A stretch of DNA of 64,000 nucleotides from a virus. The notes beneath the pieces were generated by a model, which was not told where the DNA came from, searched no databases, and worked only from the letters and a program-made list of their open reading frames with translations. The position numbers and the translations under genes are program-made. The first letter of the stretch is position 1. Every line of letters begins with the position of its first letter. The stretch covers positions 64,001 through 128,000 of IMG/VR virus record IMGVR_UViG_3300017792_000017. One strand, given 5' to 3'. Positions 1 to 64,000 of this stretch are shown piece after piece.

Positions 1-99
1 AACATCGGTTCGATGCAGTTCGAAGAGCGTGTTGTGACGCAAGACGGCGAGACCGTCCGTGAGATCACCTTCAAGCCGCGCACCGGCACGAAGGGCTAA
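1..99 (+). CDS. 3' end of ubiquitin-like protein (PRTRC system protein C-like), truncated by window edge
   Basis: Frame 1 reads NIGSMQFEERVVTQDGETVREITFKPRTGTKG-stop; the terminal F-x3-GTKG is typical of PRTRC protein C Ubls; E2, JAB and E1 genes follow. Absent from ORF track. Confidence 0.7.
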   Translation, partial: NIGSMQFEERVVTQDGETVREITFKPRTGTKG

Positions 100-237
100 G
101 TATTACTTCAGTTGCTTTTAGCATCTGAGTAATGGTACGAGCAGCAGGGTTCCTCCTAGCCAAGCTGCTCGTCTTTCCTGTTTTTTTTAGTCGAGCTAGG
201 AGCTTAAGAAAAACAGGAATAATAAAGGACATTTACT

Positions 238-1155
238 ATGCAGACTTTTAAAGTACCTCGCTCAAGTTCTAATTTACCTAGAGAGGTGAATAAGCTTAGA
301 GTAGATGCAGAAGAGAAATTCAAACATTTCTGCACCAAGATGATCGTTGATAGCAAACTGTCAACGAAGACGTTCAATTACCAGTTTGATATGTGTGGTT
401 CGAGGTCTGGTGGTCAACGTAAGTCAGTACAGAAACTGAAAGACATTCTGCTTAAGGCGGTTAAGAAACAGGTTCCGTATCTTGAGTATATGTCTGGGGG
501 AGATCTTCTGTTTAATAACAACGGGGCTAACAGCGTAAACATAAAGCTTGTTTCTCCGTACATGATGCTCACTATTCCTGATGGTAATGAAGTCTCACTC
601 CTCTTAGAAAGCGCTAAGTGGGTTAAAGTAATGCGTCGTTACTTTCGATTTCTGAACTACAAGTGTATGAGAAATGGTATCTCTCTCAACATTGACCGGA
701 TTCGTACAAACGTAGAAGGCCATGCAGATGAACATGATACGTATAGACAGTGGACCAATAACAGAGGTCCGAAGTCTGACTTCACTGGTAGATTCAAAAT
801 TACGCTGACTGCCAAAGTATCCATTCGTGGATACTCGCATGATGCGTATCTACGCTATAATCCTCTCGGTGTTGAGCCAATTCCAGGCGTTGATACTCAC
901 GAAAAGCTTGCCCAACATTTTCTTGAAAATAATCAACTGGATAATCTTCGTGCATATAGAAACGTTGAGATATGGGACACATACGATATCACTTCTCGTC
1001 GTGGGCTTTCAGTCTACCCGGATTCAGAAAGATTTATGGCGGTAGAGAAAATCTTCCTCGTTCTGGAAGAGATGCAACAAGTAATTAAGACACTTTCTAG
1101 AAAATCGAACTATGATACTGCAGCGTTTAATATCGGAAGCGACAGCTCTACCTGA
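238..1155 (+). CDS. hypothetical protein in Ubl-system region
   Basis: 305-aa ORF with AAGGA RBS; no motif recognised. Confidence 0.75.
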   Translation: MQTFKVPRSSSNLPREVNKLRVDAEEKFKHFCTKMIVDSKLSTKTFNYQFDMCGSRSGGQRKSVQKLKDILLKAVKKQVPYLEYMSGGDLLFNNNGANSVNIKLVSPYMMLTIPDGNEVSLLLESAKWVKVMRRYFRFLNYKCMRNGISLNIDRIRTNVEGHADEHDTYRQWTNNRGPKSDFTGRFKITLTAKVSIRGYSHDAYLRYNPLGVEPIPGVDTHEKLAQHFLENNQLDNLRAYRNVEIWDTYDITSRRGLSVYPDSERFMAVEKIFLVLEEMQQVIKTLSRKSNYDTAAFNIGSDSST

Positions 1156-1369
1156 TCTGTCATCGGAAGTTAAGGAAGCACAGAGAGAGTTCAATTCTAT
1201 CGGAAGCGATCTCAGTGCTAAAGACCTTGAAACAATGGCCAAGGTAACGATTAAAACCTATGCTTGTGAGACTACCTCCAGGCGTAAGGTTAGCGTTAAG
1301 ACCATTGAAATGGGAATTGTTAAAGCCAAACATGCATCTGTTGAAGAGGATGAAGAGGATTTCGTATGA
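1112..1369 (+). CDS. small hypothetical protein with acidic tail (start uncertain)
   Basis: Stop overlaps next ATG (ATGA), suggesting translational coupling. Confidence 0.5.
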   Translation: MILQRLISEATALPDLSSEVKEAQREFNSIGSDLSAKDLETMAKVTIKTYACETTSRRKVSVKTIEMGIVKAKHASVEEDEEDFV

Positions 1370-2118
1370 GCGACTTTATTGTTGATGAAGTTAAAGAAGT
1401 TAATGTGGAAGAACAAGTGGAGCTTGTCAACGCACAAGGCCAACACATTATTCTCTTTGAAGATTGTGTAGCAGCTTTGATTGGTGATGACACGAGTCAG
1501 ATTCAAAAGCGTATTACGTACGAAGATTTCGGGAGCATCATTAACTCGATTCTGAATCGTCGTAATGAAGAGTCTCTTGAAGGATTCCAGCTTCCTGCAA
1601 ACTGTTTCTTCTTTGCGAAGTCTGGTAACTCGATTCAGCTCAGCTGTTACTATGCTGAGCGAATTGCTGAGATGGCTCACTTGGATACGAAGTATACGCT
1701 TAAGACGCCGAACTTCATTATCAGCCATAAGCTTGAGAAGCACAACGGAAAGCAGTGGCGTGTAACTGAGTCTAGGTTCTTCTGTACAGATTCCAAGGTT
1801 GGTGCATTACCGAAGGGTTTAATCTGGGATCCAGACCACAGCAATCATGTGTTCATTTCTCCGTTCCCGAACACGTATCCTGAAGGTCGTATGTGTTATG
1901 GTGGCAATTCAATGCCTTCGATCTTTCAGGACAACAACCTTCAAGGTCTGAACTGGTATTATCAGTTCTTGTTCGAATCCCCGTTCAACAATGACCTGGG
2001 TCTGCGTTCTGTTCGAGGTGATGATATGACTATTAATCAGTGGTTCGAACTTCTTGCACAAACTGCTAAAGACAATCTTGCATTCCCGTACAACAAACTT
2101 CGTGGTTATTCGCGTTAA
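1366..2118 (+). CDS. prokaryotic E2-like protein (PRTRC protein B / Prok-E2_D-like)
   Basis: SPFPNTYPEGRMCYGGN (P-F-x-N...G-x-x-C-x-G active-Cys region) and FESPFNNDL; adjacent to JAB gene. Confidence 0.75.
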   Translation: MSDFIVDEVKEVNVEEQVELVNAQGQHIILFEDCVAALIGDDTSQIQKRITYEDFGSIINSILNRRNEESLEGFQLPANCFFFAKSGNSIQLSCYYAERIAEMAHLDTKYTLKTPNFIISHKLEKHNGKQWRVTESRFFCTDSKVGALPKGLIWDPDHSNHVFISPFPNTYPEGRMCYGGNSMPSIFQDNNLQGLNWYYQFLFESPFNNDLGLRSVRGDDMTINQWFELLAQTAKDNLAFPYNKLRGYSR

Positions 2119-2132
2119 TCAAGGATATACAA

Positions 2133-3446
2133 ATGGAAATCATTAGCCAACACATTAGCTGCGTTGTTCTTCCCAATGAACTTCAAGCAGCAGTAGACGC
2201 TGGTTATAGCGAAATCTACGCAATGACCAGCGAAGGTATTATCAAGCATCACAAGCTTCGTGGTCGTAATCGTTTCGTGCGACTCAAGGTGGAAAAACTT
2301 CCGACAAACTATAAGGAAGGAAAGATCTCGCAAGAAATCAACTTCCTGCCAGATGGCAAGATTCCTATTCAGTTGTTTGATCAGGTCGTAGCCTTCTTCA
2401 AGCAAGTGATGGAAGTGAAGAAGTCCGAGCTTGAAGCAATGATCTGGGTTTGTTGGGATCAAGAGAGTGGTTATCATCTGATCGTTCCTGAGCAGCGTGT
2501 GTCTAAGGCTTCGGCATCGTATGACTGGAACTCACTGCCTGCTGGCAAGACTATTGTGTGTGACATTCATAGTCACAATACGATGGGTGCATTCTTCAGC
2601 ACCACGGACAATAACGATGACCGTGGCAATATCGGTTTCTCGGGTGTGATCGGTCGTCTGAAGGATGAAACTCCGCAAACGGTGTGGCGCTTTAATTACA
2701 AGGACAAGAAGATCGACTGCAACTTCGATGACATCTTTGTCCTCCCTACTCGTGAAGAGCAAGCAATTCCTGAAGATTGGATTTCCAAGATCGTAACTAC
2801 GAGTCCTGGGTATTCGACTGGAGGGAACAACACAAAGGGAAAAGCGGATCATCTAAAGCCTTGGCAGTACACAAGGGGCGGAAGCGAGGACGTAGGAAAT
2901 CGGGCAGGGCCGCATATGCAGGCTCGTGATCGGGGGTTACTTCCCGATGGTTATGGGAACTATTGGGAGGAGCACTCAGCTGCCGCTGGAGCTGGAGCAG
3001 GCTTCCCCTGGGAGTCCTGGGCCTTCAACCCTGATGCAGTAGACGCTGACGGTATCATCGACACGTCTATGCTTACGCTTGATAAGGCAGAGCGTGCTCT
3101 GGCGGTTCTTCGTGAGAACCCTGAGTATGAAGAGTCTCATCTGAGCGCTCATCCGCAGTTGTTCCCGTACAATCCTGATTTCGATCCTGATGCTAACACA
3201 ACGTTTGACTGTGATGAGCGTTATGAAGAAGTCAAGGAAGTTCATGGCAAAGACGTTGCTGACATCTATTGTTTGATCGATGATGGCATGGCTGTGCTGA
3301 ACGGAAAGGATGAACTCGTAGAAACTCTGATGGCAGACATGATTCATATGATGTCAGAAGAAGGTCAAGAGGAATTGTTCAAACGTCTGTATCAGGAACT
3401 TCCTGACAGTGCTCAAGAACGTATCCAGATGAACGGTATCCATTAA
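2133..3446 (+). CDS. JAB/MPN+ metalloisopeptidase (PRTRC protein A-like) with long acidic C-terminal extension
   Basis: E...DIHSHNTMGAFFSTTDNNDD JAMM motif (HxH-x7-S-x2-D). Confidence 0.85.
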   Translation: MEIISQHISCVVLPNELQAAVDAGYSEIYAMTSEGIIKHHKLRGRNRFVRLKVEKLPTNYKEGKISQEINFLPDGKIPIQLFDQVVAFFKQVMEVKKSELEAMIWVCWDQESGYHLIVPEQRVSKASASYDWNSLPAGKTIVCDIHSHNTMGAFFSTTDNNDDRGNIGFSGVIGRLKDETPQTVWRFNYKDKKIDCNFDDIFVLPTREEQAIPEDWISKIVTTSPGYSTGGNNTKGKADHLKPWQYTRGGSEDVGNRAGPHMQARDRGLLPDGYGNYWEEHSAAAGAGAGFPWESWAFNPDAVDADGIIDTSMLTLDKAERALAVLRENPEYEESHLSAHPQLFPYNPDFDPDANTTFDCDERYEEVKEVHGKDVADIYCLIDDGMAVLNGKDELVETLMADMIHMMSEEGQEELFKRLYQELPDSAQERIQMNGIH

Positions 3447-3498
3447 GGATTCAGAGGCGCTCCTAACCGAGCGCTTCTTTTTTTAGATAGGTGAGAAG

Positions 3499-3705
3499 AT
3501 GAGTGAAGTCATGGATTGGGCGTATAAAAATACTGTCCATTTGGTTAAAGATTTTCACACTGCAGCACATTGTATTACGACTGGTGGAGAAGGAACGCCT
3601 CCATTCATTTCTGCATCTTTTAGTGTTGATGGATTATCGTTTCTGATTGGGATGGCTATTGCTAGGTACGAAAATGATAAGGAGAAGAAATGCATTACAA
3701 CATGA
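3499..3705 (+). CDS. small hypothetical protein
   Basis: AGGTG RBS; first of a chain of overlapping small ORFs. Confidence 0.55.
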   Translation: MSEVMDWAYKNTVHLVKDFHTAAHCITTGGEGTPPFISASFSVDGLSFLIGMAIARYENDKEKKCITT

Positions 3706-3815
3706 CTGAGTGGTTTTTGTATTTTCTGGAATGTCAAGCTCGTCCGGATAAACGGCGTCGATTCAAAAACTATAATCATTTCTTGGAATGGCTGGCAGAG
3801 TCTCACAATGACTGA
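3690..3815 (+). CDS. 41-aa hypothetical protein (MHYNMTEWFLYFLECQARPDKRRRFKNYNHFLEWLAESHND)
   Basis: AAGGAG RBS; overlaps neighbours; below ORF-track cutoff. Confidence 0.5.
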   Translation: MHYNMTEWFLYFLECQARPDKRRRFKNYNHFLEWLAESHND

Positions 3816-3951
3816 AGAAAAGAACAAAGAAAAACAGGAATCAATGCGTGAAGGTTTTGAGGCACAACGTCAAGCTGGGGTTAATGTTGATTGGTTTACT
3901 TGGCAAATTGCTTGGAACGATGGCTGGATTGCAAAGGAATTATCTAGATGA
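3808..3951 (+). CDS. 47-aa Trp-rich hypothetical protein
   Basis: MTEEKNKEKQESMREGFEAQRQAGVNVDWFTWQIAWNDGWIAKELSR; stop overlaps next ATG (ATGA). Confidence 0.55.
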   Translation: MTEEKNKEKQESMREGFEAQRQAGVNVDWFTWQIAWNDGWIAKELSR

Positions 3952-4166
3952 TTTGTGCATATTGTAAAAAAGATGAAGATACAAGACCTTACGGATATAA
4001 AGGTGCGATGATTTGTTTAGACTGCGCTATGAAGCCTGACAATAAAAAAGAAACAGAAAAGAATTTTGAGATGCAACTTGATGCAGCTCTCTCTGCTGGC
4101 AACAACGTAGCTATCATCGGGGAAGAAACTGGACCTCGTCCTTTAAATACCGATTCTTTGGTATAA
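3948..4166 (+). CDS. small zinc-finger protein
   Basis: CAYC...CLDC pairs. Confidence 0.7.
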   Translation: MICAYCKKDEDTRPYGYKGAMICLDCAMKPDNKKETEKNFEMQLDAALSAGNNVAIIGEETGPRPLNTDSLV

Positions 4167-4167
4167 G
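4158..4167 (+). promoter_or_regulatory. TGGTATAAG plus-strand (putative early) promoter motif
   Basis: One of about 16 copies, all on + strand; upstream of E1 gene. Confidence 0.7.
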
Positions 4168-4242
4168 AGTATTGAACGGACCGCCACGTCCTTAAACAAG
4201 GTCATTGCGCCTATATGTTGTCTAACCTTCGGAGTCATTTTT

Positions 4243-5514
4243 ATGTTTACGTTTCGTCCCTCCTCTATTCCTTCGAACATTTTTGTAGTTGGCTGCGGTG
4301 GAACTGGCTCACGGCTGGTACCGGCACTGATTCAATTCATCCGGTCCATCACGAAAGAACACGTACCGTCGGGCTGGCTCGGCACCACGAACATCGTCTT
4401 GGTTGACGGTGACGTTGTTGAGCAGAAGAATTTGATTCGTCAGAACTTCGTTCAGAGCGACGTGGGTAAGAACAAGGCTGCAGTACTGGCCAATCGCTAT
4501 GCAAAGGCGTATGGCATGAACGTCGTTGCATATCCTAAGTTCATCGAAGAGAATACGAATCCATATCACTTCCGCAGTCTGCTATCGGAAGTAAGCGGCC
4601 TTGATATTCAGCATCGTTTCAACGACATGGTTATCATGTGTGTTGACAGTGCCAAGGCTCGTCGTATCGTTATCGAAGCCTTTTCTGTTAACGGTGATCC
4701 CACGGTGTTCATTGATGCAGGCAACGAAGACAGTTTTGGTCAAGTCCGTATGTTCCACAATGTAGGCTTTGTTGATTACGATTATGGCAGTGCTGAAGCT
4801 GCGCGTCCGCATTTCAAGAATCCGGAACGTATTGAGTACGCACACGATCATCTGAGCTACATTCCATTCGATTACTATTTCTATCGTGATCTGGAAGACA
4901 ATCCTGGTCTCGGTAGTTGTGCAGATCTTGATCAGACGTTGGCTATCAATTCATTGATGGCTATGTACATTCTGTCGTTCGTGCAGAATCACTTCTATAA
5001 CAAGGCTATCGACTACAATGCGGTGTCGATTGATATCGTCAGTGGATCGACCTCGTATACGAAGAATACAGTTGTGGAATATCGCAACAAGATGATTCAT
5101 GGCGACGCTGATTTGACTCAAATCGGTACGGGTTGTGCTGGAATGCTTGGAGGACTGACTGGCATTAACGCCGTTGACGTACTGAATATGTTCATTCGTC
5201 GTAATGCTCTTGAAGTGGATGCTCTGATCAAGGCTCAGACGTCTGGCGAGCCGGTAGTTAAAGAAGCAGAGAAGCCCAAGAAGAAAGCCAAGGTCAAGGA
5301 GCTTCGTCCGATCATTCAGGTTCAGCCGATGGATGTTGAGATGACTCCTGTCTATAGTGGACTTGTTGGAACTTCGGAACCCTTGGTAGGCGAGGTAAGT
5401 GGTCCTACGTTGGTAGATTTTGAAGCTGAAGCTAACAACGTATCTTTCGCTCTTCCTGAAGCGGCTGCAGAAGAAGCACGGCCATCAGTGTGGGATAACG
5501 TCGATCAGTTTTAA
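4243..5514 (+). CDS. ThiF/E1-like ubiquitin-activating enzyme (PRTRC ThiF-like)
   Basis: VVGCGGTGS nucleotide-binding loop, DGDVVEQKNLIRQNF, GKNKA, CVDS..AR, DAGN, GSCA. Confidence 0.9.
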   Translation: MFTFRPSSIPSNIFVVGCGGTGSRLVPALIQFIRSITKEHVPSGWLGTTNIVLVDGDVVEQKNLIRQNFVQSDVGKNKAAVLANRYAKAYGMNVVAYPKFIEENTNPYHFRSLLSEVSGLDIQHRFNDMVIMCVDSAKARRIVIEAFSVNGDPTVFIDAGNEDSFGQVRMFHNVGFVDYDYGSAEAARPHFKNPERIEYAHDHLSYIPFDYYFYRDLEDNPGLGSCADLDQTLAINSLMAMYILSFVQNHFYNKAIDYNAVSIDIVSGSTSYTKNTVVEYRNKMIHGDADLTQIGTGCAGMLGGLTGINAVDVLNMFIRRNALEVDALIKAQTSGEPVVKEAEKPKKKAKVKELRPIIQVQPMDVEMTPVYSGLVGTSEPLVGEVSGPTLVDFEAEANNVSFALPEAAAEEARPSVWDNVDQF

Positions 5515-5524
5515 GTATCAAAGA

Positions 5525-5557
5525 AAAAGCCCCTGTTTTACGAGGGGCTTTTTTTAG
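5525..5557. terminator. bidirectional intrinsic terminator
   Basis: aaaaagcccct-loop-aggggcttttttt between convergent genes. Confidence 0.85.
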
Positions 5558-5572
5558 CTTAGTTGCAAGCGC

Positions 5573-5980
5573 TCACGAGATTCGCTCACGACTGGACGTA
5601 GTTAAATTATCTGTGACAGTGAATTGAGCCAGGGTCGTACCGTCTTGTCTAAGCATAATCAGTGTACCAGCAGTTTTATCCCACTGCCAGCTACCAACGG
5701 CTTCATCTTGGATATTCTTGGTAATTGTGTAAAGCGATTGAGTTACTACATTTACTACTCCTTGAATAACACCAAACGCATAAAGCAAGTATGTGCCAGT
5801 AACAGTAGGTGTAAATGTCAAGTTATATAGAGGACCTGCGACAGGGGCAAACGTAACTTGAAGAACGCTTACTGCACCATTGAAAAGAAGAATTTGGTCA
5901 GGTGGGGCTGTAAGACCTGTGCTTGGCCCTTGAGCAGTAATGGTAACTGGGTTGTTTACTTCGATTTCAATTGAATACAT
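5573..5980 (-). CDS. putative virion protein (beta-rich)
   Basis: Thr/Val-rich 135 aa at end of late operon. Confidence 0.6.
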   Translation of the reverse strand: MYSIEIEVNNPVTITAQGPSTGLTAPPDQILLFNGAVSVLQVTFAPVAGPLYNLTFTPTVTGTYLLYAFGVIQGVVNVVTQSLYTITKNIQDEAVGSWQWDKTAGTLIMLRQDGTTLAQFTVTDNLTTSSRERIS

Positions 5981-6544
5981 TTAGTCACCACTCATTTCTT
6001 TGATGTAACGCTTAATAGCTTTCTTTTTGTTCTCAGTATCTTCTGTAGTCTGACCTTCTGACAGCATCTCATTGGGGATGAAGTCAAATGGAGCTACTGG
6101 TACTGAGTATCCTTCTTGGTTAAGCATGTATGCAGCTGTAGCTACAAGACCTGTTGACTCGACTGGGATATATACACCATTCTCAGTCAGGACCTTACGA
6201 ACTTCAGTAATTGCGTATGCTAGCTCAAGAGTCGTAGGTGCAGGTACGAATTCAAAGTCTGCTTCGATGTTATTAATAACGTCTGTAGCATACAGAGTAA
6301 ACGCAGCGTCTTCGAAGTACAGTTCTGGTTGAGTTTCGATAAGCTGAAGAACACTAATCTTATCACGTGTCAGGGTGTCAAGCACCATACCAAGCGTAAT
6401 AGAGATAGTTTCGATTTCTAAATCTCTCCACTCACCCTTGCCGAAGATACGATCCAAGGAGGCTTTGATGTGTGAAATTGAAGCCATTGCTAACCTAGGA
6501 TCAGGAGCTTTCAATTCAATGCCGATATCTTCTTCGTCAAACAT
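5981..6544 (-). CDS. hypothetical late protein
   Basis: 187-aa ORF in tight operon. Confidence 0.75.
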   Translation of the reverse strand: MFDEEDIGIELKAPDPRLAMASISHIKASLDRIFGKGEWRDLEIETISITLGMVLDTLTRDKISVLQLIETQPELYFEDAAFTLYATDVINNIEADFEFVPAPTTLELAYAITEVRKVLTENGVYIPVESTGLVATAAYMLNQEGYSVPVAPFDFIPNEMLSEGQTTEDTENKKKAIKRYIKEMSGD

Positions 6545-6546
6545 AC

Positions 6547-7434
6547 TTATACGTTTTTAGTTAAGTGGAGAGCTACTTTCTGCAGATCCATCGGAAGAGT
6601 TTCAAGTACTTGTTTAAAATGAGCAGGACCGTGGTCGAACTCGTTCCCAATATCTGCACCCATCATTGATGAGAAATGGCCCTTACCAAGCTTTGCGATC
6701 TTCTCAAAGGGAACGTCCTTACCGCACAGCTTAACCATCAGTGATGACCGTAGTGAAGCTTCTTTGGTATGGATTGTTTCGTTGTAGAAGTTGTAGCCCT
6801 TAGTGACTAGACCAGCTTGCTTGTCCATTTCTGAAATTGTATCACAAATGTCACGAACTGTCTCTGGGCGAATTTGATGTGGAAGCTTGTGGATTGCAGT
6901 AGCCAGTTTAACGAATGAAGGATTTTTGGTTTCGTAGAAACGATTAGCAAGTGCCTTAACTGCAGCTTCCTTATCCATATACCCATTACCTGAATAGCGT
7001 ACTACAGCTTCGCTAGGCTCAATACCCTTTTCTTTAGCTTCGTCATAAAGCTCAGCAGCTTGCTTTGAAAGAGTACCGTTTACACGAAGACCTGAGAGTT
7101 CGCCTTCGAAGTAAGCTTGCTTGGTCATGTAGTCGTCAGTAGCAATGGCAGCAGCTGTAGCTGTGCGCTGTGCAGCAGCCTTGACCATACGGTCAGTTAG
7201 TGCAGCTACCTCAGTCTGAACGCCATAAGCTTCGACAGCCTTTGCAACTTTATCTAGCGCAAAAACGTCTACGGCCTTGTAAGCGACCTTTTCATGGTAC
7301 TTCATTTGCAGGGCCGTAGCGATGCAAGAGTCCTTGTTGTCAAGGGGCATTTCTTGCTCTACAGAAGCCTGCTTTACAAATGAAGCGGCTTCCGGCACAA
7401 GATCGAGAATTTCTTTAAGTGTGTATGCTAGCAT
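6547..7434 (-). CDS. putative head core protein with many KxA motifs
   Basis: About 12 hydrophobic-x-K-x-A motifs (FVKQAS, LDKVAK, MVKAAA, MTKQAY, LSKQAA, MDKEAA, MDKQAG, HTKEAS...). Confidence 0.65.
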   Translation of the reverse strand: MLAYTLKEILDLVPEAASFVKQASVEQEMPLDNKDSCIATALQMKYHEKVAYKAVDVFALDKVAKAVEAYGVQTEVAALTDRMVKAAAQRTATAAAIATDDYMTKQAYFEGELSGLRVNGTLSKQAAELYDEAKEKGIEPSEAVVRYSGNGYMDKEAAVKALANRFYETKNPSFVKLATAIHKLPHQIRPETVRDICDTISEMDKQAGLVTKGYNFYNETIHTKEASLRSSLMVKLCGKDVPFEKIAKLGKGHFSSMMGADIGNEFDHGPAHFKQVLETLPMDLQKVALHLTKNV

Positions 7435-7454
7435 AGTGTTTATATCTTAGTTCG

Positions 7455-8057
7455 TTACATGCGTTCATTGTCGAGGTTATGCTGTTCTACAAAGAACTTA
7501 ACCTGTTCGTCACGACTAGCGTCTACTGAAGTTCTAACCTTTTCACGTACCGCTTCCAGAACCTTGTTCGTTGGTTCAAGCTGACCAGCACGGATATGAT
7601 TTGCTGTAAGAACATTTAGAGCATGACCTGGGGTAGGCGTATTAGTAAGCGTCTCTAGTTCACTTCTCATGAACCTACGATCATTCGCTCTACCAACAGC
7701 TCCTAGGATCCCGCTGAAGGCTCCAGACATACCACCGAAGATACCACCTGCCAACAATGCTTCAGCTGGCACTGAGCCGCCTCTAAATGCCTTAGAAAGG
7801 CCAAATGCTGTAGCACCACCTGATACCGCTCCGATGCCTGCTTGCATAAGAGTGTTTTTAAGAACTGATCTGAAATCGTTCTTTGAGAAACCTTGAGGTG
7901 TACCTGCGAGAATATGGTTAGCATACATCTGCAGGGCCTTAAGCTGAGTGTCTCGGCCTAGGGACTTAAAAGTCGGGTCGTCAAGAACCTTATATAGATC
8001 GATACCTTTACGTTTGTAAAAGTCTAGAAGGTTCATAACAATTTCATTGTCATTCAT
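7455..8057 (-). CDS. putative virion protein with Gly-rich hydrophobic hairpin
   Basis: AGIGAVSGGATAFG...LLAGGIFGGMSGAFSGILGAVG; TAAAATA motif upstream. Confidence 0.7.
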   Translation of the reverse strand: MNDNEIVMNLLDFYKRKGIDLYKVLDDPTFKSLGRDTQLKALQMYANHILAGTPQGFSKNDFRSVLKNTLMQAGIGAVSGGATAFGLSKAFRGGSVPAEALLAGGIFGGMSGAFSGILGAVGRANDRRFMRSELETLTNTPTPGHALNVLTANHIRAGQLEPTNKVLEAVREKVRTSVDASRDEQVKFFVEQHNLDNERM

Positions 8058-8086
8058 GGTGTAGGGATCCGTTTTACTCAGATATT

Positions 8087-8689
8087 TTAAGCGGCTAAAG
8101 CTTCTGGTTGTAAGGCTTGAGCCTTGATTTCTAAAGTCTTTTCCATGAGTTTAACGAGGTCATGGGTGAGACAAGGAGTAGTGCTTGGATTGACAGTGAA
8201 CTTGGTCTTGAGTAAGTCGTTGCTTTCTTCTGCACCTGGAATGAATCTATTCTCGATGAATACAAAGTCCCACTCTCCACTAACTGCGAAACAGCAAATT
8301 GCAAGAATGTCAAACTGGCCACGATAAAGCTTTGTAGTCTGAATAGTTCCAACACCTTCAACAGTAACTTCTCTCTTGTCTGTGTTCTTGACAGCTACTG
8401 TACCTTGCCAATTCTGTGAGAGAACGTCTTCTTTAACTGAGGAAGTCACTATCGACTTGCTCTCAATTGAGAGAGGTACACCTTTGTACACAACTCTGAA
8501 GTCACCCTTGTCTGAATCTCTGTCTTGAATCTTGGTTACGGAAGTTACTCCTGGAATACCCAAGATCTGAGTCTTCAATGCACGTTCAGCGAGATACCCT
8601 TGTAGGAATCCACGGAGAGAAGGATTCTCATCGATCATCTCTTGGATGTCGTTCATTGTGAACCCCGAAAGAATAGAAGCTTCGTTCAT
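8087..8689 (-). CDS. PD-(D/E)xK restriction-endonuclease-like nuclease (start could extend to 8731)
   Basis: GYLAE...GDFRV...IESKS pattern; FDILAIC. Confidence 0.65.
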   Translation of the reverse strand: MNEASILSGFTMNDIQEMIDENPSLRGFLQGYLAERALKTQILGIPGVTSVTKIQDRDSDKGDFRVVYKGVPLSIESKSIVTSSVKEDVLSQNWQGTVAVKNTDKREVTVEGVGTIQTTKLYRGQFDILAICCFAVSGEWDFVFIENRFIPGAEESNDLLKTKFTVNPSTTPCLTHDLVKLMEKTLEIKAQALQPEALAA

Positions 8690-8914
8690 AGCGTTTTCTT
8701 TGTATTTGATTATCATCCGATTCTCTATCACTCAAGATCTTATGTCAACGATTTTAGTGTTAAAAGAATCTGACTCTATTAGAGACGATTTAAGAGGCTT
8801 CTAGAGGTCAGGTGCTACTCGGCTACTCACTAGGCCCTCTCAGAGGCTCCTAGAGGCTGTAATCCAATCCAAGAGTATTCTGACCTTGTAAAGAGGGGGA
8901 GTTAAACAAGAAGT

Positions 8915-9480
8915 TTTTGGACGTGTCCAGTTTTGTCCAAAAATGTCCATTTTCTTCGAAACGCTGAAACCCAAGCCCAGCAAGGCTTTGCAGGCAGTGT
9001 GTCCAGTTTGTCCAGAAACTTTTTAGAAAACTGGACAGGCTCAAACCCATACTGGATAAGGCTCACAGCGATTTTGTCCAGTTTTTTCGAGGTTTTCAGA
9101 AAAACCATACCTCACTTTCTATTAGAAATAAAAAACTAGCAAAACTGTTACCCCACTCTCTTATATATAAATATATTTTTTAAAAGTTCAAATATAAATA
9201 TATATATAGTACCCCCTGTTTTCTGGACTGTTAGTGGAAACCCTATGTTTTTCTTTTTTGGTAAATTTATTTCTCAAATAGAAAGTGAGGTATGGTTTTT
9301 GGAAAAAAGGCCAAAAAACTGGACAATCTCCCGCAAAGCCTTACTGGGCTTAGGTTTCAGCTGTCCAGTTTTTTTTAGAGAAATTGGACAAACTGGACAC
9401 GCTCCCCGCAAAGCCTTACCCAGTAAGGATCCGAGGTTTTTGACAAATTGGACATTTCTGGACATGTGTCCAGTTTTTGG
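8915..9480. repeat. large imperfect inverted repeat with ~14 TGTCCA/TGGACA units around an AT-rich core; probable replication origin
   Basis: Arms such as aaaaaccatacctcactttctatt (~9099-9123) vs aatagaaagtgaggtatggttttt (~9277-9300), and gctgaaacccaagcccagcaaggctttgc vs gcaaagccttactgggcttaggtttcagc; AT-rich core ~9160-9208; non-coding. Confidence 0.8.
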
Positions 9481-9533
9481 TATAAGAAGGATAGTAACAC
9501 CCAGTAGTGCCTTCTCACGACCAAGGAAACTAC

Positions 9534-9878
9534 ATGAAATCTAAACATACGTTTGAAGACCAATTGCAGGTAATCAGGGTCGATGGCCACTTTGCGTTAG
9601 TCACCATATTTGACGGACTCATCCAAGATGTACTTGGAGATCCTCCGGAAGGTACTACGTTCTTAGAGTGGGAAACTAATAAACACTTCTACCTCTCCAA
9701 CGCAGCTACATGGTTCAGTCATCTCCCTTTTCTTGGCTATTTCATTTTCGAAGGCAAAGACTATGATTTCGGCCCGCACTCGGAAAATGCACATTTCATA
9801 GAAGACTATGGAAGAGTCGTAACCGAAGCTTATAACTGGCTCACCTCAGAACTCAAATTACGAGGCTGGTTAGAGTAA
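9534..9878 (+). CDS. hypothetical early protein
   Basis: TGGTATAAG at 9477, AAGGA RBS before ATG 9534. Confidence 0.7.
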   Translation: MKSKHTFEDQLQVIRVDGHFALVTIFDGLIQDVLGDPPEGTTFLEWETNKHFYLSNAATWFSHLPFLGYFIFEGKDYDFGPHSENAHFIEDYGRVVTEAYNWLTSELKLRGWLE

Positions 9879-9974
9879 TCTTGTCGGGGCTACGTGCCCC
9901 GTTTTGAATTTTGAAGATAGAAACTGGTATAAGTAAAGTACAGATAACTACAACCTTTTTTAAGGACCAAAGAC

Positions 9975-10286
9975 ATGAGCACATATCGTTCGGACTTGTT
10001 CAAACCGGTTTTGCTTAAAGACGTTGTTGCAGGTAATCACCGCGTTGAATACCGTATCATCCCTGAGTTGACTAGGACCCCGGATTCTATCGATCTTCCC
10101 AACTGGCTCGTGGAACAGATTTTGTACGTTTGGGATTTGGAGTATCAAATCGGTAAGAGTGCAGACAGGGTTAAGGCGATTAAGCTCGTCCGTGAAGTTA
10201 AAGGAAACTTGGGGCTCAAAGAATCCAAGGATGTTGTAGACTCAATCCATGAAGTCCATTTGCGTTGTAAAGGACTTGCTGCATAA
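9975..10286 (+). CDS. protein with ribosomal protein L7/L12 C-terminal-like motif
   Basis: RVKAIKLVREVKGNLGLKESKDVVDS resembles the bL12 CTD (KxxVIKxVRxxTGLGLKEAKDLVE); own promoter at 9924. Confidence 0.7.
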   Translation: MSTYRSDLFKPVLLKDVVAGNHRVEYRIIPELTRTPDSIDLPNWLVEQILYVWDLEYQIGKSADRVKAIKLVREVKGNLGLKESKDVVDSIHEVHLRCKGLAA

Positions 10287-10342
10287 GTAGGAGAACAAGG
10301 CCCACAAAGCCTTGTTTTTTAGCATCAACAAAAACAGATCTT

Positions 10343-10352
10343 TTGGTATAAG
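10343..10352 (+). promoter_or_regulatory. TTGGTATAAG promoter heading the RT locus
   Basis: Motif follows a terminator (~10298-10322) and precedes the structured leader. Confidence 0.7.
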
Positions 10353-10434
10353 CATCTTACAGGGCACTACCCTACTCCGGAAGCAGCGACCAATCTTTTT
10401 AGTCAAGCCTACAGACTAATCAGGAGAGATCGCT

Positions 10435-10563
10435 ATGGGTAAATTCCTAAAGAAGCTCGTCATGGTTGTCCGAGTTGTCAAGATCGTCCTTCGTATCGTT
10501 AATAGCGTTATGGACGTTCTCGATGACTTCGCAACTAAGCTGAGCGATAAAGAAGCGTATTAA
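10435..10563 (+). CDS. 42-aa amphipathic peptide (MGKFLKKLVMVVRVVKIVLRIVNSVMDVLDDFATKLSDKEAY)
   Basis: CAGGAG RBS upstream of ATG; below ORF-track cutoff; first ORF of RT transcript. Confidence 0.65.
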   Translation: MGKFLKKLVMVVRVVKIVLRIVNSVMDVLDDFATKLSDKEAY

Positions 10564-10570
10564 CCTTCCC

Positions 10571-10921
10571 GCTTAGCTCTTTTAGAAACCGTAGGTAGAA
10601 ACTACCTACATTAATTTCGGATGCAACAATGGATATTTCGTCCACTAGTTCGAAGAACGTTCCAAAGATGTCATCGCCTGCCCTAGAGATTAAGAACAAC
10701 TATTATCTCGTTAAAACAGGGCTGCTGTATAACTACTATCCTATCAAGGTCAAGCCGTTCACTGACGGCGATAGTATTATGCGGTTTGAAAAGGCACCGC
10801 CGGTCTTAATGGAAGGTATCGTGATCATAAACAAAAAGCCGTATCACGTAACCGTCCAAGATCTTATGCGTCAGGTAATTCGGAAATCAAGAGAAGTTGC
10901 AGTAGCTAAAAGAGAACAAGC
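10571..10921 (+). ncRNA. putative retron-like ncRNA (msr/msd-type), ~350 nt
   Basis: Closing stem ctcttttag (10577-10585)/ctaaaagag (10906-10914), inner tgcaac/gttgca, hairpins gtaggtag-aaa-ctacctac, gccct..agggc, actatc..gatagt, gcggt..accgc, gtgat..atcac; ends just before RT ATG. Confidence 0.6.
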
Positions 10922-10923
10922 AA

Positions 10924-11943
10924 ATGGAAATTCAGGAACAACTAGTATTAAGGCCCTACGTCAAGCCGTTCAGCATCCAGTCGAACAAGGATCTGTCAGA
11001 GAAGCTTCGGTGGAAATCATCGAAGATGCTAACGCTGCTTGGGAAGAACAAATCGGAGCACTACTCGATTCTTTCTCTGCGAAAGAGGGGGCCGATTACG
11101 AAATACAGAATCCTGCATAATCCAGACAGCTTGATGCGTGTTGTCCAGTATAAGATCCTAACCCAAATACTGGATAAAATTGAGGTACCGGAATACATCC
11201 ATGCTTTTGAGAAGGGCAGGAGTATTCCTAAAATGGCCGAAAGCCATGTGGGTAAGGACATGGTCGTGAGTATCGACCTAGAGGATTTTTTCACTTCTAT
11301 CAAGCAATACCAGCTTTTCGATTTGTTCCAGCATCTTGGCTTCGGTCAAGCACCGGCTAGAACATTGTCAGAACTTTGTACTTATGAGTCATTCGTCCCA
11401 CAAGGAGCCTTGACCAGTCCAAAGATCAGTAACATCATTACTGCACTGACATTCGGTCCTGCTATCAAAGAGTTCTGTGATGAAAACAATCTGACACTCA
11501 GCATCTATGCTGACGACATCACGATCTCGATGGATGCAGAAACGCGAGAGAAGTTAGGGAAAGGTATTGTTGGAAAGATCCTTCGCAAAGTATCAACTGA
11601 AGTTGGGCGTTACCGATTCAGGGTAAATAAGTCCAAGACTAAAGTGATGCGCCATTTCCAACGGCAGTATGTATGCGGAGCCGTTGTGAACGTCAAGGTC
11701 AATCTGCAAAAATCTGAGCGTAACAAACTCAGGGCTATGGTTTACAACTGCAACAAGAACGGAATTGAGGCGGAGGCCGCCAAAGCCGGAATCAGTGCAG
11801 AGTTGTTTTACAGTAAACTCATGGGGCGGTTGAACTGGTTCGGCCAGCTGAATCCCACAGCTGGTGCTCGTTTAAAGTCAAAGCTAAAAGAAGTCGATAT
11901 GGGCAAGCAATCAAGTGATCCTATCGCCATTGAGAAAGCGTAA
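10924..11943 (+). CDS. retron-type reverse transcriptase
   Basis: IHAFEKGRS, MAESH (NAxxH-like region X), DLEDFF, VPQGALTSPKISN, YADD, YVCGAVVN (VTG-like region Y); no maturase, nuclease or RNase H domain. Confidence 0.9.
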   Translation: MEIQEQLVLRPYVKPFSIQSNKDLSEKLRWKSSKMLTLLGKNKSEHYSILSLRKRGPITKYRILHNPDSLMRVVQYKILTQILDKIEVPEYIHAFEKGRSIPKMAESHVGKDMVVSIDLEDFFTSIKQYQLFDLFQHLGFGQAPARTLSELCTYESFVPQGALTSPKISNIITALTFGPAIKEFCDENNLTLSIYADDITISMDAETREKLGKGIVGKILRKVSTEVGRYRFRVNKSKTKVMRHFQRQYVCGAVVNVKVNLQKSERNKLRAMVYNCNKNGIEAEAAKAGISAELFYSKLMGRLNWFGQLNPTAGARLKSKLKEVDMGKQSSDPIAIEKA

Positions 11944-12225
11944 AAGTATTTATGTCGCTAGACTCAGCAACACCGTAAAGTAATCGTATCCGCCATTACG
12001 AAAGCTTTGCCAGTTTTTTCTGACTAGTTCTTCTGGGTAAAAGAACTGTAGTCTGCTTCCGGAGCTTGGCCTGTACTACCGCAGTAAGAAGTTATTCTTA
12101 ACCGTAGTATAAACAGGGAGAGTTGAAATGGACCGCATAAATCCACATCTCGGTGCAGTAGATGGACTCGTACACTGCAATGAAACGAACGTAGTACCCA
12201 TGATTACTTCTTAGGAACCAAATAG
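11944..12225 (+). ncRNA. structured non-coding RNA downstream of RT
   Basis: Hairpins 12022-12053 and 12074-12109, possible pseudoknot 12142-12179; 12053-12064 is the exact reverse complement of 10375-10386. Confidence 0.55.
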
Positions 12226-12255
12226 AAAGCCGGGGTTGAACCCGGCTTTTTTTAG
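12226..12255. terminator. bidirectional terminator
   Basis: aaagccggg-gttgaa-cccggcttttttt. Confidence 0.85.
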
Positions 12256-13418
12256 CTTTTCGCAGTTAGACGTTGAATTTCGTGAATCCACTGTCTCTCA
12301 GTTTTTTCATTGTATCTATCGAGGTTGTTGTGATTTTTATACACCCAACCTTGAGCACGAGCATAGATGTTGGCAATAAACAACTTCTCAGCAATGTCAT
12401 CTGAATCGTTGGGATCCGCATGGAATAAGCCATCTACCCAATCTACTTCATCAGAAACAACTACTGGTACACCTTGAGAAACTTGATCAGCAGTTACAAT
12501 GTTGAAAGTTTCAGTGTAAGATACTTGTAGGCCAAAATCCATTGTGCCGATCAGTTTGATGAAGTCAGCATGTTTCATCCAAGAATGCTCAACTAACTCA
12601 TGATCAATGCCATTAAAGATCATTTGTAGATTCTTAAGTACCTGGTTGGAGCCAGCGTTCTCAAGACGAGTACTATTGATGTGAAAGAACAACTTCTTAC
12701 CAATACGATCAGCAAACTTGATTGCAGCAAGTGCTTGGATTACATGGTTCTTCAGAGGGCGAATTGCACCGAAACATCCGATATGAACTTCTTGGTTGTG
12801 AGGCTTATAATCGTGACGATCACACTTCAACTTCTGGATAGGGTAGTAGTTAGGAAGATACGGGCAGCGTTCTTTTGCTTGTGCTAGTGACCAATCGGCA
12901 TGATGGTTATACACTAGTTGAGCGATTTCGCTGTTCGTATTTTCTGCATTTGATGAAACGTAAACGTTAGGATAGTCTGTGTATCTCATTGACCAATCAA
13001 ACGCAATGCCTTCATTTGCCAAGAACGGTGACTTACTGTGATTGCGAATAACCCACTTAACCTTTGGATGTAGCTTTGTCAGAACTTCAAACTTCTCTGG
13101 AACTACCCAGTATGCTTCGATTACTACAATGTCTGGTTTGTATCTAGTAACTTCTCTATCAATACCGTTGTTGTCTTCTACGTGTACGATTTCTGCTTCG
13201 AACATGTCTGGATGATCATTTAGCATGTCAACCATGAATCGTGCGCTGTTAAACAAACCGCTTTCTAACATCCCTGTACTGCAGTACCCACCTTCATCTG
13301 TGTAGGCATTTTCTCTATACTTCAAAATAAACTGAATCTTCTTTCTCACAACCTCTCCTTTATCTGTTTGGCTCTTTCTGAAAAGTGAACCGAGCCAACT
13401 TAAAAATTTAGTAAACAT
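12252..13418 (-). CDS. GT-B fold glycosyltransferase
   Basis: IGCFGAIRPLKNH and QVSYTETFNIVTADQVSQGVPVV (GT4-like E-x7 region). Confidence 0.8.
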   Translation of the reverse strand: MFTKFLSWLGSLFRKSQTDKGEVVRKKIQFILKYRENAYTDEGGYCSTGMLESGLFNSARFMVDMLNDHPDMFEAEIVHVEDNNGIDREVTRYKPDIVVIEAYWVVPEKFEVLTKLHPKVKWVIRNHSKSPFLANEGIAFDWSMRYTDYPNVYVSSNAENTNSEIAQLVYNHHADWSLAQAKERCPYLPNYYPIQKLKCDRHDYKPHNQEVHIGCFGAIRPLKNHVIQALAAIKFADRIGKKLFFHINSTRLENAGSNQVLKNLQMIFNGIDHELVEHSWMKHADFIKLIGTMDFGLQVSYTETFNIVTADQVSQGVPVVVSDEVDWVDGLFHADPNDSDDIAEKLFIANIYARAQGWVYKNHNNLDRYNEKTERQWIHEIQRLTAKS

Positions 13419-13421
13419 AAA

Positions 13422-14465
13422 TTATCCCATTTGAACGCCACCTGATGTGACATTAACGAAGTGACCGTTAAACGTTGTTTTTGCGCCATCACTGCTAAGA
13501 TTGACTTCGGCACCACTACTATGTTTTAGGTCAATGACGCTACCGTTAACTGTAACAGTTTGTTGCCCTTCGTAATCAAGTTTGATTTGAGAACCATCCC
13601 AAGTGGCGATGTGGTTCCCCCCAAAGTCAACCGTAACCTTAGTGCCGTCTTGGTATATCTTTGTCTGTCCTACTACTTGAGTTACTGCTCCTGATACTCC
13701 ATCCACAATTCGATACATTGAACCGGCTGGAACTTCTTCCCTGAAAATGATTGAAGAACTTGCAGGAGGAGCACCTGCATTTTGATAACCAGTCTTTACA
13801 GCCTGAGCTAAAGCAACATCACCGTAGTACAGGTTGTATCCGTAGTTCTCTATCTTTGCTGCATCAGATGTTGCTGCGTATCCTGTGTATCGATATACTC
13901 GACCTTTGATATTCTTAACGATGTCAGAACTCACATCAGTAAAGTGTTCAAAGTTACGAGAAACAATGCGTACAACATCGTCCCACTTAGAGATAAAGAT
14001 CTCAGCCAATCGTGAACTTCTCATTAATAGAGAGCCCCCTCTAAGTACCGCTAGTATACCACCTCCGCTAGAGGCAATGACACGATCTCCTACAGATAAA
14101 TCTCCAGCTTTGTTAACGTCGTTAATAGCATTTACACCTTCTGGACTGAAATTACCCGTGTCTACTGCTAAAGTGCCAGTATCGATATTGATAGGAAACG
14201 CACTATCAGAGGTTTGCGTACGAGGTAGGAATAGAATAATTAATGGATATCCAAGACCATGCATGACAACAACCCTATCCCCCATCACAGGCGTTACTCT
14301 GTCACCAGCACGACTCGATCCACCTGACGGTTGACCCCATTGAACCTGGTCTAGGTTCTGTCCACGAAGAGTTTTTACCTTACAGAAGGAACGAATTGGA
14401 TCGACTTCTGTTACAGTACCTTCATCAAAAGTGTTGTCAATTTTAGACGGATTGTTAAGCATCAT
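13422..14465 (-). CDS. baseplate spike/hub (gp5/gpV-like) protein
   Basis: N-terminal OB-fold pattern GTVTEVD...P.MGDRVVV and C-terminal beta-repeat region. Confidence 0.65.
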   Translation of the reverse strand: MMLNNPSKIDNTFDEGTVTEVDPIRSFCKVKTLRGQNLDQVQWGQPSGGSSRAGDRVTPVMGDRVVVMHGLGYPLIILFLPRTQTSDSAFPINIDTGTLAVDTGNFSPEGVNAINDVNKAGDLSVGDRVIASSGGGILAVLRGGSLLMRSSRLAEIFISKWDDVVRIVSRNFEHFTDVSSDIVKNIKGRVYRYTGYAATSDAAKIENYGYNLYYGDVALAQAVKTGYQNAGAPPASSSIIFREEVPAGSMYRIVDGVSGAVTQVVGQTKIYQDGTKVTVDFGGNHIATWDGSQIKLDYEGQQTVTVNGSVIDLKHSSGAEVNLSSDGAKTTFNGHFVNVTSGGVQMG

Positions 14466-14523
14466 TTATACCTCAATTTGGTATAAGTATTATAGAATAA
14501 GTCTTTCACCCCAAGGAGGTATT

Positions 14524-15360
14524 TTGAAAGTTCAACCTATTTCAGATTTGCATCTAGATTGTCTGGAAGGTAAGCAGTGGGAAGGTGTACTGCATTCCAT
14601 TATCAATCCAGAAGCAGACGTAATAGTGTTCGCAGGAGACATGTGTGAATGGCGCAACATAGGCCTTCTCAAGCGAGCACTGGCCGATGTGTACAAACGT
14701 ATCCTTTATGTGCCAGGTAACCATGAATACTGGGGCTCAGAGGATTGTAGAGGTCTCGTTAAGGACCTAAAGACAGTGTTTTCAGGGATGCCTAACGTCG
14801 CTGTTCTCAATGAGGATTATCGTCAAATTGATGACGTCCTCTTTATCGGCGGAACTCTCTGGACGAATCTGTGGAATCCAATCAATGCAGATATCGTCAA
14901 GCACTTCATGGCAGATTTCAGACATTGTCCGAGTCTTACGACTGACTTCACTAACCAGAAGCATGAGTTCATGGTTGGATTCATTGAAGAGTGCTTGAAG
15001 TCAGAAAATTTCAAGGATCACAAGAAAGTCGTTATTACTCATCATGGCCCTTCGTTCCGGGCAGTAGCAAAACAGTACCAGTACAGCAGTGCCAACTGTG
15101 GCTATTTCAGCGCGTTGGATCATATCCTCGAATCTGAAAAATCTCCTGATGTCTGGATTCACGGTCACAGCCATGTTGCTATGGATGAAAAGATCGGCAA
15201 CACCAGAGTCATCAGGAATCCGTTCGGGTATCAAGGGTACGGAGAGAAGGAAACTGGGTTCAACAAGGAATTCATGATTGACACCTCGTTGATCACCAGA
15301 GAAGTTACAGAAGCAGACATTTGCAGTATGCTTGAAGAGTTCGAAGCAAAGTTCCAATAA
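14524..15360 (+). CDS. calcineurin-like metallophosphoesterase (TTG start after GGAGGT)
   Basis: SDLH, AGD, PGNHEY, THH, HGHSH motifs; TGGTATAAG at 14478. Confidence 0.9.
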   Translation: MKVQPISDLHLDCLEGKQWEGVLHSIINPEADVIVFAGDMCEWRNIGLLKRALADVYKRILYVPGNHEYWGSEDCRGLVKDLKTVFSGMPNVAVLNEDYRQIDDVLFIGGTLWTNLWNPINADIVKHFMADFRHCPSLTTDFTNQKHEFMVGFIEECLKSENFKDHKKVVITHHGPSFRAVAKQYQYSSANCGYFSALDHILESEKSPDVWIHGHSHVAMDEKIGNTRVIRNPFGYQGYGEKETGFNKEFMIDTSLITREVTEADICSMLEEFEAKFQ

Positions 15361-15383
15361 CCCGTTTCATATAAGGCTAAATC

Positions 15384-15809
15384 ATGCGTGAAGATCAAGT
15401 TAAGTCGATGTTCCTGCTGGCGGGGTTTGATGTCAAGAAGACGACCCAGATCGAAAATGAATACTGGCCCAAAGCGTATGTCGAGCTTATCAAGTCCTCG
15501 CCGTGGTGGTTGATGGACACGCAGTATGGCACGATCAAGATTGGCTGGCGCAAACGCGTCATCGCAATCGACTGGCAAGAGACCGGATATGTCTCTGAGC
15601 AGAACGGTGAACACACGTACGACAGTATCACTGATGATGCTGTAACTCGTGGTCCGTGCGATGTACATGCGTACAGTGTTCCCAAGGCCGTCGAATATCT
15701 GACTACTCTTCGTCGCAACATGGACTTCGAGGAGGCAGAGAGGAAAAAGACGCAAGTGTCGCATGGCACAGTCGCCAAGGTAAGTGCAGGAGCGGGATCG
15801 TTCGTGTAA
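15384..15809 (+). CDS. hypothetical protein
   Basis: 141-aa ORF following phosphoesterase. Confidence 0.75.
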   Translation: MREDQVKSMFLLAGFDVKKTTQIENEYWPKAYVELIKSSPWWLMDTQYGTIKIGWRKRVIAIDWQETGYVSEQNGEHTYDSITDDAVTRGPCDVHAYSVPKAVEYLTTLRRNMDFEEAERKKTQVSHGTVAKVSAGAGSFV

Positions 15810-15979
15810 GGGAGCAACAAAAAACCCGGCATTGCACCGGGTTTGAACTTCTTGGTAGAAAGGAGCGAAACAACCAAGATCTTGTAGAAACTTGTATTTG
15901 TTCTTAAAGTGGGACGGGGAATCCCTCGTTTCGCAAGTGTAAACTAATTTTAACACAGACTGATTTAAGGAATCAAGAC

Positions 15980-16267
15980 ATGGCAAGTCAAATTCGTTTC
16001 CTGGAAAAAACTGAGAACCAGAATCTGAGCGTCAATGAAATGGTTCTCAGGAAGTTTGTTGGGGCAATGCACACGCTAGAAGGTCGTAAGAACCTTCATC
16101 AAGTTTACAACGATAAGGATTCGTTGTTGAACTATCGCCTTGCATACACAGCTGCAATGACCCTCTTCACGGTCTGCAACGAAGTGCTGGGCATGAGCAT
16201 GGGGGTGTACTTGAAACTTCTCAGTGCTCATTTCGAATTCATTCATACTCCGGTTTTGGAGTGGTAA
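15980..16267 (+). CDS. hypothetical protein
   Basis: AAGGA RBS; terminator at ~16278-16305. Confidence 0.7.
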   Translation: MASQIRFLEKTENQNLSVNEMVLRKFVGAMHTLEGRKNLHQVYNDKDSLLNYRLAYTAAMTLFTVCNEVLGMSMGVYLKLLSAHFEFIHTPVLEW

Positions 16268-16377
16268 GGTAGAATAAGGCCCAGGTAACACTGGGTCTTT
16301 TTTAGCATCTGGAAGGATTATTTTGGTATAAGTATATTGTAGTTAAAAACCACATTACGCTTACGAGGGCGACCAAA

Positions 16378-16707
16378 ATGTCTAACAGATACGTTCGCAC
16401 AAGATACGGGACCAATGGAAAGTCCGTGCTGATCTCATTCGAGATTCCGGGAGTTCGATTGGAGTTACTGCAAGTGGAAGGGCAACCTACTGAAGCATTC
16501 GGCGTGATGAAAGGTCACTGCTTGGAAAATATTATAACGGGGGCGAAAAAGGGAATAGAAATAGAAATCCAGCGGATAGCGTGCACATCAGATAGAGATA
16601 AGAGAGTAAAAGACTTAGAGGCAGCACTTGTCTGTATCGACGAGGCCATTGCAAGAGACGAACACCGACTGGCACGTAAGTTCCCAGTACGAGGTGCAAT
16701 AGCCTGA
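16378..16707 (+). CDS. hypothetical early protein
   Basis: TGGTATAAG at 16323; own terminator. Confidence 0.7.
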   Translation: MSNRYVRTRYGTNGKSVLISFEIPGVRLELLQVEGQPTEAFGVMKGHCLENIITGAKKGIEIEIQRIACTSDRDKRVKDLEAALVCIDEAIARDEHRLARKFPVRGAIA

Positions 16708-16840
16708 GAGAGACCCGTGGTAGGGTGAGTAGTACTTAAGCCCAGATATCACCGGGCTCTTTTTCAATTTTCGAATGTTGAATCTGGTATAAGAAAATTG
16801 GTAATAACAATGATTTTAAAACCTATTCAGGAGTAAGACC

Positions 16841-17179
16841 GTGCACGAATTCTGCCTGTTCAGTTTCTACGGCTTCATCGCTGTGTCGTTCTTCTCAATC
16901 ATCTTGAACATATTTGCTCAGATGAAATACAGGAAAGTATTTGAGCTGGTGGAGGATTTGCCGAATATCAGTCTTAAAGAAATGTTCAACGGTAACATTC
17001 CGTTCTACATGACTCGGTGGTTCACGATACTGATTCAAGTCCCGTATCTGATCATTCTGTGGTTGATCGCACGTGAAGTGCAACCTGATCCTATTTGGAT
17101 GACAGCGTTCCTTATGGGACTGTTGGGGAATTACTACATCGTCTTCAGAAAGACCTCTAAGGTCTGGAAGCACATGTAA
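16841..17179 (+). CDS. small membrane protein
   Basis: GTG start after AGGAG; three hydrophobic segments; promoter at 16784. Confidence 0.7.
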   Translation: MHEFCLFSFYGFIAVSFFSIILNIFAQMKYRKVFELVEDLPNISLKEMFNGNIPFYMTRWFTILIQVPYLIILWLIAREVQPDPIWMTAFLMGLLGNYYIVFRKTSKVWKHM

Positions 17180-17212
17180 AGAAGAAAGGCCCCGATTTCT
17201 CAGGGCCTTTTT

Positions 17213-17890
17213 TTATCCGTTGAAGCTTACTGGAACTGGTCGGTCGAATTGAATCGAGACGTTTTCAGCAATTACAGGCTGTGCGCTTGCAACTGCGAAA
17301 CTGTAGTTTTGGAACATACAGTATTCGAGGTACAGACCGGCAAGAGCTTGGCCGAAACCATCTGAACCACCGCCACGAGTCTTGAATACCATCAGAAGAC
17401 CAAACGGTACTGCGAACGTTTCTGAGTCAAGGTTCATCTGAATGTATGTGTTCGGGGAATCAGCACCTGCTGAACCGAAACCACCATTGTTCATTGCAGG
17501 GCGATAAGCTTGTTGTGAAAGAGCGAACAGAACGTTGCCTTGGTCAGCGAGAAACTTGCTAAGTGAAATAGCATGTTGTGTCTTACCACGTGTGAAGAAT
17601 GAACGATTTGAACCTACTTCGAATAGACGTGCTAGACCTGCGTCTGCGCTCATCTGAATGTTATCGGTTAGACCGATAGGCACTAGATCACCAACGCCAC
17701 CTGAGAGGCCTGTGAAACGTGCTGGACCAGCGAAAAGAGCTGTGGTGTCCGGTGAAGCTGAAAATTGTGAAAAGCGTTCGTAGCCATCCTGGTTAAGCTT
17801 CGAGATATACTCGTTCTTCCAGTCCCACCCTAATCCAAACCCCGCTTCTTGTACGGTCGTTAGGCGGTCATTAGTAGCATCTGCTGCCAT
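17213..17890 (-). CDS. probable tail tube protein
   Basis: Downstream of sheath; IGLTDNIQM...RLFEVGS...LYLEYCMFQNYSF...IAENVSIQFD pattern typical of tube proteins. Confidence 0.7.
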   Translation of the reverse strand: MAADATNDRLTTVQEAGFGLGWDWKNEYISKLNQDGYERFSQFSASPDTTALFAGPARFTGLSGGVGDLVPIGLTDNIQMSADAGLARLFEVGSNRSFFTRGKTQHAISLSKFLADQGNVLFALSQQAYRPAMNNGGFGSAGADSPNTYIQMNLDSETFAVPFGLLMVFKTRGGGSDGFGQALAGLYLEYCMFQNYSFAVASAQPVIAENVSIQFDRPVPVSFNG

Positions 17891-17894
17891 ATTT

Positions 17895-18653
17895 TTAATC
17901 CTGAGTTAAGTGAAGTTTTGCCTGAATCTCAGGCTTACGTAAGTCTTTGATCGAGTTCCCCTCGAATCCTATTTTAGTCAAAAGTTCTTCGTACAAAGGA
18001 GGAGTAGGAGCTTGGAAAATTCTAGAAATTGCAGATTTGGAATGACCATATTTATCTGATAGAGCCATCAAATTAGTACCATCAATGTAGTCTGAAATCA
18101 AAGTGCTTAATTCCACTTCAGACTTTACTACCATGCAATTTTTATTGTATTTTAAGCCGTTTTCTTTAATAGTCGTTTTTTGTAATTCCGATTTAGTAAT
18201 GGACTGTAGATGGGCTTTGTACCATTCTTTATACCCGGGTCTATTCCAAAGAGCTTTTTTCTCTTCCACAAATTTTCCCTTTAAGGCATTTGAAATTTTA
18301 CTACGTACTTCTTGCGGAATTACAGTCATGCCATTCGCCGTAGGGGAAATGTTATACCCAACAGTATCATCACATACTTTCAAAGAGTCCATATAAAACT
18401 GTTCCCTTTCGAATCTATTTTCAAGGTTCGTTACTTCTAGTATCTCAAAATGAAATACTTCCAATCCGTGTTTTAAAACCGCAGATTGTAGATGTGCATT
18501 AACGTGTTTACCATTTTTAAGAAGTCTTACATGTTTGTTAAGTCTTTCTTTAAAACACTGACTGGATCCAATATAAATTTTACCGTTTACAGTATTAGTT
18601 ATTTTGTAGACGCCTGCTGCGTTCAAATCTTGTTCGTTGCAAAGTAGTTTCAT
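17895..18653 (-). mobile_element. free-standing GIY-YIG homing endonuclease
   Basis: GVYKITNTVNGKIYIGSS...R...H...REQ..GYN; AT-rich; inserted between sheath and tube. Confidence 0.9.
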
Positions 18654-18747
18654 ACTACTATATTACTAAAATTCCAATCCCAACTCAAGTACCCACAAAC
18701 AAAAAAGCCCAGATTTCTCCGGGCTTTTTTTAGCTTAATCAACTCGA

Positions 18748-21384
18748 TTAGATAATCAAGAAGAGATTAATGTAGTTCATTGGATAAACTACGCTGATAT
18801 TCAGATTGATAATGACCTGATCCTTATTGTTAGGATCTTGAGCCAGACTTGCAATCTTGTAACTTAGCAGCGGTGAACCGATCTTCGGAAGTTTTTGACC
18901 CTTGACCAGTTCTGAAACAGAAATGATCGTTTGACGAAGAGTGTTAAGGCTATCAGGAGTAACGTTCCACTTACCAATGAAGCTCTTAAGCTGATCGTGG
19001 TATAGGTACGATAAAAAGTCCCAATTCTTAACAACTAATAGTTCACGGAATTCAAGTACTGACACATCTGTCGTCAGTTCGTGACGAACGAAAGGAATTG
19101 AACCTTGCGTTTCTTGTACGAACAGGAATGTACCTGCAGCGGCCATTGTGTTCATCTGTGCTCTCGTAAAGAAAAAGTTTGAGAACTTCAGATCTGCAAC
19201 GCCTGCAACACCAACGTTGGTGAAACCTTGTTGTACTGGGAAACCCGCAACCATACCCCCAAGGGCGGCACATAGGTAGTAGCCAGGCAGATACTTAACA
19301 ACGCCATCTACGGTAATACCAACTGTATCCGGCTGAACGTGGATCACACGCTTGTCGGTGAAGGTTGTGCTAGCAGCAGCTACAGCAGTTGCCTTTTGAG
19401 CCTTGCTCAGCGTACGACCAACGTAGTAGCTAACAGCAGTTGCAGTACCAGTAGCAGCTACGACTACTTGTTGGTTATTCAGTACTTGTTGTACTTGTAG
19501 TGAACCAACTTGGGTAGGAGTGCCAGTAGCAGCAGTAACAATAACTGAGTCACCAGGAACAACGCCGTCTGACATGAATGTAGCATTTGAGGCTGTCAGT
19601 ACGTAGTTACCGTTGATAACAGTAATGGTGTTGTTTCCACCGTTTGCATTAACGAAGCCACTTGAGTACGGACCAATGTTTTGGCTCGTAGGAATTGCTG
19701 TGTTAACCAGAGCGATACGCCATGCAGCTTCCTGAGGAGTTGACATTTGATCAACGTGAGCTTGGAATGCTGAAAGAATATCTACTTCTTGTGTAAGCGG
19801 AACTAGTGCGTAAAGACGATGGCCTTCAGCAAGTTCAAGAGCGGTTTCATAACCAATAAGGTCATCGCTCGGTACTGCGATTACATTGATCTGAGTCGTA
19901 GTATTTGCCATGCAAATTACTGAAGCCAGACCAAGCGGGTTTTGATCAGAAGTATCACCAAGGATACCTTCGATGTCACCAGTTGTCGTAAGAACTTGGA
20001 TAGCGCCTGAAAGATCTGTACGAAGAGCACGGTAAGCAAAGTGAACTTCACCGCTAACAACACGACCGTAAATTACGAACGGATTAGGTTCGATTGAGAT
20101 CTGGCCAGTTGTAGGAGCGTTTGAAGCATCGTAGTTTGATGTACTTGTGCTTGGGTTTACAGCAGGAAGAAGCTGGTTGTTATAAATCTTGCGAGTCTTA
20201 ACAGTGAACAGAGCCTTCTTGATTACTACTGCGCCTGCGCCAACTGCTGTACCTACAGCGGGGCTGATGGTAAGAACGTTGGTAGCTACGTTTGATACGT
20301 TTGCAACTAGGTCTGCACCGTTAGCACCTGCGCCACGGATAAGGATCGTATCACCGATTGCGATACCAGTTGCGCTTGCTACTGTGACGCTTGTTGCGCC
20401 TTGAGTAAGAGCACCAGGAACAGTTGTTTGAACGCTAAGGTCAGCCGGTAGAACGTCTGTAGTGTTCAGGGTAATCAGAGTTGAAGTCGGATTAACAACA
20501 GCGGTTACGGTCGTGCTGAATACCTTCGCTACTGAACTTGTGTTCGTGTAAGCGATATCGATAGCATCACCTGGTTCAACTAGAAGAGTTGAAGTTGTTT
20601 GGTTAACGTTTGAAAGCGTAGCCTTAGTGATTGCTGCACCAGTTGTAGCAGTACCAGCTTGGGCTGAGATTGTGAACGTTGTACCTGAAATGTTGCTGAT
20701 CGTAGCAACTAGAGCAGCACCTGCTGCGCCTGCACCAGCGATAGAGATAACATCGCCAACTACGAAACGAGTAGCGTTAGTAACTGCGGTTACGCTTGCT
20801 GAGCCAGCTGAAGTTGTACCTGTGCCGGTAGGCGTAGAGATATCAAGTTGATTTGCGCCTGAATATCCCAGGAAGCCACTTACAAGGGTTTCGATCTTTG
20901 CGTTGTTCAGATATACCTGAACTGAGTCTGGCTCAACTACTTGGCCAGGTTGAGTTGAAGGAAGACCAAAGGTATTTACAACACCTGAGTTGCTGATAAC
21001 AGCAGTCTTCGTTACTGTTACGTTGCTTACAGTTGTACCTGCAGCAGTATCTGTCGTGGCAGTAAGGCCAGACACTGAAAGTACAGTTGCGCTAAGTGTA
21101 CTACCTGTTGTAGAAGCACCAGGGATAAGTAGAACGTCACCAATAGCGAAAGGAACAGGAGTAGTAAAAGTAACTACTGCTGAACCAAGGGTCATGCTAC
21201 CGATTGCGTTTACTGCTGGAACTGCTGCAGTTTGGATAAGGGATGCATTTGAACCTGCTACGTAGCTCACTACGTTGTATGCGGGTCCAATTAGGCATAC
21301 TTCCAGATCAGGAGTAACGTTAGCAACGCCGCCAGAGCTTTGGAGCTGTTGATAAACTAGTACTGATGGAACGACATATGACAT
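18748..21384 (-). CDS. contractile tail sheath protein with inserted beta-rich domains
   Basis: N-terminal MSYVVPSVLVYQ, C-terminal sheath signature (LPGYYLCAALGG, VRHELTTD...FRELLVVKNWD, VVYPMNYINL). Confidence 0.85.
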   Translation of the reverse strand: MSYVVPSVLVYQQLQSSGGVANVTPDLEVCLIGPAYNVVSYVAGSNASLIQTAAVPAVNAIGSMTLGSAVVTFTTPVPFAIGDVLLIPGASTTGSTLSATVLSVSGLTATTDTAAGTTVSNVTVTKTAVISNSGVVNTFGLPSTQPGQVVEPDSVQVYLNNAKIETLVSGFLGYSGANQLDISTPTGTGTTSAGSASVTAVTNATRFVVGDVISIAGAGAAGAALVATISNISGTTFTISAQAGTATTGAAITKATLSNVNQTTSTLLVEPGDAIDIAYTNTSSVAKVFSTTVTAVVNPTSTLITLNTTDVLPADLSVQTTVPGALTQGATSVTVASATGIAIGDTILIRGAGANGADLVANVSNVATNVLTISPAVGTAVGAGAVVIKKALFTVKTRKIYNNQLLPAVNPSTSTSNYDASNAPTTGQISIEPNPFVIYGRVVSGEVHFAYRALRTDLSGAIQVLTTTGDIEGILGDTSDQNPLGLASVICMANTTTQINVIAVPSDDLIGYETALELAEGHRLYALVPLTQEVDILSAFQAHVDQMSTPQEAAWRIALVNTAIPTSQNIGPYSSGFVNANGGNNTITVINGNYVLTASNATFMSDGVVPGDSVIVTAATGTPTQVGSLQVQQVLNNQQVVVAATGTATAVSYYVGRTLSKAQKATAVAAASTTFTDKRVIHVQPDTVGITVDGVVKYLPGYYLCAALGGMVAGFPVQQGFTNVGVAGVADLKFSNFFFTRAQMNTMAAAGTFLFVQETQGSIPFVRHELTTDVSVLEFRELLVVKNWDFLSYLYHDQLKSFIGKWNVTPDSLNTLRQTIISVSELVKGQKLPKIGSPLLSYKIASLAQDPNNKDQVIINLNISVVYPMNYINLFLII

Positions 21385-21472
21385 ATTTATTTCCTAAAAG
21401 GATTTTTTGATACTCGCAGTCACTTGACTACGAGCCGAATTCTTGACACATTATGCTGATATTTTAGCAGAA

Positions 21473-22060
21473 TTATTCAGGCTGAAGATTCAAAATGAAG
21501 TTCTTGATCTTGATACTGTCGTTCTTAACTGACCAGCGTTCTTCACGCATCCAAGGCACTGCAATTGTAACTCTGAATTTCTCTTTGCCTTCTGAACTTC
21601 CATCGAGGTCACAATTACTAACCGTCATAGGAGAAGCGAAGTCTTTGAAGCCTTGGGTACTACACAGATAAGGTCGTGTCCACAGCAAGAAGTGCTGCAC
21701 CATATCCGTAATAATTTCACAACTACCAAGCTGAGTTGCTTCAATTATGATTTCAGCTTGACCGCTATAGAGAATGAAGTTCTCAATATCGTGTAAGCCC
21801 ATAGTTTGATTCATCGTCTTTGCAGAAGACATATTATCGGTAAGCGAGAACTTACCAACATTATATGCACCACGATCAACCAATACTCGGGGACGTTCAT
21901 TAAATGGAATCTTATGAAGGTTATTCATATAGTCCAGTTCAATCGTCCTCTTCTTTTCGTCTGCGTCCCAGAAAAACGTTGACTGTTCTGTGTACTGGGA
22001 GAAGTAATAGCGAAGAGGTTGCAGGATCAATTCGCTTAAATTAACTGGGCTAAAAATCAT
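21473..22060 (-). CDS. putative tail terminator/neck protein
   Basis: Position just upstream of sheath; 195 aa. Confidence 0.5.
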   Translation of the reverse strand: MIFSPVNLSELILQPLRYYFSQYTEQSTFFWDADEKKRTIELDYMNNLHKIPFNERPRVLVDRGAYNVGKFSLTDNMSSAKTMNQTMGLHDIENFILYSGQAEIIIEATQLGSCEIITDMVQHFLLWTRPYLCSTQGFKDFASPMTVSNCDLDGSSEGKEKFRVTIAVPWMREERWSVKNDSIKIKNFILNLQPE

Positions 22061-22944
22061 GGTAAGTACGAATCCAAGTATTGTGACGGAAAGTCTGGAA
22101 GATCTCTGGTCACTAGCTGGAACTCGACAGCTCCCTTGCTTAGCTGAGTAAGGGTCAGCATTTGTCTTACAACGTTACCCTGTAACTCTGTAGTAGCGAT
22201 TCTAGTAACTTCATATCCACTCCAATCTCCGCTACGAATTATAACATCACCAAGACGAATATCTGGCATGGAAATTGTCCACGCTCCAATTACATTCTCT
22301 TCGTCTTGTCCAAGGTAGTTTTTGGTGAGGTTGTTTGGGGTTGGATCGTACTGCAAGAAGATCTTTGCAGGAGTGAAGTATCCGCCCTCAAAACTAGTAC
22401 CGATGCAATTAGGGCAATTATCGCGGGTCGTATGCTCATGCACAGGATCCCAGCAAGTCGTACAACGTTTACCATAGTTTTTGCGCCTAAATAGATAAGA
22501 ACTAATTCCACCGAACCTTGACAGAAGCCAATACTCACGTCGTTGGATTTCCATGCTGCGGATAGTTACCCAGCTTCTTTGGAACGTTTTCCAGGTAGCG
22601 GGGTCGGATCTAAGGGCGATACTACCCTTGTCGAGAAGAAGTACTTCAACGACGTAGTATCCATGATTAAATTTGGACTCTTCTCTGAGGGTGGTGTCGA
22701 TGAAGTGGTTTCCGACGATTGGGGTTGCGTTGATTTTGACAAAATCTGAATCCTCTATTTGAGAGAAGTATACATCAAATACACAGTTACCCCAGGAAGC
22801 CGGTATGGACCATTCTACAGTCGCCTGCTTGTACCACTGTGGGTAGACCTTGACTTGGATAGCCGAAGCCCTCCTAGCCGTTGTAAGAGGCAACTGAGCG
22901 GTTTGGATTAAGAACCCTGGGGTGACTGAGAAGTTGAATGCCAT
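22057..22944 (-). CDS. putative neck/head-closure protein with Zn ribbon
   Basis: CTTCWD...CPNCIGT motif; neck-region synteny. Confidence 0.5.
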   Translation of the reverse strand: MAFNFSVTPGFLIQTAQLPLTTARRASAIQVKVYPQWYKQATVEWSIPASWGNCVFDVYFSQIEDSDFVKINATPIVGNHFIDTTLREESKFNHGYYVVEVLLLDKGSIALRSDPATWKTFQRSWVTIRSMEIQRREYWLLSRFGGISSYLFRRKNYGKRCTTCWDPVHEHTTRDNCPNCIGTSFEGGYFTPAKIFLQYDPTPNNLTKNYLGQDEENVIGAWTISMPDIRLGDVIIRSGDWSGYEVTRIATTELQGNVVRQMLTLTQLSKGAVEFQLVTRDLPDFPSQYLDSYLP

Positions 22945-22946
22945 GT

Positions 22947-23210
22947 TTAGGGCGTATTGTTTTTAAAGTACTCAGCTACTTTACGCGGAGTAGTGAGTTT
23001 GTGATGATCACCGGGGTTGATTTTGCCGAATCTACTTTCTATAGCTGCGACCAACTTTTTACCAGCTATTGTTGTAGCAGCCTTATTTTCACGGTTCTTA
23101 GGGAAGAAGGCATGGTCTGGTTTCATACTTGAATCAAAATGTTTATGAGTTAAATCCATAATGATTTCAAGATTACCATCGCTAGCGATTTTTTCAAGAT
23201 ATTTGTTCAT
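22947..23210 (-). CDS. small putative internal head protein with MNKYLEKIAS leader
   Basis: Shared N-terminal motif; TAAAATA directly upstream. Confidence 0.7.
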   Translation of the reverse strand: MNKYLEKIASDGNLEIIMDLTHKHFDSSMKPDHAFFPKNRENKAATTIAGKKLVAAIESRFGKINPGDHHKLTTPRKVAEYFKNNTP

Positions 23211-23268
23211 GACATTATTTTAAAAGCAAAAGCCTCCCGAAGGAGGCCTTGTTTGGAACTGTGTTTGA

Positions 23269-23712
23269 TTACCAAGTTGGCATGAGTGAGAGGTCGCTTC
23301 GTACTTCTCCCCAACCACTTTCCATGTTCAACTGAATCTTTAGCTTTGTAGCTGCTTCGGTGAACTGTTGCTGAAACCCTGCTGCTAAACTTTGATACAA
23401 CTGCGAACGTTCTTCGATTGGAATCTGAAGACCGCCGTCGCTGTAGTTCATAGTATTACGAGCTAAAAGCAACGCTTTACCGAGGTATGCATGCCAAAGA
23501 GTTCCCCACAGAAGAACTGATTTAGATGGGAAGTTTTGAATGCCTACTGCACCAATTGGCGGAATCGTATTAAACGAATCCACTGCTAGTGTCATAGAGA
23601 GTGAAATAAACGTGTCAGTCATTTCCTCACCTTCGATAAGGTAATTGTTGACAGCATAGTCTGACGTATACTCTCTTACTTCTTGCGGGGTGAGGATTTG
23701 ATTAACGGACAT
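23269..23712 (-). CDS. putative head-tail adaptor
   Basis: 147 aa helical protein, YSDGG.QI motif; position between capsid and neck genes. Confidence 0.5.
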   Translation of the reverse strand: MSVNQILTPQEVREYTSDYAVNNYLIEGEEMTDTFISLSMTLAVDSFNTIPPIGAVGIQNFPSKSVLLWGTLWHAYLGKALLLARNTMNYSDGGLQIPIEERSQLYQSLAAGFQQQFTEAATKLKIQLNMESGWGEVRSDLSLMPTW

Positions 23713-23716
23713 TTAT

Positions 23717-24163
23717 TTACTCTGCTGCAGCCTTACGACCACGCTTAGCCTTCTCTGTTTCTGCTACGCCATTTGCTTCTTCAGCAGTTTGACCGATCTG
23801 TGAAGCTGCTGCTTCTGATACCTTTTCTACTACATCGGTATTCTTGCCAATTGACTCTGAAGTTGCTGTACTCTTCTTTTCTGGAGTCTTTGAAGCCTTC
23901 AGTTCTTCAGCCGTCATACCTTGATAACCTTCGTGCTCTACAACCAGTTCAGGCGCCTTTACTAGATCGCTGACATCAGGCTCTTCTGAGTGAACTTCTG
24001 CCCAACCACGATTTACTGCATCGAGAACATCTTGGTGTTCTAGATCTGATTCAAGAATCTTAACGAACGAGCCTTGCTTGATAGAGATATACCCTGCTTT
24101 CAGTACAAGACCGGTCGGAAGCTTATTGACCAGATAAAAATTCTTAAAAACTACTTTAGACAT
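23717..24163 (-). CDS. hypothetical late protein with acidic/basic tail
   Basis: ORF in late operon. Confidence 0.7.
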   Translation of the reverse strand: MSKVVFKNFYLVNKLPTGLVLKAGYISIKQGSFVKILESDLEHQDVLDAVNRGWAEVHSEEPDVSDLVKAPELVVEHEGYQGMTAEELKASKTPEKKSTATSESIGKNTDVVEKVSEAAASQIGQTAEEANGVAETEKAKRGRKAAAE

Positions 24164-24183
24164 TTGCTAATCCTTTCTTAGAT

Positions 24184-24501
24184 TCAAGTATTGTATTTCT
24201 GTCCGTACAGTTTGTCAATTTTTTCCATGATCTTACGATCTTGGTGCTGGAAGTACTTGTGTACTCCAAACATGCCTGTACCTACAGCTGCTGCTCCACC
24301 AACTCCGACCTTTACTCTTGTCTGGAATGTACGGCCAGCTTCTACTTGTGCTTTGCGTTTAGCACGAAGAGCTGTAAGTCCCGTATCCTCAGCCTCGCGC
24401 ATTACACGAGCCTTAGTAGCCCATTCCTTTGCGCTCTTCCCCGACACTTGATCGATCATTTTGAGGGTCTTGGATAGGTATCTGTTAAAACTACCTGCCA
24501 T
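24184..24501 (-). CDS. basic putative virion protein with Gly-rich hydrophobic segment
   Basis: NRYLSK leader variant; VGVGGAAAVGTGMFG; TAAAATA at 24529-24535. Confidence 0.65.
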   Translation of the reverse strand: MAGSFNRYLSKTLKMIDQVSGKSAKEWATKARVMREAEDTGLTALRAKRKAQVEAGRTFQTRVKVGVGGAAAVGTGMFGVHKYFQHQDRKIMEKIDKLYGQKYNT

Positions 24502-24684
24502 GTTGGTTTCCTTTTAATTTACAAAGAGTATTTTAACAGAGATAGAGAAGTAATACATCAAGCTTCAGATTGGTATAAGGAGAGTAATAACAATAGAGGT
24601 TTATCGTGTTACTAGAAGAAGAAACTATGACCGAAGCAATTCTGGAGTTCTTGCGGATTTCCGAGCTATACCTCTTTGGAGGAT

Positions 24685-24951
24685 ATGATGAAAATAAGTG
24701 AGATGACCGATATCGTCAAGAGAGCACCGCTCCCAATACGGATGATGATAGACAGGTGGGGTGAAAAAGACCCGCTCATCAAAAAGCACGTAGTAGGATT
24801 GGACTATGCACTGACTAGCGGAATGAGTGATACTACAATACGCATTCTGATAGAAGACTTCCTCGACTATGTCGAAAGAAAGTACTTCATTGACAGAGAT
24901 AAGACAAGAGCGAAGATCGTGATGTTCCTTGCTGACCACCGTAAAAAATAA
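24685..24951 (+). CDS. hypothetical early protein
   Basis: GGAGG RBS; promoter at 24570. Confidence 0.65.
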   Translation: MMKISEMTDIVKRAPLPIRMMIDRWGEKDPLIKKHVVGLDYALTSGMSDTTIRILIEDFLDYVERKYFIDRDKTRAKIVMFLADHRKK

Positions 24952-25253
24952 GGAGAAAATAGTATGGCTGAAAAGAAACGCTCAGTGGCATTTCCGATCC
25001 TGGCTCTGCTGGCGATCATCGCTCTGCTATCACCGAGAGCTAAGAAGTAGTCTTCGGAGAAACAAAATGGATCAGGCCGATCAAGACGAAATACGGAGAA
25101 TCGTATTTGGTGAAAATGAGGTACTGTATTCAAAGATCATAGCAGTGGCGGTGGTATCTGTAATTACAGCAGTGCTGGCCCTCATAGCTCTGAGGCAGCG
25201 CTAAAAAACGATGCACAGCCCAGCTAGTAACTGGGCTCTACCAAGGGGATTTC

Positions 25254-25577
25254 ATGGCACCGCTGCTGTACACTATGTACGCTGTATCTGTTCTACTGAC
25301 TGCGTACGTTCTTATAAAAGTAGCTCCGTGGAAGAAACTCTCGTTAGAAAAAATTATACCGAGAGTTGTATTCGTGGTACTCGTATCATTAATACCAGTA
25401 ATAAATGTGTGTTTCATAAGTTTCATCCCGTTAGTCAGGGAAGTAGATCGTGCAGTGAAGCGAGAGAACTTCAAAACGGAAGACGAAGAGCTTGAATTCG
25501 TTAGAATCTACATTACGACGAAAGTCTCTAAACGGGTATTGGCTTTCTGCAGAAGAGTAGGTCTCAAAAGAGACTAG
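25254..25577 (+). CDS. small two-TM membrane protein
   Basis: Two hydrophobic segments; GGGG RBS. Confidence 0.65.
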   Translation: MAPLLYTMYAVSVLLTAYVLIKVAPWKKLSLEKIIPRVVFVVLVSLIPVINVCFISFIPLVREVDRAVKRENFKTEDEELEFVRIYITTKVSKRVLAFCRRVGLKRD

Positions 25578-25683
25578 AGCGTAATCCCGGTCAGTACGAC
25601 GGGCTTTTTTTAAATTCCCTAAGCGTGAAGTGGTATAAGAATATTAGAAGTAAACATTATAATTTTACTAAGGAGTTTGACCA

Positions 25684-26043
25684 ATGAAGACGCTCAACGG
25701 CATTACCTACGTCCAGCTTAAGACACTCACGACTGCAGAACTCAATGCACTTTGCGCGGCGTATGCTGCAAGCCAAGTTTTCATAGCTATGGAGTCTAGT
25801 GGCTTTGCTGACGAAGGTGAAAGAGATTTTGCAGACAAGTTCATGCAAATTTTCACTCGTCGTGCAGAAGAGATGTTCAATGAAAAAGTCACCGACAAAA
25901 TATATTCGATGATGAGAATTCTCTACGACACGGAAGAGAAGTTCGACATGGCATCTGAAATGACAACTGAAATGGGTAACATCGCAATGATGACTCAGAA
26001 GATGATGAAGCAGATTCATCAAGATGTTCTAGCGATGCGCTAA
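25684..26043 (+). CDS. hypothetical early protein (Met-rich, helical)
   Basis: TGGTATAAG at 25631; AAGGAG RBS; terminator 26046-26078. Confidence 0.75.
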   Translation: MKTLNGITYVQLKTLTTAELNALCAAYAASQVFIAMESSGFADEGERDFADKFMQIFTRRAEEMFNEKVTDKIYSMMRILYDTEEKFDMASEMTTEMGNIAMMTQKMMKQIHQDVLAMR

Positions 26044-26169
26044 AGAAAAAAGCCCAGCTAACAACTGGGCTTTTTTTAGACTTTCAGAAATAAGAAAAGC
26101 CAGGATTTTACCCCGGCTTGTCTTTAGATGGGATCACCTCCTCTCGGAAGTTCTAACCACGCTGAGTGA

Positions 26170-27063
26170 TTAGAAGTTTAGAACAACTGCACCATTTACG
26201 TTACCGATACCAGCACCTACAGCTTCGTAAGTATGGAACTCGATAATGTCTGCTTCGGTCTTCAGGAAGACTGTCGGAGCTTGAAGCTCATAGAACTGAC
26301 CAAGGTAGTTCTGAGGAGCAAAAACGATTGCTTGGTTCGTCGGGAGGATGTTAGCCTTGTTCGTGGTGATGATCTTGTAACCGAAGAAGTTATCAAGAGT
26401 CGCTTCGCCTTGGAACAGTGCTGATGCTGCCGGTGAGCCTACGTCTGTTGCTGCAAAAGTCAGCAGATCAGCGTACATTGATTGTGTCATAAGGATACAA
26501 CCAACAGGTAGCTTGTTCAGAAGCATGAACTTGATACCAGCCATCAGGTTAGCCTTTGTAAAGCCACCAGCGATGGTGTGAACGTTGCTGTTTGCTGTAG
26601 CAATAGCGTTGATGTTTTGATAGAAGTTTACGTCTTCTTGTTCTTGAATATCCTTAACGCTGTTTTCTTGAAGGATAGTACGAATGTCGGTACGGTATGT
26701 AGCGAGTTCGAACTTGCTCTTACGGAAGTCAGCTGATTGGATCTTCTGGAATGTAACTGGGTAACGTTGTGTCTTCCAGTAACGGATTTCCGGACGGCCA
26801 AGGAACGGAGCAGTAGCAGCTACTGAATCAGGTTCCTTTTCAACGATAACCGTTGGTTCTTCAGTCAGTTGGCGATCAAGCTCTGAAGCTGTGATTTGAA
26901 CTGGCGTAAGAATCTTACGGGTAAAGCCGTCTTCACGAAGCTTCTGACGTACGAAAGCTGACATTGCAGCTGAAGCTTCTTTGGTGTGACCTTGGTCAAT
27001 CTTGTCTAGGAAAGATTGATTCAGGAATTGTACGTTTACTGTTTCTGTGTTATATGCGCTCAT
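26170..27063 (-). CDS. probable major capsid protein (HK97-like fold)
   Basis: 297 aa, strongly biased codons, downstream of protease/scaffold/decoration genes; C-terminal YEAVGAGIGN; HTKEAS motif near N-terminus. Confidence 0.7.
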   Translation of the reverse strand: MSAYNTETVNVQFLNQSFLDKIDQGHTKEASAAMSAFVRQKLREDGFTRKILTPVQITASELDRQLTEEPTVIVEKEPDSVAATAPFLGRPEIRYWKTQRYPVTFQKIQSADFRKSKFELATYRTDIRTILQENSVKDIQEQEDVNFYQNINAIATANSNVHTIAGGFTKANLMAGIKFMLLNKLPVGCILMTQSMYADLLTFAATDVGSPAASALFQGEATLDNFFGYKIITTNKANILPTNQAIVFAPQNYLGQFYELQAPTVFLKTEADIIEFHTYEAVGAGIGNVNGAVVLNF

Positions 27064-27075
27064 TTTATTGTCCTG

Positions 27076-27498
27076 TTACGATACTTTGATTGTAATATGA
27101 GCAGTTTGCGTTGAGCTTGCTGCAACAACGTCAAGTACGAAACCGAGAATAGGGTCTGTACCAGCTAGACCCAGAGCGATTTGACCGCTTTTAACAGTAA
27201 CAGGTGAACCAGGCTGATATGAGCCTGCTGCGAAGTTTGAGATGCTTGCAATGAAGTTACCCCAAAGAACAACTGCCTTACCTGAGTAAGCTGATGAGCT
27301 ACTATCGCCGTTACCAACAATTACTAGGCCGACTGAATTACTTGCTGCCGCTGCTGACTTGTCGATGGTGTTGTCTGATTGCTTGGCAACCCAGTCGCCG
27401 TTTTGCAGAGTAACACCTGACTTGATCGGCTCGACACGCTCTAGAGAACCATCATACGGCCAGCCACGGATGATCTCTGCGTTACGTTCCATTAACAT
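27076..27498 (-). CDS. probable capsid decoration/cement protein
   Basis: 140 aa small beta-rich protein directly upstream of MCP. Confidence 0.6.
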   Translation of the reverse strand: MLMERNAEIIRGWPYDGSLERVEPIKSGVTLQNGDWVAKQSDNTIDKSAAAASNSVGLVIVGNGDSSSSAYSGKAVVLWGNFIASISNFAAGSYQPGSPVTVKSGQIALGLAGTDPILGFVLDVVAASSTQTAHITIKVS

Positions 27499-27640
27499 AT
27501 TTATTTCCTTGTATATGTTTCTATTTTTAAATAAACCGAGTAAAGACTATATCTACTCGGCTCAAAATTCTTTCACAACATTTCTATTTTAATGTGGAAA
27601 AATAGTAGTGTGGGAAATCGATTATTTTTAGCTAAAAAAT

Positions 27641-28240
27641 TTAGCTCAGCATGAATTCAAGAAGGGGATCAGTCTTAGGACGAGCAAAGCCTACGCCATT
27701 ACCCATTCCCCACGGTTCATCCATTGCAGATGCAACCTTCTGAAGAACTTCAGGAGAGACTCGTTGGAGTTGTTCCAGATCTTCTTGTGTGAACTGAGCG
27801 GCAGAAGCCAGCTTAGTGATTTGCTCAGGCATCTCTACAGGCACTTCTAGAGCCCTATCGAGTGCAACTTGATGTTCGGTAGCCTGCTTCTCAATCTCAG
27901 CCTTCAGGCCTTCGATTTGGGCTTCTAGAGCATCAACGTATTCAGCTGTCTTGTGCAGAAGTTCAACCGTTGGATTTTCATCTACTTCAAGAACGAAGTT
28001 TGAAAGTTCAGCAACGTTAATGTTTGCTGCTTTAACAAGCTTTACAGCTTCTTCATGATCAACGCCCTTCATAGCTAGAGCTGACGTAGCCTCTTTTTCC
28101 ATGATATGTTGAGCTACTTGATAACGAGCATCTGCATCGCTAAAACCAGCTTGCTTAAGATGTTCGATAGCAACAGCTTCGGGAGTTGCAAGACGAACTG
28201 TTTCAGCGTGGTCTTTGAGGATTGTTGATAGTTTAGTCAT
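27641..28240 (-). CDS. putative scaffold/core protein
   Basis: Acidic, coiled-coil, multiple KxA motifs (MEKEAT, IEKQAT, ITKLAS, LQKVAS). Confidence 0.6.
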   Translation of the reverse strand: MTKLSTILKDHAETVRLATPEAVAIEHLKQAGFSDADARYQVAQHIMEKEATSALAMKGVDHEEAVKLVKAANINVAELSNFVLEVDENPTVELLHKTAEYVDALEAQIEGLKAEIEKQATEHQVALDRALEVPVEMPEQITKLASAAQFTQEDLEQLQRVSPEVLQKVASAMDEPWGMGNGVGFARPKTDPLLEFMLS

Positions 28241-28661
28241 TTGTCTTTTTGCTATGGAGCGGGCTAAAACCTGCATTAGCCATGCGCTTATTGTGATCGA
28301 TATGCCCAGAAATTTTACCAGCTAAAGTAACACCTAGAGAACCGGCGATGAGACCTGCGTTAAATTTTCCAAGTTTTTTTCCAGCAAGTAAAGCTTCTCT
28401 AGAAAAACCTTCTGGCACTCCAGTTGAGAGCATTTTTCTATGAGCAGCCTCTACTAGAGAAGTGCCAGCTTTAGCACCTGCGAATCCTGCAGCTGCCATC
28501 GAGCCTAAAGCTATGCCGGGATGTACGCCTTTGGCTTCATGGTATTTCTTAAAGTCAGATTTATCCAAATTCACGCTTTTGATATTGAAAAACTTCTTAT
28601 CATCTGAGTGAGGCTTAACCTGATAACTTTCAGCAACTTTCTCTAAGTACTTATTGGACAT
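28233..28661 (-). CDS. putative internal head protein with MSNKYLEKVAE leader
   Basis: Leader motif plus Gly/Ala hydrophobic segments. Confidence 0.7.
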   Translation of the reverse strand: MSNKYLEKVAESYQVKPHSDDKKFFNIKSVNLDKSDFKKYHEAKGVHPGIALGSMAAAGFAGAKAGTSLVEAAHRKMLSTGVPEGFSREALLAGKKLGKFNAGLIAGSLGVTLAGKISGHIDHNKRMANAGFSPLHSKKTND

Positions 28662-29076
28662 GTTTGTTAATCTGTTTATTTAGTTTAACACCAGCATAGT
28701 CTGCTGCTAAACCAGCTGCTCCACTTAACGCCATAATTTTAGCGTTGTGAAGTTTGGCACCTTGCCCGAATACCTTAGGCATAGAGTTCATCAGCTTATG
28801 AGCACCAAAGCCTGTAGCTGTGCCCAAACCAGCGATTACGCCAGTGTTGACCAGCTCTTGTTTATGTGTTAAATCCTGCGCAGCTTTATACAACGCTCTG
28901 GTAAAGAGAGTCTTAGCTCCCCGTATCAGTTTTGAACCAGGTGCCGTAATAGGCGCTGGTTCTTTTACTTTCCCTAGGCTTACATCTTTCTTGACAATCA
29001 TACCAGCCGATTTGATGCGACCTTGAGTGTCCATGTCAAAATTAAGACTAGCGATTTTTTCAAGATATTTGTTCAT
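28651..29076 (-). CDS. putative internal head protein with MNKYLEKIAS leader
   Basis: Leader motif plus Gly/Ala hydrophobic segments. Confidence 0.7.
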   Translation of the reverse strand: MNKYLEKIASLNFDMDTQGRIKSAGMIVKKDVSLGKVKEPAPITAPGSKLIRGAKTLFTRALYKAAQDLTHKQELVNTGVIAGLGTATGFGAHKLMNSMPKVFGQGAKLHNAKIMALSGAAGLAADYAGVKLNKQINKHVQ

Positions 29077-29145
29077 AGTTACCTAATAAAAAACCCCTCT
29101 ACATCGAGGATACAGAGGGGTTCTTACTTTATAAAATCAAGCTAG

Positions 29146-29703
29146 TTAGTCTGCTTTAGATTTATGTTTCTTGTCTGCTAGAGCACCTTTGATTGCCGAG
29201 TAGGCTTTTCCGCCAAGGTATCCACCGCCGACAGATCCTGCAACAAGTCCTGGAAGTCCAGCTGCATGAACACCTGCTACAGCACCTGCAGTACCGGTTA
29301 CGAATCCTGACAAGGTACCACCTACTTTATCACCTTTTTTGGATCCAGCATAACCACTTAGTGCACTAAGAAGAGCTTCTTTTTCTAACTCAGAAGCCTT
29401 CTTTTCTACTAGATCAACTGCATTTTCAAAATCCAGACCTGAGTCTACCAGAAGACTTACTGCAGCTTGTTTTTCTTGGTTTTTGTTCTTTTGTACTGCG
29501 GCGCCAACACCTAGACCTAAGACTCCTGCGCCAGTGGCCGCTGCTGCGACCCTAGCCTTATTCAGTGTGCGTGGAGCACCCATAACATTCTTGGGACCCC
29601 CACCTGAGCCTGGAATACGTGTGACTTTTTGAGCTAACGAAGTGCCTGGAACTTTACCCGCTAGTTGCAGGACACCCGCTTCTTTCGTTAGCCCAGCTTT
29701 TTT
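29146..29703 (-). CDS. -1 frame extension of the scaffold-like protein (ORF track lists only 29146-29583)
   Basis: Frame stays open from the slippery site at 29697-29703 to the stop at 29146; contains the same helical repeat as the upstream ORF. Confidence 0.65.
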   Translation of the reverse strand, partial: KKAGLTKEAGVLQLAGKVPGTSLAQKVTRIPGSGGGPKNVMGAPRTLNKARVAAAATGAGVLGLGVGAAVQKNKNQEKQAAVSLLVDSGLDFENAVDLVEKKASELEKEALLSALSGYAGSKKGDKVGGTLSGFVTGTAGAVAGVHAAGLPGLVAGSVGGGYLGGKAYSAIKGALADKKHKSKAD

Positions 29704-30551
29704 ACCAAGTTTACTGCGGTGTCAAAATCGAAGCCAGCTTCGATGAAGTGTGACAGTGCAGCTTGCTTAACTTGTGAAGCTTCTTCACGTTCGATTTCTT
29801 CAGCAGCTTCCTTGACCATGTTTACTGCATCGTCAAATTCAAAGCCTTGTTCTACGAGTGATGAAACTGCAGCAGCCTTTTCTTGACCAGCCGTTACCCA
29901 ACCACCAGTTTGAACTTGGTTAGGAGCTTGTGCACCGATTTGTGCGCCTTCATCCTTAGCAACGCCAGGAGCAGGATTTTGATCAACTGGAGCAGCGCCA
30001 CGAGCCATTGCGTCAGCAACGATTGCGTCGAAGATTTGGTTGATTGTACCACCATTACCCTTGCCGTCTGTGCCGGGTTGGTTCTGGATGATAGCATCTT
30101 GTTCAGCTACTTGAGCTGCAAGATCTTGTTGTGTCTTGTTCGGTACAGCATTACCAATACCGTTAACGGTATTTTGGTCACCTACTGAAGCCAGCTTTTC
30201 AAGAAGAGCTTCGGCTAGTGCCTTGCCTGCGTCAGCAGCTTGTTTGTTCATAGTATCCTCTGGTTTAACTTGATCAAGTTTAATGGATGCAACTTTTTGC
30301 ATTACTTCTTTTGCTAAGTCAGCGCCTTTAGCCGCAGCTTCTTTGACACGTTCATCAGCATCGTTCTTCTCTTTGGCGTCCTTGACTTCTTCCTTAGCTT
30401 CCTTTACATCTTTGTCAGCTTTGTCGATAGCCTTTTCTGCCTTATCTTCATCTTTCTTTTCTTCTTTCTCTGTATCTTCACTAGCTACTTTATGGAGGCC
30501 AGCTTCTTTTTGCAGATCATTAAGAAGACCGTCTAGAGTGAAACTCATCAT
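29688..30551 (-). CDS. putative scaffold/core protein with repeated helical motif and KxA sites
   Basis: Directly downstream of protease; highly charged; about nine KxA motifs. Confidence 0.7.
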   Translation of the reverse strand: MMSFTLDGLLNDLQKEAGLHKVASEDTEKEEKKDEDKAEKAIDKADKDVKEAKEEVKDAKEKNDADERVKEAAAKGADLAKEVMQKVASIKLDQVKPEDTMNKQAADAGKALAEALLEKLASVGDQNTVNGIGNAVPNKTQQDLAAQVAEQDAIIQNQPGTDGKGNGGTINQIFDAIVADAMARGAAPVDQNPAPGVAKDEGAQIGAQAPNQVQTGGWVTAGQEKAAAVSSLVEQGFEFDDAVNMVKEAAEEIEREEASQVKQAALSHFIEAGFDFDTAVNLVKKLG

Positions 30552-30609
30552 GACTAATATCCTTTTTTAATAGGGCTACGTTGAATTGTAGCCTTTCGAA
30601 AATCTTAGG

Positions 30610-32124
30610 TCAATTCTTTTTCTTCTGAACCAACTTAACCATCGCTGTTTTGGCGAGTTTGTAAGTCAGCTTATAGTCAGAAGCAGATTTAACTAAAACT
30701 ATTTTAACACCATCTGAAGCCTTGTTCAATTCTTGCTCTTTCATTTTCCGCTCTATTGCTTGGGTAATGTACCACTTAGCAGCTAGAGCAGCTCCGCCGA
30801 TAGCAGCAATGGCAGTAAGCATCTTCATCAAACTTGACTTATTCCCTTCTTCTGACTTGAGATTCTGTTCACGGAACTTTTCGTAAATCGTAGGTTCGAT
30901 GTGAGGACCGTTGCCGACAAAGCCAACATTAGTACCCTGTACATAACCGTAAGTCGAAGCCTGTTTGTTCAGCGATACACGTTCCTCAACATACTGTGGA
31001 AGATACGAGGCATCCTGCATATGAGGAAGCATAGCATGAACGATACCGATGTTGGGTTCTGTAATTTCACCGAAATCACGGTCGAATTCGGGAATAGCAG
31101 TAAGACCAACCTTATCAAAATATGCAGCAGCCATTGGGCCAATGCCGCGCCCTTCTTCACCCATCAATTTTCTAGCAATCAGTTCAGCGAGAAAACCAAT
31201 CGAAGGGCTAATGCCAAGATGAGCAAAGGTACTAAAAGTCTCATTAAGCTTATAATTTCGAAGAACATCGATAACCGATCCTTGCGGATCACTAACTCGT
31301 GATACAAGATTATCAAGATTAGAATCGATAGATACAACATCGCCATCAATCTCCTTCGTTAATTCTGAAAGCTTTTTAAGAGTAGCACTCTTCTGTAACG
31401 GAAGGTCATTTAGACCAGCCATTAGCGCCTCATCCACTGAACCAATCACTTCGCTTTCAGATGCTACTTTCTGTAGAACTGCGCTAGTTACGTCTGCTGG
31501 ACGAAATACAATAGAGATGTCGAAGAATCGCAATGGAGCCAAGTTAAGCGCCATTACCTTACGACCATCAGGGAAAACCTTACCCAACTGTTCGCTTAGA
31601 TGCTCACAATACTCTTCACGGGTACGAGCTTTGTTACCACAAATTGAACAAACATCGAAAGGTGTACGGCAAGCCATTGAAGTCTTTGGCCAGTCACCGC
31701 TTTCGATACGATCAACGATGTCTGGAGCCTTGTCGTTCCAAAGCTCAGCGATAAGCTCAACGCGGTGCATTCTGTCGTTGTAGACAGAGTACACAACTTG
31801 ACCAATAGCGATTTCGGGATTTTTGTTTACGTGGTTTCTGAAAATATGGGCAGGAGCAGTCTCAAAGGTATTGTGGTAATCAATGAGGTTACTTTCTGGG
31901 AAGTAGTCAGCATTACGGTTTGCACCATAAAACTCTCCAGCACCCATAGCTAGAATGTGAAGATACGTCTTGCCCTGAATGGGCGTTAGTTTAGAAGCGA
32001 ATTCTTGAATGCGAGAATCCGTAGCCTGCTTAATAAGACTGCCTGTAAGATCTTTGGGATCGAGAATAGTTACCTGTGGTTCTTCACGGTAAAAAGAAGA
32101 CGTATCGATTAGTTTAGTTAGCAT
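30610..32124 (-). CDS. probable prohead (maturation) protease with Zn-finger insertion
   Basis: HIFRNH...KTSMAC...CSICGN...CEH...FDISIVFRPAD matches the HK97/herpes-type protease layout (His, Ser, then S-x-V-x-x-PA); C-terminal part rich in KxA. Confidence 0.7.
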   Translation of the reverse strand: MLTKLIDTSSFYREEPQVTILDPKDLTGSLIKQATDSRIQEFASKLTPIQGKTYLHILAMGAGEFYGANRNADYFPESNLIDYHNTFETAPAHIFRNHVNKNPEIAIGQVVYSVYNDRMHRVELIAELWNDKAPDIVDRIESGDWPKTSMACRTPFDVCSICGNKARTREEYCEHLSEQLGKVFPDGRKVMALNLAPLRFFDISIVFRPADVTSAVLQKVASESEVIGSVDEALMAGLNDLPLQKSATLKKLSELTKEIDGDVVSIDSNLDNLVSRVSDPQGSVIDVLRNYKLNETFSTFAHLGISPSIGFLAELIARKLMGEEGRGIGPMAAAYFDKVGLTAIPEFDRDFGEITEPNIGIVHAMLPHMQDASYLPQYVEERVSLNKQASTYGYVQGTNVGFVGNGPHIEPTIYEKFREQNLKSEEGNKSSLMKMLTAIAAIGGAALAAKWYITQAIERKMKEQELNKASDGVKIVLVKSASDYKLTYKLAKTAMVKLVQKKKN

Positions 32125-32147
32125 AGTTCTATTTTACAGGCGAATCT

Positions 32148-32957
32148 TTATTTTGACTCTTTCTTCGGATGCCACTTGTCCATAATTTTCTTGGCAAGAT
32201 ATGCACCGGCTACTGGGATTGCAGCCCCAACAGCATAAGAGCCCATTTGCGAAGGTAGAAGCTTGCGTACATACTTATTAGCAGCGGCAGCTCCCTTGTG
32301 GGCTTTAATTCCTTTGTATGCATGGTAATTAGCAGCAGCTTCTTCTCTTAAAGTTAGTGCGCCAGGAATAGCTGCAACGGCTGGAGCGTAATCACGAGTC
32401 TTGTCATTTGAAAGAGCTGCAATGGTAGCAACACTACTTACTCCGGGCATTTTGGCAATTGGAGCCAACGCTTTAAGCTTTCCGTAACTTTGGAAGTCTT
32501 TGGCGTGGCCAAGTTCATGCATTAGAACGTCAGCGTTCTTAACAGTCTTTCCACCATTTCTTAATCCTACTACAAAGTCTTTTTGAGCACCTACCCCTCT
32601 GGTACGTAGAAACGCAGGTCCAGGAGCGTCATTACTAGCTAAGTGTTTATAAATCTTTCCCAAAGGATTCTTTGAAAAAGTCATTTTATCTACATTGTGC
32701 TTTCTAGTATTGAAAGTAGTGGTTTTATGTAAACCATTATCTTTCATAAACTTTCTAAGGGTGTGGTGATCTGCTCCAGAATCGCTGTGAGAAGCTGATA
32801 TTGCAGATACAACTTTTCTAGATACTGCATGCTGTAGGGCACCACCGGCTACTCCCGCAGAAAAGCCTCCAAGCAAGGAGGCTCCTACTGCTGAAACAAC
32901 TTTAGACTTATCTTTGTTCTTGTCTGATGCTATTTTTTCTAAATACTTATTTTGCAT
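32148..32957 (-). CDS. putative virion zinc metallopeptidase with MQNKYLEKIAS leader
   Basis: VLMHELGHAKD (HExxH) plus downstream LREEAAA glutamate; hydrophobic segments. Confidence 0.7.
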   Translation of the reverse strand: MQNKYLEKIASDKNKDKSKVVSAVGASLLGGFSAGVAGGALQHAVSRKVVSAISASHSDSGADHHTLRKFMKDNGLHKTTTFNTRKHNVDKMTFSKNPLGKIYKHLASNDAPGPAFLRTRGVGAQKDFVVGLRNGGKTVKNADVLMHELGHAKDFQSYGKLKALAPIAKMPGVSSVATIAALSNDKTRDYAPAVAAIPGALTLREEAAANYHAYKGIKAHKGAAAANKYVRKLLPSQMGSYAVGAAIPVAGAYLAKKIMDKWHPKKESK

Positions 32958-33261
32958 TTTGGTCAGGGACTAATTTCAGATTTACGGTTACCTTAGGCTT
33001 TTTCCTAAGAGCCTCTGAAATACCCTTAAGCTCGTTCAGCGATTGCGCCTCAAGTACGCCACGTTTTTTATTGTCAAGCTTATTCTCTAGGCTATTACTA
33101 TAATTAGCAGCGCCTAGAGAGAGACCGGCAGCAGACATACCCAGACCAACTTTAGAAGTTGTTGAGCTTCGTTTCCAGCCCTTCGCAAAACTTTTGCCGA
33201 AACCAGTTATGGATTCAGCTACAGCTTTTGCGGATGCGATTTTCTCTAGGTACTTATTCAT
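32947..33261 (-). CDS. putative internal head protein with MNKYLEKIAS leader
   Basis: Leader motif. Confidence 0.7.
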   Translation of the reverse strand: MNKYLEKIASAKAVAESITGFGKSFAKGWKRSSTTSKVGLGMSAAGLSLGAANYSNSLENKLDNKKRGVLEAQSLNELKGISEALRKKPKVTVNLKLVPDQNAK

Positions 33262-33263
33262 AT

Positions 33264-33812
33264 TTATAGGAACGACTTAGGTGAGAACGAACTGTTATCT
33301 TTCCAACGACCTTCTAGATCTGTAAGACTCTTGATAGTCATAATATCAATGCCGTCACCATGAACTGCGTTGGTAAGAACAGATTGTAGCAGATTAGGAT
33401 CAGTTGCAACCATAGGTGCAAACTTATAGATTGTATCTGCGTAATGCTCTACCTTAGAACGCTCAGCGGTCTGAAGGATATGAGAGTTTGAAATAGCTTG
33501 TAGAAGAGCCTTCTTAAAGCGATTATAGCGAAATTGATCTACTACGCTCTTCGCTGCACCTGAAAACATCCAAAGACCTGTACCTACTGCAAGTCCACCT
33601 GCTGATTTACCAGCTTGTTCCAGAAAGCCCTTTGCAACGCTTTCGCCTGGACCCATAACACGGGATTGAGCAGCATTAGCTTGTTTTTCAACTTCTTCAG
33701 CAGCTTCTTTTTCAAGCATTACATGCGTAACAAAACCGGCTAGAAATTCATCAGCCAGTTTTTCGTCTCCAGCAAACTTCTCAAGACCCATTTGCTTAAC
33801 TTCATTTAACAT
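33264..33812 (-). CDS. putative head protein
   Basis: LEKFAG, LEKEAA, VEKQAN motifs. Confidence 0.65.
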   Translation of the reverse strand: MLNEVKQMGLEKFAGDEKLADEFLAGFVTHVMLEKEAAEEVEKQANAAQSRVMGPGESVAKGFLEQAGKSAGGLAVGTGLWMFSGAAKSVVDQFRYNRFKKALLQAISNSHILQTAERSKVEHYADTIYKFAPMVATDPNLLQSVLTNAVHGDGIDIMTIKSLTDLEGRWKDNSSFSPKSFL

Positions 33813-33840
33813 TTTATGTTGTTCCTTTATTCAATCTTTA

Positions 33841-34923
33841 TTAATCACGCTGGAGAGCGCTCCAGACATCGTTACTTCTACCGGTTGTCTTGTCTACACC
33901 TGGATCATAGAAAGCTGCATCAGCTATAGGACCAGCAGCATTAAACAAAGACTTACCAGCGCTTACTGTAGTCTTACCGATAGCCTTTGCTGTATTTTTT
34001 ATGGTGGGTTTACCAAGTGCTGAAAGATTGTCTTTAACAGACTTATTAACAGCTCCGCCTACTGCCTTTGCTACTCTCATCGGAGAAGATGCTACAGTAC
34101 CGATTATCTTACCTGCTGCGTATGCCGGGTTAGCTTTTTGAGCAGTAACCTTAGCAGAAGCTGCAGCTCCGTTCATGGCCCTAGTGAACATGTTTGATTT
34201 TACACCTTGCGCAGCATCAGCAGCGCGTTTCTGAAGACCAGAACGCTCACGTTGTTCACGAACAAGTTCACGAGCTTGTTTGTACAGATCTGCAAAAGCA
34301 TTTACTTCTTTAAGCTGAGCTGATTTAAATAGACCTAGCTCACCAATATCACGATACGCTTTAACTTCGCCAGAAACGAGGACAGAAAGCTCTGAGAACG
34401 TTTGTTCTTCTGTGACACATGCCAGCTTATCCATCCATGCATCATCCTTGCTAAGAGCCTTTGCGGCCTTCACAAGCGTATCTGCTAAAACGATAGCATC
34501 AATCTCTAGGCGATCAAGAGCTTCTTTGTTAGCTGCTGCTGACTTTATAAGATATGTGAGCTTCTCTGCTTCTACTAATTCTAGTTCGTGGCTTGAAGCT
34601 TCTTTCTCAAGATTTGCTTGAAGCTCTTCTGCTTTTACTTGTGCTACTTTTTCTTGAAAACCTTCAGGAATCGTAGCTGCTGACATTACTTCAGCAAACT
34701 TAGCTAGGGGGAATTCTACTGTGCGGTCTTCTGCATGTTGAAGAACCTTCAAATAAGCAATGTTATTCGTTGATTCAACAGCACGCTTCACTTGTTCTAC
34801 ATTCAGTTCGTAAGCGGCTGCTTGTTTAGCAAGGCCCTTGCTCAGAGGAACTTTATTGTTCAGGAAATCTTCAACTGCTTGAACTGAGATATCCCGAATA
34901 AGTTCAGGGGTTACGTTTGCCAT
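33841..34923 (-). CDS. putative head core protein
   Basis: Multiple KxA motifs, basic Ala-rich C-terminus; TAAAATA at 34946-34952. Confidence 0.65.
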   Translation of the reverse strand: MANVTPELIRDISVQAVEDFLNNKVPLSKGLAKQAAAYELNVEQVKRAVESTNNIAYLKVLQHAEDRTVEFPLAKFAEVMSAATIPEGFQEKVAQVKAEELQANLEKEASSHELELVEAEKLTYLIKSAAANKEALDRLEIDAIVLADTLVKAAKALSKDDAWMDKLACVTEEQTFSELSVLVSGEVKAYRDIGELGLFKSAQLKEVNAFADLYKQARELVREQRERSGLQKRAADAAQGVKSNMFTRAMNGAAASAKVTAQKANPAYAAGKIIGTVASSPMRVAKAVGGAVNKSVKDNLSALGKPTIKNTAKAIGKTTVSAGKSLFNAAGPIADAAFYDPGVDKTTGRSNDVWSALQRD

Positions 34924-35068
34924 TCTTGGCTCCATTCTGTGACTTTATTTTAACCTTGGCTGACAAGGATATAAAAGGCTTCTTGGGATGCTTAATAGCC
35001 TTTTGACCTTTACGCATCGTAAGCTGACCCTTCTTTTTAGACGCTATTTTTTCTAGGTATATGTTCAT
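34904..35068 (-). CDS. 54-aa highly basic protein with MNIYLEKIAS leader
   Basis: MNIYLEKIASKKKGQLTMRKGQKAIKHPKKPFISLSAKVKIKSQNGAKNGKRNP; starts just after upstream stop; absent from ORF track. Confidence 0.7.
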   Translation of the reverse strand: MNIYLEKIASKKKGQLTMRKGQKAIKHPKKPFISLSAKVKIKSQNGAKNGKRNP

Positions 35069-35070
35069 AA

Positions 35071-35760
35071 TTAGTCGTTACTATCTGAGTCAACCTTATA
35101 TAGGTCGCCATTCAATTCAGCCATACTGAAACCTTCCAAGCTATCAAACCCTTCAAAGTCAGGTACAACCTCACGAATAGCGATCTCAAGGTCTTTCTTA
35201 GCAGCGCCAGCATCGGTAGTCCAAATCTTCAACAGACGCGCAATGTCCATTGATAGCTTCGTCCACTTAGTTGCTTCACGGCTTGACTCTGATGCATTCT
35301 GGCTGAACATGGCTTCACGGCTCTTATAGACACATGTCGTAAAGAGATCGACTAGACCTTCAACCGGAGAAATTGTTACTTGTTTGCCCATTCTCCAAGA
35401 GATGAAAGGCAAACCTTGACTAAGTGCCCATGTTTTCAGGGCAGCTTCTGTTTTGTCACGCACATCCAAGAGTTCCATCTTGCTTAGTTTATCCAGTTCC
35501 ATAACATCATAAAAAATGTCGTTGTACATCTGGATAACATCCGCTGGAATTTCAAGGATGTGGGAAATAGCGTTTACGTCGTTGCTACAAAGCAAACTAG
35601 CTTCGACGTAACCTTTTTTGAGTTTCGATTCTTTTAAAGGTATGGCTTTCAGATAGGCGGTACGTTCAGGGCAATCCACTTCAGATAATAGGATATCTAC
35701 TAGTGGATCAACGCCCCGAACATTGTTACGGATGTGTAATTCTCTCTGATTAACGCGCAT
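35071..35760 (-). CDS. hypothetical late protein
   Basis: 229-aa ORF in operon. Confidence 0.75.
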   Translation of the reverse strand: MRVNQRELHIRNNVRGVDPLVDILLSEVDCPERTAYLKAIPLKESKLKKGYVEASLLCSNDVNAISHILEIPADVIQMYNDIFYDVMELDKLSKMELLDVRDKTEAALKTWALSQGLPFISWRMGKQVTISPVEGLVDLFTTCVYKSREAMFSQNASESSREATKWTKLSMDIARLLKIWTTDAGAAKKDLEIAIREVVPDFEGFDSLEGFSMAELNGDLYKVDSDSND

Positions 35761-35770
35761 ATCTTCATGT

Positions 35771-37738
35771 TTACTCTTTTACCGACATTTGTTTGCCGGG
35801 TGCTTCCGTATCAATAGAATCACTGACAGCAGCCATTTCTTTCAGCTTAATGAAATTGTCACCAAGCAGACGGTACACAGTCTTAAGCGAAGCTAGGAAA
35901 GCGTATACTTGATCGGCATCATTTGCTTCAGCAAGGCGGCTAATGTGAACACGAGCCATGAACAGAGTACGACCAAGCTTATCAATTGCTTCTTCAATGT
36001 CTGGCAGATATTCATTGATCAGCTCAAACATATCAGGAGCTTGAAGAAGTTCAGAAATAATCGTCGCTTCCGTTACCTGTGCATCACCAGCCTTAAGAGA
36101 TTCTTGAACGTTAGGAATCATGTTTCCGTTTGGCTTGTAAGCCCCGTTCATCGTAACTTCATCTGGTTCAATGCCAGTTAGGTCTTCTTCACCATAACTA
36201 GGAATCTTGCCATCGTCTGAATCTGTTGTGAAGCCAGCGCGCTTAGTCATGTAGACCTTTGCAAACTTAACTTCCTTAGCCTGTTTTACAAATGATGCTG
36301 CATGTTCAGGATCAATACCTTCACCTACGACTAGACGCTTCATTACGTCAGCTTCGGCACCAGCAGTCTTACCATTGATAGCAAATTCAATACCATCGTA
36401 GCCAATATTCATTTCTTCACCAAGCCACTGAATATCAGTCAGCTTACGCTTGTGTGATGCTGCATTGACGTTTACTTCTAGCTCACCGGTAATGTCTCTA
36501 CGCAGTTTGAGAATAACTGAATTATGCGGAATATAGATCTCATGCTTTGAGCCCTTTCCACAAATACTGATTTCACCTGCAAGATTACGATAACCATATA
36601 CTGTTACTGCACCATATCCTGTTTGATATGATGAGCCAGTTGCTTCTACTCCGAGGCTGCTAAGAGCTACACGGTTAATAGAAATCGGACCCAGGAATCT
36701 ACCTGAGTTAAGCACGATTACGATTTTATCACCAGATTCTACATCTTTCAACATTACTGGTGGATTATATTGGAAAAGAGTCTTTAGGACTTCTTTTCTG
36801 TCAAGGTTGTCGCCTACCGTAATAAAGCTACCTGAAAGCGCATAGTCGCCTGATGTAAAAATTGCAAGAGATGAAGTAGGATCCTCATAGCTACGACCGT
36901 AGCTCGTGCTCACACCTCTTGGGCTAGAACCCACAGTATACATTTTCGGAACGTACGCATCACGAGACGAGCCATTAGTAAGCATAATTTCAAAATCTTT
37001 ATCTCCGTCAAGATTTGTGATGTTACGGAAGGTCCCTGAAGAATTGAAATCATGCACACATACAGCTACTCGTGAGGAAGGTTGCTCGCCTGAAATATGA
37101 TACCCGTCGTTCAGGATTGAGGAGATCTGATCTGGGGTCATGCTTGGGTTTGCATCTGTGACTACTGAGATTGGAGCCTCATTAGTAGCAGCAGCCATAC
37201 TTTGCGGCTTTTTCTTTAGAACGTCAAAGATTGCCTTCAGTCCATACATCTGATCGAGCGAGTCGTAAACCGACTTTTCAGCTGCGATCTTTTCCATAGT
37301 AACCTGCTTTAGATAGTCAGGCATACTGGCTAGAAAGTCGGTAAGACGACTTGTACTAGCATAAACATGTTTACCAGTGCGCGGAGGATTAATCATGTCC
37401 GCAACACTAGGATTACCAACGACAGTCTTCGGAATCTCCGTAGGCTTGCCTTGTTCGAGTTGGCTTGAAGCGACAACCATCGTCACTGTCTTCTTGGTCA
37501 GAGGGAAGAATTTCTTGTCTGTATCAAAGAAGATTGAATCAATCGGATATACGTTATCGTTTTTAGCTACGACTGGGATGAAGAAGATTTCACTTCCGAC
37601 TCTCAATACGAAGACACCGACTTGAATGCCAGTGTCGTCTTGAAGTTCCTCAGAAACGTCTTTAAACGTGATAATGTAATTTCCTAGCTCCGGAACAGTT
37701 TGAAGCAGTTTTGCAAGAGCGATGTCGGAGAAATCCAT
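35771..37738 (-). CDS. large putative head protein
   Basis: 655 aa, MEKIAA/FVKQAK/MTKRAG motifs; TAAAATA at 37778-37784. Confidence 0.65.
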   Translation of the reverse strand: MDFSDIALAKLLQTVPELGNYIITFKDVSEELQDDTGIQVGVFVLRVGSEIFFIPVVAKNDNVYPIDSIFFDTDKKFFPLTKKTVTMVVASSQLEQGKPTEIPKTVVGNPSVADMINPPRTGKHVYASTSRLTDFLASMPDYLKQVTMEKIAAEKSVYDSLDQMYGLKAIFDVLKKKPQSMAAATNEAPISVVTDANPSMTPDQISSILNDGYHISGEQPSSRVAVCVHDFNSSGTFRNITNLDGDKDFEIMLTNGSSRDAYVPKMYTVGSSPRGVSTSYGRSYEDPTSSLAIFTSGDYALSGSFITVGDNLDRKEVLKTLFQYNPPVMLKDVESGDKIVIVLNSGRFLGPISINRVALSSLGVEATGSSYQTGYGAVTVYGYRNLAGEISICGKGSKHEIYIPHNSVILKLRRDITGELEVNVNAASHKRKLTDIQWLGEEMNIGYDGIEFAINGKTAGAEADVMKRLVVGEGIDPEHAASFVKQAKEVKFAKVYMTKRAGFTTDSDDGKIPSYGEEDLTGIEPDEVTMNGAYKPNGNMIPNVQESLKAGDAQVTEATIISELLQAPDMFELINEYLPDIEEAIDKLGRTLFMARVHISRLAEANDADQVYAFLASLKTVYRLLGDNFIKLKEMAAVSDSIDTEAPGKQMSVKE

Positions 37739-37817
37739 TTATAACAGTCCTTTGAAATATAAGCTCAATTATGCAGATATTTTAGCAGAATAACCTGCAT
37801 TTAGTCTACGTTTGATT

Positions 37818-38600
37818 TTAGCACCCATCTGGATGCTTATTATCGCCTGAGGCAACGGTGATTGCGGGTCCTGCTGCAGCGCCTTCTGCACTCTTATTAG
37901 CTACTGCTACTCCACCCGGCCCATTGGCTTTTGTAAAGTTAGCTCCGTAGTATATAGTAGATACGTATGCTTCGGAAGAACTACCGTTACCCTTGTCGTT
38001 AGAAGCCAATCCGATATATCCTCGGAATGTTGCTTGCATACGACTGTCATAAGTAAACTGACCAATTGTAAACTTATTGCCTGCTTGCTTCACAAGTTTG
38101 TACTTCTGTTCAAGAACAACTAAACCAGCAAGGATTTGATCCTCAACTGTACTTTGACCGTTTAGTTTTGCCGCTAGACTTTCTCCAGGATTTACACAAA
38201 GTCTTGAAACTAAGTCTGGTCTCGCTATTTCAACTAGGCACTTACCTAGCTTCTGAGATCCGCCTTTGACGTGGTTCCAACCCATACTTTGCATAACGCC
38301 CCAAGCTCGTAAGCCTTGATCGATATTTACCGATTGCTGGCTAATACCCTTTCCAATCACAGATTGTACAGCACTAGCATTGATATAATCCCTTGCCCCA
38401 GATGAGTTTACAGGGTTAAGAGATGGACCTTGAGCATTGACATTGAAATGGCTCTCAGTTTGTATTTGAGCCATTATCAATTTTACAACGTCTGTTTCTT
38501 TACCCAAGGTATTAGCAAAGAACTGTTGAAGTAAATTGCTAATCGTAGTGCTACAAATCTGTTTAATCGAGGTATCGATAACTGATCCTGTAGCTGCCAT
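37818..38600 (-). CDS. lytic transglycosylase/lysozyme-like protein
   Basis: AQIQTESHFNVNA (catalytic Glu, ES motif) and AWGVMQ (GLMQ-like). Confidence 0.75.
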   Translation of the reverse strand: MAATGSVIDTSIKQICSTTISNLLQQFFANTLGKETDVVKLIMAQIQTESHFNVNAQGPSLNPVNSSGARDYINASAVQSVIGKGISQQSVNIDQGLRAWGVMQSMGWNHVKGGSQKLGKCLVEIARPDLVSRLCVNPGESLAAKLNGQSTVEDQILAGLVVLEQKYKLVKQAGNKFTIGQFTYDSRMQATFRGYIGLASNDKGNGSSSEAYVSTIYYGANFTKANGPGGVAVANKSAEGAAAGPAITVASGDNKHPDGC

Positions 38601-40426
38601 TAGTATTGGCCTCCTGGACCTTCACCAAACTCACTGCCGAGAATGTACGGAGTGATAGGCTCTGTGCTATGTACATCTGATTCCGCACCAACTGCAGCGC
38701 TTTCACGAAGCGTATTCTTAAGACCTGAGAATGAGAGCTTTGAAACCCAGTTATCATCAAGAAGCTTAGCTGTCTTAAGACCAGGTACAATCGGAGTAAC
38801 TGTCAGGCCAGTATTGGCTACATGAACAGTTTTAACGCCGTGGCTCTTGAGATCATCGATATGATTGCCATCTAACAATGTACCGGCTGTAAGCTCGTGA
38901 ACACCCTTTGCAAGAAGCTTTCCTTCAGCCTTATCGAGAGATACTTCGCCAGCGGTATTAGTAAGATATTTCTGAACTGTGTTTACGTCAATCTTCTGGC
39001 CTGGGAGAAAGCCTGTCTCACCTGGATCTTGCACTTCTACGTGCTTGATAAGATTCTTTGCAATCAATTCGAAGTGACGAGGATCAAGATCTGAACCATA
39101 GATACCACGTAGTTCGTGAGCCATGTGAATACGACCAGCTCCGAGACCCTTTAGGCCTACCAGTTTACGAGGGTTAACAACACCAGTTGAAAGAGCATCA
39201 CCCTTTAGAACATTATCACCTACAGCTACTTTCAAACCCTGTACTCGTGGTACGAAGTGCATCTGCTCATTAACGAATACTTGATGGTCACCAAGAGGCG
39301 TTTGCTTAATTGCTGAAACTACACCATTGATATTCGTGATCGTTGCTTCATCCTTGAAGTTCTCGGCAGGGTTACGGAGCAAGTTTGAAGCTTGTTCATA
39401 TGAGTTACCTTTACGAGCGCCAACAGACGCCTTGTGCTTTGTTGAAAGCATCGACTGCGTCAGAACTTCTGAAACTGATTGGGCCGCAATGACCCCGACA
39501 TTTTCACCAATTTCTGGAAGCTTACCGTTAGCCATTAGGCCATAGCACTTTTTGCAAATGCCTTGATGAGCTTCGCATGTAAGTGAGCTACGGGCCTTGA
39601 TACCTTTTTTGCCAGAATTAACAAGTTCTTTGTAGTAGTGTTCGTCAATCAGAGTATTAGTGCCAGCTTCGTAACGGCCAATAGCGCCTTTCTTATCTGT
39701 GATAGAAAGCAGAATACCATTAGTTGTTCCACAGTCATCTACAGTGATTACTTCATGAAAAGTAGTCGGAGAAAGTTCTTTGAATAGAGCGCCAGGAAGA
39801 GCAGTTGAAAGCTGTGATAGTACAGTAGAACCACGGCCCATGTACGACATGCTCAGCATTTCTGCGGGAGACATCCCTTTTGCAAATGATGACTTAATTA
39901 CATATGGAACAAGTTCACCCTTCAAATTAATTGACATAAGTGGTGTGGAAGTACCGGTAGCCAACTGAGTTGGATTACCACGAGCGCCAGTACGTGCCAT
40001 TTTCGCAGCAGTAGATCCCTTTGATAGAAGATAGTCAAGATTCTGCTTCTCAATCTTAGTATTGTATGCACCGGTCAATGCGCCAAGCTCATCGTTCTCT
40101 TTAGTCTTAGGAAGCTTCTTAGCGAAAATCTGATGAACCTTTGTTTCGAATTCATCGATAATAGCCTGACGTTCATCACTTTCATTAATATAGTCCGTGA
40201 GCGGAGTTGTAGCACCGATGGCCGTAGCTTTATCGAAGAACTTTTTACCAAGATCATTTATAGTCTCGTGACTATTTGTACCACCGTACTTTAAAAGTAC
40301 ATTTACGAGATCGCTAATACCCTTCTTATCCAAGGGACGATATACGTCGTAATTATCCCTAGCCTCTTGAGTAGGCAATTCGGACTTTAGCTTCAGTGCA
40401 CCGGCTGTTGTGAATCGTTCTGTCAT
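38600..40426 (-). CDS. rpoC: phage RNA polymerase beta' subunit, C-terminal part
   Basis: TTAG start, SGARG-like TGARGN, DCGT, RSSLTC...ICKKCYG, GENVGVIAAQSVSE..TQ, HFELI. Confidence 0.9.
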   Translation of the reverse strand: MTERFTTAGALKLKSELPTQEARDNYDVYRPLDKKGISDLVNVLLKYGGTNSHETINDLGKKFFDKATAIGATTPLTDYINESDERQAIIDEFETKVHQIFAKKLPKTKENDELGALTGAYNTKIEKQNLDYLLSKGSTAAKMARTGARGNPTQLATGTSTPLMSINLKGELVPYVIKSSFAKGMSPAEMLSMSYMGRGSTVLSQLSTALPGALFKELSPTTFHEVITVDDCGTTNGILLSITDKKGAIGRYEAGTNTLIDEHYYKELVNSGKKGIKARSSLTCEAHQGICKKCYGLMANGKLPEIGENVGVIAAQSVSEVLTQSMLSTKHKASVGARKGNSYEQASNLLRNPAENFKDEATITNINGVVSAIKQTPLGDHQVFVNEQMHFVPRVQGLKVAVGDNVLKGDALSTGVVNPRKLVGLKGLGAGRIHMAHELRGIYGSDLDPRHFELIAKNLIKHVEVQDPGETGFLPGQKIDVNTVQKYLTNTAGEVSLDKAEGKLLAKGVHELTAGTLLDGNHIDDLKSHGVKTVHVANTGLTVTPIVPGLKTAKLLDDNWVSKLSFSGLKNTLRESAAVGAESDVHSTEPITPYILGSEFGEGPGGQY

Positions 40427-40451
40427 TTTAGTAAGTGGGTAAAATTATTCC

Positions 40452-40961
40452 CTATTTTAACGGTTCGGGTTCCGACATGTCTGGCCACCAACGGTTTCCT
40501 TTGGACAGGTTTTTAAAAGCTGGAAGCAATCTTAGATTAGCTACACAATGTAGGCCACAAACTGCGTCAGATTTAATGGGTACAATATGATCTACGTGCC
40601 ATTCTTCCCCAGATAGCTTTGACCATGCAGAAGCTCTTCTATAAAAATCTTCGATAACTCTATGGTTGACCCATTTAGGAGTCGCCTTCATTTTTTCAGC
40701 ATGCCTTCTTGCATTTGCGGCCGCATACTTTGGAAGATTTGCTTTTTGATATGCAAGAGATTTTTGATTGTATTTAAGTCTTTTTTCTTCGGAGAGATTT
40801 TTGTTATATTCGGCATCATACTCAGCTTTACGATTTTTAACAGAGTCCCTATATGTTTTCTCGCAGGCTTTACATTCTGAACGTAGTCCATTCTTGCCTA
40901 ACTTACTCGGTCTGAAATTCTCTAAACCAAGTTCTACTTTACACTTTGTACACGTCTTCAT
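40452..40961 (-). mobile_element. free-standing HNH homing endonuclease
   Basis: CTKC...CKAC zinc finger; HVDHIVPI...VCGLH...NL...N..KGN; AT-rich. Confidence 0.85.
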
Positions 40962-41149
40962 AATCTTTACATATTACCTTTCCTTTTGGTATAAGTAAAG
41001 TATGGAACATAGTTCTTACTTTAGGGAGTCGAGCGTGTACAAAGTTGAGTACGAGTTTGGAACCTGGTTTGTGTACAAACTCGGTAAGCGTCTTCCTAAA
41101 CCTTTCGTTTCTTTTGAAGCCGCAGAGGCTCATGCAGAGGAGTTGAAAA

Positions 41150-41377
41150 ATGGCTGAAGAAATTACGCACAACAGATGTAGACTTATCAGTGCAACTCCT
41201 GAACTTGTTTTTGTAGTGTGTCCTAAGGGGAGACATTACGCAACTGCCAAGGGGGAGGGTGCAATTTCTGACGCTAAGATCCTTACCAGTATGTATTGGG
41301 ATGAAGTTGAGATGTTCGGATCAGCGATATATCCGGAAGATTTGGATAATCTTAGAAAACTGAGGGAATCATGCTAG
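41150..41377 (+). CDS. hypothetical early protein
   Basis: GAGGAG RBS; promoter at 40986. Confidence 0.6.
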   Translation: MAEEITHNRCRLISATPELVFVVCPKGRHYATAKGEGAISDAKILTSMYWDEVEMFGSAIYPEDLDNLRKLRESC

Positions 41378-41643
41378 CAGCATATAGAGTTGAAATGCTG
41401 GAGTCAGAGGCAGGATGGGGCACACGGCCTGACGGTTATATTTATGGTGCCACAAAAGAAGCTGTAGAGACGGCCCTTAAAAAAGTAGCGGCAGCTGCTA
41501 GTTACGAGGAATATTCCCGCCCCAATAGTGACATCGTACTAGTAGAGGTCAATGAAGATCTTTACGACAAGCTCCACTGCTCTGATGGTCCGACTCTCTG
41601 GACGCCAGTAGGTAAGCACGCTGGCGATCTCACCCGCAAGTAA
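41371..41643 (+). CDS. hypothetical protein
   Basis: YRVEMLESEAGWGTRPDGY; resembles next ORF. Confidence 0.7.
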   Translation: MLAAYRVEMLESEAGWGTRPDGYIYGATKEAVETALKKVAAAASYEEYSRPNSDIVLVEVNEDLYDKLHCSDGPTLWTPVGKHAGDLTRK

Positions 41644-41665
41644 CTCAACCACATAGGGACAAGCT

Positions 41666-42028
41666 ATGTTTGCAGTTTACCGAGTTTGCATGAAAGAGTA
41701 CATTCCCGGAATGGGATGGGTTGACGACGGTTACATTTACTCTGCTCAACAGTTTAGCGTTGAAGCTGAGCGTGAGCGTCGTCGTCTGAGTTGCTATCAG
41801 GAGTCTGGCAACGTCCACGGAAGCAAAGCTGAAATCGTGGTTGTTCACGAGACTTTTCTCCGTGACCTGAAGACCACTCCGGTCCTCTCTACCGTCAAGG
41901 GAAAGCACCCTGCAGATCAAGGTCTTCTCGAAGACTACAAAGTGCGTATGGCTAAGGCTGACACTCTTGGCTTTGATCCGGTTGCTCAACTTGCAAGAAA
42001 TACCAGTGCCCTTTCAGCGGCTCTGTAG
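41666..42028 (+). CDS. hypothetical protein, probable paralog of upstream gene
   Basis: YRVCMKEYIPGMGWVDDGYIY parallels YRVEMLESEAGWGTRPDGYIY. Confidence 0.7.
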   Translation: MFAVYRVCMKEYIPGMGWVDDGYIYSAQQFSVEAERERRRLSCYQESGNVHGSKAEIVVVHETFLRDLKTTPVLSTVKGKHPADQGLLEDYKVRMAKADTLGFDPVAQLARNTSALSAAL

Positions 42029-42368
42029 CCTCAACTAGTTTGTAGTTCTTCTCCCATACCGGGCTGAGCGGGGTCAAATAGATACGATCCCCCAGCCCAT
42101 ACTTTTTCAGTAAATTTGGTAGGTACTGGTATAAGGGTTGGAAAAGCCTTCTACCTTTATTTTTACTCTTCGCAAGTGTCTTTGCTGTTCCGCCGAACTC
42201 ACCAACAGCGTTTAAAACAAGGTAGCCTTTATAAATAGCAATGTCGATTGGGAGTCCAGCTATCCATGCTGTTCCCGGAAGCATCGTTGCATCTTTGAAT
42301 TCGATTGAGACACCGGCTAGCTTTGCCCAGTCTTTTAAGAATTCATTGTCTTTAATGAGTAATGTCAT
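41952..42368 (-). CDS. hypothetical protein
   Basis: 138-aa ORF, head-to-head with 42369 gene. Confidence 0.55.
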   Translation of the reverse strand: MTLLIKDNEFLKDWAKLAGVSIEFKDATMLPGTAWIAGLPIDIAIYKGYLVLNAVGEFGGTAKTLAKSKNKGRRLFQPLYQYLPNLLKKYGLGDRIYLTPLSPVWEKNYKLVEATEPLKGHWYFLQVEQPDQSQECQP

Positions 42369-43496
42369 ATGGTTAATATTTCACAAACTGCAACTCCAGC
42401 TGACTACTGGACCCCACTCCCTAAAACCAATGATCAGCGGAGTCTCATACGTCGCCATGTAAATCAAGCAGTAAGAGACGCTGGTTCAGAAATTGGTATC
42501 GGTATAAATTTGCGTGAACTAAAAGAGTTTTACGTTCCCACCAGATCAGAAGTTTCAACTCAGCCTCTTTCCTATACTTTAGATGGTTACAGTTATAGAC
42601 GAGCATCTAACGAACGTGTTATTACCGCAATTATAACAAGGCTCGGCCTGAGTTCAACTCCTGAACAAGTGCGACGTACTGATAAATGCACTTCATTTAT
42701 GAATGAAGGTATTGAAATCAAATTATATCACTTCGGAGATGCGAAGGATACGGCACGAGGACACATCAGCGTAGATATTAATCTTCAGAGCATTCTTTTC
42801 GGTTACGATGGTCTTTACGATTTAATCAATATTGTACTCAAGAGTTCTGGGTTCAAGATTGGAAGCGAGTCTCTGTATCTGGAATATGAAGAAAACATCC
42901 CAGGACGAGGTCCGGTAAGCTTCAATGTAGCGCATAGTGCTGATCTTGTTTTTAAGGCACTCGGGATGAGTGGAAGAGCATTTTCGGATATGCTATATTC
43001 ACGATATCGAGATGCTGGAGAAATTACAAGCTGGCTTCTGACTGGCAAGTACATTAGCTTCAACAATTTCTTTCTCGATGAAAATAAACGGTACGTAGGC
43101 CCAGGCGATTACTTCGGTTGTGATCTTTTTAGACAAGCAGTTGCATATCTTCAGGTTTCTGACTGGAATACACTCCACAATCCTAAAGTACTTCCAGAAA
43201 CTGCCAGAAAGCACATGCTTAAAAATTGGGAGGGTTGGAACCGTGCTACATACAAAGATTACAACGTTGCGATAGAAGGCGCTTCTAAGTATAAGCTGAT
43301 CAATGAAAAGTACAACGACAGCATCATCCAAGAAGTAACTGGCTGGACTCCTGAAGACGTAATGTTCAAGACGTTTAAACCAGCGTTCGAACAAGAGATT
43401 TACGCTAAGCAAGATTTAGAGTTCTTCCTTCTTAGTTCATCTGTAGAAACTATCAAGGCTCGAATCGCTGAATCCCATCAGAGACTCACGGCTTAA
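42369..43496 (+). CDS. divergent PolX/Pol-beta-like nucleotidyltransferase-family protein (catalytic motif not evident)
   Basis: FGYDGLYDLINIVLKSSGFKIG and C-terminal EKYN..IIQEVTG resemble a phage nucleotidyltransferase-like family; no clear GDxD. Confidence 0.4.
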   Translation: MVNISQTATPADYWTPLPKTNDQRSLIRRHVNQAVRDAGSEIGIGINLRELKEFYVPTRSEVSTQPLSYTLDGYSYRRASNERVITAIITRLGLSSTPEQVRRTDKCTSFMNEGIEIKLYHFGDAKDTARGHISVDINLQSILFGYDGLYDLINIVLKSSGFKIGSESLYLEYEENIPGRGPVSFNVAHSADLVFKALGMSGRAFSDMLYSRYRDAGEITSWLLTGKYISFNNFFLDENKRYVGPGDYFGCDLFRQAVAYLQVSDWNTLHNPKVLPETARKHMLKNWEGWNRATYKDYNVAIEGASKYKLINEKYNDSIIQEVTGWTPEDVMFKTFKPAFEQEIYAKQDLEFFLLSSSVETIKARIAESHQRLTA

Positions 43497-43500
43497 GTTT

Positions 43501-43507
43501 TAAAATA
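43501..43507 (+). promoter_or_regulatory. TAAAATA late-type promoter on the plus strand
   Basis: Upstream of the two YLEKIA-bearing DNA-repair genes. Confidence 0.55.
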
Positions 43508-43568
43508 GCTTAGACATGTTATAATGTGTCTGGGCTTTTTTTAGCCTTTCAAAGGGCGTCTTACAAGA

Positions 43569-45500
43569 ATGTTACAACCAAACGACGAATTTCTATTTAC
43601 CCGGCAACGACACGAAGCTGATGTCATGGGCCTTCATTATGACCTCAGGCTTGTCCACAAGGACAAGGCATATTCTTTTGCAACGCTTAAAGATATGCCA
43701 AAGCCAGGCGAAATCATTGGCGTCTTTGAACAGCCTGTACATGATCGTGCTTACGCATTGAGCAAGAAGGTAGTAATCCCCAAAGGCCAATACGGTGCTG
43801 GAACTACGTATTTAGATTGGGTTCGTAAAGCTGTTGTAGCTCCACATAGTACAGAGACTATGCTTGTAATCTTCACCAAAGATGGTGAGAAGTTTTTGCT
43901 GAAGAAATCACCGACTAAAGAAAACGAAAAATCTTGGATTCTCAGAAACATTACTGGTATGGGTAAGAGTACGAGCCCATATTTAACTCGCAAATCTTCT
44001 ATTGAGAAACGAGCTTGGGCGCTTGACGACTATGCTGGTGGTAACGTATACCTAGAAAAAATTGCCAAGAAGAAGGAACAGAAAGATGATCTACGTCCCC
44101 ACCAAACTGATGCCCTTGATCATTTGGATAAAGAGCATGGCGTCGTCCTTCATCACAGCCTTGGCAGCGGCAAGACTAAGACGTTCCTTAAGGCAGTACA
44201 ACGCTATCAAGAAAAGTACCCGAAGAAGCGGGCGTTGGTCATTGCTCCTGCCAGTCTCGTCACGAACGTTGATAAGGAACTCAAGAAACACAATATCAAA
44301 CTGGACAGAGATCGACTGGATGTAATGTCCTATGAGAAAGCTGTTATTGATGCTCACAAATTACGTAAAAATGATTACTCTATCGCAGTTGCAGACGAAG
44401 CTCACAGGCTCCGTAATACGAACACTAAACGTACTAGAGAACTCCGAGATATTATCAGCGGTGCTGATCGTCGTTTACTTGCTACTGCTACTGGCAATTA
44501 CAATAAACTCTCTGATATATCCGCTCTTGTAAACATTGCGGCCAATGATAACGTTCTTCCTGAAGAATCAAAGAAAATGGATGATCGTTACACGAAGGAA
44601 GAAATTATTAAGCCGGGCTTCAAAGATAGACTTCTAGGAGCCAAGCCTGAAGCAGTGCGTAGACTTGATCGTAGAAAAGAACTTAAAGAGATTCTCAATC
44701 AGTACGTAAGCTTCTACGATAGTAAGGATGATCCAGAAGCAGCAAAGCATTTCCCCAAGAAGACAGAGAAAATCGTTGAGGTTGAAATGTCCAAGGATCA
44801 GCAGAAGTATTACAAGTTTGCTGAAGGCAAGATTCCGTTCTTGCTGAGAATGAAGATTCGTCACAACCTTCCACTGGATAAGAAAGAAAAGGCTAACCTC
44901 AATGCTTTCTCAACAGGTGTAAGACAGGTTTCTAATGGCTACAGGCATTTGACAAGCGACGGTAAGGCTGAGTACTCACCTAAGATCCTCAAGGCTGTAG
45001 AGAGCCTGCAGAAGGGTATGTCAGAGGATAAAAACTTCAAAGCCCTTGTGTACTCAAACTATCTTGATGCTGGACTTAAAGACTACTCCAGAAAGCTTCA
45101 AGAGATGAAGATTGACCATGCTGTTTATGATGGTTCTCTGTCAAGAGCAGAGAAGGATCAGCTAGTCAAGGATTACAACTCTGGTAGGAAGAAGATTCTA
45201 CTGATTTCATCTTCAGGTTCAGAAGGTCTTGACTCAAAGGGTACAAAGCGTGTACAGGTTCTAGAGCCTCACTTCAACCCCAGTAAAATTAACCAAGTAG
45301 TAGGTCGTGCAGTTAGATTTGGTTCGCATGCACACTTGCCAGAAGAAGAACGTAAAGTACTAGTTGAGCATTTCCACAGCGTACATCCTAAGCCGCTATG
45401 GGGCAAGACGCCATACTCTATTGATAAGTACTTATCAGAGAATTCAGATACGAAAGAAGAACTGTTTGACGAAGTTAAGAGCTTGATGAAAAATGACTAA
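43569..45500 (+). CDS. fusion: LigD 3'-phosphoesterase-like domain + SNF2-family helicase/ATPase
   Basis: QRH...LHYDLRL...H..Y...GQYGAG...D (LigD PE); HSLGSGKT, DEAH, TAT, SEGLD, QVVGRAVR (SF2); linker NVYLEKIAK. Confidence 0.8.
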   Translation: MLQPNDEFLFTRQRHEADVMGLHYDLRLVHKDKAYSFATLKDMPKPGEIIGVFEQPVHDRAYALSKKVVIPKGQYGAGTTYLDWVRKAVVAPHSTETMLVIFTKDGEKFLLKKSPTKENEKSWILRNITGMGKSTSPYLTRKSSIEKRAWALDDYAGGNVYLEKIAKKKEQKDDLRPHQTDALDHLDKEHGVVLHHSLGSGKTKTFLKAVQRYQEKYPKKRALVIAPASLVTNVDKELKKHNIKLDRDRLDVMSYEKAVIDAHKLRKNDYSIAVADEAHRLRNTNTKRTRELRDIISGADRRLLATATGNYNKLSDISALVNIAANDNVLPEESKKMDDRYTKEEIIKPGFKDRLLGAKPEAVRRLDRRKELKEILNQYVSFYDSKDDPEAAKHFPKKTEKIVEVEMSKDQQKYYKFAEGKIPFLLRMKIRHNLPLDKKEKANLNAFSTGVRQVSNGYRHLTSDGKAEYSPKILKAVESLQKGMSEDKNFKALVYSNYLDAGLKDYSRKLQEMKIDHAVYDGSLSRAEKDQLVKDYNSGRKKILLISSSGSEGLDSKGTKRVQVLEPHFNPSKINQVVGRAVRFGSHAHLPEEERKVLVEHFHSVHPKPLWGKTPYSIDKYLSENSDTKEELFDEVKSLMKND

Positions 45501-46857
45501 CAAATATCTAGAAAAGATAGCGACAGACCTTAAAGAACCTGCTAGTCCAGAGAGTCTTGGCTTTGACTTGTCTAAAGGCGATGAAAAAGAACTGTACAAA
45601 TGGATGACGGCTGTCACTCTTTTTTCTAGACCCATTCAACGCTCAGTAGCAGGTATGGCTGCAAAACACATGGCTTCACAGGGTTTTCACTCACCTGAAG
45701 CCGTGGAATCTGCTGGATGGGAAACTCTTCAAGATAATCTAGTACAAGGTCACTACGGTCGTTTTGACGAATCTACAGCTACGACGATGCTTGCTCAAGC
45801 AAGGCATTTGAAAGAGAAATATGGTACAATTAGTAATCTGATCGACAAGCGGACTCCTGAAGAAATCAGGGCAGAGATTCAATCATTTCGCGGGATCGGT
45901 CCTCTTGGGAGCCAGCTATTCGTGGAAGGTATTAATCCGTATCTCGAACATATTCAAAAACAAGCTTCAATCGATACCTACGTTCGTCACAAATACGTAG
46001 AGGGAGATTGGACTCAGCTTGAACATCCAGTAGCTTCAAAGAAGTGGGATGGTGCTCACTTCGTACTTACCGTACAACCTGATGGTTCTTTGACTTATCA
46101 TTCCCGTAGACCTAGCGTAAAAGGTGGATTTCCTGAGCGTTCAGCACAGCTTCCTCATCTAGCTAAACCGATGCCAGAATTTGCTGGAAATCAGTTTGCA
46201 GTAGAGCTTGTACATACAGGTCTTGCAAAGTCTGAAACCGAGTCTCACCCTACTGTTTCCGGTATTCTGAATTCTCTTCCTCCACGTTCAATCGCAACTC
46301 AGGCAGAGAAAGGTCCAGTTCGTGCAGTACTTATCGATGTTAAAAATCCAGACTTGCCAACGTATAAAGACAAAGTCGAATACATTCAAAAGTTCGAACA
46401 AGCTTATGGTGAGCCAGATCTTCTGTTCTCTCCTCATCTAGAGCACGGCGTTGAAAACATCAACAAGTATCTAGACAGAATTAAAGAACAAAAGGGAGAA
46501 GGCTTAATCGTTGCAGACTACGCTAAGCCAGAGACAGAATCAGTACGGTACAAAGTCAAGAACTACGTAACGTACAACTTGAAGGTAATTGGCCAGCAAC
46601 AAGAAATCGACATCAAAGGCAACCCTAAAGACAGTATGGGTGCGTTGATTCTTGCAGATGCTTCAGGAAGAATGGTTGGTAAGGTTGGAACGGGCTTTGA
46701 TAGAGATACTCGTATCAATACTTGGAAGACTCCCGAACTGTTCAATGAGAAGCTTATTCAAGTTAAGGCATATCCCCCTAGCGTTCCAGGCGGTCAAATC
46801 AGATTCCCAGTTTACAACGGCTTCGCTGACGGCGATATTGACCGTGTAAATCTCTAA
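45493..46857 (+). CDS. fusion: HhH-GPD-like domain + ATP-dependent DNA ligase, MTNKYLEKIA leader
   Basis: FRGIGPLG HhH motif; KKWDGAH (KxDG), EGLIV, YKVK, KVGTGF, IRFPVY; linker IQKQAS. Confidence 0.85.
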   Translation: MTNKYLEKIATDLKEPASPESLGFDLSKGDEKELYKWMTAVTLFSRPIQRSVAGMAAKHMASQGFHSPEAVESAGWETLQDNLVQGHYGRFDESTATTMLAQARHLKEKYGTISNLIDKRTPEEIRAEIQSFRGIGPLGSQLFVEGINPYLEHIQKQASIDTYVRHKYVEGDWTQLEHPVASKKWDGAHFVLTVQPDGSLTYHSRRPSVKGGFPERSAQLPHLAKPMPEFAGNQFAVELVHTGLAKSETESHPTVSGILNSLPPRSIATQAEKGPVRAVLIDVKNPDLPTYKDKVEYIQKFEQAYGEPDLLFSPHLEHGVENINKYLDRIKEQKGEGLIVADYAKPETESVRYKVKNYVTYNLKVIGQQQEIDIKGNPKDSMGALILADASGRMVGKVGTGFDRDTRINTWKTPELFNEKLIQVKAYPPSVPGGQIRFPVYNGFADGDIDRVNL

Positions 46858-46948
46858 AATCCACAATGGTCCTTCAAATTGGTATAAGAGTTATGTAGAG
46901 GAAATTCATCTCTACTAAAAACAATTCTACTCTGTAAGGACCAGTACC

Positions 46949-47596
46949 ATGAATCAGCTTTTTGCAGCCCCTAAACAGTCTACAGCAAGTTATGACAGTC
47001 AGGGGTGGCTCATTGAGCCCAAGAACTTTTCCCATGCTGTTTATTTGGTCATCGAAGCAGAGCCTAATCTCAAGCAGTCAGAGATTCGCAATGTTCTGAA
47101 GGCTCTTGGTAACTCGGTAAACAATTTGCATCAAGCCATCAACGACCTTTTCAAGGGCGGGTACATTGCGTACTCGAACATCAAGGGTGCAATGCATGAC
47201 CCGGATGATCGTTTGAAATTCCGCTGGCGTGTTACCGACAAGGTGTACAAGCCGAAAGCCATCATGAAGAAGATCAAGCCCCTTCCCGTCACGGAAAACG
47301 CACCCTCACTTCCCAAGATCGATGAGCACAAGCCAACGAAACGGACCCCGGAGCTTCATATCGTACAAGGCATTGCAACGGTTGATGCAGATCATCCACA
47401 GTTCGGAGAGATTGCAAAAACCATTCTCGACGCTACCCAGCAGCATCAGACTCCGGTCAAGGTCGAAGCACCGAAGGTAGAAGAGAAGCGTCTGATCACT
47501 GGGATTTTCATCGACATCGATGAGAAGGGAATTGTACTGACACCTGAGCAGTTCATGAAACTGTTCAAAGAAATGAAGACGCTCATCGAAGGATAA
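46949..47596 (+). CDS. winged-helix DNA-binding protein
   Basis: LKQSEIRNVL...LHQAINDLFKGGYI wHTH pattern; TGGTATAAG at 46879. Confidence 0.55.
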   Translation: MNQLFAAPKQSTASYDSQGWLIEPKNFSHAVYLVIEAEPNLKQSEIRNVLKALGNSVNNLHQAINDLFKGGYIAYSNIKGAMHDPDDRLKFRWRVTDKVYKPKAIMKKIKPLPVTENAPSLPKIDEHKPTKRTPELHIVQGIATVDADHPQFGEIAKTILDATQQHQTPVKVEAPKVEEKRLITGIFIDIDEKGIVLTPEQFMKLFKEMKTLIEG

Positions 47597-47697
47597 GGCA
47601 CAGCGTAAGGACTAACTGCGCTTGCCCCCAGCGAGCGTGGTTGGGAGGTTGAGGAGAACACCAGACAACCCTGCGGGTGTCTCTCCTCTTTTTTTGC

Positions 47698-48867
47698 TTA
47701 ACCGTGGCTGGTAATTTTAAGCGGAGTGTTTTCGTTGATTTCGCCACTCTTCAGAGCTTCGAGAGCATCTGCCTCTGTTGCGAATTCACGAGGAGCTTGA
47801 GTCGTATCTGGCTCCGTGATTGCCATAGATCCAATAACTGCTTCGTGACCAGGAGCTACCATTGAAGCGCCTTGACCTTTACGATAGTCGTAAATGTGTT
47901 GTTGAGGCAGAAGCTTTTGTTTAGCTTCTTCAACTGCTTCAGGAGTCATCGGTACGTGTAAAGTCAAAGCGTCGCCATCGAAGTCACCTGCATACATAGG
48001 AAGGTGAAGTGGGTTAATACCAAGCGTCTTACCTTCAATTGGTACAGGGAAGTGAGCCGTAATGTTTGTTCTCATAAGAGTCGGAGCACGGTTAAGAATT
48101 ACCGGAACCTGCTTAATCATCTTATTGAAACTATTCGTTGCAGCAACGTCACGCTTTTCTACAGCCTTTCTAGCAGCAATCCAATCATAACCATTACGAA
48201 CCAAGTCACGAATAATGTGGAACTCATACATGGTCCACAGCATATCTTTTGGTGCGGCTACTTCATTAAAGCCAAGATTAGGCTCTGCATAAATCGTTGC
48301 TCGACCTGAGAAGTCTTGTTTCTTCTTTAGGAGCTTATTATGGAAGAAACCGCCCTTCGGACCAGTGTCTCCAGAAATTTGTTGAATATAACCTTTAAGC
48401 TCTTTACCACGAGCGCTTCCTGAAACAGCATCGCCAAGACCAAAAATAGCCTTGACTCCGTTATACGCATCTTTACGTTCATTTACTAGTTGATCGTGAG
48501 TCAGGTCATCCTTAATGTCCTTCAACGAATTGTTGATGGTCATGTGGTCACGATAAAGCGTATTTACGTCAGCAAACTCAATACGGTTTCCACCCATAGG
48601 AATACTAGGTCGAACAAGAGGAGGAGTGACTGGAATATTGTGAAGCACATATGCCGTCTCTGGTCTCAAATCGACTTTTTTTAGCCCGGCTAAGTACTTG
48701 ATTTTCTTTATAATTGCATCTCTCTTAGACGGAGATTTAGTTTCCTTAATCTCAGCCTTGAGTGCGTTAAGTTGCACATCTACATCGATGGTTGATAGCA
48801 TCTGATGGAATGCATCGCCTGAAACCGCTAGGGTATCTGGATCTACTGGGTCGTTTGGTTTGCTCAT
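47698..48867 (-). CDS. rpoC: phage RNA polymerase beta' subunit, catalytic middle part
   Basis: IPVTPPLVRP, KKQDFSGRATI, VILNRAPTL, YAGDFDGD (NADFDGD variant). Confidence 0.92.
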   Translation of the reverse strand: MSKPNDPVDPDTLAVSGDAFHQMLSTIDVDVQLNALKAEIKETKSPSKRDAIIKKIKYLAGLKKVDLRPETAYVLHNIPVTPPLVRPSIPMGGNRIEFADVNTLYRDHMTINNSLKDIKDDLTHDQLVNERKDAYNGVKAIFGLGDAVSGSARGKELKGYIQQISGDTGPKGGFFHNKLLKKKQDFSGRATIYAEPNLGFNEVAAPKDMLWTMYEFHIIRDLVRNGYDWIAARKAVEKRDVAATNSFNKMIKQVPVILNRAPTLMRTNITAHFPVPIEGKTLGINPLHLPMYAGDFDGDALTLHVPMTPEAVEEAKQKLLPQQHIYDYRKGQGASMVAPGHEAVIGSMAITEPDTTQAPREFATEADALEALKSGEINENTPLKITSHG

Positions 48868-48885
48868 GATTCCAATTTTAAGATG

Positions 48886-49515
48886 TTAGCGGTTCGTCAT
48901 TACTGTTCTTCTTGCTCTAGCAGGGCCGGTATATGCTGCATTCAAGTATTTTGCCGCGCCTATCCATACGTTTCCGCCTCCTCCAGAATCAGCTTGAGTA
49001 AGAGTTATATCAAGCTTAAGAGTTTGCTTTGGAGAATTTGCACTGTATGTAATGGTAGAAAACCAATATCCAGTGTTTTGTGTCAATGCTTGGTTTTGAG
49101 TAAGCACTGGAGCACTCCCGTCAGAAAGAGTAGCTACCAATCTCGAAGCGCCACTTGAAACTCCCCAATATATAACCGCTGTTCTGGGAGTAGTATCTGC
49201 AGGAAATGAAATACTAAACCCCTGACCAGGAATAGAGTTGCTAGCAGGAGCTACATAAGCACCTTCCCGTCTAGTGGTTCCAGATGCTAAAGGAGTTCCG
49301 CCTGTCCAAGTATATCCTAAGCCGAAGTTGAAGCCAGCAAATGAAGCGTTTGTACCTAGGATAGTAGGTAGACTTATCGTTGAACCAGCGCCGCTTTTGC
49401 GATTAGGTGCAGTGGCTGATTGTGGAAATTCTATCCAGTCTGTCTGATTGGGAGTCGTAAGATTGTATACTTCAGTTCCCGTAGCTGTTGTAACTGAACC
49501 GCTTAAAGTACCCAT
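48886..49515 (-). CDS. tail-fibre-associated beta-sandwich protein
   Basis: Thr/Ser/Gly rich; follows fibre genes. Confidence 0.55.
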   Translation of the reverse strand: MGTLSGSVTTATGTEVYNLTTPNQTDWIEFPQSATAPNRKSGAGSTISLPTILGTNASFAGFNFGLGYTWTGGTPLASGTTRREGAYVAPASNSIPGQGFSISFPADTTPRTAVIYWGVSSGASRLVATLSDGSAPVLTQNQALTQNTGYWFSTITYSANSPKQTLKLDITLTQADSGGGGNVWIGAAKYLNAAYTGPARARRTVMTNR

Positions 49516-50048
49516 TATAATAGAGTTCCTACTAGATTAAAACGAATGTTTGCAAGAGTAGCATCCGCAGTTGCAGGTCCTACGATTTCGAAAATATCGT
49601 CTATTGCAAAGTTTACGCCGGAAGCAAAAGTAAGGGTTGCTACTATTCCGCTTGCTGCGAATACGGCAGTTCCTATTGAAGTTCCATTCTTAGTAAAGGT
49701 TATAGTTGTGGAAGCAGTTGCTGCAACTTTGGAATCAACTTTACTTCCAGTTAATCCTGAGGGTAAAGAAAATGCACGACGTATATTTATTGAAGTTAAG
49801 GTTTCTGCATTAGCCATACTCCCCTGCACAAACATAATAACGTCGAAAGGTATGCTCCCTCCCCCACCAGAAACATTGATAGTGACATCTCCTGTTCCGG
49901 CATCAGCTCCCGTTGAACTAAACGTAACGCCAGTACCAGCAATCACCTTAGTTATAAGTGCGCTTCCTGCTGTAGTAGTATTTAGATCTGTCCTTAAGAT
50001 AGATCCATCTGCGCCTTGTGCTCCAAGATTAAGCTGTGTACGTGCCAT
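49515..50048 (-). CDS. tail-fibre-associated protein
   Basis: KVIAGTGVT...TGDVTINVSGGGG fibre-like motif. Confidence 0.6.
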   Translation of the reverse strand: MARTQLNLGAQGADGSILRTDLNTTTAGSALITKVIAGTGVTFSSTGADAGTGDVTINVSGGGGSIPFDVIMFVQGSMANAETLTSINIRRAFSLPSGLTGSKVDSKVAATASTTITFTKNGTSIGTAVFAASGIVATLTFASGVNFAIDDIFEIVGPATADATLANIRFNLVGTLL

Positions 50049-50288
50049 TTATTTTCTCGTTTTACGTTCTGGCTGAATCATTTCTTTCAGCTCTGTATTA
50101 GACTGTTCTAATTTTAGAATTCTTTCTTTTAGATGGCTGATTAATTCTGCATCCTGTAGAACTCTTTGTGTAAGACGTTCCTTCTGAATTTCTAACATCC
50201 ATACGTTAGAATATAAAACGCCCAGCTCGTTTTGCATCTTTCCGAGCCAGGCGTCTTGTTCTGGTGCCATTCGAGTGTTATTCGTCAT
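50049..50288 (-). CDS. small coiled-coil protein (possible fibre chaperone)
   Basis: Heptad pattern; within fibre operon. Confidence 0.55.
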   Translation of the reverse strand: MTNNTRMAPEQDAWLGKMQNELGVLYSNVWMLEIQKERLTQRVLQDAELISHLKERILKLEQSNTELKEMIQPERKTRK

Positions 50289-51382
50289 TTCCAGTAATAT
50301 GCTCTTAGCTTGTCTCCGGTTAACGGAGCGAACAGCATAGTGATAGCTGTTCCGCTAATAGTATAATCGTTTCCTGCACCCGGTTCAAGTAGCATACCGT
50401 TTAAGAACAGTTCAAGCGAATTAACTTGTGGAGCATTTGCAAGTGCAAACGATGTGTTTGAGCCGTTAATAGAACCAGTAGGTGTTTCATTGTTTACTTG
50501 GTTACCATATTTCAAGAAGCCAGTACCAGCAACGTTATTTACTGTCATTGCACCAGCAGTAGAAATGGTTACATCACCAGAAGCACTAACCCAAGCAGGT
50601 TGATTGGAACCGTTGGATACAATAAGTTGACCAGAAGTACTTGAAGCAGTAATTCCTACTCCGCCTGCAGCAACTGTTAATAGTCCACCGCTTGCAGCAA
50701 CAACTTGAACATTGTTAGAGCCGTCGAAGCCAAGACCGTTACCGTTCTTAATAGCGAAGGTAACACCAGTTAAACTAAGACCTTGACCATTGCTATATGA
50801 AGTGCCTGAGGTGTCTTGTGACCAAGCTGTTGACGTTGTGTCAACTGTAATGTTTATTGCCGTGGTACAGAACCACTTAGAGTTCTTATATGTTGTGCCT
50901 TCTGGCTCAACTAGAACGTAAGCGCCTTCTTTCTGTGAACTTGCTGCAGCCCAGTCAGCAGGCCGAGTCCATGCACCTACAGCTACAACCCAAAGACCAT
51001 TCTGTGAACCAGTAGTCTGTGCAGTTGCAAGAACACGGTCACCTGCTACAAGAGAAACTCCGTCAATAGTCTGAGTTCCACTTAACGTAATATTTGAAGC
51101 GGCAAGTGCTCTAGCTGCGTTCTTAAAGCTTAGACCGTTAGCTAAAGCGTCAACGTATGATTTGCTAGCTACGTCTGATCCGTTCGTTGGAATACCTACG
51201 TTGGTAATCGAAAAACCGCCCATATTAAGAGAAGCGGCCATAGCAACAGTGCCTGTCGAACGAATAAATGAGGCACCGTCTTGGAGTTGAGATGTTGGAA
51301 GATTGAGGCCGGATACAAGCGCTGAAGCTGGAATAGATCCAGCCATTATCTGTGAACCGCCCCGGATTAATGTTTGAGCCAT
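50285..51382 (-). CDS. tail fibre / head-fibre-like protein
   Basis: DVASKSYVD, LSGTQTIDGVSLVAGDRVL..Q...QNGLW, ETPTGSINGSNTSF motifs common in phage fibres. Confidence 0.75.
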   Translation of the reverse strand: MAQTLIRGGSQIMAGSIPASALVSGLNLPTSQLQDGASFIRSTGTVAMAASLNMGGFSITNVGIPTNGSDVASKSYVDALANGLSFKNAARALAASNITLSGTQTIDGVSLVAGDRVLATAQTTGSQNGLWVVAVGAWTRPADWAAASSQKEGAYVLVEPEGTTYKNSKWFCTTAINITVDTTSTAWSQDTSGTSYSNGQGLSLTGVTFAIKNGNGLGFDGSNNVQVVAASGGLLTVAAGGVGITASSTSGQLIVSNGSNQPAWVSASGDVTISTAGAMTVNNVAGTGFLKYGNQVNNETPTGSINGSNTSFALANAPQVNSLELFLNGMLLEPGAGNDYTISGTAITMLFAPLTGDKLRAYYWK

Positions 51383-51455
51383 TTGTGGCTCTCCTTTTTA
51401 AAAGAGGCCCGATAGTAGCTGGACCTTAGCTTACAAACTGTATTTTAACTTTTGC

Positions 51456-51824
51456 TTATTTTATATAAGTCAGCATAATAAGGTCCCCGGCATACAGATC
51501 TAAATCTTCTGGTAGTATAAGGACGTTACTAACTACTTCATAACAAGTTCTGGATTGGAGAAATCCATTTATAAACAACATTGTTCCTAGCGTAGGAACA
51601 TCTGGTAAAGATAAATTTTGTGCACCATCAAAAGCCAGAGTAAACTCGGCTTGTTCTAGGGTAAACGATGATGGTGAACTGTCTCTTTCTTGTGTTGGAG
51701 GAGCTACAACTCCCACCGGAGTAGTGGGAGGAGTAGTTACTATCTGATCAATATCATAGTCATCATCCACAATATCTGTAAGATCAGATAGCCCCCTTAT
51801 AAACCTATTGGGATTCGTGATCAT
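51456..51824 (-). CDS. small virion-type protein
   Basis: C-terminal LFINGFLQ...Y...GD motif similar to end of the fibre protein. Confidence 0.55.
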   Translation of the reverse strand: MITNPNRFIRGLSDLTDIVDDDYDIDQIVTTPPTTPVGVVAPPTQERDSSPSSFTLEQAEFTLAFDGAQNLSLPDVPTLGTMLFINGFLQSRTCYEVVSNVLILPEDLDLYAGDLIMLTYIK

Positions 51825-54800
51825 TATGCCCTTCCGCTTCGCTACTTATGTTAGCACTATTCACTTTTATAGTTTTAATGTGCTGACCGTTAGACGTATT
51901 GTGCAGGGCAAATGAACCATCATCCAACTTCTTGATACCTATTGAGCCTTGGATAATACCATCATATTCGCTTGACTTTAGACCTAGCAGACTCTTGATA
52001 GGACGTTCAAACACTGGGTTTGGAAGAGCTTCAGCTAGTTCGTAGTGAGTCCAGTTCTTACCCTTCAATCCACCAGTTGTACCTGGGTCATAAAGACCAC
52101 CTTTTTCAGGCTCAAGGTTCTTGGCACTTAGAAGTTCAGGTGACTTAATTACACCATTTGACATTCCGATAATATCTTGATCGGTAAGCGGTGACGCTGT
52201 AAGCTTTCCGTTATCAATACTTGTCTTAATACCTGCACCTTTAAGATAATCGAGAAACTTCTCGGTAGCAAAGGTCATACGTGGCTTTGGAAGAGCCTGA
52301 CCGAACTTAAATTTCGTCCAGTATTCTGAGTTTTCCTGAGACTTAAGCGTTGCAATTTCTTTAAGGTTCTTACGAGCATTAGAGCCAAGAAGACCAAGCA
52401 TTTCCATGTAGCCAACTGATTTAGAACCTTCTTCACCGCCCTTGGTAGGTTGCAGTACGTTATCGTAGCCACCCGTATTCCGAGCAGACCAGTTTTGGTC
52501 AGTAGTTTTGTACAACTTCAGAAAGTACTGAGGGCCTGTAAGAATCTTGCCAAGGTCTTTACCAGTCTTCGGATCAACCATCATGTCAGTATCACTTACG
52601 CCTGCTGCATCTAGTTCTCTCTTTAGATCAGAAACGTTACTGTTCTTGCTGAAGTTGTGAACCATGTATGTCTTGCCAGTAACTTTAGCAAGTTTACCAG
52701 CAGCAGTTTCCATTAGCTGTCCAAGGTTAATACGAGAAGTAACAGAAGCAGGGTTCAAAAGAATATCAACTGGTTGACCAGATTCTTTCTTATAAGGCAT
52801 TTCATTGTCATTAAGAATCTTTGAAACGATACCTTTATTACCGTGCAGGCCTGTCAGCTTATCTCCAATTTCAAGAGGTTTTACTGAACGCACTAGAAGA
52901 CGAATATTCTTACCTTCTGTGTGTGCATCAACTACTGTGCCGTTCTCTTCGTGGGTCCATAGTTCTGAAGCAATACGGAATGGATTAACGAGTGACTTGT
53001 GAAGCCGAGCCAACATTCTGTCTTCAGAAGTAGGTTCACGTTTTTCAAGTACAGCATATACCGGATCGCCATGATTAAGAACTGCACCAACCTTAGCAAA
53101 ACCACGTTCATCCAATTTTTCAAGCTGTTCTTTCGTGAACTTGCCAGAAAAGTGTCTTACCAGCAGAGTCTTGCTCATAGTAGAGATTGGCTGTACAGAG
53201 TAGTCAACCTTATAAGCGTGATGGCTGCTAAGACTATCGGCACATGAACGGCTAATAACCAAGCCGTCTTCGTGGTTGTAGCCTTTATATGGCATGTACG
53301 CTACTTCAAGGTTCTTACCAAGAGCCAACTCTCCGTCAACCGTATAGTTGTTATCAGAGATAGGCTGGCCTTCCTTCACTTTGTCACCGACCTTAACGAG
53401 AGGTTTTTCATCATCAAGGAAACCCTTCATGTTGAATGGAAGATTCTTAACGAGGTCTACTTTGTGAGTCCTACCATCATCGTCTTTAATATGAATCTGT
53501 GACTTAGTGATGTGCGAAATGCTTCCTGCAACAGGAGAAACAGTGCTAATAACGTTGCCGATAGCTTTTGAAAAACTTACGCCTTGACCATTTACTGTCT
53601 GTACAAGTGGCTTTTCACGTTCTACAAGTGACAGTGCCTGAGGAATAGCTTTACCGGCCATCGTTAGACGACCTGGGTGATTACTGTTCAGGAACGGCAC
53701 GAGGTTAGTCGTAATAGTGTACATGTCAGTTGTATCTGCCAGCCAGTAATCAACTTGGCTTACTGGAACTTCTTTAAGTGCACCACGAACCTGAGCTTGC
53801 ACAGTCTTCTTCCCTTCTTGATGTGGGAAACCAATTGTGCTTGTCATCATTTCTTGGACTGACAAATAGTGTTGCTTGCCCTGTTTATCAAGAACTCGTG
53901 AATAGAGATTACCACTATCATCACGACGAGCAGAAATAGTGAAACGTTGGTCAATACCAGCGTGACCAGATTCAGGAGTACGACTCGGATCGATAATGCC
54001 AAGGTGTGACGGATCGATGTCTCGTGCTGACATAGGTACGCCACGGTCTGAAGCAATACCGCCTTCACCTGCACCTAATACAGTGACCTTTCCAACGCTT
54101 TCCAGACTCTCTAGCGGGTTCGTTTCCGAAGGGGTAGATACCAGGTTAGAGTCGATGATGTAGCCCGTCATAACCTTGTTAAAGGGCTTGCTGACCACTA
54201 CGTCACGTACAGACGGATTCTTAGTCTTGTCTAGTCCAGCTAACAGCTTACGACGAATGCTTGGAAGCATTTCGTGCTTGCTGAAACGAGTACGGATGAA
54301 ATCAGGCAGATTCTGAACACGCTTAAATTGCAGAGAATCTCGATTATCTTCCTCACGGTCACCTGAGTGAACCTGTACAAGATTACGCATTGCACGGAGA
54401 ATGGTTTCTGAATTTACAGCACCAAGTGACTTACCAAGCGTAACCAGAGTTGTCTGAGGAGAAAGTGATGATGCCTCCATTGATTCACGGAGTTGCATGA
54501 TCTTTTCTTCAAGACTTGCAGTAGGCTTTTGCTTACCAGTAGATACAAGTTTGGCGTATAGATCGTTAATGATCTTTTGTTCTTTACCTGCTGAAGAAGC
54601 TAGATTAGCTTCCCAAACCTGAGTAGGTACGTATTGACTTACTTCTTTTGGGCCAATGCCAAAAACTCTTGAAACCAGAGGTCCAAGAGGAATACTTGAA
54701 GACGAGCTTGCAGGATGAACTGAAAACTGGAATGTCTGTGGATCAAGCGTAATTGAGAAGCTTCGACCAGAACCAGTGTTGAAGTGGGATTCTAGTTCAC

Positions 54801-55206
54801 CAGTTTCCTTACTACGAGTGTAAACACCAGGATTAAGCTGGAGCTGGTTAGCAACTGAGTAGTTATTACCCTTGTAAAGCATTGTGTGCTTTGGAGTAAT
54901 GTGGAATGCATCCATCAGTGAGAAGTTCTTATTCTCATCAATAACTTTACCAGTAACTTTGTCAATAAGCTTAATGTGGCCCTTGATTGGATATGCAAGA
55001 GACTTTGACTTAAGAATTGCATCCTTTTCGTCAAGGTGAGTGAATTCCTTAGGCTCTGTACGAAGATCCTCAAGAGTAAGAATGTAGTTCTTACCCTCGA
55101 TAGGGAATTGAGAAGCGATGCCCTGCATTAAGGAAGCGTCAACTCTTGTGCGCATTTCCTTAGGTGATGAAAAGATAAGTTGTAAATTATCGGCTGGTGT
55201 CGGCAT
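51805..55206 (-). CDS. rpoB: phage RNA polymerase beta subunit fused to the N-terminal segment of beta'
   Basis: RDIDPSHLG.IDPSRTPE, LVPFL, LALGKNL.VAYMP..GYNHED, GDKLTGLHGNKG, DILLNP..V.SR.NLGQ, G.ME; then beta'-like EPEKGGLYD and WTHYELAE. Confidence 0.92.
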   Translation of the reverse strand: MPTPADNLQLIFSSPKEMRTRVDASLMQGIASQFPIEGKNYILTLEDLRTEPKEFTHLDEKDAILKSKSLAYPIKGHIKLIDKVTGKVIDENKNFSLMDAFHITPKHTMLYKGNNYSVANQLQLNPGVYTRSKETGELESHFNTGSGRSFSITLDPQTFQFSVHPASSSSSIPLGPLVSRVFGIGPKEVSQYVPTQVWEANLASSAGKEQKIINDLYAKLVSTGKQKPTASLEEKIMQLRESMEASSLSPQTTLVTLGKSLGAVNSETILRAMRNLVQVHSGDREEDNRDSLQFKRVQNLPDFIRTRFSKHEMLPSIRRKLLAGLDKTKNPSVRDVVVSKPFNKVMTGYIIDSNLVSTPSETNPLESLESVGKVTVLGAGEGGIASDRGVPMSARDIDPSHLGIIDPSRTPESGHAGIDQRFTISARRDDSGNLYSRVLDKQGKQHYLSVQEMMTSTIGFPHQEGKKTVQAQVRGALKEVPVSQVDYWLADTTDMYTITTNLVPFLNSNHPGRLTMAGKAIPQALSLVEREKPLVQTVNGQGVSFSKAIGNVISTVSPVAGSISHITKSQIHIKDDDGRTHKVDLVKNLPFNMKGFLDDEKPLVKVGDKVKEGQPISDNNYTVDGELALGKNLEVAYMPYKGYNHEDGLVISRSCADSLSSHHAYKVDYSVQPISTMSKTLLVRHFSGKFTKEQLEKLDERGFAKVGAVLNHGDPVYAVLEKREPTSEDRMLARLHKSLVNPFRIASELWTHEENGTVVDAHTEGKNIRLLVRSVKPLEIGDKLTGLHGNKGIVSKILNDNEMPYKKESGQPVDILLNPASVTSRINLGQLMETAAGKLAKVTGKTYMVHNFSKNSNVSDLKRELDAAGVSDTDMMVDPKTGKDLGKILTGPQYFLKLYKTTDQNWSARNTGGYDNVLQPTKGGEEGSKSVGYMEMLGLLGSNARKNLKEIATLKSQENSEYWTKFKFGQALPKPRMTFATEKFLDYLKGAGIKTSIDNGKLTASPLTDQDIIGMSNGVIKSPELLSAKNLEPEKGGLYDPGTTGGLKGKNWTHYELAEALPNPVFERPIKSLLGLKSSEYDGIIQGSIGIKKLDDGSFALHNTSNGQHIKTIKVNSANISSEAEGHNDHESQ

Positions 55207-55483
55207 CTCGTGTCTCTAATTCCAGGTAGCTTACTACCATATAGTATTTATCCATGAAGGTGAATTTATCCTTCGTCAGGATAATAACCCCTTGTCCCTT
55301 AACTGCTTTTGTTTCAATGATTTCAAGCTCTGCTCTTGAGCCTGGGTCCATAATATCTATTTGAGCGTATCTAACTCTGTAGTTATTAAAATCACCTTCA
55401 TCAACCTGTTTCGGGCCGAAGCCCGGAAACGTAATTGGTTCAGAAGGACTGAGTCCATTTGTAACGCCGTCTTTTGAAGCCAT
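55187..55483 (-). CDS. hypothetical late protein
   Basis: Between portal and RNAP gene; AAGGA RBS. Confidence 0.7.
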   Translation of the reverse strand: MASKDGVTNGLSPSEPITFPGFGPKQVDEGDFNNYRVRYAQIDIMDPGSRAELEIIETKAVKGQGVIILTKDKFTFMDKYYMVVSYLELETRDADTSR

Positions 55484-55496
55484 TTATTATCCTTTC

Positions 55497-57395
55497 TTAC
55501 TGTTGTTCAGCAGGGCCGCTAGAAGTATCGTTTTGCTTCTCTTCTCCAGATCCATTTTGATGTTCTGGACTACCGGCCCCATTTGTTGGTTCGTCAGCAG
55601 CCTTTTCTTCTCCGCCTGGCCCGGCCGGTGCTTGCTGACCCGGTTGTCCTGGAATCGGTTTACCATCCGGTCCAACCTGTTGCATAGCCATTTGGGCCTG
55701 CTGATTTTCTGCGTACTCTTCAAGAAGTTTAGCGACGAGCATGAACATCGCATAATCTTCTAATTTTAGACGGTTAAGTATAGCACGTTTCGTACCATCG
55801 TCAGCAGTATAAAGCTGTTCAGCAATTTGCTGAGCCTTAGCTAGAGCTGTTTTATAGTCGTTGTTACGGTCAAACGAATCCCCAGTTTCACGAGCAGCCA
55901 AGTACGTGCTTTGATCAACTTCGAGCTTCGTCTTAACTTCGCTAACAGCACGAGAAATAGCATCTTCACGCATCTTGTCAAGCTCTTCGCCAAAGTTCAT
56001 ACCGAAGGATTCGTACAGGCTTGACAGTGAACCATTGTTTGACTGAACTGCTTGGATAAGCATTTGTTGTAGATTCAGGTCGTCAGTTAGCTTGAACGGT
56101 GCAAGATCAACATCACAAGTCTCAAGGTTCAGGTACTTTGATACACGAGCCATGATCCAAGTAATAAGATCGGCAATCTGACCGGTATAGCAAAGCATAG
56201 TATTTTCTAACAGACGAAGTCCAGTCGTTGAACTAGTCCAGTTAGTCGTACCTGCAAGCAACTCTCTCGAAACGCCAAGAGCCAGAAGAATTGAATCTTC
56301 AGCTTGTTGGATTTCAGAAGCTACGAGAAGACTCTTGCCTTCACCGCTAATAGCTTGGTAACCGATAGGTACTGGCGCAACTACAACGTGGTTATTGTCT
56401 TGCTTATGCTTGACCAAATTAGCCTGCATACGTTCTACGAAGTTACGTAGACTGATCTGTGACACAGGATCGCTGTTAGCTGTCTGAGCTTGCGGGAAAA
56501 TCACACGAAGCGGAGACATAAAGTCAGTAGCTACAGACTCGTTTGCTTTACGAAGCGTTGCCTGATAGAAAACAAGGTAGAATAGTGAAATAAGCGGAGG
56601 TACGGCAACGCCATTAATCTGTTGGCCTGCGGATAGATTCTGCAAGTGGAACAGATTATTCTTATCGAACTTGAAGTCTTGGTTATTCTTTACAGCTTCA
56701 ATAAATCCCCACGGAACACTGTTCACGAATAGCTTATCCCCTTCACGAACTTTACGTTTAACGTCGTTTGGAATCTTGTAGAAGTATTCGTATTCGCCAG
56801 TGATAGGGTTGAAGTTAACGTTGATATTGATCGGATCCCATTGAATCAGATTCATATCTTCCACGTTCATTGACTTAGCGTCTCTACGTGTAAACGTAAC
56901 GCCTTTGGCATCACAGTGAGGGCAGTTACCTACGAATTCGTAGTTTTTGAACTGTGTGAACTCTGCAGCTTTAGCAGAGGTATTACCATTACAAAGTGGG
57001 CAGTGCAGCGTACGGTGAATAGGAAAATAGATAGAGATAAATACGTTACCTACTGTGTAATACTCGAAGCCAATATTGTGAAGCGCTGATTTAAGCTTGA
57101 AACTCTTGAATACTTCTTCGTACTTGCGTTTCGTAGCATCTGATTTTGTACGTACTACAAATTCAGTAATAGGATACGTTGCAAATTTACGGATGACCTC
57201 AGTCGTCACCGGTGATTGAACGGTGATGTACTTAGCCCATCTGATTACATCGTGAAGATTTCTCGGTAAGAATTGATTCGAGACCGAGAACCAAGGACTC
57301 CCTGCAGTTGCAAAATTGCCTGCTCCCGGCAGCTGACCGGAAGTTCCTGGAATAGGAGGAGGTTGGTATGGTACGTAAAAGCCGTTATTTGACAT
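55497..57395 (-). CDS. probable portal protein with Zn-ribbon insertion
   Basis: 632 aa; layout (GNVFI, FHLQN..., ILLALGVSRELL, Gln/Pro-rich tail) consistent with portals; CPLC...CPHC insertion; TAAAATA at 57422. Confidence 0.6.
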   Translation of the reverse strand: MSNNGFYVPYQPPPIPGTSGQLPGAGNFATAGSPWFSVSNQFLPRNLHDVIRWAKYITVQSPVTTEVIRKFATYPITEFVVRTKSDATKRKYEEVFKSFKLKSALHNIGFEYYTVGNVFISIYFPIHRTLHCPLCNGNTSAKAAEFTQFKNYEFVGNCPHCDAKGVTFTRRDAKSMNVEDMNLIQWDPININVNFNPITGEYEYFYKIPNDVKRKVREGDKLFVNSVPWGFIEAVKNNQDFKFDKNNLFHLQNLSAGQQINGVAVPPLISLFYLVFYQATLRKANESVATDFMSPLRVIFPQAQTANSDPVSQISLRNFVERMQANLVKHKQDNNHVVVAPVPIGYQAISGEGKSLLVASEIQQAEDSILLALGVSRELLAGTTNWTSSTTGLRLLENTMLCYTGQIADLITWIMARVSKYLNLETCDVDLAPFKLTDDLNLQQMLIQAVQSNNGSLSSLYESFGMNFGEELDKMREDAISRAVSEVKTKLEVDQSTYLAARETGDSFDRNNDYKTALAKAQQIAEQLYTADDGTKRAILNRLKLEDYAMFMLVAKLLEEYAENQQAQMAMQQVGPDGKPIPGQPGQQAPAGPGGEEKAADEPTNGAGSPEHQNGSGEEKQNDTSSGPAEQQ

Positions 57396-57625
57396 GTCTT
57401 GGCCAGATTAATAGATAACCGTATTTTAAACTGACCCCTGATCCAAGTCAAATGGTAAAAATTCAATTTTCCGGGGTCACTCTTGGTATAAGTAAAGTAC
57501 CGGGAAACAGTATCGTTTTGATTAGTCGAACGATATTCAATTTTCAGGGTCGCAGCTTGGTATAAGTGCTGTGTAATAATATTGTAGTTTCCTCCCGAAA
57601 TCAAAATCCTTTAAGGAGCAACATC

Positions 57626-58000
57626 ATGACGACGCAAAAACCGGAAGCAGGCAAGAACGAAGCAGGCAAGAACGAAGAAACGCTGTCGAACGACGAGCTT
57701 CGCCAGGCTCGTGAACGCTCGGAAGAGCTGGAAGCAGAGAACCGCCGTCTCAAGTCGGAAGCGCTCCGTGCCAAGAAGGCAGCCGGTCGCTACGAAGATG
57801 CTGCGGCGATCATCGAAGGCGAAAGCCGCGTCGGTGCATTCTTCCGCCACATGAACCGCTCGGTTCTGGCAGCAGGAAGCATCGTCGTCGGAGCTGCTCT
57901 CGGCGTCGGTGGTACGGTGCTGGTGCAAAGCCGCATGAACCGCACGGTCGTCGGTACCACGGGTTCGGACAATCCCGAATTCCACGTCACGGCAGAGTAA
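57626..58000 (+). CDS. coiled-coil protein with C-terminal Gly-rich TM segment
   Basis: AAGGAG RBS; two TGGTATAAG motifs upstream (57483, 57557); GC-richer codons. Confidence 0.75.
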   Translation: MTTQKPEAGKNEAGKNEETLSNDELRQARERSEELEAENRRLKSEALRAKKAAGRYEDAAAIIEGESRVGAFFRHMNRSVLAAGSIVVGAALGVGGTVLVQSRMNRTVVGTTGSDNPEFHVTAE

Positions 58001-58217
58001 GCTGTGCAGGGGCACTGGAGAAATCCAGTCCCCACTCTTCACCTAGAAAACCGGGACCTCGCCCGGTTTTTTTAGTTTCCTGAAATAGGGTCAATTATTG
58101 GTATAAGTATATTGTAGTAAAAAGTATCACCACTAAAAACGAATAAAACTTTACTTTTAAAGGCTAGGAGCCAACGTCAACTATCTGCTTGATGCCTCAC
58201 TTAATTAGGAGTTAGTC

Positions 58218-58382
58218 ATGTCCCAATACAAGCCCCGAACCACAGATAAAGAGGCACAGTCATCGAGAATCATCGGCGGCGTCTTCAAGGAAATCGTTCA
58301 TTCTGCGGGCGTAGTCGTCGGCGGTCTTTTGATCTCTGTGTTACTTGTCTCCCAGGAAGGGCGTACCTTGAGACACCACTAA
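58218..58382 (+). CDS. 54-aa membrane peptide
   Basis: AGGAG RBS; MSQYKPRTTDKEAQSSRIIGGVFKEIVHSAGVVVGGLLISVLLVSQEGRTLRHH; absent from ORF track. Confidence 0.65.
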   Translation: MSQYKPRTTDKEAQSSRIIGGVFKEIVHSAGVVVGGLLISVLLVSQEGRTLRHH

Positions 58383-58492
58383 TAATTTCAGTCAGACCAA
58401 AAAAGGAACAGGAGTTAAAAACAAACCTTCTGTTTTGAAGTTTTACAACGGGCGTTGTTAGTATTAAGTGCTGTTTAATTTTGGAGTTTCAA

Positions 58493-58714
58493 ATGGCATA
58501 CGAAAAGAGACCATACGATCCGGACCTGGATCTGGATAACGGGGAACTGGACGCTGAGAAGATTGCGGGAGGTTTTCTCAAGGGCATTCTCAAGGTTGCA
58601 GGCTTTGCGCTGATGGCGGTCATTGCCGGATACAGTGCTGGCGTTGCCCAAGAGAACTACCGTGCATCGCGTGAGCGGTCCAGTGGCGGCAGTTCGGCTA
58701 GTGCACATAGGTAG
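58493..58714 (+). CDS. small membrane protein
   Basis: GGAG RBS; IAGGFLKGILKVAGFALMAVIAGY. Confidence 0.65.
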   Translation: MAYEKRPYDPDLDLDNGELDAEKIAGGFLKGILKVAGFALMAVIAGYSAGVAQENYRASRERSSGGSSASAHR

Positions 58715-58731
58715 AAGATACCCTGACATAT

Positions 58732-59421
58732 ATGAAGAACAGGAACTCGAAGACTAACAAAACGAGGCCGACTATGTCAGGGGTTACAAATCAATCTCAT
58801 GATTGGCAAGATCAGCTTCTGGAAGTGGGAAGCATCCTTGGCAATAGGGATCGAGATGCAATCGGAGGGTACGTCTCCAATCGTTACGTACGCGGTAAGG
58901 TCAAAAAACTCCAAGAATCTGATCCATTCGAAGGAGTAGTTTTCTCTGGTGTAAACGGTAGTGAAAAAGCGTTAACCAATGTAGATAACCTAGACGATGT
59001 CATACACGAGGCGGGGAATCACCCGGGAGACATCGGTAGTGAAGAAGTTATAGGTTCAGAAGTTGGCCAGCTTCAGGTTATTTACAGCGAAGAAAATGGT
59101 GAAGAGGCGTCTATGAGTTTAAAGAGAGAAGACCCATTTCTGCCGGTCGGCAGTAATGCACAAGAAACCAATGATAACCCAAAGGGATATGGCAGCGGCA
59201 AACGCAAGGCCGCACATGGCGATGACGATCATAGGGAAGAGGACACGAGGACCGATGAAGAAAAAGCCGACGATGACCGCAAGCATAGAAACAACGAGCG
59301 CGTCAAAAAAGGCATCATCTGGGGTCTCTTGGGTGCAGCTACTCTCGCAGTACTTGGCGGGGGCATTGCGGTTGGTTCCAGCTTGCTTGGAAACAACAAA
59401 TCCAATATCATGAACCTCTAA
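58732..59421 (+). CDS. acidic disordered protein with C-terminal TM anchor
   Basis: GIIWGLLGAATLAVLGGGIAVG near C-terminus. Confidence 0.7.
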   Translation: MKNRNSKTNKTRPTMSGVTNQSHDWQDQLLEVGSILGNRDRDAIGGYVSNRYVRGKVKKLQESDPFEGVVFSGVNGSEKALTNVDNLDDVIHEAGNHPGDIGSEEVIGSEVGQLQVIYSEENGEEASMSLKREDPFLPVGSNAQETNDNPKGYGSGKRKAAHGDDDHREEDTRTDEEKADDDRKHRNNERVKKGIIWGLLGAATLAVLGGGIAVGSSLLGNNKSNIMNL

Positions 59422-59491
59422 CGCAATTTAATACGAAGGCCCGTAGAAACTGCGGGTCTTCCTTAAACTAAGGATATTACAGGACACAATA

Positions 59492-59839
59492 ATGGCATTA
59501 GCAGATTTCAGTTTTAAAAATCCACAGATCCTAAATTACTTCAAAGGATCGAATTCATATATTCCCACTTCGGAGCTTATTTTTATCCATTCACATCCAC
59601 TCGTCAAACCTAATTTTTTAGATGAGATGGAAGCAATGATCCTTCGAACAAGTCAACTCATTGATCAAAAAAGTATTAGGGGCGCAGTGATCGAGAAGCT
59701 TGCTAACCTCGCAATGAAATTCGGGGCAGAACTCCCGAACATTAATCAAGAGAACGCCCCGACTATTCTCTCTCACTTGAGAGAAATCTATAAGCTATGT
59801 GATGGTTTATTGAAAAACAACAATATCATGAATACGTAA
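59492..59839 (+). CDS. hypothetical protein
   Basis: AGGA RBS; convergent 33-nt overlap with next gene. Confidence 0.65.
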   Translation: MALADFSFKNPQILNYFKGSNSYIPTSELIFIHSHPLVKPNFLDEMEAMILRTSQLIDQKSIRGAVIEKLANLAMKFGAELPNINQENAPTILSHLREIYKLCDGLLKNNNIMNT

Positions 59840-60994
59840 GTTACCAGTGTTGGTATCAGCAGCGTTTGAGCCAAGTCTATTCAGAGTAACGAATAGCTTC
59901 TCTTTGTTGATTACCCACTGGTTATTTACGAAACCTGAAAATGCGGTTGACGGAATAATAGCCGTTGCAGTTGCATACGTTTGAACTGCGTTTGCAGAAA
60001 CGTTCATAGCTACTGTTTCAACGCCCGTTGTAGTAAGACCTGAAGTAGTACTGTCACCTACGCCAGTTGCAAGGTATGAGAGTTGCAGGGCGAAGTTATT
60101 GCCAGCAGCGTCTCCTGAGAAAGCAATACGAAGCTTAATAGGAACATACGGATTTGTGTTCTGGCTACGAAGTGGAACTGGAACAGCTACACCTTGAGTA
60201 GCAGCATTTGCAAAGGTCCAAGCAGGAATACCTGCAACAGTAGTTTGCGTAGCTGAGTTTGACAGAAGTGCAGCCGCGTCAACTGAAAGATTAATACCTT
60301 TAAGGAACGGTGCTGCAGAATTTGCAAATACAGTAGGGTTGGTAATACCGAACGTAGTTACGAACGTATACAGGGGAAACCATCCTGCGTCGATAGCCGG
60401 TTCAACCTGGGTGCCAGTAGGTGCTTGCGTACCTGCTTTAAGCTGAAGCTTAAGTTCTTTATTCAGAAGCAAGCAAGGCAAGAACGAATTAGTAGAATCC
60501 AGAAACGAAGCTGGAAGACCTGAAGAGGCCATGTTTACAGAAGACAAATCAGAAAACTGAGCTTCTACAACATAAGAAATAGATGTGCCTGCGTTCGTAG
60601 GTGAAACGAGGTTAAAGCTAACAGGGGCGAATAGAAGTGCCTGCTTAACAATGGTTTGAGCAATGGCGTCATTCGTTGCCTGAGCTTGGTAAACAGAGCC
60701 CGGATTGATCGTAATGATGTTTGAGCCAGGAAAGCTAACTGATAGCCCTGACATAACCATTGAGTTGTTGGCATTAGAGAACAACTCTTGAAACACAGAC
60801 GCTAGAGAAAGCTCGTTAATAAGAACAGCACGTCTAGCAGAGTCGCCACCGCCAGAACCGATAGTGGCAATATTCTGAGCTAGGTCAGTTAGCGGTCTGT
60901 TATCAACTGCATAGTGATATGGGTCGAATTGGGTGAAGTAACGCACTGTTGTTAGTGAGTTGCTGTCCTGAGCGACGAAACCTGGTGTAGACAT
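59807..60994 (-). CDS. putative baseplate/tail structural protein
   Basis: YHYAVDNRPL motif, beta-rich; TAAAATA at 61038-61044. Confidence 0.6.
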   Translation of the reverse strand: MSTPGFVAQDSNSLTTVRYFTQFDPYHYAVDNRPLTDLAQNIATIGSGGGDSARRAVLINELSLASVFQELFSNANNSMVMSGLSVSFPGSNIITINPGSVYQAQATNDAIAQTIVKQALLFAPVSFNLVSPTNAGTSISYVVEAQFSDLSSVNMASSGLPASFLDSTNSFLPCLLLNKELKLQLKAGTQAPTGTQVEPAIDAGWFPLYTFVTTFGITNPTVFANSAAPFLKGINLSVDAAALLSNSATQTTVAGIPAWTFANAATQGVAVPVPLRSQNTNPYVPIKLRIAFSGDAAGNNFALQLSYLATGVGDSTTSGLTTTGVETVAMNVSANAVQTYATATAIIPSTAFSGFVNNQWVINKEKLFVTLNRLGSNAADTNTGNLRIHDIVVFQ

Positions 60995-61069
60995 ATTTGT
61001 TGAATTCCGATTGAGTTATGGTACAATATCTATGGCTTATTTTACAGCATTTATTTTTAGGCTTCAACT

Positions 61070-61534
61070 ATGAAACTCACAGAAAACGGCATTGTCTACG
61101 AATATCATGGAGACACAATCACAAGGCGTTGGCCTTGGAGAAACCGTCACGGATCAAAGTATTACAGTGACCAATATTCTCTGTACTTCAATAGTTTTAA
61201 CACTTACTGGAAACATGTTGGCACAGCTCAAGCTGCTCTTATCCAGTCAGAAAGCAAGCTAGAAGGCTTTTCATACGGCGAAGTTCTAGGTCAGTGGGTT
61301 AGAACTCGTTATCCTCATGAGAGCATTGTTGTCCTCAAGGATTTAAATGCTCAAGAGCGTGGACTATCTTTCTGGGCAAAGATTCCCAAAGAGAAGATCG
61401 AACACATTCAGAAGGACATTATAGTACTTCGTTGTGGCAGCAAAGAAAAGGCTTGTGAGATCGTAGATTCTATTGAACCCAACTTTGCAGATGCCTTTGC
61501 GTTTGCTGGCGGTATTTTAATCAATTACAACTGA
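61070..61534 (+). CDS. hypothetical protein
   Basis: First of coupled operon. Confidence 0.7.
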   Translation: MKLTENGIVYEYHGDTITRRWPWRNRHGSKYYSDQYSLYFNSFNTYWKHVGTAQAALIQSESKLEGFSYGEVLGQWVRTRYPHESIVVLKDLNAQERGLSFWAKIPKEKIEHIQKDIIVLRCGSKEKACEIVDSIEPNFADAFAFAGGILINYN

Positions 61535-61806
61535 TGAAAGGATATGCATTTTTAGACGTAGATGGTCGTCTACAGTATCGTATTAAAGAATATATTGATA
61601 TAGACAATCCATTTTTTTGGCAACAAAACAGATACGACATTCTTCGAAAGTGGCAGTTCGATACCGCAGACTTTAACTCAATGCTCTTTATGTTTAAACA
61701 AATTAGAGACTTGAAGTTAGATGTAAATATGGTAAAGGAATTTTGCACGATGATTGACTTTGATATTGAGACATTAAAGATTGCTAGTAAGATTCAACCA
61801 AAATAA
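61534..61806 (+). CDS. hypothetical protein
   Basis: TGATG coupling. Confidence 0.7.
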   Translation: MKGYAFLDVDGRLQYRIKEYIDIDNPFFWQQNRYDILRKWQFDTADFNSMLFMFKQIRDLKLDVNMVKEFCTMIDFDIETLKIASKIQPK

Positions 61807-63583
61807 AACAAGGGTATTGTTCATTAATGAAGATATCAAAGAATACAAGAAGTTAATGGAATTTCCGGCCTTTCTACGTGATGGGCCGTATTTCTTTGTA
61901 CCCGCCACATGGGCCGTTGCTCGTAACGTATATATGCGTATGAGAAACGACTTCAAAACAATGAAATTCAAAGTCGATTTAGACGTTCACGAATTTCTAA
62001 CCTCAACCCCCAAACTTAAAGAAATCCCTGAATCGTTCAAGTTCTTCACTGAACCTATGGACTTTCAGAGAATTGCTCTGCGCTACATTTACACAGTAGG
62101 AAGCGGGGGTATTCTTTTAGATCCAGGTATGGGTAAGTCTAAGGTAACACTGGACTACATTGCCTTAATGGGTTTTAAGAGAGTAATTATCGTTTGCCCG
62201 AAGCCTTTGCTTTTCGTCTGGGAAGACGAAATCAAGTTTCACCGTCCTGACCTTACTTTCTACACAGTTAAGACAACGAACTGGGAAAAGGAAAAAGAAG
62301 GGATTCTTAACAACCGAGTGACAATCATCAACTATAACAAGGCTGTAACGTTCGAACACAACCTTAAGGAAGTTGGATATGAGTACATTCACTTGGACGA
62401 GTTCTTAATCAAAGATCCAAAGACGACGAGAACAAAAGCTTTAACAGAGATTTCAAAAGTAATCCAGTATAGAACTGGTGGTTCTGGAACGCTTATTAAC
62501 AACAGTATTATGGATGTGTTTTGTCCGGTACGGTATTTGCAACCAGCATTGGTTGGTTGGAACTATCGTAACTTTCTTGATCGCCATGCTGTTAAAGTGG
62601 CTGTCAAAAAAGGAGAACAAGGCTCAGTCCAAGCTATTGTTGCGTTTAAAGGCATGGATATTGCCAGGTCTATTCTTGAGTCATGCTCTATCGTAATGAC
62701 GAAAGAAGAATGGCTTAAGGGAAAGATTCCGGAGAAGGTATTCCACGATGTTTATGTGACGCCATCTGCTCAGCAAAAGGAAGTGTATAACTCCTTGATG
62801 AAGAATTACATTGCTGAGTTTAGAGGAAACTTCATTGAAATCGATAATCCTCTGGTTATGCTCAGTAAGTTGTATCAGATCTCAAACGGGTTTCTGTACA
62901 AGACTGATAAGCCTGAAGTAGATATTAAGAAGACCGATGCCTTTGCAGCTAATGACTTAGACGACCTTCTGCAAGACGGAAGTGAACGCAAGCGTAAACC
63001 AAAGCGTGAAACTCTGTTCTTCGATGAGCAACCTAAGGTTGAAGCGTTGCGTGATATTTGTGTAAACAAGATTCCGATTAAGAAAGCGATTATCTGGTTC
63101 AACATGTCAGCAGAGCTTGAACTTATTGAAGCTATGATGCAGAAAGAAGGTAAAACCTATTCTGTAATCAAAGGTGGAGAATCGAATATCGGGAAGAAGG
63201 TTCGTGAGTATAATGCCAATCCAGCAATTCAGTATTTGATCTGTCAAGCTAAGGCAGTTAACTACGGTATTACTGTTCTTGGAACTACGATTGAGAAACT
63301 AGAAGACTCAGATAGTGAATACGAGGTAATGCCAAACATTAGCCCAGAAGTTCACACTGAAATCTTTTACAGTATGAACTTTAGCTTGGAAGTATATCTA
63401 CAACAACAAGACCGTATTCACCGTATCGGTCAAAAACACGTTTGTGACTATTACCGTATATTCGCAAATACATCAATCGAACATCAAATCAGGAAAGCAG
63501 CAGTTGATAAGATGAGCATTCGGGAAGAACTTCTCGTTGACATAGCTCACAAACTTAGAGAATCAGATGCTAATTTGGTATAA
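61781..63583 (+). CDS. SNF2-like superfamily 2 helicase
   Basis: DPGMGKS, HLDEF, SGT, QQQDRIHRIGQ. Confidence 0.85.
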   Translation: MLVRFNQNKTRVLFINEDIKEYKKLMEFPAFLRDGPYFFVPATWAVARNVYMRMRNDFKTMKFKVDLDVHEFLTSTPKLKEIPESFKFFTEPMDFQRIALRYIYTVGSGGILLDPGMGKSKVTLDYIALMGFKRVIIVCPKPLLFVWEDEIKFHRPDLTFYTVKTTNWEKEKEGILNNRVTIINYNKAVTFEHNLKEVGYEYIHLDEFLIKDPKTTRTKALTEISKVIQYRTGGSGTLINNSIMDVFCPVRYLQPALVGWNYRNFLDRHAVKVAVKKGEQGSVQAIVAFKGMDIARSILESCSIVMTKEEWLKGKIPEKVFHDVYVTPSAQQKEVYNSLMKNYIAEFRGNFIEIDNPLVMLSKLYQISNGFLYKTDKPEVDIKKTDAFAANDLDDLLQDGSERKRKPKRETLFFDEQPKVEALRDICVNKIPIKKAIIWFNMSAELELIEAMMQKEGKTYSVIKGGESNIGKKVREYNANPAIQYLICQAKAVNYGITVLGTTIEKLEDSDSEYEVMPNISPEVHTEIFYSMNFSLEVYLQQQDRIHRIGQKHVCDYYRIFANTSIEHQIRKAAVDKMSIREELLVDIAHKLRESDANLV

Positions 63584-63623
63584 GGTTATTGGGTAAACCT
63601 GTAACTTTTTACCGGATTTCATC

Positions 63624-63863
63624 ATGTGGACCTGTATTCCCTGTCTCAAGCAGGCCAGTAAGAAAGTTCCCAAGAACTTGCTTATTCGGACCTGCAATGT
63701 TTGCCATACGCCAGCAGTTGAATGCGCTATTGAGCAGACGAAAGTCAATATTGAAGCACCGAATTGGCATAAGGGTTCTGAGGGCAAACATAGTCTTTCC
63801 GCTCCCGAACCTTTCCAGATTCCGGAGAACGGCTTGTACCTCTGGCTTAGACCACAACATTAA
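63624..63863 (+). CDS. small Cys-rich (Zn-finger) protein
   Basis: CIPC...CNVC; TGGTATAAG at 63575. Confidence 0.5.
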   Translation: MWTCIPCLKQASKKVPKNLLIRTCNVCHTPAVECAIEQTKVNIEAPNWHKGSEGKHSLSAPEPFQIPENGLYLWLRPQH

Positions 63864-63902
63864 CCCCGTAGTAAAGACCTGACCAAGAAGGGTAAAAATA
63901 AG

Positions 63903-64000
63903 ATGACCGCAGAAACTCAGCATTTTCTGAATCAAAACGCCGTTGAATCGCAAGTCAGCATTGCGCTCAACCGCTGGATGCAAAAGCATCCTGACCACAC
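63903..64000 (+). CDS. 5' end of hypothetical protein (truncated by window)
   Basis: MTAETQHFLNQNAVESQVSIALNRWMQKHPDH, open to edge. Confidence 0.5.
   Translation, partial: MTAETQHFLNQNAVESQVSIALNRWMQKHPDH

Follow-up and report, generated by a model that had tools for sequence, protein, structure and literature searches.

The gene described here lies in a virus record of 145 kb (about 79% complete), within a 64,000-nt stretch of DNA that is referred to below as the window. It sits between a prohead protease gene (30610-32124) and the gene of the major capsid protein (26170-27063). Family matches were obtained for both neighbors, phrog_18299 and phrog_2774 for the protease-like gene and phrog_2522 for the major head protein, and the same protease/gene/capsid order is found in the phage Arash. 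A search of the window for tRNA genes found none. The features of the locus are as follows:

30585..30613, minus strand: promoter-like site TTGACC-17-TACAAT, 5' of the frame-0 ORF (consensus scan only)
29688..30551, minus strand: frame-0 ORF (short isoform), 287 aa, 30.3 kDa, pI 4.5
29697..29703, minus strand: candidate slippery heptamer A_AAA_AAG, in the X_XXZ_ZZN phase of ORF 29688-30551
29688..29690, minus strand: frame-0 stop TAA, within the 5' arm of the hairpin
29631..29694, minus strand: 3' hairpin, consisting of a lower stem, an 8-nt internal loop, an upper helix and a variable apical part
29146..29697, minus strand: predicted -1 extension, 183 codons plus stop, 17.7 kDa, pI 9.8
29494..29553, minus strand: Ala/Gly-rich hydrophobic linker RVAAAATGAGVLGLGVGAAV in the extension; the fused homologues have a similar linker before their last repeat
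29386..29478, minus strand: third helical repeat QEKQAAVSLLVDSGLDFENAVDLVEKKASEL; in the fused relatives its homologue is the C-terminal repeat
29149..29385, minus strand: variable tail, with an LEKEA motif, a hydrophobic segment rich in Gly and a basic end in this order
29087..29120, minus strand: terminator-like hairpin with a T-run, the first such element past the gene start

The short isoform comprises an acidic helical N-terminal part followed by two helical repeats, and its C-terminal end reads ..VNLVKKLG before the stop. More than 135 homologues of the frame-0 protein were found, and most of the 135 matches, as well as L004/P0034, are single ORFs of 310-470 aa with the same repeat at the end (the fused homologues, found in relatives that are more distant than the clade compared below). 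No promoter-like site was detected by the consensus scan between the frame-0 ORF and the -1 frame, and the terminator-like hairpin at 29087..29120 lies 3' of the extension stop, not of the frame-0 stop. The same terminator-like element was present 3' of the extension in the relative L001, and in the fused relatives terminator-like hairpins were observed 3' of their single stop.

The minus-strand ORF ends with the codons GTA (29705-29703), AAA (29702-29700), AAG (29699-29697), CTG, GGC and TAA (29690-29688). These coordinates place an A_AAA_AAG heptamer at 29703-29697 in the X_XXZ_ZZN phase, in agreement with a preliminary description of this DNA, which had read the ORF end as GTA AAA AAG CTG GGC TAA with the heptamer in frame at that position. 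The heptamer is not unusual by itself, as 31 were counted in the window vs 26 expected. The site was compared in 16 distinct clade sequences (this phage and at least 15 relatives) taken from JGI, ENA and Logan assemblies. These sequences span 64-99% protein identity and all share the layout, with GTA AAA, the frame-0 stop 9-12 nt later and a -1 frame open for 100-283 codons. A pattern scan of IMG/VR for the slip site returned no contigs beyond those already in the sequence set.

The slip-site Val-Lys is encoded by GTA AAA in 16/16 clade sequences, with a usage-based expectation of ~0.15. Repeat 1, one repeat upstream, has a homologous Val-Lys for which these codons were used in 0/16, and among the remaining Val-Lys dipeptides in the same genes they were used in 3 of 45. 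The slip-site motif is conserved beyond the requirement of the protein sequence. Conservation of the heptamer in relatives, one of the checks named at the outset, was borne out for the tetramer A_AAA (29703-29700, from GUA_AAA), which occurs in all 16 sequences, and only partly for the full heptamer (AAG or AAA ending), which occurs in 10; the remaining six have A_AAA followed by AGA, AGG, ACA or CGT. Since A_AAA is the weakest among the active tetramers in E. coli (Sharma et al., 2014, PMC4066793), the shift efficiency in the tetramer-only sequences may be very low. The stretch CTGGGCTAA at the frame-0 stop is invariant in 15/16 clade sequences, and L048 carries CAGGGCTAA instead. The 15 nt upstream of the slip site are variable among the clade sequences, and no conserved GGAG or AGGA that might serve as a Shine-Dalgarno-like stimulator was found in them. 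Such an upstream stimulator is present in dnaX and IS911, and it is not obligatory.

Downstream of the heptamer, the lower stem is formed by GGGCTAACGAA (29694-29684) with TTCGTTAGCTC (29641-29631), the same two arms as earlier claimed, through 11 pairs of which one is G-U, and folding added an upper helix of GTGTC (29675-29671) with GGCAC (29646-29642). The hairpin has an MFE of -26.8 kcal/mol and a z of -2.97, with 1 of 200 shuffles folding as well. Measured against other 90-nt segments of this gene the z is about -1.8, which is modest, and some fused relatives are similar. Hairpin stability was tried as a discriminator between the clade and the fused forms and set aside as not decisive (mean z -1.8 vs -1.1), a poor discriminator because the Ala/Gly-coding linkers of the fused forms are also GC-rich. 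As for the pairing, 94.9% of the cells were paired when sixteen pairs were followed across the 16 sequences, vs 28-41% with slid partners. Changes on both sides were seen in three hairpin pairs (CG/UG/UA, UA/CG and GC/AU), and L009 keeps the hairpin arms although its loop is entirely replaced. The predicted downstream structure is supported by covariation in these 16 related sequences. As the two arms of the stem also code for protein, their conservation may partly reflect protein constraint. The spacer from the heptamer to the stem is 2 nt, or 4 nt if two weak basal pairs open, and from the GUA_AAA tetramer (first AAA codon) it is 5 nt; in the L011/L046/L048 subclade a 3-nt insert gives a heptamer-to-stem spacer of 5 nt. 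Such structures usually begin roughly 5-9 nt after the shift codon, and 2 nt is shorter than usual.

In the -1 frame, no stop codon occurs between a TGA that lies ~8 codons 5' of the heptamer and the stop at 29148-29146, and the overlap with frame 0 amounts to ~11 codons. The +1 frame is closed after 15 codons. The ~185 open codons down to 29146 of the preliminary description correspond to 183 codons counted after the slip, and the start of the extension, ..LVKK/AGLTKEAG.., was recovered as it had been read. The predicted long form has 468 aa and 47.9 kDa. A further copy of the helical repeat had also been reported in the -1 frame; this copy, at 29478-29386, is the best-conserved block of the extension in the alignment, and BLASTP matched it to P0042 (65% identity over 31 aa, E 5e-9) and to P0083 (E 8e-7). 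The Gly-rich segments that the long form was expected to add are present in this phage, but the tail that carries them is variable and missing from the extensions of some relatives. It was aligned in this phage (WIN), L005, L010, L031 and L037, and is absent in nine relatives whose extension stops directly after the third repeat (L001, L009, L011, L032-L035 and L046; L035 is near-identical to L036). A predicted structure of the extension alone had a mean pLDDT of 48 and was unusable.

Substitution patterns were analyzed in the part of the extension that lies 5' of the window's first ATG. The pooled pN/pS was 0.36 there, and in the comparison of this phage with L005 pS was 0.41 and pN 0.06. Judged by these values, purifying selection acts on the predicted -1 extension already 5' of any start codon. 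In the same part pS was 0.44 vs 0.70 further on, and this lowered pS near the junction fits a constraint on the RNA.

The junction was also compared with that of the fused homologues. Their consensus, LVK[QSEK]A[GS], corresponds to the trans-frame LVKKAG, and the frame-0 LVKKLG does not fit it. In the tree, the short forms make up one well-supported clade nested among the fused forms, with four nested single-frame forms (P0014, P0016, P0017 and P0018). A distant short form, P0052, ends in ..VKQLS. Gene product 223 of Salmonella phage Arash and its homologue in Vibrio phage D69 have three repeats in one frame. They resemble the gene studied here in their place directly after a protease-like gene (45-47% identical), in an N-terminal leader that contains ..LDSLI.. 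and K-x-A-S motifs, and in the helical repeats behind it, which have the common form G-x-x-F-[DE]-x-A-[VF]-E-L-V-K-E-A, and differ from it in having no A-run, hairpin, Ala/Gly-rich linker or Gly-rich tail. Searches of GenBank phages with the locus (blastn) and with P0001 (tblastn) gave no match, and only the protease matched Arash and Vibrio phages in the GenBank phage search. The relation to Arash gp223 therefore rests on synteny and motifs.

With respect to the nature of the protein, the short isoform is acidic (pI 4.5), and AlphaFold modelled the fused homologue P0034 with helices throughout, at a mean pLDDT of 60 and with only the repeats confident (pLDDT 82-95). This fits the acidic, mainly helical and elongated build of phage scaffolding or prohead core proteins. 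PHROGs and Pfam held no family for either frame, the PDB profile search returned only a weak UBA-domain match (E 0.0037), which is a lead and not a finding, and Foldseek of the P0034 model against the PDB returned nothing at E<=0.001. None of these PHROG, Pfam, PDB profile and Foldseek searches linked the protein, by sequence or by fold, to a scaffolding protein that has been characterised. Arash gp223, named a "structural protein", was found in purified virions by mass spectrometry (PMC10585845), and fragments of it at least may remain in the head. Because its peptides occur in purified virions, "scaffold-like" is used here as a positional label.

The frameshift reading is supported because the slip site, the hairpin, the start-less coding extension and the fused homologues agree. 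Sequence comparison makes it highly probable that a programmed -1 ribosomal frameshift yields a short and a long isoform of a scaffold-like protein in this Arash-like phage and in at least 15 relatives. The preliminary description had already proposed two isoforms made by a dnaX/IS3-type shift, and the proposal gained support from GTA AAA in 16/16 sequences, from the hairpin covariation, from the selection on the extension and from the fused homologues. The significance of the site comes from the combination of these features and their conservation in relatives, not from the heptamer or the hairpin stability alone. According to this reading, most ribosomes would translate GUA AAA AAG CUG GGC UAA through to the stop and produce the 287-aa short form. 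A fraction of them would pause at the hairpin a few nt downstream, where tRNA-Lys would re-pair one base back on A_AAA(_AAG), and the 183 codons then read in the -1 frame would complete a product of 468 aa, ..NLVKK-AGLTKEAG... This long form would gain the Ala/Gly-rich linker and the third helical repeat, to which this phage would add the Gly-rich basic tail. We infer that the slippage occurs.

Other explanations of the two frames were weighed against this one. That they are two separate genes, with the extension translated by re-initiation or coupling at the frame-0 stop or close to it, or from a start within the extension, and the A-run and hairpin incidental, was considered very unlikely. 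A TAATG stop-start overlap in L011, L046 and L048 (3/16) would permit coupled re-initiation there, the gene callers of the databases mark the downstream fragments as separate small genes, and the window has an ATG at 29583. However, ACG, which is no start codon, stands at the TAATG position in 13/16 sequences. The extensions of L009 and L034 contain no ATG, GTG or TTG over their whole length, the source gene callers having left a 348-nt gap at that of L034, and start-codon positions in the extension, other ATGs included, are not conserved among the clade sequences. Independent use of the ATG at 29583, which the preliminary description had set against its own proposal, does not hold, as this ATG is not conserved (L001 has ..NILGE.. 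and L005 ..NALGE..). The start-less extensions, together with a coding constraint that reaches the stop, 5' of every candidate start, led to the rejection of independent initiation, which would also leave unexplained the GTA AAA of all 16 sequences and the match of the junction to the fused homologues.

Less probable again is a different route into the -1 frame, either a slip of the P-site tRNA-Gly on G_GGC with UAA in the A site (..KKLG-LTKEAG..) or transcriptional slippage on the A-run. The near-invariance of the stretch at the frame-0 stop and the lack of a conserved heptamer in 6/16 sequences would suit such a route, and L004 ..QANLGLMGK.. can be aligned with ..KKLG/LTKE... With GGC in the P site, however, the hairpin would already be unwound and unable to stimulate, re-pairing from GGC to GGG is near-cognate only, and the majority fused consensus VKxAG fits a slip on the A-run. 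A-runs of 4-6 are too short for efficient RNA polymerase stuttering, and the synonymous invariance of GTA AAA points to the A-run. The G_GGC/UAA slip and transcriptional slippage were both rejected. The least probable explanation, and an extremely improbable one, is that a 1-nt homopolymer indel broke a continuous gene, by decay or as an assembly artefact. Homopolymers are indel-prone, fused single-frame homologues exist, and the observed sequence is exactly what GTA AAA CAA GCT would become if it lost one base. Nevertheless, the same arrangement was found in all 16 sequences across independent assemblies, and the A-run changes in length from 4 to 7 by substitution with the single frame never restored. 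A sequencing indel in the A-run, the other objection raised at the outset, is excluded because 16 independent assemblies hold the -1 relation while the A-run varies. A pseudogene was rejected on the arrangement common to the 16 sequences and on the selection in the extension (pN/pS ~0.3, zero internal stops across 100-283 codons).

The proposed frameshift may have originated when an ancestral GTA AAA CAA GCT GGG (VKQAG) lost one base, VKQAG being a common junction sequence in the fused forms; this single change would have produced the A-run and, along with it, the requirement for a -1 shift. The long form is probably a minor, stoichiometrically set component of head assembly. Hydrophobic-x-K-x-A motifs flank the junction (LVKKA, LTKEA) and precede the tail (LEKEA), and the putative head protease might later cut at LVKKA/G, LTKEA/G and LEKEA/L, freeing the extension inside the prohead. 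A wider proposal, tentative and rather unlikely in our estimation, is that the frameshift acts as a capsid-cargo dosing device, by which a set fraction of subunits would carry the repeat and a basic Gly-zipper module, to be released inside the prohead by the protease at K-x-A motifs created by the frameshift. The recoding would go back to a single-base deletion in an ancestor with one frame, and a hairpin would then have fixed and tuned it. The extra repeat would then bind coat or core, and the cargo module would be exchangeable, with none, one or two in the relatives. If true, it would be a natural frameshift mutation captured as regulation of a virion assembly gene.

Bacterial -1 sites include A_AAA_AAG and A_AAA_AAA heptamers and A_AAA tetramers with a 3' structure (Sharma et al., 2014, PMC4066793). 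The candidate site resembles those of E. coli dnaX and of OrfAB in the IS3 family (IS911, IS3 and IS150), which have A_AAA_AAG/A_AAA_AAA or A_AAA in the 0 frame, a stable 3' stem-loop and a -1 ORF that overlaps the first and lacks a start codon, and make two products from one mRNA. It differs from them in having no conserved Shine-Dalgarno-like stimulator and, in most members, in a stem 2 nt past the heptamer. In dnaX (tau/gamma) the frameshift truncates the protein, whereas here a phage head-assembly protein would be extended by 183 aa. In phages, shifts in structural genes are known for the lambda tail assembly chaperone gpG/gpGT, the T7 capsid 10A/10B and the Lactobacillus phage A2 capsid (references in PMC5221750). 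For the capsid protein with an Ig domain of an MSTV1-like archaeal virus, some relatives have a direct in-frame fusion (PMC11375127), and in the present phage group too some relatives fuse the extension in frame. In all these cases, and likewise in the one proposed here, the -1 shift falls close to the 3' end of a gene for an abundant structural or assembly protein and gives a minor form extended at the C terminus. The gene described here differs in being a scaffold-like or core gene between protease and capsid, not a capsid or tail chaperone gene, and its extension brings a further copy of a module of which the short form has two, and no new fold such as Ig. No report of a frameshifted scaffold gene was found in the full-text literature searched. 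While dnaX/IS3-type -1 frameshifting is already known, the predicted scaffold-like gene context is most likely new.

In public assemblies the gene calls split or miss the extension, which bears on the annotation of this group, poorly known phages of ~180 kb related to the "orphan" phage Arash that package their own RNA polymerase. The single-frame, heptamer, tetramer-only and stop-start overlap forms make up a natural series in which the birth and tuning of a frameshift signal can be studied, and the system could test the control of head size or cargo loading by the isoform ratio. Frameshifts in phage morphogenesis are documented in tail chaperones and capsid proteins, and a scaffold-like case would extend them to the internal assembly machinery.

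The gene proposed in the preliminary description to undergo a programmed -1 frameshift, and its slip site, lie in the window as follows.

30551-29688, minus strand: frame-0 ORF of the short form (P0001), 287 aa, ending GTA AAA AAG CTG GGC TAA
29703-29697, minus strand: heptamer A_AAA_AAG, in X_XXZ_ZZN phase

The heptamer in frame-0 phase, both stem arms (29694-29684 and 29641-29631) and a -1 frame open to 29146 were confirmed on this strand as first described. In the -1 frame the last stop before the heptamer is a TGA about 8 codons 5' of it, and reading is then uninterrupted to 29148-29146, with 183 codons to be read after a slip. The predicted long form has 468 aa (47.9 kDa) and an identical amino-acid sequence whichever Lys codon slips; the short form has 30.3 kDa and a pI of 4.5, and the extension by itself a computed 17.7 kDa and pI of 9.8. 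Since the heptamer occurs 31 times across the window vs 26 expected, which is not unusual alone, the case rests on context and comparison.

More than 135 metagenomic homologues of P0001 were found, with lengths in two groups. The closest (64-99% identity) have 286-303 aa and end in ..LVK(K/R/T)LG, ..VKKHLG or ..VKKLQG; most others have 310-470 aa and one more helical repeat at the end (..GREKKAA..GVDFD.A..LV.AKS.ELYG). Sixteen distinct short-form DNAs (the window and loci L001, L005, L009, L010, L011, L030-L035, L037 and L046-L048) were obtained from JGI, ENA and Logan assemblies. All 16 encode the Val-Lys of the slip site as GTA AAA. In each, the frame-0 stop comes 9-12 nt after it, within CTGGGCTAA (CAGGGCTAA in L048); contig ends permitting, the -1 frame runs on for 100-283 codons without a stop, and the +1 frame meets one within 15-23 codons. 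Across these genes 33% of Val codons are GTA and 46% of Lys codons are AAA, and GTA AAA was used in 0/16 at the paralogous Val-Lys of repeat 1 and in 3/45 of the other Val-Lys dipeptides. Judged by these codon counts, the invariance of GTA AAA is a matter of selection at the nucleotide level, not at the protein level.

Codon following GTA AAA in the 16 short-form sequences
AAG: 8/16 (window, L001, L005, L009, L010, L011, L034, L047)
AAA: 2/16 (L046, L048)
AGA: 1/16 (L030)
AGG: 1/16 (L033)
ACA: 2/16 (L031, L037)
CGT: 2/16 (L032, L035; also L036, near-identical to L035)

Because this codon varies, the invariant slip element is the tetramer A_AAA. The conservation of the heptamer in relatives was thus borne out in part: 10 of the 16 sequences have a canonical heptamer and the other 6 keep only the tetramer. 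The proposed mechanism belongs to the known dnaX/IS3 type, and the variants in the relatives fall inside the repertoire described for it, in which A_AAA tetramers are well represented among IS elements and A_AAA_AAG or A_AAA_AAA make up 72% of IS heptamers (Sharma et al., 2014; PMC4066793). Z_ZZN tetramers in E. coli require a 3' stimulator, then reaching 0.26-5.6%, and are ranked from A_AAG, far ahead, down to A_AAA (Sharma et al., 2014; PMC4066793). The shift rate of the tetramer-only members may be low.

In the minimum-energy fold of the window, an upper helix (29675-29671/29646-29642) stands on top of the stem, giving a hairpin of -26.8 kcal/mol (z -2.97 vs shuffles). Folding recovered this two-helix hairpin in all 16 sequences, and in their alignment 94.9% of the cells were paired, vs 28-41% with slid partners. 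Three pairs changed on both sides, namely 37-98 (CG in 13, UG in one, UA in two), 50-93 (UA in 14, CG in two) and 51-92 (GC in 15, AU in one), in a set of related sequences whose stem arms are coding as well. Both arms were kept in L009, where the loop and its encoded peptide are wholly different. Compared with other windows of this gene, the hairpin had modest stability, which did not clearly exceed that of the linker in fused relatives. The distance to the stem is 2 nt from the heptamer and 5 nt from the GUA_AAA tetramer; as the two basal pairs of the stem are weak or unconserved, the effective spacer is perhaps about 4 nt. Among the 16 aligned sequences no Shine-Dalgarno-like element was conserved upstream of the site.

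Translation of the extension was supported by substitution patterns. Over the 41 aligned codons before the ATG at 29583, substitutions were mostly synonymous in the -1 frame (pS 0.41 and pN 0.06 between the window and L005; pooled pN/pS 0.36), and pS was 0.44 there vs 0.70 further downstream, as expected if RNA structure adds constraint. The positions of ATG, GTG and TTG were not conserved across relatives, and none of these codons was present in the extensions of L009 (101 codons) and L034 (100 codons), the latter left as a 348-nt gap by the source gene caller. From the unconserved start codons and the mostly synonymous substitutions it follows, on comparative grounds, that the region directly 3' of the frame-0 stop is protein-coding in the -1 frame and, in most members, lacks a separate initiation site. 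Independent use of the 29583 ATG, named beforehand as a possible objection, was unsupported, L001 having Ile-Leu and L005 Ala-Leu at its place.

Independent or coupled initiation of the extension is viable only for L011, L046 and L048, whose ATG overlaps the stop (TAATG), and it leaves the slip-site conservation and the junction homology unexplained. These three sequences have a 3-nt insert between heptamer and stem (L011:3850-3947, L046:3353-3459, L048:1305-1408), which places the stem 5 nt from the heptamer, and a C-to-T change that preserves pairing in the stem (U-A or U-G) and at once gives rise to TAATG; frameshifting and coupled re-initiation may operate side by side in this subclade. 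A pseudogene or assembly error is excluded, being contradicted by 16 independent sequences and by coding constraint. The A-runs, of 4-7 nt, never restore a single frame, which also disposes of the sequencing indel feared in the preliminary description. A slip by tRNA-Gly on G_GGC while UAA occupies the A site fits less well, since the hairpin would already be melted and the family consensus is matched more poorly. Transcriptional slippage is unlikely on a run of only 4-6 A.

The -1 frameshift would join parts that relatives encode together. As anticipated, the extension holds another copy of the helical repeat (29386-29478), whose closest match was the final repeat of the long homologues (P0042, 65% over 31 aa, E 5e-9). 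The sister lineage L004/P0034, gp223 of Salmonella phage Arash and the D69 homologue have three repeats in one frame. Single-frame proteins read LVK(Q/S/E/K)A(G/S) at the junction; the corresponding sequence would be LVKKAG after slippage on the A-run and is LVKKLG in frame 0. Among single-frame forms VKQAG (GTA AAA CAA GCT GGG) is common, and without its C this sequence is exactly GTA AAA AAG CTG GGC. Loss of this base from a VKQAG ancestor could have produced the slippery run together with the need for a -1 shift to regain the old frame. In a FastTree tree of the shared N-terminal part, 19 short forms made up a single clade with strong support (99), with long forms around it. Nested within this clade were four single-frame long forms, P0014, P0016, P0017 and P0018 (DNA L022, L023 and L024 for P0014 and P0016), with C-terminal halves unrelated to the clade's extension and neither A-run (..GAA CTG ACA AAG ATC..) nor hairpin; secondary module replacement by recombination is a plausible candidate origin.

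The source record (144,968 bp, about 79% complete by estimate) places the gene in a minus-strand head module ordered as protease-like gene, scaffold-like gene, several small genes and major head protein.

30610-32124, minus strand: protease-like gene, 504 aa, PHROG head maturation protease
26170-27063, minus strand: major head protein, same head module
51805-55206 and 38600-40426, minus strand: RNA polymerase beta-like and beta'-like genes (Rpb2 domain 6, E 2e-63; Rpb1 domain 5)

A promoter-like site lies 5' of the scaffold-like gene, and the strand's first terminator-like hairpin comes 3' of the stop that ends the extension rather than between the two stops. By the protease (45-47% identity), the nearest cultured relatives are phage Arash (181 kb) and Vibrio phages D69, D181 and D148; Arash is an orphan myovirus whose virion proteome includes RNA polymerase subunits (PMC10585845).

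The short form is acidic, helical and at the usual position of scaffold genes. As it matched no known scaffold family (PHROGs, Pfam, PDB profile search, Foldseek) and peptides of Arash gp223 were detected in virions (PMC10585845), "scaffold-like" is a positional label. The repeats were confidently predicted as helix-turn-helix hairpins (pLDDT 82-95). The family profile of the repeat (29386-29478 and the two C-terminal repeats of P0001) gave a weak UBA match (2dai_A, E 0.0037) and its G-F-D-F-x-x-A-V motif is UBA (ubiquitin-associated)-like, a likeness unconfirmed by fold search. A hydrophobic Ala/Gly linker and the third repeat are gained in the long form. In the window, L005, L010, L031 and L037 these are joined by an LEK.A motif and, in line with the Gly-rich segment first described, a Gly-rich basic tail; L005, L010 and L037 each have a further helical repeat.

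The pattern hydrophobic-x-K-x-A-[SGAL], chosen post hoc after the sequences had been seen, occurred 6 times in the scaffold-like gene and 4 times in the extension (0.8 expected in each), 5 times in 33841-34935 (1.2 expected), 6 times in 6547-7434 (0.6 expected) and 3 times in the protease. It was strongly enriched only in certain ORFs (head module 26000-38600, and 6547-7434), nearly all others being without it, and the trans-frame junction recreates it. It is a candidate protease cleavage code, and the motif data are consistent with putative cleavage by the head protease, which would detach the extension within the prohead.

Four otherwise unrelated small proteins of the window (28651-29076, 28233-28661, 32148-32957 and 32947-33261, all minus strand) start with M(x)NKYLEKIA(S/A), as do L001:5239-5664, L004:5169-5705 and L005:4906-5355. 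This leader resembles the T4 capsid targeting sequence of internal proteins (MKTYQEFIAE) and is possibly a head-loading and cleavage tag. The tagged 269-aa protein at 32148-32957 contains HELGH (..VLMHELGHAKDF..), a zinc-metalloprotease-type motif, and adjoins the prohead protease gene. Just upstream of the capsid gene, 27641-28276 (minus strand) encodes a second helical protein with a coiled-coil-like stretch and the related motifs ..KQAGFSDADA.. and ..GVDHEEAVKLVKAA..; this protein could be either the actual scaffold or a repeat-module paralogue.

A full-text literature search of incomplete coverage found no report of a frameshifted scaffold gene. Tail chaperones and capsid proteins are the documented phage examples of frameshifting, with direct fusions in some relatives (PMC11375127, PMC5221750). 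What would be new here is the gene context, a scaffold-like gene, and not the mechanism.
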